Source: Daphnia carinata (taxonomy: Eukaryota). From it: a stretch of DNA of 64,000 nucleotides. The notes beneath the pieces are model-generated. The model was given only the letters and a program-made list of their open reading frames with translations, did not search any database and was not told the origin of the DNA. The stretch is taken from assembly GCF_022539665.2 (NCBI RefSeq), contig NC_081331.1:8060001-8124000 (forward strand), in the 5' to 3' direction. The stretch's first letter is position 1, and each line of letters starts with the position of its first letter. A program made the position numbers and the translations under genes. Of this stretch, positions 1-64,000 are shown piece after piece.

Positions 1-720
1 CCCCAGGTTACAGGTGGAGGCGGCAAAACAGCTAAGGTGGACACTGAAACAACTAACAGAACGTCTGATGAGCAATCACACAGGATGGAGTTGGACGTGA
101 TTGCCTGGGAATTTAACATTAGCTTTGCAGGTGTTTGCGTGAAAGTGAAAATGGAACTACTAGACGTGAGTTACTCCCCGTATACGCATATCATGTTAAA
201 ACCTAATTTCCATTTTTTAGGAAAAGAATATGGCGGATTTTCCAAAGCTGGAAATACCCTCGAAATTATTAGTTTCGAATAGAATCAGTGCGGCAGAAGC
301 TTTGAATTATTTCAAAATAAGAAAGGCGGCAGAAGACGAAATTTGTTTTACCAAGCTTTTGCCTGCAACAGGCATTACTTTGGACGATTACTTAGTATTC
401 TGTTACATGCATGAAAAGAAGGGATTTACCGTTTTAAGGACGACATATGTTCCCGGTCCAGTAAAGCTTTTCTGTTTTATTACTCTAGTCAAAGGAGACT
501 GTTCCACAATGGAATTGGCATCACTGTCACCTCACGTGAAAAGTAACTAGCATTTTTATTCCACAATTTGTTAGTTTATTTTTGTCCTTCAGCGATGTGA
601 TTTTTATGTTTTGCAGTATTAGTAGAAAGCCTGACCCATGATTTATTGATGGGCGTTATTGTGTTAGCAAACAGGAAACTAGACACAAATCATGTCGATG
701 ATAAGTCTACCAATATGCTC

Positions 721-1596
721 CCAAAAAGGTTAGGAAAAGTGTCAACAAAAAATTTAATCAGTTAGCCCTGCACTCACCTTCTTTTCTATTAACAATTGCA
801 GACCTCAGAAAATCCTGACTGTAGAAAAACCATGGACTAATCGGATTCAACAAATCTGCCCGCTACCGAATGAAATCGGATCGAAATCTGAAGCTTACCC
901 TGTAACAGAAGAAACAAACACTGATTTATCAGGCCCTACGAAAAGCTCTGTTAAACGATCAGCATCTACAACCTTAAAACTCAGTTTACCTGCTTCATCT
1001 TCGCTTCCCAAATTACTACCATCATCTGCTTCAACCAATCCGCTAATCTCAGCAGCTTCGTCGTCTGACAGGGAAACGATCAGCAATAGTTCTACGAAAC
1101 CGGAAATCTTGTCCTCATCCACATTAGAGGGTGCTCGTAAGAGAGTCGCAATGAAATCCGAAGATGGAGGGCCAAATAAAAAACCCAGAGTAGATGACGA
1201 GATCGTGCGGTCCTTTTCGAGAATCGCTTTGGCGGATGCCTTATGGATTCCAAAAAGGTTAGGAAAAGTGTCAACAAAAAATTTAATCAGTTAGCCCTGC
1301 ACTCACCTTCTTTTCTATTAACAATTGCAGACCTCAGAAAATCCTGACTGTAGAAAAACCATGTACTAATCGGATTCAACAAATCTGCCCGCTACCGAAT
1401 GAAATCGGATCGAAACCTGAAGCTTACCCTGTACCAGAAGAAACAAACACTGATTTATCAGGCCCTACGAAAAGCTCTGTTAAACGATCAGCATCTACAA
1501 CCTTAAAACTCAGTTTACCTGCTTCATCTTCGCTTCCCAAATTACTACCATCATCTGCTTCAACCAATCCGCTAATCTCAGCAGCTTCGTCGTCTG
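721..1596 (+). repeat. 347-bp direct duplication (721-1067 and 1250-1596) inside a degenerate Ser-rich gene fragment
   Basis: Near-identical blocks, both starting CCAAAAAGGTTAGGAAAAGTG and ending GCTTCGTCGTCTG. Confidence 0.9.
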
Positions 1597-1642
1597 TTCG
1601 TTGGCGTTCAACATTCGTAGGTGAAATGCTGGAATTGTCTTC

Positions 1643-1868
1643 TCGTCCGAGGAATCGTCCGAGGAATCGCCGTCGTCCGAGGAATCGCCGTCGTCCGAGG
1701 AATCGTCGTCGTCCGAGGAATCGTCGTCGTCCGAGGAATCGTCGTCGTCCGAGGAATCGCCGTCGTCCGAGGAATCGCCGTCGTCCGAGGAATCGCCGTC
1801 GTTCGAGGAATCGCCGTCGTTCGAGGAATCGTCGTCGTCCGAGGCTCGTCGTCGTCCAAGGAATCGCC
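1643..1868. repeat. 18-bp GC-rich minisatellite, about 11 copies
   Basis: Unit CGTCGTCCGAGGAATCG(C/T) in tandem; it produces the repetitive ORFs in several frames. Confidence 0.95.
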
Positions 1869-4786
1869 AGAGAACAACTAAGGAAGCGCTTTTGTACCTT
1901 TCCTTCCTTCTGGATCCTTCGTCTTCGCGCTAAAGACAGAAACACGCAATGTGTACCTGCTTGACATTTTTTAATGTTACGTTTCAAAATTCTATTCCAT
2001 TCCATGTCGCTACCGTCGCATCGTAAGCGAATGCTCCGCTTTTTAAAATGATCACAGTAATGCTTCTCTTTTAAAGTCAAGACCAGGAGCATTTTTTTGG
2101 AAACGTAGAAAACAAAATTGATTTCCCAGTGAGTTTAGATTTAGATTTTGAAGTCTATCTACAATATTCTTTTTAAAACTTACAAACTCGCATTGCCTAT
2201 TCAAAATTTCGTCATTCATTTTTCGTTGTTATTATCACAATATTTTTCCTGTTTAGTCAACTGGAGTAATATATACAAATTCTATCGTATTCTTATTTCT
2301 CGAGTATCGCCTTTCCGTTCTATCTTCCTCTTTAGAGGATGTCTTTTGTCTATTGTTAATGTTATGGTTACTTTCAGCAGCTAAGCCTTGCTTCACGTAC
2401 GGTAAAATTCTATTTCTATTAACGTGTTTGAAACTAGGAAGAAAGGTAATGTAACCTTCATATGCTTGCACGTACATTTGGCTTTCTCTGCAGCATTTTC
2501 TGTGCCTAATTCTTTATTTTTTTATGTTTGCTAGCAGGGTGATTTGCAATCTTCTCTAAACTGGCCACGAAAGTCCGATTCTAGCTACACCGTTTGTTGG
2601 AAACCGTATTGAGAAACCAACTGCCTGCATGTCTCAAGATAAGGTTGGTTTACTATTAGAGACCTTAAAATTCATGTGATAAAAGTTTCTTTTATTGTTC
2701 GTGCAAGGGAATTTGGAGCTACAATGCCGGAGTAGTTCAAGCCTTGTTATCGTCTGTTGCTTTTTCTGTAAGTCATCAATTCTGGATCAACTCAAATTTT
2801 GATTGTACTTTTACGGGACACACTGTTTGATGGTTAAGATGCCCTTGGAGCGCTTTCCTCTTAGGGACATTTGTTCCAAATATGCAAAGCATAAAGCGAA
2901 ATTCAAATCTTCTAGAAGAGTCTTCTCAAGGTGCCAAAATGTTCAGTTTGTCACTTTCTACTCAAACTATTATTTTTATTTTTATTCTTTCAGGATCTGT
3001 CAACTCCTCATAGAAATTACACTATCGCGAAGGTGTATGTTTATGATTTGCTTGACATGATTTGTCGTGGTCCTAAATCACCGTGGGAAGCCCCGATTAA
3101 ACTGCAACATTTATCTTCCAACGTCGCTCTTTACGTCATATGTGTCGGGATGACGAGGAGTAGCCTTGAGGAAAAGAATGTAGAGTTGACTGCATTGAAA
3201 CTTCAAACTTCTGTGTCTTAAAGGTAAGCTCTTCATATTTCCCTAAAAATAATGTAACGGTCATTTTCCGAAAATGCCTAACACCAGCATCAGTCCTGAT
3301 ATCTGATAGATACTAATTGGTTCCTCTAAACGTGGTTAATTTATGTTTCCCGAAGAACTTACCCAATGTTTCTTTTATTACTTAAAGGTTAGCACAATAG
3401 TGAGTTTCATTGCATCTTTTGTGATTTTATTAGGGACACCTAAACCAATTTGTTTTGTTCACAAGTAGAGGAAATCATTGCATTCCATTGTAATACTGGT
3501 TTAGCGTTCAGTTGCAATTTTTATATTAAGCATGATCCCTGCAAAACGGAATTCGTATGCAGGAATGTTCTTTTATTGAACCCCACCAACATAAAGAATT
3601 GCCCTTTTTGTCGTAAGTCTAAGAATACCATTCGCGCCCTGCACCCAATAACCCTTGTAGCGCTTTACTATCAGTGGTTTTTGGTGTCGTTAGGTACATG
3701 CGTCAGCGCATTCCCCTTTTCCAGCGATGCCCGAGATTGTTTATGTTTCGTATCCCTCATCACCAATTTGACGGATAGGCAAGAAGTATGAAGATTTCTT
3801 TTATTGTCCTGCCAAGTATTGCTATGAATGTGCGTACTTGTCAACGCTAATGAATTTCCAGCTCTGTGTTTCGTTTTGCCATGTCTAGTGAATCTGTGTC
3901 AGGCCAACGGCCTTTCTACGTCTTCGGCAGAACACAATTTCATATCGTAATTGAATAGATCTGTATCTGTATTTGTGGAAGAGGCCAAAAAGAGATTGTG
4001 GCGAGTATTTATGAAACTGCTAGTACTCTACTGTGTCTGAGATGCTCACTCGACTGGCTTCAACCTTCGATATGGCCTCATTTTATAGCAGCTACTGCCA
4101 CCCTGATTCATCGCTTTGGCCCAGGGGCAACAAGAAGTTGAATTTTTTTGAATATCCAGTATTCTTACCCCACCTCTGTTGTACTGTATGGTGTAGTGAA
4201 TAACCGTCTCAGGCTGCGTTTCCACCGCTAGCGGGGAATTTCAAAATTTCCAATTGAAAATACGCGGAAAGCAACATCTAGGTTTCACTGAATAGTCGCC
4301 GAATAATCCTAAAGAACAGCAATCAGTCTATTTAGATACAAACAAAAGGTTTTATTGAAACTGAGTTGTATTATTCTTTAGGACAAGAGATTTGGGGTGC
4401 ACTTGTACAAGAACGACATACATTTCTCTGCATGGGTTTTTTTTTTCGTTTTCTTCTATGTTCTTCTTGTTCTCTATATTTTTCTTTCCGTTCTTGGTCT
4501 ACTGCGGGTTTTTTTTTCAACTCACGCAAAAAAAAAAAATCATTCCCTTTGTTCTTTTAGCTAAAGGTTGGTCCAGTATTTTAACAGACCACGCACAGTG
4601 GGAAAGCGGTGGGAAAAAAAGGCAAAATGAAAAATACTTACATCCATGACTATAAAACAGGAATAGTAAAGAGATCACAAAGTGGATTTGACAGAAATAA
4701 AATGATAAGGTGTGTCTTCAATATTAGTTTGCCCTGCTTGATAACATAGTTCAAAATAGTCCATGGACTAGTTGGCTGTTAGTCAA

Positions 4787-5884
4787 TTAGTCATCGTCAC
4801 GAAGCAACTTTTCATCGATGCAAAATTCATCACCCGAATCACTTGATGACGATTCGAGTTGTTCTTCGTCGAATGCGAATTCTGAATAAATCAAAATCAA
4901 AATATTTCAGCAATACACCTGATTTTTTGTTAATAAAAAAAGCTTCCTACTTGGGTCTACTCTTGGCTCCAATTGCTGCTCATCGTCTGACGAATTATTA
5001 ATCAACCAATAGTCAAAATCACGAGTCAGCCAAGGTTGCTTTAAGGCGGATTGCATGAAGCGGATCTATGTTGAACCTATTTCTTGCTTCCGGAGCGTCG
5101 CTTTTACTCCGCAACTAACGATGCAATGGGAGCTTTTTTCTGGAACTATGTAGCCATACGTGAACGTGTTCAGTTCATATCTACGCCGAATTGTAAAACG
5201 ACACAATGGTTAAGGTAATACATTTCAACACGTTAACATTGTATCGCAAAAGATTACTACCTCAATCCATTAACATCGGCCACGAAGCTCAAATGGTTCT
5301 CCGAAAGTTCAATGGTATAATCGCTCAGGTGGCCCACAACGAACGTTACACAAACATCCTATTGAAATACGAAAATGTCTATGTTTTGACAATTTATGAT
5401 CACATGTGCCCATTTCGTTGTAGGGAAGCGACTCAAAACTGTCCTTCAAAGGCTTCGTGTAACCGATTAGCGCTAAATTTGATTTCCATGTACAATTTGC
5501 TGCACCACCAGCTTCTCTTCTGATGCTGGGCCACTTTCACCAGATGCCTCGTCAGATCGACGAGAATCGGTATTTGAGTTAGTATCGTCACTTTCTTGAG
5601 ATTTCGGAAAGAGGTCAATCCAACCAGGCGAAACATCAAATTTCAGGTCATCTTCTGCATCGTCCAGGTGTTGCGATTTGCACATTTTGCCTCGTAACTC
5701 ATTTTCTTCAGCCTCCTTCTTGATTGCAGCCGAGTTGCGTTCGATTGCACGAAAATCTTCATCGTTTTCTAGCGAAATGGCATAATTTTGCTCTATCAAT
5801 TGTTGAGCTAAATTTTGGGGCTCGCTTCCTTCGCGGTTTATCAGTGTAACATGGTAGTGCGGCCCTTTCGTCACTTCATCAGGA
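4787..5884 (-). pseudogene. C-terminal fragment of a TDRD12-like gene (end of extended Tudor fold plus CS/p23 domain)
   Basis: Spliced translation: YHVTLINREG..NLAQQLIEQNYA ... FPTTKW / DVCVTFVVGHLSDYTIELSENHLSFVADVNG / YELNTFTYGYIVPEKS..TLRKQEIGST*IRF..KQPWLTRDFDYW, then an acidic tail. GT-AG introns and in-frame stops. Confidence 0.65.
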
Positions 5885-6704
5885 ACTGTGGAGCGGCGTA
5901 AGTTGTGGTGTAGTATTCAGCAGCCTCTAGTATTGAGGAGCCTCTGTGTAGTAAAACGGGGCAGCATAAGTTGTGGTGTAGTAGGTAGGTTCCACGTAGT
6001 ACGAAGTAGCAGCCGTGGTGTAGTAACTTGGGGCAGCGTAAGACTTCGGGGCTTCAGTGTAGTATGTCGGCTCGGCGTGGTACGACGGGGCAGCTGCCGT
6101 GTAGTAAGTTGGAGCTACATAAGATTTGGCTGCTTCTGTTGTGTGATAGGCAACTGCAGTGGTGGTCTAGCTGGGCGCAGCATAATATGTAGGGGGAGCT
6201 TCAGTATAGTAGCTCGGTGTGGCGTATGTCGTTGTGTAGTACGTCGGCGCAGCATACGTAGTTGTGTAATAAGAGGCTGTAGTGTAGTATTCCGGCGATT
6301 TGGTCGTATAGTATTGCGGAGGCTTGGTGTAGTAGCTGGAGGCAGCATATGTTGGTGTATAATACTCGGTCTTCTTTGTTGTGTAGTATTCGGGAGCCTT
6401 GGTGGTGTAGTAACTTGGAGCAGCATAGGTTGTGGTGTAGTAAGGCGCTGAATTGGTGCAGTATGCAGAAGAAGACGAACCCATTGGTCCACCCATGGCC
6501 TGTCCAGCCATCACAGAGACAACGGCCAACAGCGGCATCGCGCCGTAGTTAGCTGAAATTAAGATAATATACACACATAAATCTCTTGCCCCAATTGAGC
6601 ACAGCGAAAACACACACCAATTTATTACAATTGATTGAAACTAAAATTGATCACAGGTTTAATTCCTACGACTATATAGTAAAATTCAACATTAAATTAC
6701 CCAT
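5885..6704 (-). pseudogene. Secreted Tyr/Thr/Ala/Pro-rich repeat protein (YYTTTYAAPSYYTEAP family), copy 1
   Basis: ATG G|GTAAT micro-exon at 6704, signal-peptide exon ANYGAMPLLAVVSVMAGQAM, YYT repeats, premature TAG at 6167-6169. Confidence 0.8.
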
Positions 6705-6861
6705 AATTACAAAGTTGGAAAACACGATGTGAATAACCGATGGGAATTGTAGTACTGCTCTTGCTCAGTCGAAATGGTTTACTAGACTGAATCAAATTAT
6801 GTTTGTCCTCTCACTTTACTGCGTCCAAACTCACCCTGTTTCGATTGACTAGCCCTGCGGG

Positions 6862-7270
6862 TTACGACACGCGCACCTGACAGGTAGTGACGGCCAGTTG
6901 CCTCAGGGCTGCGTTTTCTACTACCTGGTCGCGCAATGCCGCCATTAACTCGTTGTGTTGCTGTTGCTGTGGCTGCTGAGCACGCTCTTGGGCAATGCCG
7001 GCTGTAAACTGGGCCAGAGCGGCAGTCAGTGCAGGATCCATGGCTGCAGTTGGCTTCTGTGGCTCTACTTCTGATTTTGGCTTTTCCTCGACCGGCGATA
7101 GATTAAATACAATGCTTCCCCTCGGGGACGCTACGCTAGGTGCTACAAGCCTGACCCTAGACACCTGCGTTTCCTTGGATGGTGAGCCCCCAGGATGGCC
7201 CGGAACCACGTGTCCTAATGTGGTAGCAAGGACGGTCGAAACGCTCTACCAACTCTTTCTTCGGAGGCAT
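6862..7270 (-). mobile_element. Possible N-terminal gag fragment of another LTR retrotransposon
   Basis: MPPKKE..RTRGSG start and MDPALTAALAQFTAGIAQERAQQ coiled-coil-like segment, frameshifted and truncated; no diagnostic motif. Confidence 0.4.
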
Positions 7271-8030
7271 GCGACACTCCCGATAAAAAAAAAACAAAAA
7301 ACCACGCACAAACACACAAACAAACAAAAAAATAAACAAAGCAAAAACAAAAAAAGGAAACAAAGCTAAATGATTACTAGCTGCTAATTATCCACCATGG
7401 AACATACCATCACCTAACCCACCAAATGACTCCACGCTTAACAATAGGAAAACGCAATGAAAGCAGAATTCAAAATTTACGCAACGGAGAACGGTCAATA
7501 ACCAGGGTACGAGCACCAACCTAAAAAACGTACAAGAAATGGGAAGATTAATCAGCGGGGAGTTAAGATGTCGAGGATATAACTAGATATTGCCGCGTGT
7601 CCAACACCTTCCTCAGCCGCACCATGTCTGTCACAATTTGCCGGCCGTTGTCGCGTGGTTTCCGAATGGCGGCGCGGATACACTTACCTTCATACAAATT
7701 ACACAGCAAGAAAATATCTTCTGGGCGTAAGCTATTGCTGAACAAACGTGCGAAAGTGAAAATCAGAATTGTTCATCAGCGTTCATAAGGTTAAACTTCA
7801 AATTGATGCTGGAAGTAGTTTAACAAGGTCCAGGTTGAAACTCAACTAGAAGAAAATGGATTCTACCGGGCGAGCACGAGGCCGTTCCCGTGGAAGGGGA
7901 CGTGGAGAGGAAGGATTGGATACCTTGACTATCTATCATTGTGGGAAATACGCCTCCGAGCTCGTTATTATTTCCTTTTGTCTTAAATACCGTAAAGTCA
8001 GTCTTCCCACAAGGAAGATACTTTACATAA

Positions 8031-8041
8031 TGGTGGCAGCG
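8031..8041 (+). promoter_or_regulatory. Primer-binding site, tRNA-Leu type
   Basis: TGGTGGCAGCG 3 nt after the LTR end, complementary to the 3' end (CGCUGCCA-CCA) of eukaryotic tRNA-Leu(AAG). The same PBS is in element 2. Confidence 0.8.
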
Positions 8042-8062
8042 TTTTTCAGGAGCTCTACCACA

Positions 8063-10857
8063 ATGATGGACGATGTTATGTCAGGTGGGCATAAACTTTC
8101 TCGTACACCTTTGAACACCCCGCTTATTCCTGTAACACCCGTAGTGCAAATCAATGACGAAACGATAGCTAAGTTCATTAGTTTCGAAAAATTGTCAGCT
8201 TCTTCCACGACCGTTCCGCATACATTGCAAGGCTGTCAGCCGTCAGAAAAGGAACAGTAGATGTTAAGCAGTCGGCTTTTCCCATTTTAACTCCCAAAGT
8301 GCAGACAGATAACACCCAGTTGAAGAAATTGAGGTCTAACACGGCGTATGAGGCCGTATCTCCATTAGTTAAGCCTACCGCTAGGAGAATTTGGCCTGGT
8401 AGCAAAGCTTCCGTTACACCTACTCAAACCGTTCCGTCTGTTTATGCAAGATTAGCTTCTCGTTTTTCCCCCATAAAATCACCTGTGGGAAACACATCAA
8501 AGACTAGTTTTCTCTCGAGCACTCTTTAAGCTTTTTCCAAAAGAAAAGCCCAGTGAATGGACGGTCAACCCAAAGTGAGTCTCCATCACCTATACCACGA
8601 GATCACGACCAACCAATCGAGAATATTCCCGGCACCAACGAGTCAGTTACCGTCCCTACTACTGACGCTCAGGTACCTCAAGGAGAGGGAATTGGATTTC
8701 CAGTCAACCAATCCATTAATTTGGGAACAACTACGATCGTTGATGCAAACAATCCGGCTGCGGTACCAATACCAAGCCAACGTGACAACGGATTTGAAAA
8801 ACCCGAAGACACTCCTGAAAGCCTTGGGAGCAGTCCTTGAAACGATAGCAATTGGACAAACCAGGACAACGGCACAGGTTGCGGAGAACCAAGTGGCCGC
8901 GCTGACAGCAATCTTCACAACCTATGCGAGGGAGTTTACGATTTACCTACTAGGACAGACTTACAACATCGTCGAGTTACTGACATACACGCCGGCGAAG
9001 GACAAGGACCTGTTCAACTTTGTCCCCCAGGAAAGCTTGCTCAACAACCTCGAGGACAGGACATATTCCCTACTCGCAATCGAGATAGCGCAGTTCTCAA
9101 CCTACCTAAAGGACACCCTGCGGGAGTACCAGCTGAAGTTCCTCAAGGACATCCTCCACCTGGTCCCTTACCGAAGAAAAGTTCAGCCCATAAGCAGTTT
9201 GGAGGGATTATTGCCGGAACTGACATCGCTTCAGACCAAATTAAACAACTTCCAGACATCGGTGCAACCGGACGGGCAGCGAATAACGAAGGAAATCAGG
9301 GAAACACTCATTCCGGCTACCAACGAATTGAGACAGTTGCTATCATACATTCCGAGGACCCAGGAAGAACAGCAAACCACGCCGAGTCCGCAGGAATCGC
9401 CGCTGTCGGAACGCATTCCGAAGAGAAGGCGAGCACGCCAAAGAAACCGGCCTTCCAACCAGTCACGCACTCAACACCCTCCTCAAGCCCAGCAATCCAA
9501 TCAGCAGGAAGATCTGATAGCGCAACTGAGGCGATTACGAACAGCATTTCAGGACACCCTCAGAATTCACGGCGAAAGACGTCGAATCCTCTCATATTCG
9601 ATCCCGACATGGCCAAATCTTGTTCTCCTTCACGGGCTGCCACAGTCAACGACTTAAATGATTTTCAGACAAACCAACACACTTTTTCGCGCCTACAATT
9701 GCTTCCTTCCTTTTCGGGAAGTCCAATTTCTCGTTTTGACTCTTGGCTAGAATCTTTTGAAAGCATAGTTGATGGGGCAGCATGGTCAGAAGAAAAGATT
9801 ATTCAGATGCTGCGAGCTAAAATAACAGATAAGGCTTTTTCAGTACTTCAAAACATTATCAGGCAGCATCCGCATGATTATGCGTCTATTAAAGAAGCGT
9901 TACTTGATCACTTTCATGGGGATGAAAACGTCGATGTCTATATAAAAAAATTCAATAAGGCTAAACGCAAACCAGGCGAAAAAATTGTCGACTATGCGCA
10001 TCGCTTGCACGAGATTTTTAAGAAGGCGTATCCAGCGGGTTATGCAGAGAAATCGTTCACGATAATCCTTATGCAAAAATTTATCGAGGGGTTGGATTCC
10101 AAATTACAGGCCAAAGTACGTTATAAAGAATTTCGCGATTTTACCGAGCTTGTAGCATCAACGCGTATTTATGCCGTTCGTTTGGAAGCTTTAGAGACAG
10201 ATCGGGAAAAACATGAGTTTGTTAGAGCAATCGATGGATCGTGTGACACAAAACATTCAGATTTGACGGAACTCAAGCAAATGTTAATCGACCAGAAGGA
10301 AATAGTCAATAATGTCGTTGCTAATATTAGTCAAGGGAATAAAAATGCGGAGAGCCCGAAAGAAAACAGGGAAGACATTAGGGATGTTCTTCAGGAACTC
10401 ACGCAAGCAGTCAAACAGCTCCAAAGGGACAAGAAAGATTATTCTTCTTCTCCAACAGGCAACCCTTATAAGAAACAAGTTTCGTTCCAAACCAATAGCG
10501 GCAATCAAGACAGAAATTGGAGACCTCCTCCTCATCGACCCAATAATAACACCAATTCTTACCAAAATCCGGGATTCTCTAATAGACCTACACAGTCCAC
10601 GTCCTCGTTTTCCAGACCTTTTATTGATTCGAGAAATCGGCCTACTCAAAATGGAATAACTTGCAATTTCTGCGGTTTTCGTGGGCATACACAATCGGAA
10701 TGCCGTAAATTCCAACGACATAATTTAGAACAAGCACAGCCTCCAATTTGTTATTCTTGTCGTGAAATCGGACACAAATCGAATAACTGTCCTAAGTTCA
10801 GGAGCTCCGATAGGCCGAATATTCCAGGTCCCCCCTCAGCGTCAGGGAAACCAATAG
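8063..10857 (+). pseudogene. gag: gag of element 1 (long N-terminal extension, capsid-like region, two CCHC knuckles), disrupted
   Basis: KLSRTP, KLRSNTAYEAV and NGRSTQSES align to the element 2 gag across two frameshifts and a TGA at 8838-8840. Knuckles CNFCGFRGHTQSEC and CYSCREIGHKSNNC. Confidence 0.85.
8557..9657 (+). CDS. Overprinted ORF (366 aa) in the +1 frame of the gag extension, unknown function
   Basis: ATG-initiated; clearly homologous to 44616-45647(-) in element 2 (SQLP.LLLTL..LKERE.DFQS..P.IW; L.GQ.YN; F.FVP; R.AFQ..LRIH). Confidence 0.75.
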   Translation: MDGQPKVSLHHLYHEITTNQSRIFPAPTSQLPSLLLTLRYLKERELDFQSTNPLIWEQLRSLMQTIRLRYQYQANVTTDLKNPKTLLKALGAVLETIAIGQTRTTAQVAENQVAALTAIFTTYAREFTIYLLGQTYNIVELLTYTPAKDKDLFNFVPQESLLNNLEDRTYSLLAIEIAQFSTYLKDTLREYQLKFLKDILHLVPYRRKVQPISSLEGLLPELTSLQTKLNNFQTSVQPDGQRITKEIRETLIPATNELRQLLSYIPRTQEEQQTTPSPQESPLSERIPKRRRARQRNRPSNQSRTQHPPQAQQSNQQEDLIAQLRRLRTAFQDTLRIHGERRRILSYSIPTWPNLVLLHGLPQSTT

Positions 10858-10887
10858 ATATCAACTGTAACTTCGGGTCAGTTGATA
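10845..10887 (+). promoter_or_regulatory. -1 ribosomal frameshift signal at the gag-pol junction
   Basis: G GGA AAC heptamer, 7-nt spacer, 9-bp stem TATCAACTG/CAGTTGATA. Confidence 0.8.
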
Positions 10888-13800
10888 GGGAGCCTCAGTT
10901 AAAATCCCGACAAGTCGCAAAATTAACAACTATAACAAATGAATCGACCCCTAGAATTCCATTAAAAATTTTTCAGATACCGTTGCAAGCCTTATTTGAT
11001 ACAGGCGCGTCTAAAAGCATTATTCACGAGAGAATATTTCATAAGTTACCCCCGAGAGGTCAAGCGATCTGCAGTCAGCTTGATTTCGATTTGTATGATG
11101 TAGGGGAGAAAAAGTTACATACGCTGGGAAGAGTTACATTGCCCGTACGATACGGAGAGTCAGTTTTAAGACAAGAGTTTATTGTTACAAATGGTGTTTC
11201 TGAAGACTGTATCCTTGGATGGGATGCAATCCAGAAGCACGGTTTTCGGCTTGACGGAGAAGCCAGGAGCATTTATTTAGCAAGGGATGCGCAGGGATCA
11301 GCCATCTCTAGGGTACCAGACATGGCAGTTACGACGGTCAAAAAGACGACGCTATTTCGTCAGACTTCGCTAGTAGTTGCAACGCAAATGAAAGGTTCAT
11401 TTCCGTATGTCCCCCTAATACCACATTTATGTTTACCCCAGCAGAGGATTTGCCGAACGGTATTTTTATTGAGGAATTCATTGGAAACGTATCTAAAGAT
11501 GGGAAATATCAAATTATGGTCGAGAATCATTCGTTAAATCAAGTCATACTTCCTAGGAACACTACATTAGGCGTAATTGAGATTATTCATAACGTAATTG
11601 GGAAAATTGCTTTAAGTAAATTAGAGGAAAAGCCTACTATTAAAAGTGAGCCCGTTTTAATTTCAGAAGTCGACGCTGAATTTCAAGCTCCGCTCTCAAA
11701 ACTATTAAATGACTTCCACGACTTGTTCGCAGCAAAAGATTCAGAATTAGGGAACACTAGTCTCATTAAACATACAATTGATACACAAGGAAGAGGCCCT
11801 ATTCGACAACGCCCTTATCGAGTTACAAATAATCAAAGAAAAATATTGGAAGATAAAGTACAGGAAATGTTGGATGCTAATGTGATCCAATATTCACATT
11901 CGCCATGGGCTTCACCTGTGGTTTTAGTGGAAAAAAAGGGTGGAGAAGTAAGATTTTGCGTTGACTATAGGAAATTAAATAGTATTACAAAAAAGGATTC
12001 GTTTCCTATGCCGAGGATAGATGAAACATTGGACAAACTGTATGGGAAGAAATTTTTCACCACTCTTGATTTAGCTTCAGGTTATTGGCAAATTCAAGTT
12101 GATGAGCCGGCTATTGAAAAAACAACATTCGTAGTGGAAAATAACCTTTACGAATTTAAACGTATGGCATTTGGATTGTGCAATGCACCTGCGACATTTC
12201 AAAGACTAATGAATTATGTACTAAAAGACGTTTTGGGAAGTAAAGCGTTAGTTTACTTGGATGACGTAATCATCTTTTCAGACACTTTCGACGATCACTT
12301 GAATGATATTCGGGAAATCTTTGAATTATTGAACAATGCCAATTTAAAATTAAAACTTAAAAAATGCCAGTTCATTAAAAGTTCAGTAAATTATTTAGGC
12401 CATGTCATCTCGACTGATGGTGTTAAACCTGATCCGAGCAAAATTGAGAAAATAATTAATTATAAAAGACCCGCTTCGGTAGATGAAGTCAGATCATTTC
12501 TGGGTCTAGCTGGGTATTACAGACGATTTATTAAAAATTTTGGATCAATCGCCAAACCGTTAACCAGATTAACCCATAAAGAACTTAGCAGAAAACCTTT
12601 TAATTGGGGAAACGAGGAAAACATTGCTTTCGAAACCTTGCGTACATCTCTAGTGACTCCACCAGTACTGGCTTACCCCAATTTCAACGAGAAATTTTTC
12701 CTTTTCACTGATGCATGCGATTATGGCATTGGAGCGGTACTGTCCCAAATTCAAAATGGTCACGAGCACCCAATCGCGTATTCCAGTAGACAGCTAACGA
12801 AGGCAGAAGCTAAATACAGTACGACTGAAAAAGAGGCACTTGCGGTTATCGATGCGATTAAGCATTTTCGACATTACCTTTTAGACCAACCTTTTGAGAT
12901 CATAAGTGATCATCGTCCACTTCAATGGCTTAAAAATCAGAAAGATAACAATGGGAGATTAGGAAGATGGGCTATCCTGTTGGCCGCAACGAATTATGAA
13001 TTAAAATACAGACCGGGACGTATTCATCAAAACGCGGATTGCTTGTCACGCTTAAAAATAGCTAGTATCCAAACCGAACGTAATATTAAATTAATTTGTG
13101 AAAGACAATTAGAAGACGACCTTTGCATAGTCATTCGAAATTATTTAGATAACGGTGAACTTGAAGAAGAATTTCTCCAATCGAAACCAGATTGGGTAAA
13201 AGAAATCGAGTATTTTGAAGTTATTGACGGTACGCTTTACCGGCACGTGCTGCCATCTTCTGATAACAAAAGAAACGAAACTCACCATCAGTTGGTCTTA
13301 CCTACATCGTTACGTCATCTAGTGCTCAAAGAACTACATGATGCACCGATGAGTGGACATTTAGCCTTTTATAAAACCTATTTGAAAGTAAAGAATCATT
13401 ATTATTGGCCAAATATGAGGAAAGACATAAAAAAATATTGTCAGGCTTGTGAGGTGTGCATCGCCAACACTTCATCAAATTACAGAGCGTTATTGCATCC
13501 TCATGAAATTGCAAAGGCCCCTTTTCAAGTTATAGGCATGGATTTTCTAGGCCCTATCACACCAGTTTCGCCCAATGGAAACAGTTACATTTTAGTTATC
13601 ACAGATTATTTTAGCCGATGGGTGGAAGCTGTTGCTTTAAAGGATCAGACTGCGCAGACAACAGCAGAATGTGTGTACAAAACAATAATAGTTAGACACG
13701 GTATGCCTAAAGCTATTCTTTCAGATCGCGGTACTAATTTCACATCGAAATTGTTCCGATCCTTTTGTAAAAAGTTCAACATTGAACAACGTTTGACAAC

Positions 13801-14390
13801 GTCTTATAATCCAGCTAGTAACGGCGAAACTGAAAGGTTCAATAGAACATTAACAACAATGTTGAGGAAAGAATTGAAAGACGGCGAGCACGCAAATTGG
13901 GAAGATTTACTGGATGATGTGTTGTTTGCTTATCGTAGTTCTGTCCATTCTTCTACACTGGACACCCCTTATTACTTATTACACGGTAGAGACCCCAATT
14001 TACCCATCAATGAATTTCTTGACGCGTCCCCAAAAACATTTATATCCGCATCGGATTACGTAGGTAACTTAGCCGAACGCTTGCGCTATAGTTTCCAACG
14101 CGTCCGTGAGGAGAGCGAAAAAGCCAGAAAACGTCAAAGGGAGCAATATAATAAAAGGGCGAATGTAAAACAATATTTGGTAGGAGATAGAGTCTTATTA
14201 GATATTAGAGTTGTAAAAGAGGGCGATAGTAGGAAATTTACTTCCAAATATAAAGGCCCTTATAGAATTGTAAAAGTATATTCCAATAATACTGTCGACA
14301 TAGCCGACAATTCATATATATATGTATACGTACGCACGTTAACCGTTTAAAGCCCCTATATGAAACGATGTTATGGAAGGATGAACGTGT
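10852..14390 (+). CDS. pol: pol of element 1 (protease, RT, RNase H, integrase); frameshifted near 11411 and 14320
   Basis: LFDTGA, YLDD, FTDACDYGIG, HHCC zinc finger, D-D-E integrase and GPY motif; colinear with the intact pol of element 2. Confidence 0.95.
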
Positions 14391-14660
14391 CGGATGTCGT
14401 TCCGTCAGCAACAACGACACCACAAAACGCAACCGGACGCCCGCAAAGGAATAGACAATTGCCAATGCGTTTCAGATATTAAATCTGATAACTCATCCGC
14501 ATGCAAGTCTGCTGATCGCGTTTCAGAGAAAAAAAAACAAAAAAACTCGAAAGTATATAACAGTGAGAAGATCGAAAAGAGCCACATCTTTCCGACAACT
14601 CGTTATAGTCACAACTCTAACAAGATTTATCTCCACACCGCAAAGCATCATCAAAGTAAG

Positions 14661-15083
14661 ATGGAAAACCAAACTAGCGTTCAACACGAACAAGACACCG
14701 TCGAAGGGACTGGTGACGACGTGCAAGCTAACGAAGTGGTGACAACAACGGAGCCCACTACTGACTTGCCCTGGGAGCCAGTGGCAGAAAACACGGTCGA
14801 GGGGGTCAACCCAACACCTCATTCCCCAGACCAGACTAGCCAAGACTCTTGGGATCAGGCCCATCGCAATTACGAGCGACGTCTCGACGAGAAAACCAAC
14901 ATACTCACCACAAGACTTAACGCCGACCTCTTCGCTGAAGATTGGGCCAGCGCAGTTTACACCTTGAAAAGAATTCTGGACTTAGATCCAGCTAAACGCC
15001 ACCCACCACTATACAACTGGCCATCAGAGCTGTGGAACACAGCTAACAAAAGGCCAAGGCGCGATTGGTACGACCAATTGTAA
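14661..15083 (+). CDS. Accessory ORF between pol and env (140 aa)
   Basis: Acidic N-terminus and a conserved C-terminal domain KTN.L..RL...L....W..AV.TLK.ILDLDP..RHPPLY.W shared with 38684-39208(-). Confidence 0.8.
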   Translation: MENQTSVQHEQDTVEGTGDDVQANEVVTTTEPTTDLPWEPVAENTVEGVNPTPHSPDQTSQDSWDQAHRNYERRLDEKTNILTTRLNADLFAEDWASAVYTLKRILDLDPAKRHPPLYNWPSELWNTANKRPRRDWYDQL

Positions 15084-15840
15084 GGCGGAAGAAAGAAAAA
15101 AAAAAGAAGCGGAAGAAAACTTCTGTTTTTCCCTAATACCGTAGTCAATATGTTTGTTCCATATAAATAAAATAAGGTTATATGCCAAAAGAAATCATAA
15201 ACCGTAAAGGGAAACCCACTACCTTACCTAGGGTTGCGTATAGACAGAAAAACGAATAAGTCTATACTACATGCATAACTTGACCGTCTGTCAAGGTATC
15301 CAAATAAACCAATCCACACCATATATATAAAAAACTAAAATTTTTCTGTCACTCGCCACACGTTATCCACGTCAGACTTCCTTACGGCAAATGACACAAG
15401 TTGCCGAAAATGCATTCTCGCATTTTCCATTTCCCTTATTCCTATTCTTTCTCTCTCTCGCGCCAGGTAGAGTTTTACCTTCTATCCCTTCCTTCTTTTT
15501 TCGTAGACAATATACTCCCCTTTTCTTCCTTATACGCGTTACTATTGCCTACGTTTTGCCACAGGACAAGTAACATGTCTCGTTCTCAACACAATATGTC
15601 TGGAGCATATGGCCTTGTTTCAAGCCCTGAGGGATAATTTCCATTTCTTCTCATATATCACATTCTTTATCTCTGTCTCTCCCTTCCATTCTCTTTCTTT
15701 CTTTCTTTCTCACTAAGTTGGACTTAGAAAAAAACTTAACTTTCGCATTTTTCTGTTTCATCATATATATTTGCTAAATTTATATGAACGCCTTCATGTA
15801 GCTTAATATATCAACTACTTCGCAATTGATGAGTTATATA

Positions 15841-15910
15841 GTCAAACTGGGGATTCGAACCTCAGAACCTTTGGCGTCACAGCTGAGAGCGCTACCATTG
15901 AGCTATTAGC
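15841..15910 (-). other. Degenerate tRNA-like / Pol III promoter sequence, antisense inside element 1
   Basis: Reverse complement has A-box TAGCTCAATGGTAG and B-box GGTTCGAATCC; no proper acceptor stem. Confidence 0.55.
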
Positions 15911-16485
15911 TAATATTTTACACCTGGCGTAAAAGATTGGGTAACATACCGATTGTTCCCGTTAACTGCATTTTTCTTTGTGTGCCGTAGTATACTTTTT
16001 TCATTTATGCGCTATCCCGACCGCATTGTTAGAACTTAGGAAAAAATTCGAACACTGCGCGTGACCTTTCACGGCAAAAACTTTTTCCGCCGTAAACTTT
16101 TAAACGTTTTCTTCTCGTCCTCCCCGCTAACCTATATTATATTTTATTGTTTTCTCTTTTCGATAATTAAGCATATCTTCTCCTCTTTCCAACGATACTA
16201 GTTATTATGATGGATAAAATTTTCTTCCCCCGAAAACACAGTTATATTCCAGTGCCCTATATTTTTCTTCCCTTTTGCCGTAGCTAACTAGGAAAAGCCG
16301 ACGGAAAAATAAGTTAACCTTTCAAAAGCCGTAGACTATTTTTCATTTTCGTTTTCTTACTACTTTTCTTCTCGTGTTTGCTTCCATTTTATAACACCCA
16401 CATGATAAAGTTATATATGTTTGTCAGTTACATTGTTCCCTTTTATTCTTGTACGTTTTTTTTATATATTCTTCCGTATTTAGAA

Positions 16486-18180
16486 ATGTCTCTATTTCCA
16501 TTTCTGCTGCTATTGTGCCTTCACGGATTACACTCGCGAGCATTTGAAACAACCGTGTGCGATTGTTCGGAGCCGTCGAAAATGGGAATTATTCAATTCT
16601 CCGACGCGAATTGTCAGCCGAAATCTACCAAAAATCGTGCCATCAGTGTAAAATATGCCGTATATAGTGAAGAACGAGCTGTGACCAAGTTTCCTGGATA
16701 TATTTGTGCGCGCTGGAAAAATATAAGACGTATTACAATGAATTTTTTCGGACAAACAGTGATCGTGCCAGATAAAATTTCCATCGATACAACACCTACC
16801 GAGTGCAACGAAATGATTAACAATAAAAGGTGCGACAATCAACGAATGACTTTTTCGGATGGAAAATTTGTGTTCGATGATGAACCCGATATTTCTGGAT
16901 ATTGGTTGCAAACAATCGATTCCGAAATATTAAACTGTGTTCTCGATAAAATTCAACTTTTCCAGCAAAAGGAGAATGCGGATTTTTCAACACCTATCGG
17001 AACTGCTTCTGCTGCATCAGGAAATTTGTCACATAATCATTTAACTCTGATTTGGGACAAAACCTACACACAGAAAACTAAAGCAATTACCCGGCTTGTC
17101 GAAGAAGGTATCGGCAAGTTGATACAATTACCTGGGGAAAAACAAATTTTCCGACTTCAGGACGACCGAAATCAACTAGACTTTCATTTGTTGCCGTCAT
17201 CGCGTTGTTTTTCAGTGCAGAAAAATTGCTCCAATAAGACTTCTTCCTTTGAAATCCTTGGCCAATCACAACTCTTTGTCACAACAGCGGCCATCATGAA
17301 AAATTCAACAACATCGGAGCCTCCGGCGCCATCTAGCGCTGAAGATTTAAACATCCCGGCGAATATTCAATATATTCGAGATCAACTGACCGATCATGAA
17401 AACGAATTGGCAAGCCAAATTCAATTATTACAGTGCGATGGTCGCAAAGCCAAACATGAAAGAGCCGTTACAACCGCTCAATATAATGGATGGTTAGCAG
17501 CCTCACAACTACAATTACCCAAGTGCACAAAATTACAAGCTTTCGGTAAAACGGCTGTACTGATCCAGTGTAAAGCCTTAAATGTCACATTCGATACTGT
17601 TTTGACTTCTTGCGGACCGCAACCAAAATTTCAAAATTATACAATTAACCTCGATGGCTGGGAACTTGTAAAATATTCCCCTTGCTATTGGACAAATGGA
17701 TTTGTAAACTTTAACGATAAGCCTTATGCTTTCCGCAACAACACCTGGCAGCTGATTGAAGCCACAATTGTGCTGCCTGAGCAGACGCTCGCACACTCTT
17801 TTCGCTACGAAAACGTCGAGTTTTTCGATTACGTGCATCAAAGTAATCCGGCATATACCGACAACATGCTTAATCACATGAATATCATGGCTGATATAGC
17901 TGCCGCGATCAACGAACACCCGCCAGCGGAATATACCTTACGTCAAAGACCTAGTGCGACGAACATTTTTGTAACAGCTTCTAGTATCGGAAGCTATACA
18001 TCTTGGTGGGAGACCATCAAGACATATTTCTTCATCGGCATATTATGCCTTTTAGTGCTTCTTTTCTTACGCATTTGCTATAGTTGCGGCCTTTTCACCG
18101 TCATTTGGGTCGTATGCTGCCGTCCCACCTACAAATCACGGCAACCAGCTTCCGAATCCATCCCCATGCATGCAGTTTGA
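16486..18180 (+). CDS. env: Env-like type I membrane glycoprotein of element 1, class III fusogen-like
   Basis: Signal peptide MSLFPFLLLLCLHGLHSRA, Cys-rich ectodomain with N-glycosylation sequons, gB-like helix ANIQYIRDQLTDHENELASQIQLLQC, aromatic pre-TM region, TM helix, short tail; lies just before the 3' LTR. Confidence 0.85.
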   Translation: MSLFPFLLLLCLHGLHSRAFETTVCDCSEPSKMGIIQFSDANCQPKSTKNRAISVKYAVYSEERAVTKFPGYICARWKNIRRITMNFFGQTVIVPDKISIDTTPTECNEMINNKRCDNQRMTFSDGKFVFDDEPDISGYWLQTIDSEILNCVLDKIQLFQQKENADFSTPIGTASAASGNLSHNHLTLIWDKTYTQKTKAITRLVEEGIGKLIQLPGEKQIFRLQDDRNQLDFHLLPSSRCFSVQKNCSNKTSSFEILGQSQLFVTTAAIMKNSTTSEPPAPSSAEDLNIPANIQYIRDQLTDHENELASQIQLLQCDGRKAKHERAVTTAQYNGWLAASQLQLPKCTKLQAFGKTAVLIQCKALNVTFDTVLTSCGPQPKFQNYTINLDGWELVKYSPCYWTNGFVNFNDKPYAFRNNTWQLIEATIVLPEQTLAHSFRYENVEFFDYVHQSNPAYTDNMLNHMNIMADIAAAINEHPPAEYTLRQRPSATNIFVTASSIGSYTSWWETIKTYFFIGILCLLVLLFLRICYSCGLFTVIWVVCCRPTYKSRQPASESIPMHAV

Positions 18181-18213
18181 TTACGGGACGTAATCTCACG
18201 CCGCCGGGAGCGA

Positions 18214-19049
18214 TGTAACGAAGCCAATATACGCCTTCTTATATTCTCATGCTTCCACTTATATCTTATACCTATATTCTCTTCTGCAACATCTTTAATA
18301 AGTAATTAGTATAAACATGTCAATTGCAACACCATATATACGCAACACGGGTGACCTAGATGAACACCTGCTAGCTAGCTGACGCATCCATGTGTCATCA
18401 GCATCACGCCACTTATAAAACATCTTTCATTGGCGCCCATCATCGCATCATTATCACGCCATTTTAAACATCTTTGATTGGTCGCAAATACTCGCACAGC
18501 AACTCACCAATTTGCCAATATGCGAAGTGTAATCGTGAACACAAAATATGGGAAAGATCAGACAAGGACCCGCGTCTGAGCAAAGTAGTCGCCTGAATTC
18601 ATTCGTGTTGCTCCTATCTTGATTAGTAGTATTGCGCAGTAAATTGTACTCTAGTGGAAATCTTATTTGCTTAACTTGCCTTAATTTGCATCTGTTCAAC
18701 TTAATTACTCTGGGACAGTGCCTTTGTCCTTTCTTTAAACACTTGTTCAATCCATTTTGATTGTGAGTTGACTTCGTGAGCGTGAGGTTATCTCGTTCGC
18801 TTCCGTGTCGATTCCTTTCCGCTACCTACTCGTGTTATCACGGTAAGACTTGGTTACAATTGTCCCTCTCTTTCCCTCTCTTTATTTTCCCTACTGTATC
18901 TGAATTCCTCTTATGTCTTGCTTCTTGTAGTATGCTTAACGTAGAACAATAAATCCATCATTGTGGGAAATACGCCTCCGAGCTCGTTATTATTTCCTTT
19001 TGTCTTAAATACCGTAAAGTCAGTCTTCCCACAAGGAAGATGCTTTACA
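18214..19049 (+). repeat. 3' LTR of element 1 (836 bp)
   Basis: TGTAAC...TTTACA termini; the last 93 bp are repeated at 7935-8027. Confidence 0.9.
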
Positions 19050-19595
19050 CTTGCTACTGCTTGATTGTAGCATTTTTTGTTCATGTTTTGGTATGGCCCA
19101 GTGGAGAACCTGTGTTAATTTTAATATTTCAATCTATTTTACTTTAAACCTACAAGCAATACATAAATAGGTTGACCAAATATTAACCGAATACAAACAC
19201 AGAGTATTACTTTGTCATCCTGATAAGAATCCATATGACAAGTCCACTACTCAGTTTCAAAAACTTCAGGTAAATAGATTCTGCACATTAACCAAGTAAT
19301 GTGATAGATACAGTTAATTTCTGGTCATTCCAACAGGAAGCTAAGGAGGTGCTCTGTGACCCAGAAAAGCGAAATGATTATGACAGATGGAAAACAAGTG
19401 GAATAACAATTTCATACAAGCAATGGATTGTCGTAAATAAACGATCTACTGCCGTAAGTATTATATGTGCAACATCAGGATGACTTTCTATGTAGGTTTA
19501 ATGTAAAATAGATTGAAATATTAAAATTAACACAGGTTCTCCACTGGGCCATACCAAAACATGAACAAAAAATGCTACAATCAAGCAGTAGCAAG
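19050..19595. repeat. 105-bp inverted duplication (19050-19154 vs 19491-19595)
   Basis: Arms are near-perfect reverse complements covering a DNAJC12 intron/exon boundary. Confidence 0.9.
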
Positions 19596-19700
19596 TCAGA
19601 GATAATAAAGGTGAAACAAAGTAAGCTTTCACCTAAAATTGGTTCACAATATTGTTCATACAATTCCATCCTAGAAAAGTTTAGGAACTATGAAATATGT
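19171..19700 (+). pseudogene. DNAJC12: 5'-truncated J-domain protein gene, DNAJC12/JDP1-like
   Basis: Exons 19171-19269, 19337-19453 and 19536-~19700: [50 protein letters not shown]...ILEKFRNYEI. Confidence 0.85.
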
Positions 19701-20201
19701 AAAAGAAAATCTTTGAACATCTGAATTTATTTTACTAGTGTATTCAATATTGACTGTTGCTGTTGTGTAATATTAACTCGATGAAAAGTTTAATAAAATA
19801 TGTGCATATAAAGCAAGTATCTTTCGAACCGTTCGGTCATTAAGTTGAATGCTACTTAAATGGGTTCCAACCGACATTACTTGTGTATTCTCGATCAGGC
19901 ACTGGCATTTAAAGATGCACTTCTAGTTCTTCAAATGCTAATGCCCAACTAATCTCACCAAATAAATACAATTGAAGTAGGTCAGTTTACTTTGTTCAAC
20001 AACTTAGCCAGCTCCAGCGCCAAAGAAGTAAAATTAGGCGCAATTGTAAAGAGCTCGCATTGCCGACAGACAAATTAATCACCTACTGAATACTACTGGA
20101 ACGGATCTTTATTTCCTAATGTTCTGCCATAATTGCCAATGATTAAAGTTACATGAGAAACTTGCACAAAGCGCAAGAGAAGCTAAAACACGTTTCTTGA
20201 A

Positions 20202-20515
20202 TTAGGCTTCCAATTCCAGCGCCATACCAATTTTGTGACCTCCTTGGTTGAAGTTTTTCAGATCAACCATTGACGATAGGGTAATGGTAACACCTGAATA
20301 CGAAAAAGAATAAGCCTCAATATGATTTAACTTTCAGTTACAACGTACCCTGGCGGAGTTTTTGCTGATAGCCAAGGCCAAGCTGGGAAGCGTTATTGAT
20401 CTTGGCGCGGACTGCACTGTCGTTATCTAACTGGTACTTGCAACCAATACCGAATCGGGTGGCATTTGAACCGGCAGTCCAGGCAAGTTGGACACCTGTT
20501 TCTAGATTAGCCCGA
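20202..20515 (-). pseudogene. VDAC: 3' fragment of voltage-dependent anion channel (porin), last two exons
   Basis: LETGVQLAWTAGSNATRFGIGCKYQLDNDSAVRAKINNASQLGLGYQQKLRQG / VTITLSSMVDLKNFNQGGHKIGMALELEA*, with intron 20294-20348. Confidence 0.9.
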
Positions 20516-20948
20516 GTACTACCCTGCACCGAGCTATTACACAGAGGCGCCAGTGTATTATTACACAACAACGTACGCCACTCAAAGCTACTACACCGAA
20601 GCTCCCGCCTACTATACCACAAAGGCCCCTGGGTATTACACCACAACCTACGCTTTTCCGTCTTACTACACTGAGGCCTCAAAATATTACTCAGCTCCGA
20701 GCTACACAACAACTGTGTCGTACTACACCACGACAGAGGCGCCCAAGTACTACGTGGCTCCAACATACTACCCCGCAGCTGCCCCGTCTTACTACGCTGA
20801 GCCTGCATACTACGCTGAAGCCCCGAAATCTTACGCTGCCCCTAGAAACTACACTACGGCTGCCCCTTCGTACTACGTGGAAACTACCTACTACACCACA
20901 ATTTATGCTGCTCCGTCTTACTACATCACGAAGGCTGCTGAATACTGA
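20516..20948 (+). pseudogene. Tyr/Thr-repeat protein fragment, copy 2 (no N-terminus)
   Basis: YYTTTYATQSYYTEAPAYYTTKAP repeats fused back-to-back with the VDAC fragment. Confidence 0.75.
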
Positions 20949-21999
20949 AGGCCGCTACTTATTACTGACAACGTGGTTGGAACACAAAACTTATTTTTGC
21001 TCCGTACGATTACAAAAATCGTCCAAGTAAAGTAAAAAATATATAGATTTGTAGCCAGTTATCTCAGCTACATAACCGTATTTTTTTTGGGTGGGTTCCA
21101 AAGTTTAATATGTGGTATGAGCAAGTTGTTTCAATTGCCAATTCTTATTGGGCAGTTGAAACGTGGGTTTTCCCATAAGAGAGCTCCCGGTTTTACGAAA
21201 AAACTAAAATGACGATATCTCAGAATCTGGGATACGTATTTTGATGAATTTTTTACAGTAATATAGAGAATTTTAATCTTTATTTTTTAAGATGTTTTAT
21301 AAGTTTCTATAGTAACTAAATATTATTTAATGAATTTTAGTAGTTTTCTGAATTAGGTTCCGAACACTACACAATCAAATTTTTATAATCGAATATTGCA
21401 TGTCCAGCCTTACATCATAATTGTTGTTAATGTCCTTAATTTAATTTTTAAAATTTAATTTCTTTCTTCAACGTTGTAAATAAAAGCGCAAACATTGTGG
21501 CAGACGATAAATGCCAGCCACTCAGCAGACGAAATAAAACACAAAATAAACAATAATTGAAAAAAGAGCTCTGCTAATACGCTGCGTAGGGAACACTGTT
21601 GCCAGACTACAGTAAAGGAGACGCGCATACGGAAGGCTCGCAATTGGAACAAGGTGTTCCAACTGCTCCGACCATGGGTCTTCACGGAGTTTTAATGTTT
21701 ATGGGGGATAAAATTTAGCTAGGAAAAAATTAAAGTGATCAATTTATAGCTTAATGAATGACGAATGATTGGAGACCTTTTTTAATGATTTTCTCCATCG
21801 TTTTCGGTGTGAAAACGAAAAAACTGTCTGCAAAAAAACGACAAATGGACAGTCAAAAAACAATTTTCTGGGATAATTCGAAAACTTTTAGATTCTAAAG
21901 CCTCCAATTATTTCTAAAAATGTAGAACCCTAATTCCCGTTAGTTCAAATTTTTTAAACAAAATCTCTTACATACTTTAAGTGGTAGAATTTTTGTTTC

Positions 22000-22335
22000 A
22001 ATTGCCGCGTGTTCCAACCACGCCCACCCTCCCCTACTACACAACAAAGGCTCCCGAGTACACAACATATGCTGCGCCAAGCTACTATACCGAGCCTCCC
22101 ATGTTCTACACCACAACATATGCCTCCCCAGTTTCCTACACCGAAGCTCCGCCGTACTACACCACAAAGGCTACTGAATACTACACGACTTAAGCCTCGG
22201 AGTATTACACACAGAAGGCTGAATGCTACACCACAACTTACGCAGCTTCAGCTTACTACACTGAGGCTCCGCAATACTACACTACAAAGGCGCCCGAGTA
22301 CTACACCACAACGCATGCTGCACGAAGGGTTTAGT
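22000..22335 (+). pseudogene. Tyr/Thr-repeat protein fragment, copy 3
   Basis: YYTTKAPEY/YAAPSYYTEPP repeats with stops and frameshifts. Confidence 0.7.
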
Positions 22336-23858
22336 AAAATTTTATCAAAATAAATATTTCCCGAAATTAAGCGAGTAACGTTTTTAGAACTATTACACTG
22401 AACGACCAAAGTATTATTAATCGTAATAATTGCGTTGTCCGCCAAGCTCAATAGTTAAAAATAATTAGATCTTGTTTTATTATTTGCTGTCCTCGTTCCA
22501 AAATGAGTATTTTCCTGCCATGTATATATGCATTAACTAGTCGTTCCATACGAATGTGGTATATAAATGAAATGTTGAATACAGCTATTATGTCGTTATT
22601 CAATCCGTGCTTGTTTCTATTCTTTATTACATATGAAGATGGATGAAGACGATTTCATTTAGTGTTTGTACAACATCGTAATTGCTGAACACAATTATGC
22701 ATTAGGATATTTGTGGGGGATATATCATGGTTATTCACAAAATAGCAATGAGTTTATTTATACAGTCGCATAGCACAAATCTCATTTATTCATTGCGTTA
22801 GTCCATTGGCATTGTTAAGTTGTTGTGGTTAAAACCCATTATGTTTCGCTTTTTAATTAAATAGCAGAATGAAATGTAAAGTTTTCTTTAGTTTGCACCT
22901 GCACAGCTAATGGCTCTTTCCTAATTTCACCCTGAGATTTCTGTGTTAAGGAATGGTTATTAATTATTGGGAAAATAGCCAAAAAGGTTGCGCTAAGCAC
23001 TTGATTGACATACTATTCGTAACCTCCAGACCTGCCAGAATGGACTGAATCATGTTGTTCATCATCATTATGTTCATCATCACAAAACATGTTGCTGACG
23101 TTATCGTGTATTTTCCGTCATAAAACAACTCCCATTTAAATTCGGCGAAACTATTGTACAATGTAATAAATGAGCTGTATCAAGAAAATGGTGATAAATA
23201 ACATCCAATGTAATTATAAAACAAAAAACTTAAGAAAAGTTTTAAAATTTTCAATTATTATTTCTCGCTCACGAATTAGGGTGCGGCATCACGCACCGTT
23301 AATGGTATGCAAGAATACTCCGTATCACCTGGCGGCCAACATTGAAGCTAATGTGTTCACGCATTGGCTGGGTATTATTGTAGTTGTGAGGTGAAAATAG
23401 AAGTTAAATTCGTAAAGCCGTTGTAAGATCGTAATTACTTATTTTTGGCATTTGTTGTTAATCCTGCAATTCCAATGTTGACATCGCGTTGTCATCCCAG
23501 GACATCAATTTTCCCCTACCAACTAATGAAAATGAAGACAAAAGAGCGGTTGTGGGATCAGTTGAAAATACTCTTGTTTTCACCGACTGCGTGGATTTAA
23601 ATCGCAACCGCCAACGGCCAAAAGGGAAGAGAATGTCACCAGGTACGCGACAACGTCATTAAAGGTGGGGTAAGAATGTTATATCTCATTTGTTTATACG
23701 CCACAGGCTAGTGGCGTGCATTAGGGGGGAACAAAAAGCTCGTATAAAAAGAAGGCAAAACACATTTGAAATTATTCGAGTCGGCTCGTCGAACAGCAAT
23801 GGTAGTAAATCGAGCGTCGCACATCCGTTCTCTATCAAGACAACATTATCTTACGATC

Positions 23859-24816
23859 ATGGGTAAGTATCACGTTTTCAAGATTAATAACGTATTTTGT
23901 TAATGAATTTGTAGTAGATGAGTTCAATAAGTTTTGACGTTTTCTCAAACTAATTGCATTATTTTGATAATGTTTTATGTTTGAATTTATCTTTAAAGTG
24001 CATTCTGTTTTAATTTGTAGCTAACTATGCACAATGCTTCTGTTGGCTGTTTCTTTGATGGCTGGACAGGCCATGGCTGGGGCGATGGGTTCTGCTTCAT
24101 CCGGGTACTACACCGCTCCAGCATCCTACTACACCACCAAGGCTCCCGAGTAGTACACCACCAAGAAGGCCGAACATTATACCACAACGTACGCTATTCC
24201 TAGCTACTACACTGAGCCCCCCGAATACTACACAACGAAGGCACCGGAGTATTACACAACGACATACGCTGCAACGAGCTACTACACCGAAGCAACCAAG
24301 TACTATGCCGTCGCCAGCTACACTACCACTACCGCTGTCTACTACTGCACAACAGAAGCAGCCAAGTACTACGTAGCTCCGACTTACTACCCTGAAGCTG
24401 TCCGGTCTTACTACAGTGAGCCGACATACTACATTGAGGATCCACGCTATTATTCTGCTCCGTCTTACTATACCACTGCTGCTCCTTCTTCCTACATCGA
24501 GCCAAGATACTACACAACAACCTATGCCACCCCAGCTTATTATCCGGAAGCTCCAAAATACTATTCGACTCCAAGCTACTACACTGAAGCCCCCGTTTAC
24601 TTCACTACGACTTACTCGGCCCCCGAGTACTACACCACATCACAAGCCACTCCCAGTTACTACACCGAGGCTTCTAAGTATTATTCCGCTCCAAGCTTCA
24701 GCGCCAAGGCGCCCGAGTATTACACCACTACGTCTGCCTCTCCTGGCTACTACACCGCACCTCAAAAATATTATTCCGCTTCTAGCTACCAAAACTGAAG
24801 CTCCGGAGTACTATTA
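23859..24816 (+). pseudogene. Tyr/Thr-repeat secreted protein, copy 4
   Basis: TATAAAA at ~23743, ATG G|GTAAGT micro-exon, signal-peptide exon from 24021 homologous to copy 1, frameshift and premature TAG at ~24151. Confidence 0.75.
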
Positions 24817-25376
24817 AGGGCCCCTAAGATTTTAATAGGTGAATTGAAAAATCATTGCTTCGTTTTTATTTTATAGTTACACGGTAAACGTTATTTCAAA
24901 CCACTATCTTGTGTTTGTGTTATTTTTCAGTGGAAAGTGGTACTAGACAAGTTGTCTAATTAATTATATTTTCCGTTAAAACAACTCGTTCACCCAATGA
25001 AATTTCACATCGTATCGTTTGACATTGAAATTTCTTTAAATTAATTTTAATCTGTAAATGTTTAATCAATTTCAAGTGTTTCAAACTTGGAAACACATTG
25101 TATTAAGGTAGACAGTTTGTCTTGTAGGTTTGCGGATGATCTATTCTTATTTCCAGCTTGCTGATATCACGCTGTTTGCAACAAATCACCAAAGGAAAGG
25201 GTAAAATATTTAAAGCTAGTGACATTCGATTATCAACATCAACCATCTTTAATTGCAAAACAGACATTTAAATGATAATTCGGAATTTATCTTCAAAGGA
25301 TTGCAGCCGAGGCGTTTTCACGATTATCTCGCTGATAAAGTTACGCGCTATTTTGCGCGCACGCACTGATATGCTG

Positions 25377-25606
25377 CCACGACGATCCTCGTTGGGCCTT
25401 TTCAGTCCTTTGGCCGGCCAATCTAGATACATAAAATACAAAAAAACACAGTTAGTACGCTTTAGTTTATCACTGATACCTTTGGCGACGATGGCGACGA
25501 TCCCACGACGATCCTCGTTGGCCCTTTTCGGTCCTTTGGCCGGCCAATCTAGATACATAAAATACAAAAAATCACAGTTAGTACACTTTAACTTATCACT
25601 GATACC
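25377..25606 (+). repeat. Two-copy direct repeat, ~104-bp unit with 126-bp period
   Basis: CCACGACGATCCTCGTTGG...TTATCACTGATACCT at 25377 and 25503. Confidence 0.85.
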
Positions 25607-28600
25607 TGTTTTTGGTGTCACCGTTCCTCGGTGTCCTGCGGTCTACAGTGACGTGTCCACAGTGACGTGTCCACAGTCCCATGTTACGATGATTGTGCCT
25701 TCATCGTCATTTTTTCCTAATCTATCTTATGCGACTAGACTATACACCCGTGCGAAGGCAAAACCCGGTGCTTATATGAGGCTTTCGTTGTGTGAGCGTG
25801 ACTGAGAAGGCGTGAAACACTACACAAAACACCCGGAGAGATCTATCTACTGTTTATGTTCGTTCCCGATTTATTTATTCATGACTAATATCACTTCCGA
25901 TGGAATCTGGCACTAGGTTAGTTGTTTGATAAATGTTGCCGCTTTCGCGTATTATAATCAATTTTTATTCTCAAAGATCAGCGTATTACACAACGACGTA
26001 GATCGAACACATTGAAGTTTGTTTCTGCAGTTTTCGTTCTATTAGTCAGCCTTCTGTGCACCGTATTTGTTCGCACAGTAGCTTTTCACAGAACAGCGCA
26101 ACATTTCCTTACGTATCTTGGCCGTTCGGTAACGTAGGTCCCATCTCCGTCGTAAGCGATGTGGATAATATCCTGCGTTTATCATAACGCCGACGGTCAT
26201 CGATGCAATGCGGAGGGTAAACTAAATAGAAGAGGAAACAATAGCAGTGCAAGCACATTTCCCTAGATTTTTTTTGTTAAATTTTACTTTTAGAATTCGT
26301 TACCTTGCCTTAGCATATTGAGAGATACGTATCTAGACTTTCGAAAGCACGTTGTATTTTTATTTGATTTTTTTTTTGTTTTTTGTTTGACTCATTTAAA
26401 CAACAGTTGATGAACCATTGCTAATAAAACAGGTGATCCAATCTAAAGCAACTCGGAGCCAAGGTTCCGTCTACGTACTACCCACCTAATTACGCCTTTC
26501 GACAAGTACTAAGGTTCAACGAACACGGATTTATGGAATGTATGTGAATAATAATGCTCAAAGACGTACGCCGAAATGTGAGATAATAGGAGGCGACTTT
26601 AGATAGGGGTAAATTTGACTAGTTATGATGGGGGAAAAAACATCCGCACTTTGCCGTCATAGACTAGGACTCTAACGTACTGTATGACTGCACATTTTGC
26701 GAGAATCAGTAAACGGGTGTGCAATCACATCTAAAGACTGATCAATAAAACAGTTCCAAATACCAAATACTCAACTACTCTAAAGCTAGGAAAGCTCAGA
26801 TGATGCGTGATACAATAATCAAATAGTAGCTTTAATAGTAACGATAATAAGGATTAGAAAGTACGTAAAGGATCCAATAGAAAAACTGGGAGTAGACGTA
26901 GCGCGCCGAGGCAGGACCACGAATTCCGTCGATAACGAATTTAAGGACAACAATCGGGCATCAAAAGAAGGCTACAAACACAAAAAATTTTTGAACAACG
27001 TTTGACGACATTTGTTTCCACGAGACAACCGATGTATTACGCGATTTTCTTTTTCTATTCGTCCAAAAAGCGTGAAACGTTTCAGTTGCCGTTACTCAGT
27101 TCCGTAAGGTCATTAAGGAAGCTCTCCGGAGTCAAAAGGTGAGAAGAGCCTACGAGCAAATTCCAAACACAATCAGTGATGTGCTCATTTAAAACAAAAC
27201 AAAAATAAACGTAGCAGCAAAAGGTACTAAGCGACAATGACCTCCCAGTTCTTGACGGCATTCGTAACTTCGTAAGCGGATCTCATTTGCGAATACGAGA
27301 CTCCACCCATTACAAAAACAGCATGCGAGGAACGTTCCTCACATGCTGCTGAGATTTGCCTTTATGCCAGTACCGCGCACTGGTAAGAACAAAAACAAAC
27401 AAGATACACATAATTTTTTTGCGACAACTGAATACACGAAGTGGTAACCTGGCCGGGGCATTTCGGGAGACAGGAGCAGCGGGGCGTCCAGCCAGAAATG
27501 GAAAATGTCTTTGATCCAACTTGTCTTCGATAGCATCTTCGGCGATATCTTTTAATATGGGAGTCCAACGGGACATTTGATAAGTTTGTTCTATAATGCG
27601 TTCCTTTCGAGTGATTTGATGGATTTTCTTTCGAGTGCCATAGAAATCAAAATTCGACAGTCAAAATTAAAACTGATACTTCTATTCAGTAGGAATTCTT
27701 TTTTTTACGTCGACTGCAACATTGAGACCCAACAAAGCCATGTTAATAATAATGCTACGCTCGTTAGGTGGAACTTGGGCGTGCTGAATCAGCTTGGTAA
27801 GATTTTCTTCCGAAATGCCATTCTTGGAAAGAACGTAAAGCAAAATGATTCGGATTTTATCAAAATAGCTGACTTTCGTGTCCAGAAGAATTGGCACAAT
27901 GTTCCTCGTATGATCTTTGATTTTCTCCCCTTCGGCATCTGTCCCCATGGCTAGATCCTAAATCCAAAGCATAATTGTTAATTACCAGAGGGATCGTGTA
28001 ACGATCCCGAAAGGTAATTGTAATTGTGCTAGAAATAAATGAAGAGACGACCCTAAGGGTGTAGACCCATTTATTTAGCTCTTTAAAGAAAAAAACAAAG
28101 GAACACCTATTCCTTTCCTAATGCCTGGATACGCCCCCTCTCTTCAGACTTATTTCACCAGGGCTTGTAACAACTTTAACAACATAAACAACTAAACGAA
28201 ACAATGATTATGAAATCAGAGATGGACCAGAGAAAAAACCTGACGTAATTCTGACAGGGGAAAAAACTCTGTCCGTAACGGTCATGAAAAAGGGTAACAA
28301 CAGTAGTGCCATTCAAAGATCAACTCGTTAAGAGAAGACACAACAAAAAATTGCAGTTCTTCTATAGCTGCCATCTCGCCAGGGGTTTTCTTAGCCATGA
28401 AGCTGATTTGCCGGACGTTCGATGGACTGATTCCAGTTATGACCACTGCCTCCGCTGAAACCTCTGGGCTTTCTGGCTTGGTTTACTCTATCAGAAACCA
28501 AAATATAATGAAAATACAAAAGGCTGACGGATATCAAACCACACAATAATTCTCCATAAATGAAGCCAGGGTGGGTTTGGGTGGGAGACAGACCCTTAGA

Positions 28601-28731
28601 GTCGTCTCTTCATTTATTTCTAGCACAATTACAATTACCTTTCGGGATCGTTACACGATCCCTCTGGTAATTAACAATTGTGCTGCGAAATGCCATTTCG
28701 TTAGACCCTAAGGGTGACTTTGTAGATTTGC

Positions 28732-29800
28732 TTAAATGTGAGTTTGTCCGAAGACTGATGATTCAACCGTTGCCTCCGCCGATCGGTTGTAAAATCTTCT
28801 AAACGTCGATTCGTGAGACCAGCTTCCCGCTTTTAAAATTGCATCCATTGACAATCCGTTGTTTGACGCCTTAGAAGCGGCCGCGCTTCTAGGTGAATGT
28901 GCCCCAAATACCTTCGTATTGATCCCGGCTTCCTTTAGGACGGATCTTATCCATCGACTCACCGTGTTGGGTGACACTGGTTTGTGCGGAGCAATGACTG
29001 CTATAACCAGCCTATCACTGTTGTGTTCCGCTCGAAAACTACTAGTGCGCTCCTTGTATGACTCCAACGTCCTAACCGGACATACCTTTTGATCTGGACA
29101 AGCTGTTAAAGAGAATGTTTGCAATGGACCGCTTCTCTGAGCTTTCCTCGGCGCCCCCAACGCGATTTTTACGCTATTTGAACCGAATACTAACGAACTG
29201 TATTCAATTGCCGCAATTTCTGAGACTCGCATGAGCGTCGCTAGCGCAATCAACGTTACCATTTTGTACGCTAACAGGTATAGAGGTAACGAATCGTTTT
29301 CTCCTAACGAAGAAACAAAGGTGAGGACTTGATTAGGATCCCATGTTGCATTGTATCTCGGACGAGGCGGATTTCGATTGTAACAACCTTTGAGCAATCT
29401 TACTACTTCCGGCCGCTCGCTTATGCTCACGCCCTCCGCTGGCTTAAGAGTGCTCGACAACATCGACCTATGAAGATTAATAGAACTATACGATTTACCC
29501 GTCGCATGCAAATTTGTTAAAAATTCCAAGATGTCCGCTATAACAATGGAGAAGGGATTCGAACGCCTCCCCATACACCAATGCACCCAATTTCTCCATG
29601 CTGACTCATAAGCGGTTTGGGTGTTGGGCCTAATTCCGGCCATGAGTAAGTCGACCACCGTTGTCGAAAATCCTCGCTCAAGGTACTGTCTCCTGACAGC
29701 TTCCAGACGGCCAAGCGTAGCGCATTGTTCCAGGTAAGCGGGTGAGTTTCGTCCAGTGCTGATTTCAAAAGGGTCTGAGACGGCGCAAGAAGACGTGGGA
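28732..29800 (-). CDS. DIRS tyrosine recombinase (start uncertain; overlaps the RH/MT frame)
   Basis: SAM-like N-domain (TQTAYESAWRNWVHWC), catalytic MRVSEI, RKAQ, HSPRSA, GSW and FRRFY. Confidence 0.9.
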
Positions 29801-31746
29801 CGTCGCAGGAGAGCTCCAGCAATAACGGGAACCACGGCTGGCCTATCCAAACTGGGCAAACAAAAACCACTACAGATTTTTCCCACCTGATCTTTCCTAA
29901 GCATTTGAAAATTAAGGCGAATGGTGGGAAACAGTAAGCCAACAACCCTTTCCAATTGACTGAAAAGGCGTTTGTTGCCATTGCGCCAGGTTGCGGATGC
30001 CACGAAATTAATGATGGAAGCTGTGCGTTCCAAGGTGTTGCGAAAGCGTCAACGACTGACGGCCATAGTTCCTGAATGCACTTGAAAACGCGCGGATCCA
30101 ACTTCCAATCCCCGGCGTCAGGCCCGGCCCGTGACTCTTCATCCGCAACGATATTTAATTTACCCGCTACGTGAACCGCCTCCAACGATATGCCGCGGTT
30201 CTCGCACCAAGTTGTAAGCTGGGCAGATACGTTAGTCAGGGCCTGAGATCGAGAACCCCCGCAATGATTAATATAGGCTACAGCTGTCGAATTGTCCAAG
30301 AATACCCTAATTGAGATATTCTTAGACTGAGCAGCGAACGCCTGTACCGCAAAGAACGCTCCTAATAGTTCGAGCTCGTTAATGTGCTTTTTTATATCCG
30401 CTGGCGTCCAAGATCCTCTCGTTCTGATTTCATCACAGCATGCGCCCCAACCTGATAGCGACGCATCTGTATAAATCTCGAGATCTGGTGTGTGGGGAAA
30501 GAAAATTTTATCTTGGGTTTTGTTTAGATTAAACACCCACCATTCCAGGTCCTCACGAGCTTCCGCTAAAAATGAGCATCTAGTCTTTAAATTGAAATTG
30601 GCCGATTGCGCTTGTTTGATGTAGAACCGTTGCAATCTACGGTAATGCGCCTGAGCGTATGGAATCGCTGGGATCGCCCAGGTAAAGTTGCCCATGATAG
30701 ACGCAATCTTTCGCAAAGAAATTGACTCCGCCGCATGCGCCGCCTCACACATCTTCTTAACTGCTTTTACTTTGATGTTTGGCAAGGCGAAGGACAATCG
30801 AACCGAGTCGATTACTAGCCCCAGATTCTACGACTTGCGTAGGGACCATCACGGATTTTTCCCAATTTATTAAAAAACCCAGATGTTTTAGCAACTGGAT
30901 GGTTACGTTAAGATCCCCTAATGTGCTTTCTTCAGACACATTCAAAATTAAGATGTCATCCAAATAGATTATCAGTCTTACGCCCTTTTTTCTCAAAAAA
31001 CCCATGACAACCTTGAGAATTTTTGTAAAAATCCTTGGCGCGGAAGCCAAACCAAAGGCCAGACAGGCAAATTGCAATAAACGCCCCTTCCACTGGAACC
31101 GCAAAAACTTTTGGTGGGCAGCACAAACCGGCACCGTCAGGTAGGCGTCTTTTAAATCTAGTTGAACCATCCAATCCCCTTTTCGTAAAAGAAAACGAGC
31201 CGATTCTAGATTTTCCATCTTGAAGTGTTCGTACCGAATAAATTGATTTAAGGGCTTCAGATTAATGATAGGCCTAAACCCACCCGATTTTTTGGGAATC
31301 ACAAATAAAGAACAAAAGAACCCTTCAGACCCGTCGGTGATTTCTCTAATAGCCCGCTTTCTGACAAGATCCCTCACTTCTCTGTCACACACTGCCTCCA
31401 TCTCTTTGGACATGACAACAGGGACAGGAATTGTGCGTTGAGTAGGTGAAATGCTGAAATCGAGTTTAACGCCATGCGATAAACTATCGAGGATCCATTG
31501 ATCGTCCGTTACCACCGTCCAACGATCAGCAAAAGCTATCAACCTAGCACCCACTTGCTCTTCCGCCCGGCGTTTAGAACAAATAATAGATTGGGGATTA
31601 AAAACGTACCTCTGGCCTCCCCGTAACCAGGAACTAGCCCCAGTCGGTCGTCCTCTTTCCCCTCCAACTCGTTGCGGTGGCTGCTCCCTCGTCTTCTTCG
31701 GGCGCAAAACGAAAGGGTGCTTCGATGCTGATTGAGAATGGTCCAT
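29538..31746 (-). CDS. pol: DIRS RT / RNase H / adenine-methyltransferase-like polyprotein, one frameshift near 30830
   Basis: FRPIINLKPLN, LDLKDAY, LAFGLASAPRIFTK, YLDD, YTDASLSGWG, HINELEL, LDNSTA, VDAFA and YCFPPF. Confidence 0.9.
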
Positions 31747-33007
31747 TGACTTGGACCATGAACTTGTCTTGGTCTTGAGGTTTTAGCCAATGTTGCGTCC
31801 TGCGATGCTTCTTTAAGCATCGACTCCAGGAACTTTCCCGTAAAAAGGAGCTCTCGAGCCTCCTTTCCGGGTGCAAACGCTTCCGGGTCAGCTGCAAGAA
31901 AGTCAAAACCGGGTTCCACTAAGGCAACCACCGATCGCCTTCTCTGCCGGGTAACGTGGTGATAGGCGCGAGACCACTGCTGTAGTGCGTCCTTTACCAA
32001 ATCCTGGGCTTTTCTTTCTGATTCTCCATCACTGAGGGAAAGAATGCGGGTATAAAGGTCTATAAGTGGCGGGCCAATATCCATGATCTTGAGATGCGTC
32101 GTGACCAGCGACTCCTCCGCCGCATTGACTGCTTTTAACTTCCCTTTATCCTTTGCCCGTCTATACATGTAGCCGTCGAGTTTGGGTGGTCTTAACGAAA
32201 ATTCTTTGTCCACAAAATCAAGCGGAATCCTCTTTGAAATTGCTTTAGATTCGTTAGTTGGTACTCCTTTCGTCAACCAGCTGGAAAGAGCTTCGGTGAC
32301 CTCTTGTGGCACTACCAACGGTACAGGCTCTTTACTACCATTCGACCTTAGACTACGGGGCTCTGGGGTACGCTCCTTTGATGAACCCGGCCTCGGTGAG
32401 CTGGGTACGGCTGGCGACCTGGCCGCTTGCTGCCCTGCCAAACTCTCTGGCCTTCGATTTGCTGGGCGCCATGGCCGCTTAAAGAATCCTTGCAGACGAT
32501 CCTTATCTTCGTGGTCGTCTTCTTCGTGGTAGTCTTCTTCTTGCTCGTCGGTTCTGTTTCTATTGCCACGGTCAAAACTCTCACGACTTGGCTCACGCTC
32601 GCTGTCCTCATCCGTATATTGCCCATCCTCCACACGATTATATTCCGCACAAAAACTGTCACGGCGGGAATTATAATTCGCCGTATCACTCCAAAACCCT
32701 CGACCGGTCTCACGTGTGTAAAAATCCCGCACGTCATACCCATAGGTTGGTCTGACTCTGCCATAATCTTGGTCGTTACGATCGTAGATGGCGCGAGGTA
32801 GGGACGGTCGCGATAAAACCCACTCGGCGTTGGACGTGGGGGGGACCTTTCCCTTTCTTGATAACGTGAATCGTAGTAACTTCGGCGATCACGATAACGA
32901 GAGCGTTCTAAAAATTCTCTTTCCTGCTCCCTATTTGAAAAATTTACGGCACGTGGATCAAACCAATCGTTTCTATGCCTATCTCTGTAATTTCCAGGTG
33001 CCGACAT
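31539..33007 (-). CDS. gag: DIRS gag-like ORF1, probably starting at 33007 with a frameshift near 32800-32845
   Basis: Arg/Asp-rich N-terminus, then PKLDGYM..MDIGPPL..RRRSVV..LFTGKF; first ORF after the 5' ITR. Confidence 0.7.
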
Positions 33008-34678
33008 CCTTACTCTGTAAGAGCTAAAATAAGTCTGAAGAGAGGGGGCGTATCCAGGCATTAGGAAAAGAATAGGTGTTCCTTTGTTTTTTTCTTTAAA
33101 GAGCTAAATAAATGGGTCTACACCCTTAGGGTCTAACGAAATGGCATTTCGCAGCACAATTTATGATAGGTTCAAACAGGGAATAATTTTTCTAAACATT
33201 TCGAATATTCGAAAAAGAAATTAATTAAATTGCAAGTACCTGTTCCACTTTGCGTGACTTATCAACATTTCCTTCATAGCACTTCATGCAGTCCTCCGCA
33301 AGATGAAGATGGGTTCCATATGTGGACAACTCTTTCTGGTATTGCGGCATTTTTTTTAATCATTTGTGATAGATCTTTCATAGAAGACTTGTCGCCTGCT
33401 GGCATTCGCTTTGATTCCGTGAACTTTTTCATGTTCTTCGTAACATTTCTATGAAAAATGTTTTTTTTTAACACTTATTATTGCCGACATAAAAAAAAAT
33501 AGAAATGTTTTACGTCAAGACGACCGCTACATGCTGATGACGCAATTCAACCCACAAATCGTCATTTTCGTCAAGTAATACTTCCCTCTCCGATCCACCG
33601 GCTGTGCTTTCGTATCTGAGTCATAATAGAAATTAAAGTATGTTTTTTTGGTCCAAAAATTCATCGTGCTACGAACTTATACGTCATTTTCAATTGGAAG
33701 TAAATCGTACGCCATAGCTTGCAAAGTCATCTCGTGAAGCAGCGAAGAAACACAATCGAATCCTTGATCAAGGATAATAAGCTGGGAACGCGCTTTTTCA
33801 GGACCTAAAGAGATTCATACGATTAAAATTGAATATCTCGTTTAAGAACATGGTGAGACCCACCTTCTCCCATGGTTGGTTCGTCAGCTTTATAGGCATC
33901 GAGTTTATGTTGAACCAGTTGCGCTAGTTCAGCATTGTGACCATTAAAACTAATTGCGAAATTTAAACTAAACAAATAAACTAAACTTTATACAGCTACA
34001 GCAAAGAGAAGAGGAGAAAGCTAGGTTAATGGAAGAAAAGCAAAGGGAGGCTGCACAAATGGAACGCTAGGTCCAAGAAGAAAAGAGAAGAGATGAACTT
34101 AAACGACAAATGGAATTGGATAAAAAACAGCAATGGAAAAAAGACTTTGATGCTCAAGTTGAACGATTGAGGTATGTAGAATATTTGTGTACTCCATTAT
34201 TTTCGTCTTAGGATGTTTCCCTCACAGGGTAATGGACTTAGAGGCAAATGAAAAACGACGAGAACAGGAGAGATTGATAGCAGAAGCTGCAGGGTTGGAG
34301 GCTATTAAAGAAGAGATAAAAAAGAAAGAAGAAGAAAGAGCAAGAAAAAAACAAAACGGGTATAATATATAAATTTTTTTTTCTAAACAATTGTTTTGGA
34401 TCATATACTGTGTATTTTTAGAGAATTTTTGACCAAACAACATTTGGCAAAACTGAGACAACGTTCGAAAGAAGTGACCGCTGATCTAGAAAGAGAAATT
34501 AATTTTGTGGAAAAGCTAACGAAAGTGATCGTTCCGAAAAAAGGGAAAAAACACTTCAAGACATAATGCGATTTTTAGAACTCCTTGAAAACCATCGTCA
34601 AATTGAGAAAGAACGCTTGCAGCAAAGCGAGTTTTTATTCCAGTAATTTACGCTTCCTTTTTGTTTAGTTGTTAAGTG

Positions 34679-35515
34679 TGTAAAGCATCTTCCTTGTGGG
34701 AAGATGGACTTTACGAATTTAAGACAATAAAGAATAAAAATAATAAAATAATAAATGAATAAAAGAATGATAGAACTCAGAGGCGTTGTACCCACAATGA
34801 CGACTATATTTGTCTTAGTTAAGCATAAAAGTACAAGAGGTTTCGAATAAAAGAACAAGAGAAACATACGAAATAAAAGGGAAACTGAAAGTGTAACGGG
34901 ATAACTGTAGTGTGAGCTTACCGCAATAGCACGGGCAGAATAAGAGAGCAGATGTAAGCTGAAGACGAGTTGTAACACAACTCGTCGGCACGTTGGTAAC
35001 ACAAGTTGTAAGAATTGACTCTCACTTGGGCACGAGACCAAGATCAATTCTCAAACACAATATTGAAACAAAAGGAGGCACGAGCTGAATATGAACTTGA
35101 CCGTAAGAGTCAGATACTCGTCGGTAACTCTCTTTCTTCAGGTCTTGAGTTCATCAAGAAACTTCGCATATTGGGCAATGATAAATTGCTGCGCAATTAT
35201 TAGTCATCAATACATGGAATTGGATATGGCGAGATGATGGTGCAATAATGAGTCATACTTGTTTCCGCCAATCAAACGTGTTGTTATAAGCGGCTTTGTG
35301 CCGATGAAATATGATATAGCATAAAGCAGGTGTTTATATAGGTCAAGTTGCTGCGCATATTGATGGTGCAATATGGAAATGGCGCAGTTATAAGAATTAC
35401 GCAGTTATGGAATTGCGCAACTATATTGTGCAATTAATATGAATTAAATGGATATAATAATAAGCATACATAGACAAGAATATAAACGTATAAAGTATTT
35501 ATTGACTTCGTTACA
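34679..35515 (-). repeat. 3' LTR of element 2
   Basis: TG...CA termini; no differences from 46178-47014 seen by eye. Confidence 0.95.
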
Positions 35516-35548
35516 TCACTCTCGGCGGCGTGAGATTACGTCCCGTAA

Positions 35549-37237
35549 TCAAACTTGATGCATGGGGATGGATCCGGAGGATGTTGAACGTTTATGAGGG
35601 CGACGGCATATAACCCAGAAGATCTTGAAGAGACCGCAACAGTAGCAGATGCGTAGGAAGAGTAATACGAGGATGCACATGATGCCGATGAAGAAGTAAT
35701 TTTTTATTGTTTCCCACCAAGATGTGTAAGCTCCGACACTGGAGGCCGTTATGAAAATATTTGTGGCGCTGGGTTTACCGTGCGACGTAAATTCGGATGA
35801 TGGATGTTCGTTGATCACGGCTGCTATGTCGGCCATGATGTTCATGTGGTTAAGCATATTGTCGGTGTATGCCGGGTTACTTTGGTGTTCGTAGTCGAAA
35901 AATTCGACGTTCTCGTAGCGGAAAGAGTGTGCCAGCGTTTGCTCAGGCAATACAATTGTGGCTTCGAGTTGTTCCCACGTATTATTACGGAAGGCATAGG
36001 GTTTGTTATTGAAATTGACAAATCCATTTGTCCAATAACAAGGAGAATATTTTACGAGTTCCCAGCCATCGAGGTTAATCGTATAATTTTGGAATTTTGG
36101 TTGCGGTCCGCACGAAGTCAATACAGTCTCAAATGTGACATTTAAGGCCTGACATTGAATTAATACGACCGTCTTCCCGAATGCTTGTAATTTCGTGCAC
36201 CGGGGTAAGTTTAATTGTGAGGCCGCTAGCCATCCATTATATTGGGCAGTTGTGACGGCCCTTTCATGTTTGGCTTTACGAGCTTCACATTGAAGTAGTT
36301 GAACCTGTCGTGCCAATTCATTCTCGTGGTCGGTGAGTTGATCACGGATGTATTGGATATTGGCCGGAATATTTAAGTTTTCGGCGCCGAGTGGCGCTCG
36401 GGTCTCCACTGGGGTTGCTTTTTCCATTATGGCTGCCGTCGTGACGAAGAGTTTTGATTGGCCGACGATTTCATATGAAGAAGTTCTATTGGAGCAATTT
36501 TGTTGTACTGAAACGCAGCGCAGTACTGGTGTCAGGTGGAAGTCTAATTGGTTTTTGTCATCTTGGAGTCTAAGGAGTGGTTTTTCTCCTGGCAATCGGG
36601 TCAGCATACCGATGCCGTCTTCGACGAGTCTGGTAGTTACTTTGGTCTTCTGTGTGTAGGTTTTGTCCCAAATCAGTGTTAAGTGATTGTGTGACAAATT
36701 GCCGGACGTAGCAGAAGCAATTCCGATGGGTGTTGAGAAGTCTGCATCCTCCTTTTGCTGGAAAAGTTCGACTTTCTCGAGGACGCAGTTTATGATTGAT
36801 GAATCAATTGTTTGTAACCAGTATCCAGAGATATCTGGTTCATTGTCGAACACAAATTTTCCGTCGACAAAAGTCATCCGGTTATCATTGCACCTCTTGT
36901 TGTCAATCATTTCGTTGCAGTCGGCGGGGGTAGTATCAATTGGGATTTTATCCGGCACAACCAGTAGTTGCCCGAAGAAGGTCATTGTGATGTGTCGGAT
37001 ATTTTCCCAACGGGCACAGATGTAACCCGGGAATTTAGTCGCGGCGCGTTCTTCACTATACACGGCGTATTTCACCTTGGTGGCTTTAATATCGGTGGAT
37101 GTCGGTTGACAATTCTCATCGGAGAATTGAAGGATTCCCACCTTCACTGGTTCCGCGCAATTGCATACGGTAGTCTCGAAGGCCTGGGAATGTAATCCGT
37201 ACACGCATAATAGCAGCAGGAATGCAGAGGGGGACAT
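35549..37237 (-). CDS. env: Env-like glycoprotein of element 2, class III fusogen-like
   Basis: Colinear and strongly similar to 16486-18180; signal peptide, conserved cysteines, TM helix, C-terminal SIPMHQV. Confidence 0.88.
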   Translation of the reverse strand: MSPSAFLLLLCVYGLHSQAFETTVCNCAEPVKVGILQFSDENCQPTSTDIKATKVKYAVYSEERAATKFPGYICARWENIRHITMTFFGQLLVVPDKIPIDTTPADCNEMIDNKRCNDNRMTFVDGKFVFDNEPDISGYWLQTIDSSIINCVLEKVELFQQKEDADFSTPIGIASATSGNLSHNHLTLIWDKTYTQKTKVTTRLVEDGIGMLTRLPGEKPLLRLQDDKNQLDFHLTPVLRCVSVQQNCSNRTSSYEIVGQSKLFVTTAAIMEKATPVETRAPLGAENLNIPANIQYIRDQLTDHENELARQVQLLQCEARKAKHERAVTTAQYNGWLAASQLNLPRCTKLQAFGKTVVLIQCQALNVTFETVLTSCGPQPKFQNYTINLDGWELVKYSPCYWTNGFVNFNNKPYAFRNNTWEQLEATIVLPEQTLAHSFRYENVEFFDYEHQSNPAYTDNMLNHMNIMADIAAVINEHPSSEFTSHGKPSATNIFITASSVGAYTSWWETIKNYFFIGIMCILVLLFLRICYCCGLFKIFWVICRRPHKRSTSSGSIPMHQV

Positions 37238-37953
37238 TTCTATATCCGGCCGGTACATACAGACAAAAGAAAATATGTGACTTACAAAAGAAATGTCATC
37301 GTGTGGGCTTCTTAACTAAGTAACACAAAACAAAACAAAAACATACAAGAAGAAGTGAGGAAGTGAAAAATAGCCTACGGCTGTCGCAAGGTCAACGGCT
37401 TTTCCCGTCGGCTTTATTAGTAGGCTACGGAAAAGAGAAAGGAAAAAGGGCACTAGAATAAAGTTTTGTTTTAAGGGGGAAGGACAACTTGTTTTTTATA
37501 TTATTTAGTATCGTTGGAAAGAGAAAAAGATGACCATAATTATCGGAAAGGGAAAGTAAGAAAATACAGGACAGTTGATCAGGGAAGACGAGAAAAGAAA
37601 CGTTTAGAAGTTTGCGACGGGAAAGGATTTTGCCGCGAAGGTCCAAGGTCCAAGAGTAGTATTAGTTCCAGGAAAAGGGAGGCGGCGCTAATACTGTATT
37701 CTTGATGTTGGCTATGGCCAAGCTGTAGTGTACGAACGAAAGGGAAAGTGAACAGTATTGCGTGGCATATTGGAATGAGAGTATAAAAGTTATGGCTACG
37801 ATTTGGACCTATTCGTTGAAAAATAACGAAAGTGACGTGTAGGAGATAGGAAGGGAAATAGGAAACGAAATTTGACATTGCGGTTCAGAAAATCATTTGT
37901 GCGTTATATATGTGTTTTTGACAATATATAAAGGTATTTCTTTACTTTCTTAT

Positions 37954-37989
<36 letters not shown>

Positions 37990-38419
37990 CTTGGTGTTGT
38001 TTTTGTTGGTTAGTATGGTAATGTCTCCACATCTACCGTGTTAGTTTGGCAATAGGAATCTACAAAGGGGAGCTACTTAATTTGTGACTACTAAATTGAT
38101 ATGTTGTGACACTCATTTACGGGTCTTGATGAAGGTATGATCAAGCTAAAAAAAAATTTTCTGAAGCAAAAGATTTTTTGTTATTTATTATTATTTTTTT
38201 CTCTACTCAACAGGCTCTACTTATCAGAATCTATGTGGACTTATACTATGGGCTGTCAAACAAGGGAATGACTACGGGGCGTAAATTGAGAAAGTTAAAG
38301 TGTACGACGTGAAAAACAAGATACATGTTGTAACGGATAATACGTTCATAGAAATTGTTGTTTGTTAGCCACTAAGTGTTTTATTATCATGTTTTGTTTC
38401 TGTTTTTTTTTTTTTCTTT

Positions 38420-38457
<38 letters not shown>

Positions 38458-38683
38458 ACAAACGATTAAGCAACCAATGAGTTTATTTCGATGGATAGCA
38501 GCAAGGAGAGTTAAAGCGAATATTGGTATGTGAAATCAAAATAAAGGTAAATATTAAAGTATGGTAAATGTAAACATTAAAATTGAAGGAGAAATATCAG
38601 GAATAACACATAACGAGGACTGAAAGAGGGTCGAATGAAAAAGCTTCCTCCTTCCTCGATTTCTTCGGTTGTCCTCGTACGAC

Positions 38684-39208
38684 TTAGAAGTATCTCGGCT
38701 TCTTTGCGTTGGGGTCCTTCTGTTGATCGTCCGTGCTGGGTCTCTTCTCGGGCAAGTCCCAGTGGCACGATGTCCAACCATAGAGCGGTGGATGGCGCCT
38801 TTCGGGGTCCAGGTCGAGGATCGCCTTTAGGGTGAAGACGGCGTCACTCCATTTCTTGTCATACAGGGTGATGAGAAGACGGGCGATCAACTGATTTGTC
38901 TTGATTTCCAGCTGCTTCTGCTCCCAGGCTGCATCGAGGTGCCAGTCCGAGGTGCGGGGTCTGCCGCGGCTAAAATCGATGGCATCCTCCATCTCGGACG
39001 TCCCCGGCAGGTTTCGGGCCGCGGTCTCCTCGTCGTCGATTGGTGAGGGATCTGGTGAATCCGGCGCGTCACGTTCGGCCGTCGAGGCGTCTCCGGACGA
39101 CGTCGTGAGGTCTACCAAGAGGGCCTCCGCGACGGGGAGTGGGATGGACACCATAGGTATCCAGTCGTTGGTCACGGGCTCAGAGATGGGTTCAGACTTG
39201 TTGTCCAT
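38684..39208 (-). CDS. Accessory ORF between pol and env (174 aa)
   Basis: GCCAACATGG start context; homologous C-terminal domain to 14661-15083; basic tail KKPRYF. Confidence 0.8.
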   Translation of the reverse strand: MDNKSEPISEPVTNDWIPMVSIPLPVAEALLVDLTTSSGDASTAERDAPDSPDPSPIDDEETAARNLPGTSEMEDAIDFSRGRPRTSDWHLDAAWEQKQLEIKTNQLIARLLITLYDKKWSDAVFTLKAILDLDPERRHPPLYGWTSCHWDLPEKRPSTDDQQKDPNAKKPRYF

Positions 39209-39379
39209 GTTGGCTTCTTAACGCTTCTTTGTACGTGAAGAAATGGCAAAACAGACAGAACAGTTGTCGTCGTTGTTCTCAGAGAGTACAAGAAGTTGTG
39301 TCTTCCTTCACTTAACGTACGGTTTATATAGTAATCACTCGGTATTGGTTCGGCAATCGAACTAGGATGTATGATGACG

Positions 39380-42300
39380 CTACATTTCGTCCCTGTAACG
39401 AATCGGTTTTCTCCGATTTCGCTGAGGGCGTCGGGTGACTTCTTGATGCAATAACGCTGCTGTCACATCATCTTTGGGCTCTACTTGTTGAAGGTCGGAA
39501 TCACTATCAGCGTATATAGGAGTATTTTCGGAAAGTGGCATTGGATGCTGAGCATCATTCGTCACATCGCAATTGTCACTCGAGGTTAATCGTCCTTCGA
39601 ACGACAGATGAGACGGGCCGATCACATTGTCTTCTCGCACAAGTTGATGATTTGCCGAATAAGTGTCTGATACCACTTCTGATACGGCTTCGGACTCGGT
39701 GTTTTGTTGCCTTGCGGTTTCGACATCGTGCTCGTGTTCACGCACATTAGTTTGAGTCGCAATAGACTTCCGGAATCGGCTCTCGAATTCCAAAGGGGTC
39801 TCAAGTGGCGGACAATGCTCATGTTTCCACAGCATTGTTTCATACAAGGGTTTTAATCTATTTACATGCGTACGCTGACATATATATGAATTATCAGCAA
39901 TGTCTACAGTATTATTTGAATAAACGTTTACTATTCTATAAGGCCCTTTATATTTCGAAGTAAATTTCTTGCTATCTCCTTCCTTGACTACTCGAATATC
40001 CAATAACACCCGATCGCCTATCACATATCGTTTTTCTTTCGCGCGCTTGTTATATTGTTCCCTTTGGCGCTTTCTAGCTTTTTCGCTTTCCTCTCTAACT
40101 CTTTGAAAACTATAACGCAAACGTTCTGTCAGATTCCCAACATAGTCAGAAGAAGATTTGAATGTTTTGGGAGATGCATTAAGAAATTCGTTAATAGGAA
40201 TGTTTGGGTCCCTACCGTGAAGTAAATAATATGGAGTGTCCAATGTCGAAGAGTGGACCGAGCTACGATACGCAAATAAAACATCATCTAATATTTCTTC
40301 CCAATTGGCATGCTCGCCGTCTTTTAATTCTTTTCTTAACATAGACGTTAAAGTTCGATTGAACCTTTCCGTCTCCCCATTACTAGCAGGGTTATAAGCG
40401 GTGGTTAACCTCTGATCGATCTTCAATTTTTTACAAAAATAGCGAAATAACTTGGACGTGAAATTTGTCCCACGATCAGAAATAATTGCCTTAGGCATAC
40501 CATGTCTAACAATAACAGTTTTATATACACATTCTGCTGTTGTCTGAGCAGTTTGATCTTTTAAAGCAACAGCCTCAACCCAACGGCTAAAATAATCTGT
40601 AATAACCAAAATGTAACTATTACCATTGGGCGAAACTGGTGTAATAGGACCCAGAAAGTCCATTCCAATTACATCAAAAGGAGCCTTCGCAACTTCGTGC
40701 GGATGCAAAAGTGCTCGATAGGGTGAAGCAGTGTTGGCTATGCAAACTTCACAAACCCGGCAATATTCTTTAACATCGCCTCTCATGTTGGGCCAATAAT
40801 AATTATTTTTGACTTTCATATAAGTCTTATAAAATGCCAAATGTCCACCCATCGGTGCGTCGTGTAATTCTTTAAGCACTAGGTGGCGTAAGGATAATGG
40901 CAAAACTAATTGATGATGGGTGTCGTTCCTTTTATTACTCTGAGATGGCAGTTCCCGTCTATAAAGTATTCCTTCAATTACCTCAAAATATTCAATTTCC
41001 TTTACCCACTCGGGTTTGGACAATGTAAAAATTTCATCCGGCTCTCCTTCTTCCAGATAATTCTTGATGGCTATACAGAGGTCGTCCTCCTGTTGTTTTT
41101 CGCAGATCAATTTAATATCCTTCCCAGTTTGAATGCTAGCTATTTTTAATCTAGACAAACAGTCCGCGTTCTGGTGAACACGGCCTGGCCTATATTTTAA
41201 TTCATAATTTGTTGCAGCCAATAAAATGGCCCACCTCCCTAACCTTCCATTATTATCCTTCTGATTTTTAAGCCACTGCAAAGGACGATGGTCACTAATT
41301 ATCTCAAAGGGTTTATCCAAGAGATAGTGACGGAAATGTTTAATGGCATCCACGACTGCCAGAGCTTCTTTTTCGGTTGTACTATACTTCATTTCCGCCT
41401 TAGTTAACTGCCTACTGGAGTACGCTATCGGGTGCTCTTGGCCGTTTTGCATTTGAGATAAGACGGCCCCAATACCATAGTCGCATGCGTCAGTGAAAAG
41501 AATAAATTTTTCATTAAAATTTGGATATGCGAGAACCGGCGGTGTAACCAGGGATGTCCGCAACTTTACAAACGCGACTTGTTCTTCGTCTCCCCAGGTA
41601 AAAGGTCTTTTACTAAGATCTTTGTGAGTTAACCTAGTCAGAGGTTTTGCGATTGAACCAAAGTTGGGAATAAATCTCCTATAATAACCTGCTAAGCCGA
41701 GAAATGACCTCACCTCATCGGCAGAAGTAGGCGTTTTGTAATTTAATATTTTGTCGATTTTTCCAGGATCAGGTTTAATTCCCTCAGTCGAAATGACGTG
41801 GCCCAAATAATTTACAGAACGTTTAACGAATTGACATTTCTTAAGTTTTAATTTTAAATTGGCAGTTTTCAATAAGGTAAAAATTTCCCGAATATCTTTC
41901 AAATGCTTATCAAAAGTATCCGAAAATATAATGACGTCATCCAAATAAACTAACGCTTTATGTCCCAAAACGTCTTTCAGTACATAATTCATTAATCTTT
42001 GAAATGTGGCGGGTGCATTGCACAAGCCAAACGCCATCCTTTTAAACTCGTAAAGATTGTTTTCTACTACAAAAGCCGTTTTTTCAATGTCTGGTTCATT
42101 CACTTGAATTTGCCAGTAGCCGGAGGCCAAATCGAGGGTCGTAAAAAATTTCTTCCCATATAATTTATCTAACGTTTCATCAATCCTTGGCATAGGGAAT
42201 GAATCTTTTTTTGTAATGCTATTTAATTTCCGATAATCAACGCAAAACCTCACGTCTCCGCCTTTCTTCTCAACCAAAACCACAGGTGACGCCCATGGAG

Positions 42301-43357
42301 AATGAGAATATTGTATTACATTTGCGTCCATCATTTCCTGCACTTTATCCTCCAGTATCTTTCTTTGGTGGTTCGTAACTCGATAGGGTCGTTGCCGGAT
42401 AGGGCCTCTTCCTTGGGTATCGATCGTATGCTTAATGAGATTAGTGCTCCCTAATTCCGAGTCTTTTGTTGCGAACAAGTCATGAAAGTCATTTAATAAA
42501 CTTGAGAGCGGAGCTTGAAATTCAGCGTCGACTTCCGAAATTAAAACTAGCTCCCGTTTTTGTGTAGGCTTTTCCTCTGGTTGACATAAGGCAATCTTAC
42601 CAATTACGTTATGAATTACTTCGATTTGGCCTAAGGTTGTATTCCTAGGAAGTATGACTTGACTTAACGAATGGTTTTCGACCATAATTTGATATTTCCC
42701 ATCTTCCGATACAGTTCCAACAAATTCTTCAATAAAAATACCGGCCGGCAAATCCTCTGCTGGGGTAAAAATAAATGTGCTATTAGGGGGGACATACGGA
42801 AATGAACCTGTCATTTGCGCTGCGATTACGAGCGCCGTCTGACGAACTAGCGTCGTCTTTTTGACCGTCGTAATTGCCATGTCTGGTGCCCTAGAGATGG
42901 CTGATCCCTGCTCATCCCTGGCTAAGTAAATACGTTTGGCTTCTCCGTCAAGCCGAAACCCGTGTTTCTGGATTGCATCCCATCCAAGGATACAGTCTTC
43001 AGAAACACCATTTGTAACAATGAACTCTTGCCGTAAAACGGACTCTCCGTAACGTACGGGCAATGTAACTTTACCCAGCGTATGCAACTTGTTATCTCCC
43101 ACATCGTATAAATCGAAATCAAGCTGACTGCAGGTTACTTGATTTCTCGAGGGAAGCTTTTGAAATATCCTCTCGTGAATTATGCTTCTAGACGCGCCTG
43201 TGTCAAATAATGCCTGTAAAGGGATCTGAAAAATTTGTAATGGAATTCTGGGGGTCGATTCGTTTATTATTGTTGTTAATTTCGCAACTTGTCGGGATTT
43301 CAACTGAGGTACCCTATCAACTGACCCGAAGTTACAGTTGATACTTATTGGTTTCCC
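39380..43357 (-). CDS. pol: pol of element 2 (PR-RT-RH-IN), reached by -1 frameshift
   Basis: Open frame of more than 1300 aa with LFDTGA, YLDD, RNase H, HHCC, DDE and GPY motifs; no ATG before the protease. Confidence 0.97.
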   Translation of the reverse strand, partial: GKPISINCNFGSVDRVPQLKSRQVAKLTTIINESTPRIPLQIFQIPLQALFDTGASRSIIHERIFQKLPSRNQVTCSQLDFDLYDVGDNKLHTLGKVTLPVRYGESVLRQEFIVTNGVSEDCILGWDAIQKHGFRLDGEAKRIYLARDEQGSAISRAPDMAITTVKKTTLVRQTALVIAAQMTGSFPYVPPNSTFIFTPAEDLPAGIFIEEFVGTVSEDGKYQIMVENHSLSQVILPRNTTLGQIEVIHNVIGKIALCQPEEKPTQKRELVLISEVDAEFQAPLSSLLNDFHDLFATKDSELGSTNLIKHTIDTQGRGPIRQRPYRVTNHQRKILEDKVQEMMDANVIQYSHSPWASPVVLVEKKGGDVRFCVDYRKLNSITKKDSFPMPRIDETLDKLYGKKFFTTLDLASGYWQIQVNEPDIEKTAFVVENNLYEFKRMAFGLCNAPATFQRLMNYVLKDVLGHKALVYLDDVIIFSDTFDKHLKDIREIFTLLKTANLKLKLKKCQFVKRSVNYLGHVISTEGIKPDPGKIDKILNYKTPTSADEVRSFLGLAGYYRRFIPNFGSIAKPLTRLTHKDLSKRPFTWGDEEQVAFVKLRTSLVTPPVLAYPNFNEKFILFTDACDYGIGAVLSQMQNGQEHPIAYSSRQLTKAEMKYSTTEKEALAVVDAIKHFRHYLLDKPFEIISDHRPLQWLKNQKDNNGRLGRWAILLAATNYELKYRPGRVHQNADCLSRLKIASIQTGKDIKLICEKQQEDDLCIAIKNYLEEGEPDEIFTLSKPEWVKEIEYFEVIEGILYRRELPSQSNKRNDTHHQLVLPLSLRHLVLKELHDAPMGGHLAFYKTYMKVKNNYYWPNMRGDVKEYCRVCEVCIANTASPYRALLHPHEVAKAPFDVIGMDFLGPITPVSPNGNSYILVITDYFSRWVEAVALKDQTAQTTAECVYKTVIVRHGMPKAIISDRGTNFTSKLFRYFCKKLKIDQRLTTAYNPASNGETERFNRTLTSMLRKELKDGEHANWEEILDDVLFAYRSSVHSSTLDTPYYLLHGRDPNIPINEFLNASPKTFKSSSDYVGNLTERLRYSFQRVREESEKARKRQREQYNKRAKEKRYVIGDRVLLDIRVVKEGDSKKFTSKYKGPYRIVNVYSNNTVDIADNSYICQRTHVNRLKPLYETMLWKHEHCPPLETPLEFESRFRKSIATQTNVREHEHDVETARQQNTESEAVSEVVSDTYSANHQLVREDNVIGPSHLSFEGRLTSSDNCDVTNDAQHPMPLSENTPIYADSDSDLQQVEPKDDVTAALLHQEVTRRPQRNRRKPIRYRDEM

Positions 43358-46143
43358 TGATGCTGAGGGGGACCCGGAATATTAGGCCTACTGGCCCTAT
43401 ACTTGGGACAATTGTTTGATTTATGGCCGATCTCACGGCAAGAATAGCAAATTGGGGGCTGTGCTTGTTCCAACATATACCGTTGAAATTTACGGCACTC
43501 CGATTGTGTGTGACCCCGAAACCCACAATAGTTGCAAGTTATTACATTCTCAATAGGCCCATTGTTCGGATTATGACCAGATTTTGGCGAAGATGGCATA
43601 TAATTTGTAGGCCTATTTTGGTTCTTATCCCCTTGATACGGGTGGGTGTTACTCTTAGGGAAAGGTGGAGGGTTTGTCTTCCAGTTCCTTTCCCGATTAC
43701 CGTTGCCTGTTTGAAATGATACCCTTTTTTTATATGGGGCACCCGCCGAAGAAGAAACATTATCCTTCTTATTAATTTGGAGTTGTTTGACCGCCTGACT
43801 GAGCTCGCGCAGCGCGTCTTTAATTTCATCCTTCTCCGATTTCGGAGTGTCTACGATCTTGTTCCCTTGACGTATATTCGCGACGGCCTGATTGACTATT
43901 GCTTTCTGATCGATTAACATCTGCTTAATCTCATGCAATTCTGTATTTTCTGCACCTTTCGACTCGTCGATCGCCCTAACAAACTCATGTTTTTCACGGT
44001 CAGATTCGAGTGCTTCCAAGCGAACAGCATAAACGCGTGTCGTTGCAACCAGTGCGTTAAAGTCGCCAAATTCTTTGTACTTAACTTTCGCCTGTAACTT
44101 GGAATCCAAGCCTTCGATAAATTTCTGCATGAGAATAATTGAAAAGGAACGCTCGATATGGCCTACAGGATACGCTTTTTTAAAGATTTCCTGAAGACGA
44201 TGAGCATAATCAATTATTTTTTCTCCCGGTTTCCGTTTAGCCTTATTAAATTTCTTAATATACAAGTCAACGTTTTCGTCCCCGTGAAAGTGATCAAGTA
44301 AAGCTTCTTTAATAGACGTATAGTCATGAGGATGATCTTTGACAATATTTTGCACTACGGAAAAAGCCTTATCAGTCATTTTTGCTCGCAACATCTGAAT
44401 AACCTTCTCCTCTGACCATCCTGACCCCTCAATTACGCTTTCAAAGGATTCGATCCAGGAATCAAAACGAGAAATTGGACTCCCTGAAAAAGAAGGAAGC
44501 AGTTGTAAGCGCGCGAAGGTATGTTGGGTAGTCTGAAGATCGTTCAAGTCGTTGACCGTGGCTGTCCGTGATGGGGATGAAGAACTAGCCATGTTTGGAT
44601 TAAATGAAGGGAAATTTATTGTTCTTCGTTGTGGATTCGGAGGGAGTTCTGGAATGCCACTCGAAATTGCCTGATGCCCTCTGGTATCTCTTCCGGTCGT
44701 CTGGAGGGTTGGATGTGAGGAACGATTCGATTGATTGATCGTCTGCAACGTTGGCGTCTGCTGTGTGTCCGCCGTTCTTGCGAGGTTGTTTCCGACAGCG
44801 GCGATGTGTGTTGGGCCGGTGTGGCTTGTAGTTGGGTAATGTTCGTTTGTATGCACAACAGCGCTTGTTTCAATCGTATTTCCGTTTGCGTGATTAGTGG
44901 TTTGATGTTGTTGGCCTCCTGTGCGTTGACTGGGTTGTTGGCTTCCGGAAAATTGTTCAGTTTGTCCAAGAGAAGTTGAATTTCTGGTTGCAGCACCTCC
45001 AAATTGTTGATTAAGTTTAGTTTTTCCAGGTACGACGCTAGGTTGTTCACTTCCTTCAAGAATGCTCGTTGTGATGCCAGTAAGATTTCTTCCAGATGGA
45101 TTGATATGTCGCTCACTACGGTGATTATCTCCACGTATCTGCCGTCCTCGTCGGTGGTTTCGATATCTTTTCTCGGAACGAACCCGAAAATTCTTCCCGC
45201 TCTCGTTGGTGTGATCTTTTGCAGATCGATGAGATTGTAGATTTGACCGTGTAGACAAGTCAAAACCTGTCTCGCGTGCCGGGTGAAAATCCCCTTGAGC
45301 TCCGTCACAACCTCCCCTGTCTGCTTCTTCGTCTTCTTCGGTATCGGTCCACTGACTTTCACTTCCAGAATGGATGTCAGGTACGTCAGGAGAATCCTCG
45401 GTTGTTTCCAATTCGTCTGCGTCGGCTGTTCCACGTGGTAATTCCTCTGGACGTCGAGCATCAACTGGACAAGGTGATCCCAGATTTTCGGGTCGCTTGA
45501 CTGAAAATCCTTCTCCCTCTCCTTGAGGCTTTGGAGGGTTAGTAATAGGAACGGCAGCTGGCTTTTCGGTGACTGAAAGATGCTGTTTCCGTTCTTTTTG
45601 ACTTCTTGCAAAAGATGCTTGAGACTCACGTTGAGCTGTTCTTCCATTGGCTGCTCTCTTTTCCGAAAAGAAATTCGAAACGGCAATCGAGAAAGATTTG
45701 GTGGGAGAAGTTTGCTGGGAAACGGACCTTCGTTTTGGCGAAAGATGTCCTACAATTCTGTCTAAAAGGGAGGGTGACTTCGTAAAAGTCGAGGTTTTCT
45801 CTGTGCGCTGGACCTGAGGTTTGCGAGCGTTCGGTATGTCTAGACCAGGTACCGACTCGTATGCGGAATTTGATCTTAACTTCCTCTTCTGAGAGCTATC
45901 AGGAATCGCCCTTGGTTTTAAAACAGGGGAAGCGGACTTTTTAATAGCGTTTGTTTTCCTATTGGAAGTCTTACACCCCGTAAACTTATCAGCAACGGCA
46001 GACTTAGCAGTGGGTAATGCTTCAAAATTGATAGCTCTCGCTACGGATTCGTCAATAGGTGTAGTGGCCTCAACAGAAATGTTAGTAGCGGCAACAGGCG
46101 TTCGAGAAAGTTTAGGCCTACTGTGGAAAATATTATCAGTCAT
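43345..46143 (-). CDS. gag: gag of element 2 (932 aa)
   Basis: ATG just after the PBS; ~515-aa low-complexity extension, capsid-like region (LPSFSGS..FDSW..Q/RKPGEKIIDY), two CCHC knuckles. Confidence 0.92.
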   Translation of the reverse strand: MTDNIFHSRPKLSRTPVAATNISVEATTPIDESVARAINFEALPTAKSAVADKFTGCKTSNRKTNAIKKSASPVLKPRAIPDSSQKRKLRSNSAYESVPGLDIPNARKPQVQRTEKTSTFTKSPSLLDRIVGHLSPKRRSVSQQTSPTKSFSIAVSNFFSEKRAANGRTAQRESQASFARSQKERKQHLSVTEKPAAVPITNPPKPQGEGEGFSVKRPENLGSPCPVDARRPEELPRGTADADELETTEDSPDVPDIHSGSESQWTDTEEDEEADRGGCDGAQGDFHPARETGFDLSTRSNLQSHRSAKDHTNESGKNFRVRSEKRYRNHRRGRQIRGDNHRSERHINPSGRNLTGITTSILEGSEQPSVVPGKTKLNQQFGGAATRNSTSLGQTEQFSGSQQPSQRTGGQQHQTTNHANGNTIETSAVVHTNEHYPTTSHTGPTHIAAVGNNLARTADTQQTPTLQTINQSNRSSHPTLQTTGRDTRGHQAISSGIPELPPNPQRRTINFPSFNPNMASSSSPSRTATVNDLNDLQTTQHTFARLQLLPSFSGSPISRFDSWIESFESVIEGSGWSEEKVIQMLRAKMTDKAFSVVQNIVKDHPHDYTSIKEALLDHFHGDENVDLYIKKFNKAKRKPGEKIIDYAHRLQEIFKKAYPVGHIERSFSIILMQKFIEGLDSKLQAKVKYKEFGDFNALVATTRVYAVRLEALESDREKHEFVRAIDESKGAENTELHEIKQMLIDQKAIVNQAVANIRQGNKIVDTPKSEKDEIKDALRELSQAVKQLQINKKDNVSSSAGAPYKKRVSFQTGNGNRERNWKTNPPPFPKSNTHPYQGDKNQNRPTNYMPSSPKSGHNPNNGPIENVITCNYCGFRGHTQSECRKFQRYMLEQAQPPICYSCREIGHKSNNCPKYRASRPNIPGPPQHQGNQ
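44616..45647 (-). CDS. Overprinted ORF nested in gag of element 2
   Basis: MEEQLNVSLKHLLQEV... entirely within gag in another frame; homolog of 8557-9657. Confidence 0.75.
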   Translation of the reverse strand: MEEQLNVSLKHLLQEVKKNGNSIFQSPKSQLPFLLLTLQSLKEREKDFQSSDPKIWDHLVQLMLDVQRNYHVEQPTQTNWKQPRILLTYLTSILEVKVSGPIPKKTKKQTGEVVTELKGIFTRHARQVLTCLHGQIYNLIDLQKITPTRAGRIFGFVPRKDIETTDEDGRYVEIITVVSDISIHLEEILLASQRAFLKEVNNLASYLEKLNLINNLEVLQPEIQLLLDKLNNFPEANNPVNAQEANNIKPLITQTEIRLKQALLCIQTNITQLQATPAQHTSPLSETTSQERRTHSRRQRCRRSINRIVPHIQPSRRPEEIPEGIRQFRVAFQNSLRIHNEEQ

Positions 46144-46177
46144 TGTGGGTGAGTCCGAGAAATCGCTGCCACCATTA

Positions 46178-47014
46178 TGTAAAGCATCTTCCTTGTGGGA
46201 AGATGGACTTTACGAATTTAAGACAATAAAGAATAAAAATAATAAAATAATAAATGAATAAAAGAATGATAGAACTCAGAGGCGTTGTACCCACAATGAC
46301 GACTATATTTGTCTTAGTTAAGCATAAAAGTACAAGAGGTTTCGAATAAAAGAACAAGAGAAACATACGAAATAAAAGGGAAACTGAAAGTGTAACGGGA
46401 TAACTGTAGTGTGAGCTTACCGCAATAGCACGGGCAGAATAAGAGAGCAGATGTAAGCTGAAGACGAGTTGTAACACAACTCGTCGGCACGTTGGTAACA
46501 CAAGTTGTAAGAATTGACTCTCACTTGGGCACGAGACCAAGATCAATTCTCAAACACAATATTGAAACAAAAGGAGGCACGAGCTGAATATGAACTTGAC
46601 CGTAAGAGTCAGATACTCGTCGGTAACTCTCTTTCTTCAGGTCTTGAGTTCATCAAGAAACTTCGCATATTGGGCAATGATAAATTGCTGCGCAATTATT
46701 AGTCATCAATACATGGAATTGGATATGGCGAGATGATGGTGCAATAATGAGTCATACTTGTTTCCGCCAATCAAACGTGTTGTTATAAGCGGCTTTGTGC
46801 CGATGAAATATGATATAGCATAAAGCAGGTGTTTATATAGGTCAAGTTGCTGCGCATATTGATGGTGCAATATGGAAATGGCGCAGTTATAAGAATTACG
46901 CAGTTATGGAATTGCGCAACTATATTGTGCAATTAATATGAATTAAATGGATATAATAATAAGCATACATAGACAAGAATATAAACGTATAAAGTATTTA
47001 TTGACTTCGTTACA
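46178..47014 (-). repeat. 5' LTR of element 2
   Basis: Followed on the minus strand by TAA-TGGTGGCAGCG (PBS). Confidence 0.95.
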
Positions 47015-48676
47015 AGTGAATAAATTTATTTTAACGTATCTCTTTCGATAGGGAAAAGGCAAAAAAACTGTGGGAAAAACGAGAATCAGAGTGGGGAAGC
47101 GGAAAGATTAGCTCGCAAGAAGTTAATGGAAGAAGTGATAACGATCCAGAAAAAAACAGGCAAGGCACCTATCTTTGTATGAACAATTTCAACCGCCCGT
47201 TCTACATAGTTCAAATTTCTTTAGATTGACGAAAGACTGCTTGTAGCATGGCAAGAAAGAGAGCGACTTTTACTTGATCGGGAAGAACTTATTCGCTCGC
47301 TCGAGAGCTACCATAATCAAATGAAGATGAGGGAGATGGAAACCAAAAATACACAAATTCAAACGAAAGTGCAGCTGTTGGCCCAAATTGATCAAAAACA
47401 GCGTAGTGAAGAAGAATTATTTAGGCTAGAAGAGCAAAAACGCAAACACCAAGAAACCAATGGAAGTAGCCCACAACCAAAAACATTGGAATATTGCAAT
47501 GGATAAACTTGAACTTTAATATTACAAATACTTCATTCTTTTCTAAATTCGAAGCATTTTTCATGTTTTTCTCTTCTATCGATAATACTCTTGGTGTAGT
47601 TTTTAAAATGTACTAGTCCGCAAAAATGGTATCTTAAAAAATTTACTGTATCTCTTATCGGAACTCATCGTGCTCCATGGATAGACAAAGTACCAACGGA
47701 AGCATTAGGAGTACGCTCCGTTTCTCGATGCTTTTTAAAATGATTTTCCAGTAAGTGCTACATCCTCCAAGGAAGATTTTTTTTTTTCATCAACTAGAAG
47801 AAATTCCGGCCCAGCATGTACCTGTCCCTGAATTCCCAAATCGGCCGCCAGTGAAGACAAGAAGCGGACGAATTTCCCGTCTCCCCATTATCCTCGAAGT
47901 TTTTGATCTGAATTAATAGTTTTGATGGTTGATATTGATTTTGCGTCATCTGTTTTCGGAATTCACTATTCGATTGTTTTGTTTTTTTTTTTATTTATTT
48001 ATTTTTTTTTGTTGTTGTTTTTTTTTTTTTTTTTTTGTTTTGTTTTGTTTTCCGCTAATTTAAATAGCGCTTTGCTCCAACCACCCATAGTTTCCCCCAT
48101 CCGTGAGCTATTTTGTTTAGTTGTGTTGATCTTGATTTTGAACTCACACCCAGATGTAGGAATCGAATGCATGAGAAGGGAATGGTAAGGTTTATGTGTT
48201 GAACGGGTTGGGTATAGCTTAGGTATAAGTTTAGTTTAGTTTATCAGATTTTGTTTTTTTCGTTTGAGCGAGTAAGATTGTGGCAGGAACCTTTATTTTG
48301 TGTGGAATTTGTTATGATTGTTCAGTGCCTTTTAGCACGGGTGAAATTATTGTGGTGTTATGTATTGTTTATTATGTATGTGAATCGTGAAAAGTCACAG
48401 GCCAGGAAAGGCCGAATGTTGCGGGGTACCACAGATACCCCGCTGACATTACGACAAGTCCCTTTTCCCCCTGCTAGATGTCACGTCTGGTGACACCCCT
48501 TTTCTCTTACCCTCACCATCTCTCGAGCGGACACTGTGGTTAAGACTGTGAAACTGGGAACATCGCTTTTGTTGCTGAGATATTTTTTGTAATACGGGTG
48601 CCGTGCTAGGCTCCATCGTGTGAAAAAGAACTATAGTCTGAATAAAAGAGGCTTGTGGGCCTTTATCCTGCAACAA

Positions 48677-51600
48677 TATGCAGATGTTAGAAGCCATCTT
48701 GGCCATTACGGCGTAGTTTTGTGGGAAGAAGACAACAATTTCTATCGCATTCAGATAACCAAGGAGATGGTGAATGACGCAGAAATTCACTTCGTCGATT
48801 ACGGAAATCTTCTTGAGGTGCCCCGATGCCAAATCCTTGCTCCCCTTGAAGGTTTGACGCGCTTCCGCCATCCTCCTTTCGGCATACATTGCAGGCTAGA
48901 GGGTGATGTGGCCTTGTCCGTCTCGGAATGGAAAGAGGCCATCTTGGATAAGTCGGTTGTGGTTACTATGGGAAAGTGTGAAAATGGAATTTATTCCGTC
49001 ACATTGACAAATGATCCCTGCAATTATGAAATTGCCAAAATGGTTTCAAAAAAGGTTATCCCGACATGGAAGGTGTCAAACAATAGTGAGTTCTTCGTTT
49101 TTTTTATTGATTCACCGACTGTTGTTTATTTCATTATTTCCTTTTCAGCACCAGCGGTCAGTGTACGCAGCGATTCGTCGCCAGCTGCTCCTCAAGCAGT
49201 GCCCCCAGCGGAGCCGAGCGAAGATCGACGAAGGAGAAACAAAGATACTAAGGCCTCGGGAATCGGAGATAGGCTGATATCGTAGGGGAAAGCTACGGGC
49301 TCTTCCACGGCAATCAAATCGAGAACGTTGGTGTCCCCGATGAAAAGCGATTCCACAAATTGCACGCCGTTATTATCCGTTCCCAATGATGCCCAGAGCA
49401 TTTGCTCCAACTGGGAACAAATGTCGTTGAATTTTTCTGCAGTCGCTTCCGAACATTCCACAGACAAATCTCCCTGGATAGCCATGACCGGAATGTTTAA
49501 GAATTTCTCAGGTAAATTGAGTATATCTTCCTGTGAGACGCGGAGAGTATCACCGTAATCGATGAACCGAACTTCTGTAAAGTCTTTGAAAATGCTGATG
49601 ATCTCGGCGCGGTACCATGCGCCGTACATGTAGTGATGCACTCCATAAATCTGATGGATAAAACGTTGCCCTATATACTACATGTAATTCTTCGATGGAT
49701 GGTCGATGCAAGTACGAGTTACACAGCTGTTCAATCAAGTCGACGCCATCGGTGGAGAAGAGGCGAACGTTCAGGGTTCCATCGATCACGTTCGCGCAGT
49801 GTACGGTGAAGGCTTCCGATTCGACAATGACAGTTTCAAAAGCCAGTGAAACTTCTTCTGTGAAAGCTTCTGCTCCAACTACACTGCATTTATAAGCAGC
49901 GGCAGGTTGGTGAGACACATCCACTAGTAGCCGTCGCAAATCGCTGATGTTTACTGCGCAACTGTTGCCGTAATCCACGTAATGAACAGTGGCAGTGTCC
50001 CCGTCAACAGATTCGACAGTAGCGCGATACCAGCAACCATCGTCGGCGAAGAACGCCAGGCAAGGCTTACCGACGGAGGCCGTATAATCTTTGCAGTTGG
50101 TGAACTCGGGATCAAGAACCAAAACGTCAATACGTTCCGAGATGCCAAAGATCGATTTCGGTTCTAATTGAACCCAGAACTCAGCTTCTCTGCTTATAAA
50201 TGCAGTGTAGTTGGAGCAGAAGCTTTCACAGAAGAAGTTTCACTGGCTTTTGAAACTGTCATTGTCGAATCGGAAGCCTTCACCGTACACTGCGCGAACG
50301 TGATCGATGGAACCCTGAACGTTCGCCTCTTCTCCACCGATGGCGTCGACTTGATTGAACAGCTATGTAACTCGTACTTGCATCGACCATCCATCGAAGA
50401 ATTACATGTGGTATATAGGGCAACGTTACGTTACGTAACGAAAATGCTGATGATCTCGGCGCGGTACCATGCGCCGTACATGTAGTGATGCACTCCATAA
50501 ATCTGATGGATAAAACGTTGCCCTTTGATTCGGAATGATTCTTTATCCGCCTCGTAAGTATCGGCTATTTCGTCCAACATTCCAATGAGCACGTCATTGT
50601 TATGTTGCAGTTGAAGCCAGAACTCATTTGGAGATACGGAATAAGTGACGTACACCTTCACACAATAAACGCGCGGCTGACCCTCCGTAACCGACTCCGA
50701 CGTCGATGGCTCTGGCATCACAGGTGTAAGTTTCTACGTTCGTCTCATTGAAACCAGTTTGCTGCTGGCCGACATGGTTCGCATGCTGAACACGTAGTAC
50801 TCCGGTAAATTGCGATGTAGCGTTACCTTATGTCACTTGTTTAATCTGTGGTTCTTTTTATTTGTTCAAAGACGAAACTCAAGGATTCATCCTGAATGCC
50901 AAAGTAGGTTCTGCTTGTGCAGTGCAGTATGAAACAGACAACCAATGGTACCGCGGAAAGATAACTGAAATGAAGGAATCTTCTTTAACACCTCAGTTCA
51001 CCGTGCTATTTGTTGATTGCGGCAATACCCAGCTGGGTTCCCCGAAACAAGTAACGTATATTGACGAGTCCTTTGTTCAACTACCACCGTTAGCTTACCA
51101 TTGCAAGCTGGAAGGAATAGAAGGCTCCCGGACTTGGACGATTGAAGGAGAGAACAAATTCAAAGAATACAGTATGGACAAAACTTTTACCGCCACTTTC
51201 GCTGCCTGCGATTCTGAAGGCAAATAGCCTACCCCATACAACTGGTCGATGAAAATGGAGGTGTTAAAATCATCATCAATGACTTGTTTATGACAAAATC
51301 AACATGCCTTTCACCACCCAGTGAAGGGTATACCTATCTTCCGGTACCAGAAACGCCAATCGATGTGGACATTGCATGGTATCATAACCCAGGTAGGATC
51401 TTCACTAGCCCAGTGGATCTCTCAGCGTATCAGGTAAAGCATATCTTTTGTTCAAAGAACTTCAGGCTATTTTGATTCATGATTAACATGTTTTCCTTCA
51501 AATGCTAGAGTGAATTGGATGAACTTGAAAAGTTTTATTCACCCTTATCTCATGATGAACTGGTAGAGGACCAACCCAGAGTTGGATTGCCTTGCGTGGC

Positions 51601-54600
51601 TCGCTTTGCCGGAGACGAACGTTACTACCGATCACGAATTCTAGCTATTCAAGATAGCGTAGCCAAAGTGCTTTTTGTTGACTACCGAAATGACCAGGAC
51701 ACTCCATTGTCGCAGTTGAAACGGATTGTTCCGCGCTTCATGAAATTTCCACAGCTGGTAACTTTGAATATTACGTTTTTACCACGTAATGTAACAACCA
51801 ATCAAGTCTCGAATTCGTGTTTTAGACATGGCATTCGAAATTGAAGGGAGTGAAGAAAATGGTTACCGGCCCACTCAATCCCAATCCACAAAAACACATA
51901 GCCGCCTGCTTTTTAACTGAACAGACGATCTCCGCATCGTTCCATCCCGTTGGTCCAGGTAAACGTTACTTTACTAATCATAAAGTGATCATATCAAACG
52001 AATATCATCAATTGTTAGATAACAACGGAATATTCGAAGTGGATCCGGTAGTTCCCGGGATTGGCGATGTGGCGCAATACTTGATTCAACAAAAAATCTT
52101 GGACAGCATCCCAATGGAAACTGAAACAAAATTTGCGGCCCAGAATTTAAATTTCGATCCAGGGGAAATCATTTCCACTCATGCCGTAGCTCCTTACGTC
52201 AAATCAGCCACTGAGTTCTGGGTTTAATTAGAACCGAAATCGATCTTTGGCATCTCGGAACGTATTGACGTTCTGGTTCTTGATCCCGAGTTCACCAACT
52301 GCAAAGATTATACGGCCTCCGTCGGTAAGCCTTGCCTGGCGTTCTTCGCCGACGATGGTTGCTGGTATCGCGCTACTGTCGTATCTGTTGACGGGGACAC
52401 TGCCACTGTTCATTACGTGGATTACGGCAACAGTTGCGCAGTAAACATCAGCGATTTGCGACGGCTACCAGTGGATGTGTCTCACCAACCTGCCGCTGCT
52501 TATAAATGCAGTGTAGTTGGAGCAGAAGCTTTCACAGAAGAAGTTTCACTGGCTTTTGAAACTGTCATTGTCGAATCGGAAGCCTTCACCGTACACTGCG
52601 CGAACGTGATCGATGGAACCCTGAACGTTCGCCTCTTCTCCACCGATGGCGTCGACTTGATTGAACAGCTGTGTAACTCGTACTTGCATCGACCATCCAT
52701 CGAAGAATTACATGTAGTATATAGGGCAACGTTTTATCCATCAGATTTATGGAGTGCATCACTACATGTACGGCGCATGGTACCGCGCCGAGATCATCAG
52801 CATTTTCAAAGACTTTACAGAAGTTCGGTTCATCGATTACGGTGATACTCTCCGCGTCTCACAGGAAGATATACTCAATTTACCTGAGAAATTCTTAAAC
52901 ATTCCGGTCATGGCTATCCAGGGAAATTTGTCTGTGGAATGTTCGGAAGCGACTGCAGAAAAATTCAACGACATTTGTTCCCAGTTGGAGCAAATGCTCT
53001 GGGCATCATTGGGAACGGATAATAACGGTTGTTGTCTTCTTCCCACAAAACTACGCCGTAATGGCCAAGATGGCTTCTAACATCTGCATACAGAAGTGGG
53101 GAATTGGGATTAGAAGCATACACTGCCGTGAGCTCCGAAACCATATCATTCAGACTGTCGACGGGGATGTTCTCAAACTGTCCAAAAAAACAGCCGGGGT
53201 TCTCTGGATGGATCACGCAAAGGCTTTCTTCCAAATCTAATTGAACTGGAGAAATCTGTTGATGGATGTAAACAAATTCGAAAGTTACACAACTGTTTGA
53301 AAGCATGCAAATTCTGATTATACTTACATCCGTAACGCACGTAGGGACCACATTGCTCTTCGGTGGTGTTGATGGGCTTGAGGCGACGGTTTGAAATTTT
53401 GTTGCGAGAAGGTTCGACTGAATCGAAACAAGAACTTCCTGTAAACTATGGCCGTTGGGGCCGTAGAGATTTACTTTCTGTTTCCCCTCATCATCTTCCA
53501 CAACTTCGACTTGCAGATAGTCGGCTGAGTTCACTAATGCAGTGAATATTTCTTTCAGGCCAGTGAGTTTCAAAACTTCTTCCACACCAAATAAAGACAC
53601 TCGATAAGCAAACAAGCGTGGCATCAGCAATTCATCCGGGATGTGGCAAATCAAAGAAAGGCTAACCGGCTCTTGCGTTCCAATATCGACGAAATAAACA
53701 GTACAACTGCATAGGTTACCACACTCGTTGACGCCTGCGATCAATCCGCGATGGAAAAGCTTATCGGTAGGAGAAACTGCAATACATAGGGTACCCAGCT
53801 TCGGTTTTCCATGCATCGGACGGCTAACTACAGTGTTGAGTTTTTTGCGTAAGCTCATAAGATCTTTGACTTCACTTTTCAGTTGGACATAGAATTTTAG
53901 AGGTCCGTTGGGAATGTGTGTTACGATGACATCGTGCCTTCCGCAATGAGGTATATCGTTTGTTACGAACGCTCTGGGAGGGATTGGCGATTGTTTCGAG
54001 GAGTAGCTTGTCGTCACCGTAAAAGCAGGGTGTTGGTCACGATAAGTAGATGGGATGGCGAGCGCAGGTGGTAGTGTGTTGTTGGCGGCCGAACTGTTGC
54101 CTCCTATTTGGCCAATGTTGGCAGCAGCCGTCATGAAGGCAGGTTGTCTTTCGAGCACATCACACATGTTTAATGCTTCATGGTATGTCTGTGCGGCTAC
54201 ACCCAATCCTTGTTGAATCATCAAGGATGCCAAAAGTTGATTGTTAGAGTCAAAGAGCCGCACACCTTGGTGTTCACCATACATCCCCATTGGTGCAGCT
54301 TTCCATGTTCTGTTTTCCACATTAATTTTTAAGAACATCATGGCAGGCTCACTCCACTGAGAATGATCTCCAGGTCCACGTGGGGCTACCATATCAACAA
54401 GGATGAATTTACTTGCCAAAGGAGGCCACTCTATAATGTGTTTAGCCTCATGCCCAGGAATATCTAATGTTCGAACAAAGGCTAAAGGAACAGAGTGAGT
54501 ATCTCCAGAATCAATGCAAAAACTTCAATTGTGCCTGAATGACTGAGTTTGAGTTCGCGCACTCTTGCCCTGTGCCACTGGTGATTCATCAGCAAACAAC

Positions 54601-54805
54601 AAACTTGATCCAACATATTTAGATTCAACGGGGGAGGCATTATTTCCAGAAAATGTCGGACAGATTCGAGATATTTTTCCATTAACAAATACAGGCTTCG
54701 GTCGTGGGTCATCCCCCAGAAATAGACACATGGTCCTTGACGACCTCGGGGGGAATCATCAATGTGAGTTACACGTACTAGCATACTAGCACCCACCATT
54801 TTCAA
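48677..54805. pseudogene. Scrambled multi-Tudor-domain gene (tudor/TDRD-like); fragments on both strands
   Basis: Repeated Tudor cores (WYRA..V.FVDYGN, WHRARV, FHRGLI..YFVDIG). The N-terminal part at 54805-53029(-) continues at 48677(+). Duplicated inverted blocks and premature stops. Confidence 0.9.
49367..53028. repeat. 818-bp inverted repeat (49367-50184 vs 52211-53028), plus nested 238-bp inverted repeat (49662-49899 vs 50190-50427)
   Basis: Near-identical reverse-complement arms; mirrored ORFs appear in the ORF track. Confidence 0.92.
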
Positions 54806-55430
54806 GCACTGGCTAGATTTACATGAAATCTCTGCAATATCACAAGATTTAAGTTAGAACGACTGAACACTTATCATTGTAACAACAATGACCACAACGA
54901 TAAGCGAGGAACAACCCACGCTTGGCACTGGTCATGGCCTACTATAATAACGGCCAGCAAGCGCGCAATACCCCCTGCGCCTAAAACTGAATTGCCAGAG
55001 GGGCCTAATACCCCAAATCGAAGTCCACTTTCTACAGCTTCATCCCACCCATTCCAATTTCTTTTACTTTTCCCACTGATTGGCAATGGTGGAGAGGTAC
55101 TACTGTCGTAGTACCAAACAGTGGAAAGTGGAGCTCGGTGTTGCATCAATTCTCTCTCGTTAACCGTAAACAAGCAAAATGGCTACGTAATTTCAAAGAA
55201 AAAAGAATCTGAAGAACAGATGGCTTGGTATACAAAGAAATTCTTACACCGTGGTCATCATAAGTCATCTGTCATCGGTCCACTTGACATCACCTCTATT
55301 CTGATTCGTATCTGGAAAACGGTAAGCTATCAGTCGTGCAATCACTGACAATTAATAGTTTTCGTCTGTTATTATTGTGGTTGTGTTGTATTATTTATGA
55401 CCGCAGCTCTATTTGGTTCCTTTAATCTAG

Positions 55431-57146
55431 ATGGTTCGTAATTATAAGCGAAAACGGTCACATTCTCCGCCAAAAGAAGAGATAATGCATCGCGCTGTAA
55501 CTTCTGTGTTAGCGGGAGGACATTCGATACGGCATGCCAGTTCATTTTTCAATGTTAAGAATTCCACTTTGGGCAGGTATTTGAAGACATTTCGCGAAAG
55601 TGGTCCTCCGCTTTCAACACAACGTGGTATGCGACTGGAACATGCTCGTCAAATTATTCCGATTGGGTTCGAGATGGAATTGGCCAATTATTTGAAGACT
55701 TGCTGTTTGATGAGCCACGGCCTAACTCCAAGAGAATCCTGGTGCTTAGCCTTTAAATTTGACATCGCTAACGGTTTAACCGTGCCAACAAATTGGATAG
55801 AGAAAGAAAAGGCATCCGAAGATTGGTTTGCGTATTTTTTAAAACGCAACCCGTCTTTGTCTATCCGCGCACCCGAGGCGACAAGTCAGGTACGTGCCAG
55901 TGCATTTAACGCACTCGTTGTAGACAAGTTTTTCGATAATTTAATTGAAGTCATGACCAAATATCGCATCCGACCCGGCCGGATCTGGAACACGGATGAG
56001 ACGGGCATTCCAACTGTCTTGTCACCACCGAATGTTGTCGCTACAAAGGAATTAAAACAAGTCCAATTAACGGTTTCGGCTGAGCGTGGAGTAACCAATA
56101 CAATAGTTGGCTTCATCTGTGATGCTGGAACTCATTGTCCACCCGTCTACGTATTCCCCCGTAAAAACTTCCTTTCGTCAATGTCTTCTCATGGACCACC
56201 TGGTTGTCTTGGTATTGCCCATCCTAGTGGTTGGATCAACGCCGACACTTTTTTGATGGCACTTCAGCACTTCAAGAAGTTTGTTGATTGTTCCGTCGAC
56301 AATCCTATTCTCCTTCTACTTGACAACCACAGCAGCCACATGGACTACAAAGTTATATGTTTCGCAAAGGAAAGCGGAATTCATATGTTGACGTTTCCGC
56401 CACACTGCTCTCATCGGCTGCAGCCGTTGGACATCGCCGTCTTCGGTCCATTTAAATCTGCTTTAAGAAACAGGTTTCAAGATTGGCTGAATCTTAATTC
56501 CGGCAAAAGAATCAGCATTCACGATGTTGCGGAGTTGACTCGGGATCCTTATTTGTTGTCATTTACTCCAGAGAACATCATATCGGGTTTTAAGAACAGC
56601 GGCATTTCCCCTTTCAATAGAGGCATTTTCCCTGCTTCGCTCTATACGCCGTCGTTTGCCACTGATCGCCCGATTGGTAAGATTAAATCTTAAGTTATTT
56701 TGATTTATATTATTCTGAAAATCAATTTATTTATTATAGAGTCGCTGTCGACCGATCCGTCGGAACCGTTGTTTCCTCCAGCGGCGCCTGAGACAGATTT
56801 ATCGGTTCCGCATTCTCCTGAAGAAGCGCTACCAAACGATCGGATCGTCTTTCAAGTTCTGTCAACGCCCGCTCGGACCGGATCTAATGGTGTTTCTAGT
56901 CCGATTGTGCTCCCGGTAAATGTGATACCGTTTCCTAGGGTTAGCTCAATCTCTAGTGTGAGTGGAAGGCAGAGGACACAGGGCCGGACGAGGATACTTA
57001 CGACCACACCGGACAAAAATGCGAAGATCGAAGAGGCTACCAACAGAAAAACACGCAAGCCTCCCGCTCGTCAATTGGGTAAAAAACTTAGGCAGCCAAT
57101 AGTCAATGATGAAAACAACTTGCGTAAAGAAGAAGAGGAACATTGA
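55431..57146 (+). CDS. pogo/Tigger-like (DDE_1) transposase, intron ~56677-56739
   Basis: N-terminal HTH (SIRHASSFFNVKNSTL), CENPB-like W...FLKRNP.LS.R, and WNTDETG, LLLDNHSSH, HRLQPLD catalytic motifs. Confidence 0.9.
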
Positions 57147-57544
57147 ACATTGACTCTGATCCCCTATATCGCCCAGTCTATATCGCACCCGCGCCAACAA
57201 GAACACGTTCCAGTCGCCAGACTAAAGCTAATCCGCGACCGGATATACAAATTTAATTATTGTTACTATGTTAATTTTGTACAAAACATATTACAACTCA
57301 GCTGTGATTATATATTATGAGTTTTCATCATTCCTATTTTGGTATTAAAATGTTTTTTAACACTGACCTCCCTTTTTGTCGTTTCCTCTGGGCAATTTTC
57401 TAGTCTACAGCAACTTAAAAATATTCTCGCCGATCGGTTTAGCAAACCATGCCAAACTATATACTGGCTGGTTTGTAATAAGACAACGTAATTGAAAACA
57501 TTGTTTCAAAAATTTTAGGACCAACCAGTAACACGATATTGGCT

Positions 57545-57784
57545 CTGTCCTAAGTTACCCCAGGTCCGTCCCAAGTTACCCCGGTGATCGAGTAAGTCAA
57601 TTTTAAGCCAATTTCTTATTTTTTTCTTGCCACTAAAATTTAAAATATTTTCCAGAAAAAAATTCAGTATATAAATTAAGAAAGTGTGGTTTTTATGGAA
57701 AAGAGATTTTTTTAAAATCTATCATTAGTCAAGAGTTTTTTGACGAAAAAGAAACGCGTCCCAATTAGCCCCGGTCTCCCCCTA
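57545..57784 (+). mobile_element. 3' end of the pogo-like transposon (subterminal repeats and TIR followed by TA)
   Basis: GTCC(T/C)AAGTTACCCC twice, then GTCCCAATTAGCCCCGGTCTCCCCC-TA; no matching 5' TIR found. Confidence 0.65.
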
Positions 57785-58635
57785 CTGCTAAAGCTTCGTT
57801 TTCTTTGGTACCGTATTTTGTCTCAGCTTTTTTTAATTGTCTACTAGAATATAATAATATAATATAATAATAATATATAGAATATAAAGTATGCAATCGG
57901 ATGTTCATGGCCATTTTTTATTTGCGAAAATGCCACTCCTATGGTAACGAATCGTCTAGCGAAGCCCCTTCTTACCTTCTTTCTTAAATAGACTAGAACC
58001 TCATACCTGTAGCCCCTTGTTACTCAGAGCCTTCATTTACTAACCTAGTTGTAAAACTCCCTTAAGAATATAAAAATAATGAAGACATGTCTGGGCACGC
58101 TGGCTAAAAATAGATTTATTCCGGTTGGTCCGAGATTACCCGAAATGGCCTAAAACCGCCCGACCGATTTCTAGCTATCGTCCAAATTCGTTCGATACCG
58201 CCCGAATTTGCCCGCCTATACCTCTCCATTGCGCCCAAAATCGCCCGATACCGCCTGATATTGCCGCCTATCCTTTAACACTGTCCCGCGAGGCACTCAC
58301 GGTCGAAGGCTAACATATAAGAAGCCATCGACAACTCACAGTAGTTAGTCGACCCCTTGAAGAACTATCTCGTGTAGACCTTCAGCACCCTTCCGAGCCG
58401 CTACCTCATCCTTTCCAGCTGAAGCGTAAGTCTTCCTCTTGTTGCTCTAACCTGCTTGTTCCTCAGTACCCCCTACACTAGGTTTTCTGCTAAGATCCTT
58501 ATGTGTTAATTGAGTTAACGGGTGATAAGTTAACGGCAATTGAATAAATAATTTTTATAAATCTTCTATATCGTATAGTTTACTATTTTACCAATTTCCG
58601 CGAAAACTGATTTCCGAATCTCACGGATAAAGTAA

Positions 58636-61170
58636 CCCTTCCCAGCGTATGTAACTTCTTCTCCCCTACATCATACAAATCGAAATCAAGCTGACTGCAA
58701 ATCACTTGGCCCCTTAGGGTGCAACCTTTTAAATAATCTTAGACGCGCCTGAATTGAATACTGCTTGTAACGGGATCTGAAAATTTGTAAATGGAATTCT
58801 CGGTGTTAATTCATTCGTATTCGATCTTAGCTTAGCGACTTGTCGGGATTTAAGCTGAGGCTCCCTATCAACTGACCCAAAGTTACAGTTGATACCTATT
58901 GGTTTCTCTGACGCTGAGGAGGACCTGGGATGATAGGCCTTTTCGGATTTTTCGACCTAGGGCAATTGTTTGACCTATGGTAAATTACCCGTCAACAATA
59001 GCAAACTGGTGGTTGAGCTTATTCCAAGTACTGACGTTGGAATAGGCGACAATCAGCCTGAGAACGACTACGATATCCCCAAAAATTACAAATCAGCCTC
59101 AGTTGAGTAGTCCTGTAGTAGAATCATTGGCTGGTCTCGAAAAAGAAGGTCTAAGAGCTGTAGGCCTAGTCAGAAATTTTTAATAAAGGTTGCGTGTGAT
59201 TGGAATTCGTTTGGATGGGTTACGCTCCAATATCTGTCCTGACTACTGTTACTAGCTTGGAAAGAAAACCAAAAACAGTTTCGTACATGGGTCGCTTGTT
59301 GGATAAGAAACATTAACTTTTATATCAAATTGCCAGAAATTGCAAATCAAATTTTAGAATTGTCTTATAGCTCTGTTTAGCTCATGAAAGGAACGATACG
59401 GTATAGTAACACAGCAGAGCTCCCTGTTTCCGATAAAGCCAAGTATGGATCAAGGATTGAAAATCATAAAAACAGTCGGCAGGATCGAGGAACTATATCG
59501 ATTTAAAGTAAAGAGTCCTCCGAGCCTTCTCCCAGTCAACAGAAGGTTTTGTGAACAAGCTAATTATGCAAACGCATCTACGTCTATTTCATTCAGGAGT
59601 TAAGACGACTATGATGCAGCTAAGAGAAAAATTTTGGATCATCCACGGACGGGAACAATTATAAACAAATTCTAAGATCTTGCGTCATTACCGCAAACAA
59701 TAATCAAGAGCATTATGGAAGTTATTGCGCCTCTGCCACTTGACCGGATCCGCAAGAGCCATCGTTTGAGACAACTGGTGTAGACTTCGCAGAAACAATC
59801 TACGTGAAGAAGAGTGCTAAATCAAAATCTACCACAAAGGCTTACTTTGCCATCTTTACGTGTGCTGTTATCAGAGCCCCGCATTTGGAATTAGTGCACA
59901 ACTTTTTAACACCTTCATTTTTACGAGCATTGCGCCGTTTCGTTGCTGGTCCGTTCAAGCCGTCAACAACTCCCAGCCGCTGACCTACACCTCAGAGGAT
60001 GTGGGGTTGGAAGGCCCGTTAACCCCAATTCAACTCCCGATTGGTAGAAGGCTTACTGAGCTTCCTTTCCTCACACAGCAAGATTTTGATCGCTCGTCTA
60101 ACCGTAAAGCCCTTTTGCGGCGCGAAATACATCGATTAGCGCTAGTAAAAACTGGTGGAGTCGGTGGCACGTGGAGTATCTGTATGAGCTCGTCCGCCAT
60201 AACAACTGAAAGTCGAAAAATAAAGTGAAGGCAGGGGGCGTGGTTCTCGTACACGATGACAATACTCATCAACAAATGTGGAAGTCGGGCATTGTATTGG
60301 AAACAGTACCTGGTAGAGATGGACACGTCCGTATCATTAGGCTGAAAAAAGCAAAACATGTCATCAAGCGCCCGGTTCAACGCTTATACCCGACGGAACT
60401 AAACATCAGACCTAGGAATTCGAACGCTGGAAGCTGATTTAATATAAGCGCCCCAACCGTCAACTAGGGATATCGGGTCGGAGCTTGCAGTTAACGAATC
60501 GTAACAACCAATGACTGGCGACGGAATATCAGGAATCGATTCTCCATCACATCTAGCAGACTCGACGGGGGAGGATTTTGGAAAACGTCGTCATTATTTT
60601 AGATTTGCCCGTACCATTAAACCTAATTGGCGAATGCGTAGGGAATGAGGAAAGGCTTCCCACGCCACAAGCCCATCTTAGATTTTTTTTTACTGGTCAC
60701 GACCTCGCTTAGGGTGAGCCTCCAGTAGAATGAATTGAGAAATGCTATGTTCAAGTCGTCATACTTACGCAAGACCAATAAATTAAGGAAGGAAAATAAA
60801 GAAATTCAAGGTTAAAGTGTTGGCGCGTCTATCAATCTACTAGGCAATTTCTAACGCAAAGGGTAAAAATAAGTAATAAAATTACAATAAAAATTCTTAC
60901 AGGATATGCGCATTTGAAAATTTCCTGCAAACGATGATGAGCGTATTCTACAATCTTTTCCCCTGGCTTACGTTTAGCTTTATTACATTTCTTTTGATAA
61001 AGGTCTTGATTTTCATCTATATGAAAATGATTAAGAAGAGATTCTTTAATTACGGCGGAATCATGTGGATGAGCTTTCAAAGTCTCCTGAATAATTGAAA
61101 AAGCTTTATCTGTCAACTTGACTCTTAACATCTGAATAGCTTTTTCTTCTGACAAACCTGCCCACACGGC
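58636..61170 (-). mobile_element. Degraded third copy of the same Gypsy family (gag 60897-61170; gag-PR junction 58636-59300)
   Basis: SEEKAIQMLR.KLTDKAFS..KRKPGEKIVEYAH; the junction keeps the TATCAACTG/CAGTTGATA stem and QLDFDLYDVGEKKLHTLGRV. Confidence 0.85.
59400..60590 (+). mobile_element. BEL/Pao integrase and C-terminal fragment
   Basis: TGVDFA, FTCAVIRAPHLELV, FLRALRRFVA, VVLVHDD..WK.G.V....PGRDG.VR...KRPVQRLYP; GGGGGAGGA PPT-like run at ~60567. Confidence 0.85.
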
Positions 61171-61489
61171 ACGACGGGCCTAAGTACCGCTGCAGAACTT
61201 CCTACCATCCTCCTCAGTGTTCTCCATAACCGTCCTAAATTCCTTTTAGAACCTTCTTTTTGGTCACCTGGTAGTTGCCTGACAGGCTCTTCAGTCCCTC
61301 TTACATCACCTTCAGCTAGTACTAAGAACCTCCCATGATGAAAAAAATTGCGGATATGTATTCGATATACCTAGCTGCTTTATATAAGTTTCATAGAATT
61401 TGAATGCAATTAAAACATAAAAGGAATATTAAACGACAACAGATTTATTTGAAATTCTATATTCAATTTCAAAAACTTTATCTTTTATT

Positions 61490-61620
61490 GGGATTCGCGT
61501 GAAATAGGACTGAAACGATATAGGACTGGGAGAAATAGGACTGACTTTTAAAATATTTTAGTACAGTCCTATTTCTCCATGGCATTAGTCCTATTTCTCT
61601 TTATAGATAGTCCTATTCCG
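61490..61620. repeat. Short motif array: ATAGGACT x3, then AGTCCTAT x3
   Basis: Direct then inverted copies, typical of DNA-transposon subterminal repeats. Confidence 0.6.
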
Positions 61621-62350
61621 TTTAACTTTTTCCAATTGGAACGACGAGCCTCCAATCCGGATAAATTGCCTAAGAACGTCGGCTTATACCCAATTTCCTT
61701 TTTAAAAAACCGATGGTGTTAACTCATTACTTAAATGGTTCACAAAACTTTTTTTATGGTATTTTAATTAAAATTGCAGGAGAACGTGAACAATATTGTA
61801 TTTAATAGAGTTCATTTAACAAAATACAATTTGAGCAAAATCAGAAATATTTATTACTTATATTGCACTTTATGTGGTCATAACAAACTTTTCCAATTGC
61901 ACTAATGTTTGACTATTTCACACTACTATCGTTGCATAATATACAGCTCTTACATATTTTGATTTTGCTCTAATAGTATTTTATTACTATTTGTTAATTA
62001 CCATGAAATTACATGTCCAGTTACATAGGAGGTGCAATACGTTAGCCCATAGGCATTTTTTAGGTGGTATGATTGAAATTGGTCTATTTTTCCCGTTTTA
62101 CGACCGAATAGAATGACAGCGAATTTTATTTTTCAGTAGACTATGCATTTCCACCGCTAATGGCTGTTTCCTAGTTTTAACCTGAAATTTCTAATATAAG
62201 GAATTGCCGCATTTTCTGACCAGATGTTACAGGATTCGGTTTGTCAGGTTTGGCTTTAGTTATTAGAAAAATAGGCAAAATGGTGACGCTAAGCACTTGG
62301 CTGGCATAGTAGTAACATCCAAAACTGTCACGATGTTGTCCCGGATCATA

Positions 62351-63245
62351 CCCTACTAGCACTGTGCCGTCATAGGGACATTCGTAAGATATCCGTCGTA
62401 TCCGAGCTGGATATCCGTTTCGACGTCCGACGGATATCACAGGGACTTCCTAATGTCCGCTCTTAGGGACATCACAACAAGGATGTCTTGTCGGTTTGCA
62501 TATGAATGTCCCCATAACGTCCATGTACAGATATCCCTGTAACGTCCCGCAGAAACCAAATAAGGATGTGGCGCGTACTTAGGAAAGGAGAAAAAAGAGG
62601 TGATGTATACTGGATTCGAACTCGAGACTCCCGCACAACAGCCGAGTGTGCTATCCATTAAACCAATTCAAGTTGTATAAATTAATGTTGTTAATTGTTG
62701 TTAATTGATGTTAACCAGAGAAATGAAAGTTTTCCTGAGAGATCGTAAGTATCCTAGTAACGTACCTCAGTTAATTAGGTTGCATTTCTCAGGCCCATTA
62801 TTACAGTCCAAAATCACAGTATTGTTTAACTGTATCGTGATTGCCGTCTATAACTGAATAATAAACTAACTTAATGATGGATTCTATGCCTATTTTTTAT
62901 TATGAGTCCCTGTACAATAAAACACGTCGGGTTTTTGACGTCATTTGGATGTGGAATTCAAATTTTTGCCGTATGTCCCCGTTTGGACATCCGATGTATG
63001 TCCCCGTTTGGACATCCGATGTATGTCCCCGTTCGGACATCCGTTGTACGTCCCATTGTAGACCGCTGCCCGAAGGCAATTTCATCTCCTCGTTGGATAT
63101 CTCTGAGATGTCCGGCTAAGGATGTTCGAACAACGTCCCATTAGGTACGTCCATAGGATGTCTCAATGGCGTCGAAAGACGACGGACCTAAATCGGATCT
63201 GCCGACGTCTCTATGACATCCTCAAGACAAAGTGTGCTAGTAGGG
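62351..63245. mobile_element. Non-autonomous TIR element (MITE), EnSpm/CMC-like
   Basis: TIRs CCCTACTAGCAC / GTGCTAGTAGGG flanked by TA on both sides; many GGACATC/GATGTCC-type subterminal motifs; 25-bp tandem repeat x3 at ~62971-63045. Confidence 0.8.
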
Positions 63246-64000
63246 TACTGCTGTACCATGCGATCCACACCGTGACGTTAGCTTTTATTTCACTAATTGT
63301 AGTGCTCGACCTCCATCCTATTGAAACAGTTTTATTGTTTGTGTTTTTAATCATTTCTTTTGGTTGCCTTTGTTAGTTCATTAACGTTAGCGAATAATTT
63401 TTTGGAACCCACACATTGTCTTCGTCATTCGTGTGAAAAACAGCCGCCTTAATAATTTATTGAATAAACAATGGTAAACCCCAAAATTTATATTATCTAA
63501 CAATTTTACTTGATTTTATATATTTCTTTGAAACAGCCAAATGTTTTTGTGTTACTTGAAACGCACGAGTCTTACTTTCATGGAGGGATCTTCTAAAGCA
63601 CTCCTGAGCATATCACCAACAATTTCTTGAATTGAAAATATTGGCATGTTCCTCCATAATTTTCCAGCTTCGTGCTCTCATTCCCATCTACAATGCTTTC
63701 AAAAGATTCTAATCATGAGTCGAAACGTACAAGAGGGCTTCCCGAAAAAGAAGGAAGTAATTGTAAACGGGAGGTCTGCTGGTTATTTTGGGCTGGTCAT
63801 TTAAATCGTTAACAGTGGCTGCTCTTGAGGGAGAAAAAAATTCAACCATGTTTGGATTCAATGTGGGAAATTTCGAAGTTCCTCCCTTCGGATTCTGAGG
63901 GTGCTCTGCAATGTTATGCGTAATTGCTCGAGATTCTCTTGCTTTTCTTCCGGTTGATTGGATCGCTGAACTCGTGGGGAGTGTTAAGTGCGTGAGGAAG

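Follow-up and report, generated by a model that had tools for sequence, protein, structure and literature searches.

Inside the gag gene of an endogenous retrovirus of Daphnia carinata there is a second open reading frame, in the +1 frame relative to gag, which is very probably a real, conserved and apparently undescribed overlapping gene. The window in which it lies (the whole stretch of DNA analysed, 64,000 nucleotides, to which all positions refer) holds two elements of the same family that are informative. In element 2 the frame begins with ATG, runs for 343 codons and is enclosed entirely by the 932-codon gag ORF, as the original prediction had it. In element 1, a decayed copy, the homologous frame is open for 366 codons, also as predicted, and gag has a single stop (8838) across the same stretch. 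Our model as a whole is quite probable: a +1 gene selected for its amino acid sequence would be translated from the genomic RNA, likely through leaky scanning, into a predicted helical accessory protein whose likely partners are host factors or RNA, and gag over it would serve as a spacer. Table 1 lists the features.

Table 1. Positions of the features discussed, in window coordinates
Feature	Position	Strand	Remarks
Nested accessory ORF, element 2, 343 aa	44616..45647	-	+1 frame relative to gag
Long gag ORF, element 2, 932 aa	43345..46143	-	cap, spacer over nested gene, capsid (PNMA-type match), CCHC knuckle
Gag N-terminal cap, residues 1-165	45649..46143	-	motifs RTP and LRSNxxY, amphipathic-looking segment
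Conserved Met518 codon	44590..44592	-	just before capsid; a short Gag likely starts here (putative translation)
Gag-pol overlap heptamer G GGA AAC	43351..43357	-	likely -1 frameshift site, by sequence
Pol, element 2	39380..43381	-	protease, RT, RNase H, integrase
Second extra ORF, element 2, 174 aa	38684..39208	-	between pol and env
Env-like glycoprotein ORF, element 2, 569 aa	35549..37258	-	intact, after pol
5' LTR, element 2	46178..47014	-	837 bp, TG...CA
3' LTR, element 2	34679..35515	-	0 mismatches to 5' LTR
Primer-binding site (PBS), element 2	46163..46174	-	presumably tRNA-Leu type
Nested ORF homologue, element 1, 366 aa	8557..9657	+	open
Second extra ORF, element 1, 229 aa	14394..15083	+	homologous to the element 2 ORF
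Nested ORF C-terminal remnant, third fragmentary element	63831..63995	-	contains a stop

Element 2 is intact and recently inserted, an errantivirus of the Ty3/Gypsy group with an env gene. Its two LTRs are identical, a target duplication of 4 bp (AGTG) flanks it, and its primer-binding site, which we take to be of tRNA-Leu type, lies 31 nt upstream of the gag ATG. Pol has the Ty3/Gypsy order of domains and Gag its capsid and CCHC knuckle; the heptamer in the gag-pol overlap is presumably where a -1 frameshift occurs. The env frame has a pN/pS of 0.16 between elements 1 and 2. A search of the PDB with Env, for which the HSV/gB type would imply a class III fold, gave no match, and the element 1 copy matched Rhabdo_glycop_FD in Pfam at E=0.01, which is below the cut-off. 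Env and the second extra ORF are separated by some 1.4 kb (37260-38680) that are non-coding, contain long runs of A and of T, and are possibly regulatory. All named relatives of its Gag come from Daphnia (Daphnia magna, D. sinensis, D. pulex and D. galeata).

By its sequence, element 2 appears to fit among the errantiviruses of branchiopods whose Env is of HSV/gB type, such as Dpul_errantivirus_3/4 and Cdub_errantivirus_6 (Chary and Hayashi 2026, PMC13524379). The gag-pol-env order and the Daphnia hosts are shared, and a PBS identical to that of element 2, or 1 nt different, is listed there for Daphnia and Ceriodaphnia errantiviruses; the Env motifs, and with them the likeness to the "Branchiopoda_C2" envelopes, were compared by eye only. 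The method of that paper annotates three ORFs. In the portion of its text examined, neither the nested gene nor the extra ORF between pol and env is described, and the words "overlap", "extra ORF" and "Daphnia" do not occur in the main text. Nor does the portion examined of PMC2996953 contain an env or an overlapping ORF.

How improbable is it that both frames stay open by chance? We held one protein fixed, resampled its codons synonymously (5000 resamples) and counted stops in the other frame, the strictest null being permutation of the protein's own codons. At the DNA level three lineages could be covered: elements 1 and 2, and L001, a distant copy split in two by a single frame break, which was the only one of two loci found in metagenome contigs to cover the overlap. 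With the nested protein of element 2 fixed, 23.6 stops are expected in gag and none is observed (0/5000 resamples as low; strictest null mean 9.1, P=0.0002). With the gag peptide fixed, 7.6 are expected in the +1 frame and again none is observed (mean 3.9 and P=0.003 under the strictest null). For the two pieces of L001 the expectations are 13.8 and 15.5 stops in gag and 5.0 and 5.2 in the +1 frame, with none observed, and for the gag frame of element 1 the expectation is 17.8 stops against one observed. Stops are therefore depleted in element 2 and L001 for both frames, and in element 1 for gag, with P=0.0002-0.014 or lower under the strictest null, and the third frame carries 19 stops in element 2 and 17-27 per stretch overall.

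Selection on the two frames is unequal. Over nested codons 1-260, comparison of elements 1 and 2 by NG86 gives pS 0.70, pN 0.40 and pN/pS 0.57 in the nested frame, where pS is as saturated as in pol, env and capsid (0.65-0.72), and pN/pS 0.99 in gag, which is close to the closed third frame (1.00). The same is seen when sites are classed by what a change would do: elements 1 and 2 differ at 55 of the 91 sites where a change is silent only in the nested frame, at 48 of 126 where it is silent only in gag, and at 82 of 219 where it is silent in neither; relative to this last class the first stands out (P=0.0003) and the second does not (P=0.91). Over codons 1-260, the amino acid sequence is constrained in the nested frame and unconstrained in gag. 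Further on, in codons 260-343, pN/pS is 0.98 in the nested frame, which shows no constraint there, and 0.76 (CI 0.58-0.99) in gag, a slight constraint. At the protein level, the nested products of elements 1 and 2 align better than the gag-frame peptides, as originally claimed (36.6% versus 28.1% identity), and in a comparison with L001 similarity can be recognized for the nested protein (E 5e-15) but not for the gag peptide. Hence the prediction that selection maintains both frames holds insofar as both are kept open; at the amino acid level it holds for the nested frame only. Gag over the nested gene is likely kept open as a spacer between its conserved N-terminal cap and the capsid. The cap motifs are common to nine divergent rows, and their conservation explains the need for an open spacer.

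It might be argued that the nested frame is a mere by-product of gag composition, the more so as the spacer is poor in hydrophobic residues (0.14), which lowers the number of +1 stops. Yet zero stops remain improbable with the gag peptide fixed, simulations under neutral evolution or constraint on gag alone yield 7-12 stops, the constraint and the site classes point to the nested frame, and its start is conserved. We reject this explanation, the chance of which is practically negligible.

The nested gene is not confined to the window. A profile search built on eight rows retrieved 48 proteins at E<=0.001 (10 at 1e-30) among 1.84 billion representatives, an earlier one having found six relatives; a word search with the single sequence found none, and a search of viral contigs returned none either. 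The long relatives among the 48 are 22-45% identical. Ten relatives were looked up: those with a species name are all from Daphnia and the others are metagenome calls. In an alignment of 12 long rows (19-59% pairwise identity, apart from one near-copy pair at 97%) the residues P32, L36, R44, F48, R126, G134, L197 and E222 are invariant.

The overlap can also be recognized where only proteins are at hand. We compared 19 nested proteins with 12 gag-frame proteins for codon compatibility, a set in which element 1 has no Gag of its own. Nested proteins are compatible with the +1 frame of long open Gags in six other subfamilies: P0177 with P0017 (295/306 positions), P0108 with P0006 (159/165), P0114 with P0107 (170/185), P0127 with P0004 (115/119), P0144 with P0001 (115/120) and P0151 with P0019 (107/117). 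P0110 has no partner among the 12 and P0111 only one of 33 residues. The nested Met1 falls on the Gag dipeptide [N/D]G in all five pairs tested. A hidden +1 signal was scored with the element 2 protein in 22 Gags, many of them near-copies, one being dropped for want of a capsid anchor; it reaches z>=12 in 19 of the 21 scored and is absent from two. In six targets the ratio is the one expected from simulations with the nested frame constrained. It should be kept in mind that many database Gags are gene models from assemblies, some of which could skip stops. Two marks of a true overlapping gene are seen here: both frames are open beyond chance in independent lineages, and the second has amino acid constraint and a conserved start. 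A programmed fusion of the nested protein to capsid was considered and rejected. P0027, P0163 and P0177 are fused at different points, and in P0027, the one covered at the DNA level (L001), the fusion comes from one frame break. All three therefore have the appearance of damaged copies or of gene models.

The stretch from the gag start to the nested start lacks ATG in all frames, both in element 2 (492 nt) and in L001 (333 nt examined). Taken alone this absence is modest once the gag peptide is fixed (P=0.01-0.07). From the gag start to the capsid methionine, over some 1.5 kb, two ATGs are present where 14 are expected, in both element 2 and L001. Internal methionines number 9/3559 in 11 nested rows compared with 38/2150 in pol, env and capsid; isoleucine is unchanged. 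Element 1 has several ATGs between the two starts, but it is a decayed copy. A methionine corresponding to Met518 stands 26-28 residues ahead of the capsid motif in 21/22 database Gags. An upstream ORF starting from an ATG in the PBS was discarded as a conserved feature, being out of frame in element 2 and in frame in element 1.

The near-absence of AUG over 1.5 kb in two lineages points to leaky scanning, and we consider it fairly likely that the nested gene is expressed in this way. Some ribosomes would start at the gag AUG and make long Gag (cap, spacer, capsid and nucleocapsid), others would scan on to the nested AUG and make the nested protein, and still others would go further, to Met518, and make short Gag. 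Instead, a genuine nested gene might depend on a subgenomic RNA, either spliced or started internally. Errantiviruses produce env by splicing, and just 5' of the nested ATG a pyrimidine run followed by AG is present in elements 1 and 2 and in L001. However, the same run encodes conserved Phe residues of the gag cap, and splicing leaves unexplained the loss of AUG across the whole 1.5 kb, the interior of the nested ORF included. We consider a subgenomic RNA distinctly unlikely and retain leaky scanning.

The nested gene evolves rapidly and appears to be exchangeable. Between elements 1 and 2 its product is 37% identical, against 83% for capsid, 88% for pol and 80% for env. P0001 and P0002 have caps 98% and capsids 100% identical and a block core only 40% identical, from which we infer that divergent alleles were exchanged. 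In P0021 and P0023 (31 and 8 cluster members, one named D. galeata) the cap is joined in frame straight to capsid, without the nested block. Since the tree places them within block-bearing lineages, beside P0019 (support 89/88), their lack of the block would be explained most simply by in-frame loss of the whole. Late-domain-like motifs (PPxY or PTAP) precede capsid, within the gag spacer, in 7/16 Gags (P0001, P0002, P0004, P0005, P0030, P0017 and P0019); they are absent from elements 1 and 2 and we do not regard them as a family trait.

What might the nested protein do? It is likely an accessory protein of no known family. In element 2 a helical domain is predicted at about residues 1-275, followed by an Arg-rich patch (289-303) and a C-terminal helix (323-340). 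AlphaFold models from eight-row alignments are all-helical at low confidence (pLDDT 45.8 and 43.6), in keeping with the helical character first noticed. Sequence and profile searches of Pfam and PDB with the nested protein gave no usable match, ESM Atlas at 0.9 gave none, and Foldseek with the low-confidence models gave nothing at E<=0.001. With VIA-align, residues 111-271 reach Z 11-12 against generic four-helix bundles, the STAT coiled-coil domain among them, which is below the bar for helical bundles. No membrane segment is present (maximal hydropathy 1.06-1.57). The Arg-rich patch near the C-terminus, reported beforehand, is there in both elements; 10/12 rows have 5-9 Arg per 15 residues, and it is weak in P0112 (4 in 15). 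It sits in the unconstrained part of the nested frame.

Two suggestions had been made, that the protein is matrix-like or Rev-like. As a structural component of the virion it would link capsid to the membrane or Env, and it is helical and basic, comes from gag RNA and belongs to an element with env. Retroviral matrix, however, forms the N-terminal part of Gag itself and often bears Gly2, whereas the nested protein has a frame of its own, no Gly2 (MEEQ in element 2, MDGQ in element 1), no transmembrane segment and no homology. It also diverges far faster than capsid or Env, and divergent alleles occur on identical capsids. A matrix-like role is in our opinion unlikely. As a Rev-like factor it might export unspliced genomic RNA, which would suit the Arg-rich patch and the Leu-rich helices; but Rev is several times smaller, there is no profile match, and the patch is unconstrained. 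We consider this role equally improbable. A protein that diverges fast, is exchanged between elements and can be dispensed with is more likely to be an accessory factor facing the host than a builder of the lattice. We tentatively favour, at slightly less than an even chance, a fast-evolving and exchangeable accessory factor whose helical domain may meet a partner in host defence or trafficking and whose basic tail may meet RNA or the nuclear import machinery.

The nested gene may not be the only addition. The extra ORFs between pol and env in elements 1 and 2 have an acidic, variable N-terminus and share a conserved C-terminal block of 64 aa (52% identity, E=2e-19) without a match in Pfam; this is likely another accessory gene. 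One could go further and picture Daphnia errantiviruses as complex invertebrate retroviruses, with one RNA that yields, through a scanning cascade of three AUGs, both forms of Gag and a helical counter-defence protein of de novo origin, with a second accessory gene before env, and nested alleles swapped in an arms race with host silencing. This picture is possible and, for the present, rather doubtful.

Several other features of the window deserve mention. Besides its one gag stop in the overlap, element 1 is interrupted further upstream in the gag cap (near 8260 and near 8500) and also in pol (near 11411 and near 14320). Of a third family member (57800-64000, minus strand) there remain rearranged, stop-rich pieces of gag, protease and RNase H. 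At 28049-33133 (minus strand) there is a DIRS-like element, identified from translations, whose ORFs overlap in different frames and resemble RT, RNase H and a recombinase, and whose inverted ends measure 107 nt; its gag-like region has overlapping ORFs at 31539-32888 and 32348-33103. Translation of 48593-54524 suggests Tudor-like domain fragments, together with an inverted duplication of 818 nt at 99% identity (49367-50184 and 52211-53028). Related copies of Tyr/Thr-rich repeat ORFs with a YYTT motif occur on both strands (5900-6520, 20500-20920, 22070-22320 and 24050-24800), and a 420-aa ORF at 55431-56693 (plus strand) reads like a putative DDE transposase of pogo/Tigger type.

Comparable arrangements exist elsewhere. 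The spacer of the hepatitis B polymerase is overlapped by preS and so hosts another gene, as the gag spacer does here, with unrelated sequences. In MLV, long and short Gag come from successive start codons, which resembles our proposal; glyco-Gag is in frame, has no nested gene and is unrelated in sequence. A similar design is that of the paramyxovirus P/C gene, in which a helical accessory protein overlaps the disordered N-terminal region of a major protein and leaky scanning is among the routes of C expression (PMC3934983, part of text). Here too a predicted helical protein lies over a disordered-looking spacer and leaky scanning is proposed. Unlike the P/C gene of negative-strand RNA viruses, ours belongs to a retroelement, its host frame lacks amino acid constraint over the core, and no sequence similarity to C was found; there was no PDB or Pfam profile match, and the fold comparison used low-confidence models. 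Which frame is older is hard to decide in P/C, where C is believed to have originated on top of an older, disordered frame (same source). In our case the nested frame has the look of a long-standing gene and the gag spacer that of a frame free to drift, an appearance at odds with the analogy to C. To speak of a protein overprinted on gag, as was first done, therefore presupposes an order of origin that may be the reverse. Within Ty3/Gypsy, MDG1-group gypsy elements have accessory ORFs near gag as well, sORF1 and sORF2 (bioRxiv 10.1101/2025.03.14.642691, part of text). These encode about 70-110 aa upstream of gag, sORF2 being transmembrane, whereas the nested protein has about 290-420 aa, lies inside gag and has no membrane segment; it is not the short protein with one transmembrane helix that defines MDG1 sORF2/FAST.

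In the literature covered, which leaves aside subscription journals and Repbase, we found no report of a gene nested in a Ty3/Gypsy gag, and the arrangement appears, as had been supposed, to be unusual for this group. Dual coding over a kilobase is known in compact RNA viruses, and none was found reported inside a Ty3/Gypsy gag. The nested gene adds a protein family without known homologue, mostly overlooked by gene callers in favour of the longer gag, and it shows in a clean natural example how selection can differ between two frames that overlap. By this example, endogenous retroviruses of invertebrates would seem to be equipped with accessory genes in the manner of lentiviruses and paramyxoviruses. 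Since Daphnia is a tractable host, the question whether retroelements encode suppressors of host defence would become testable.
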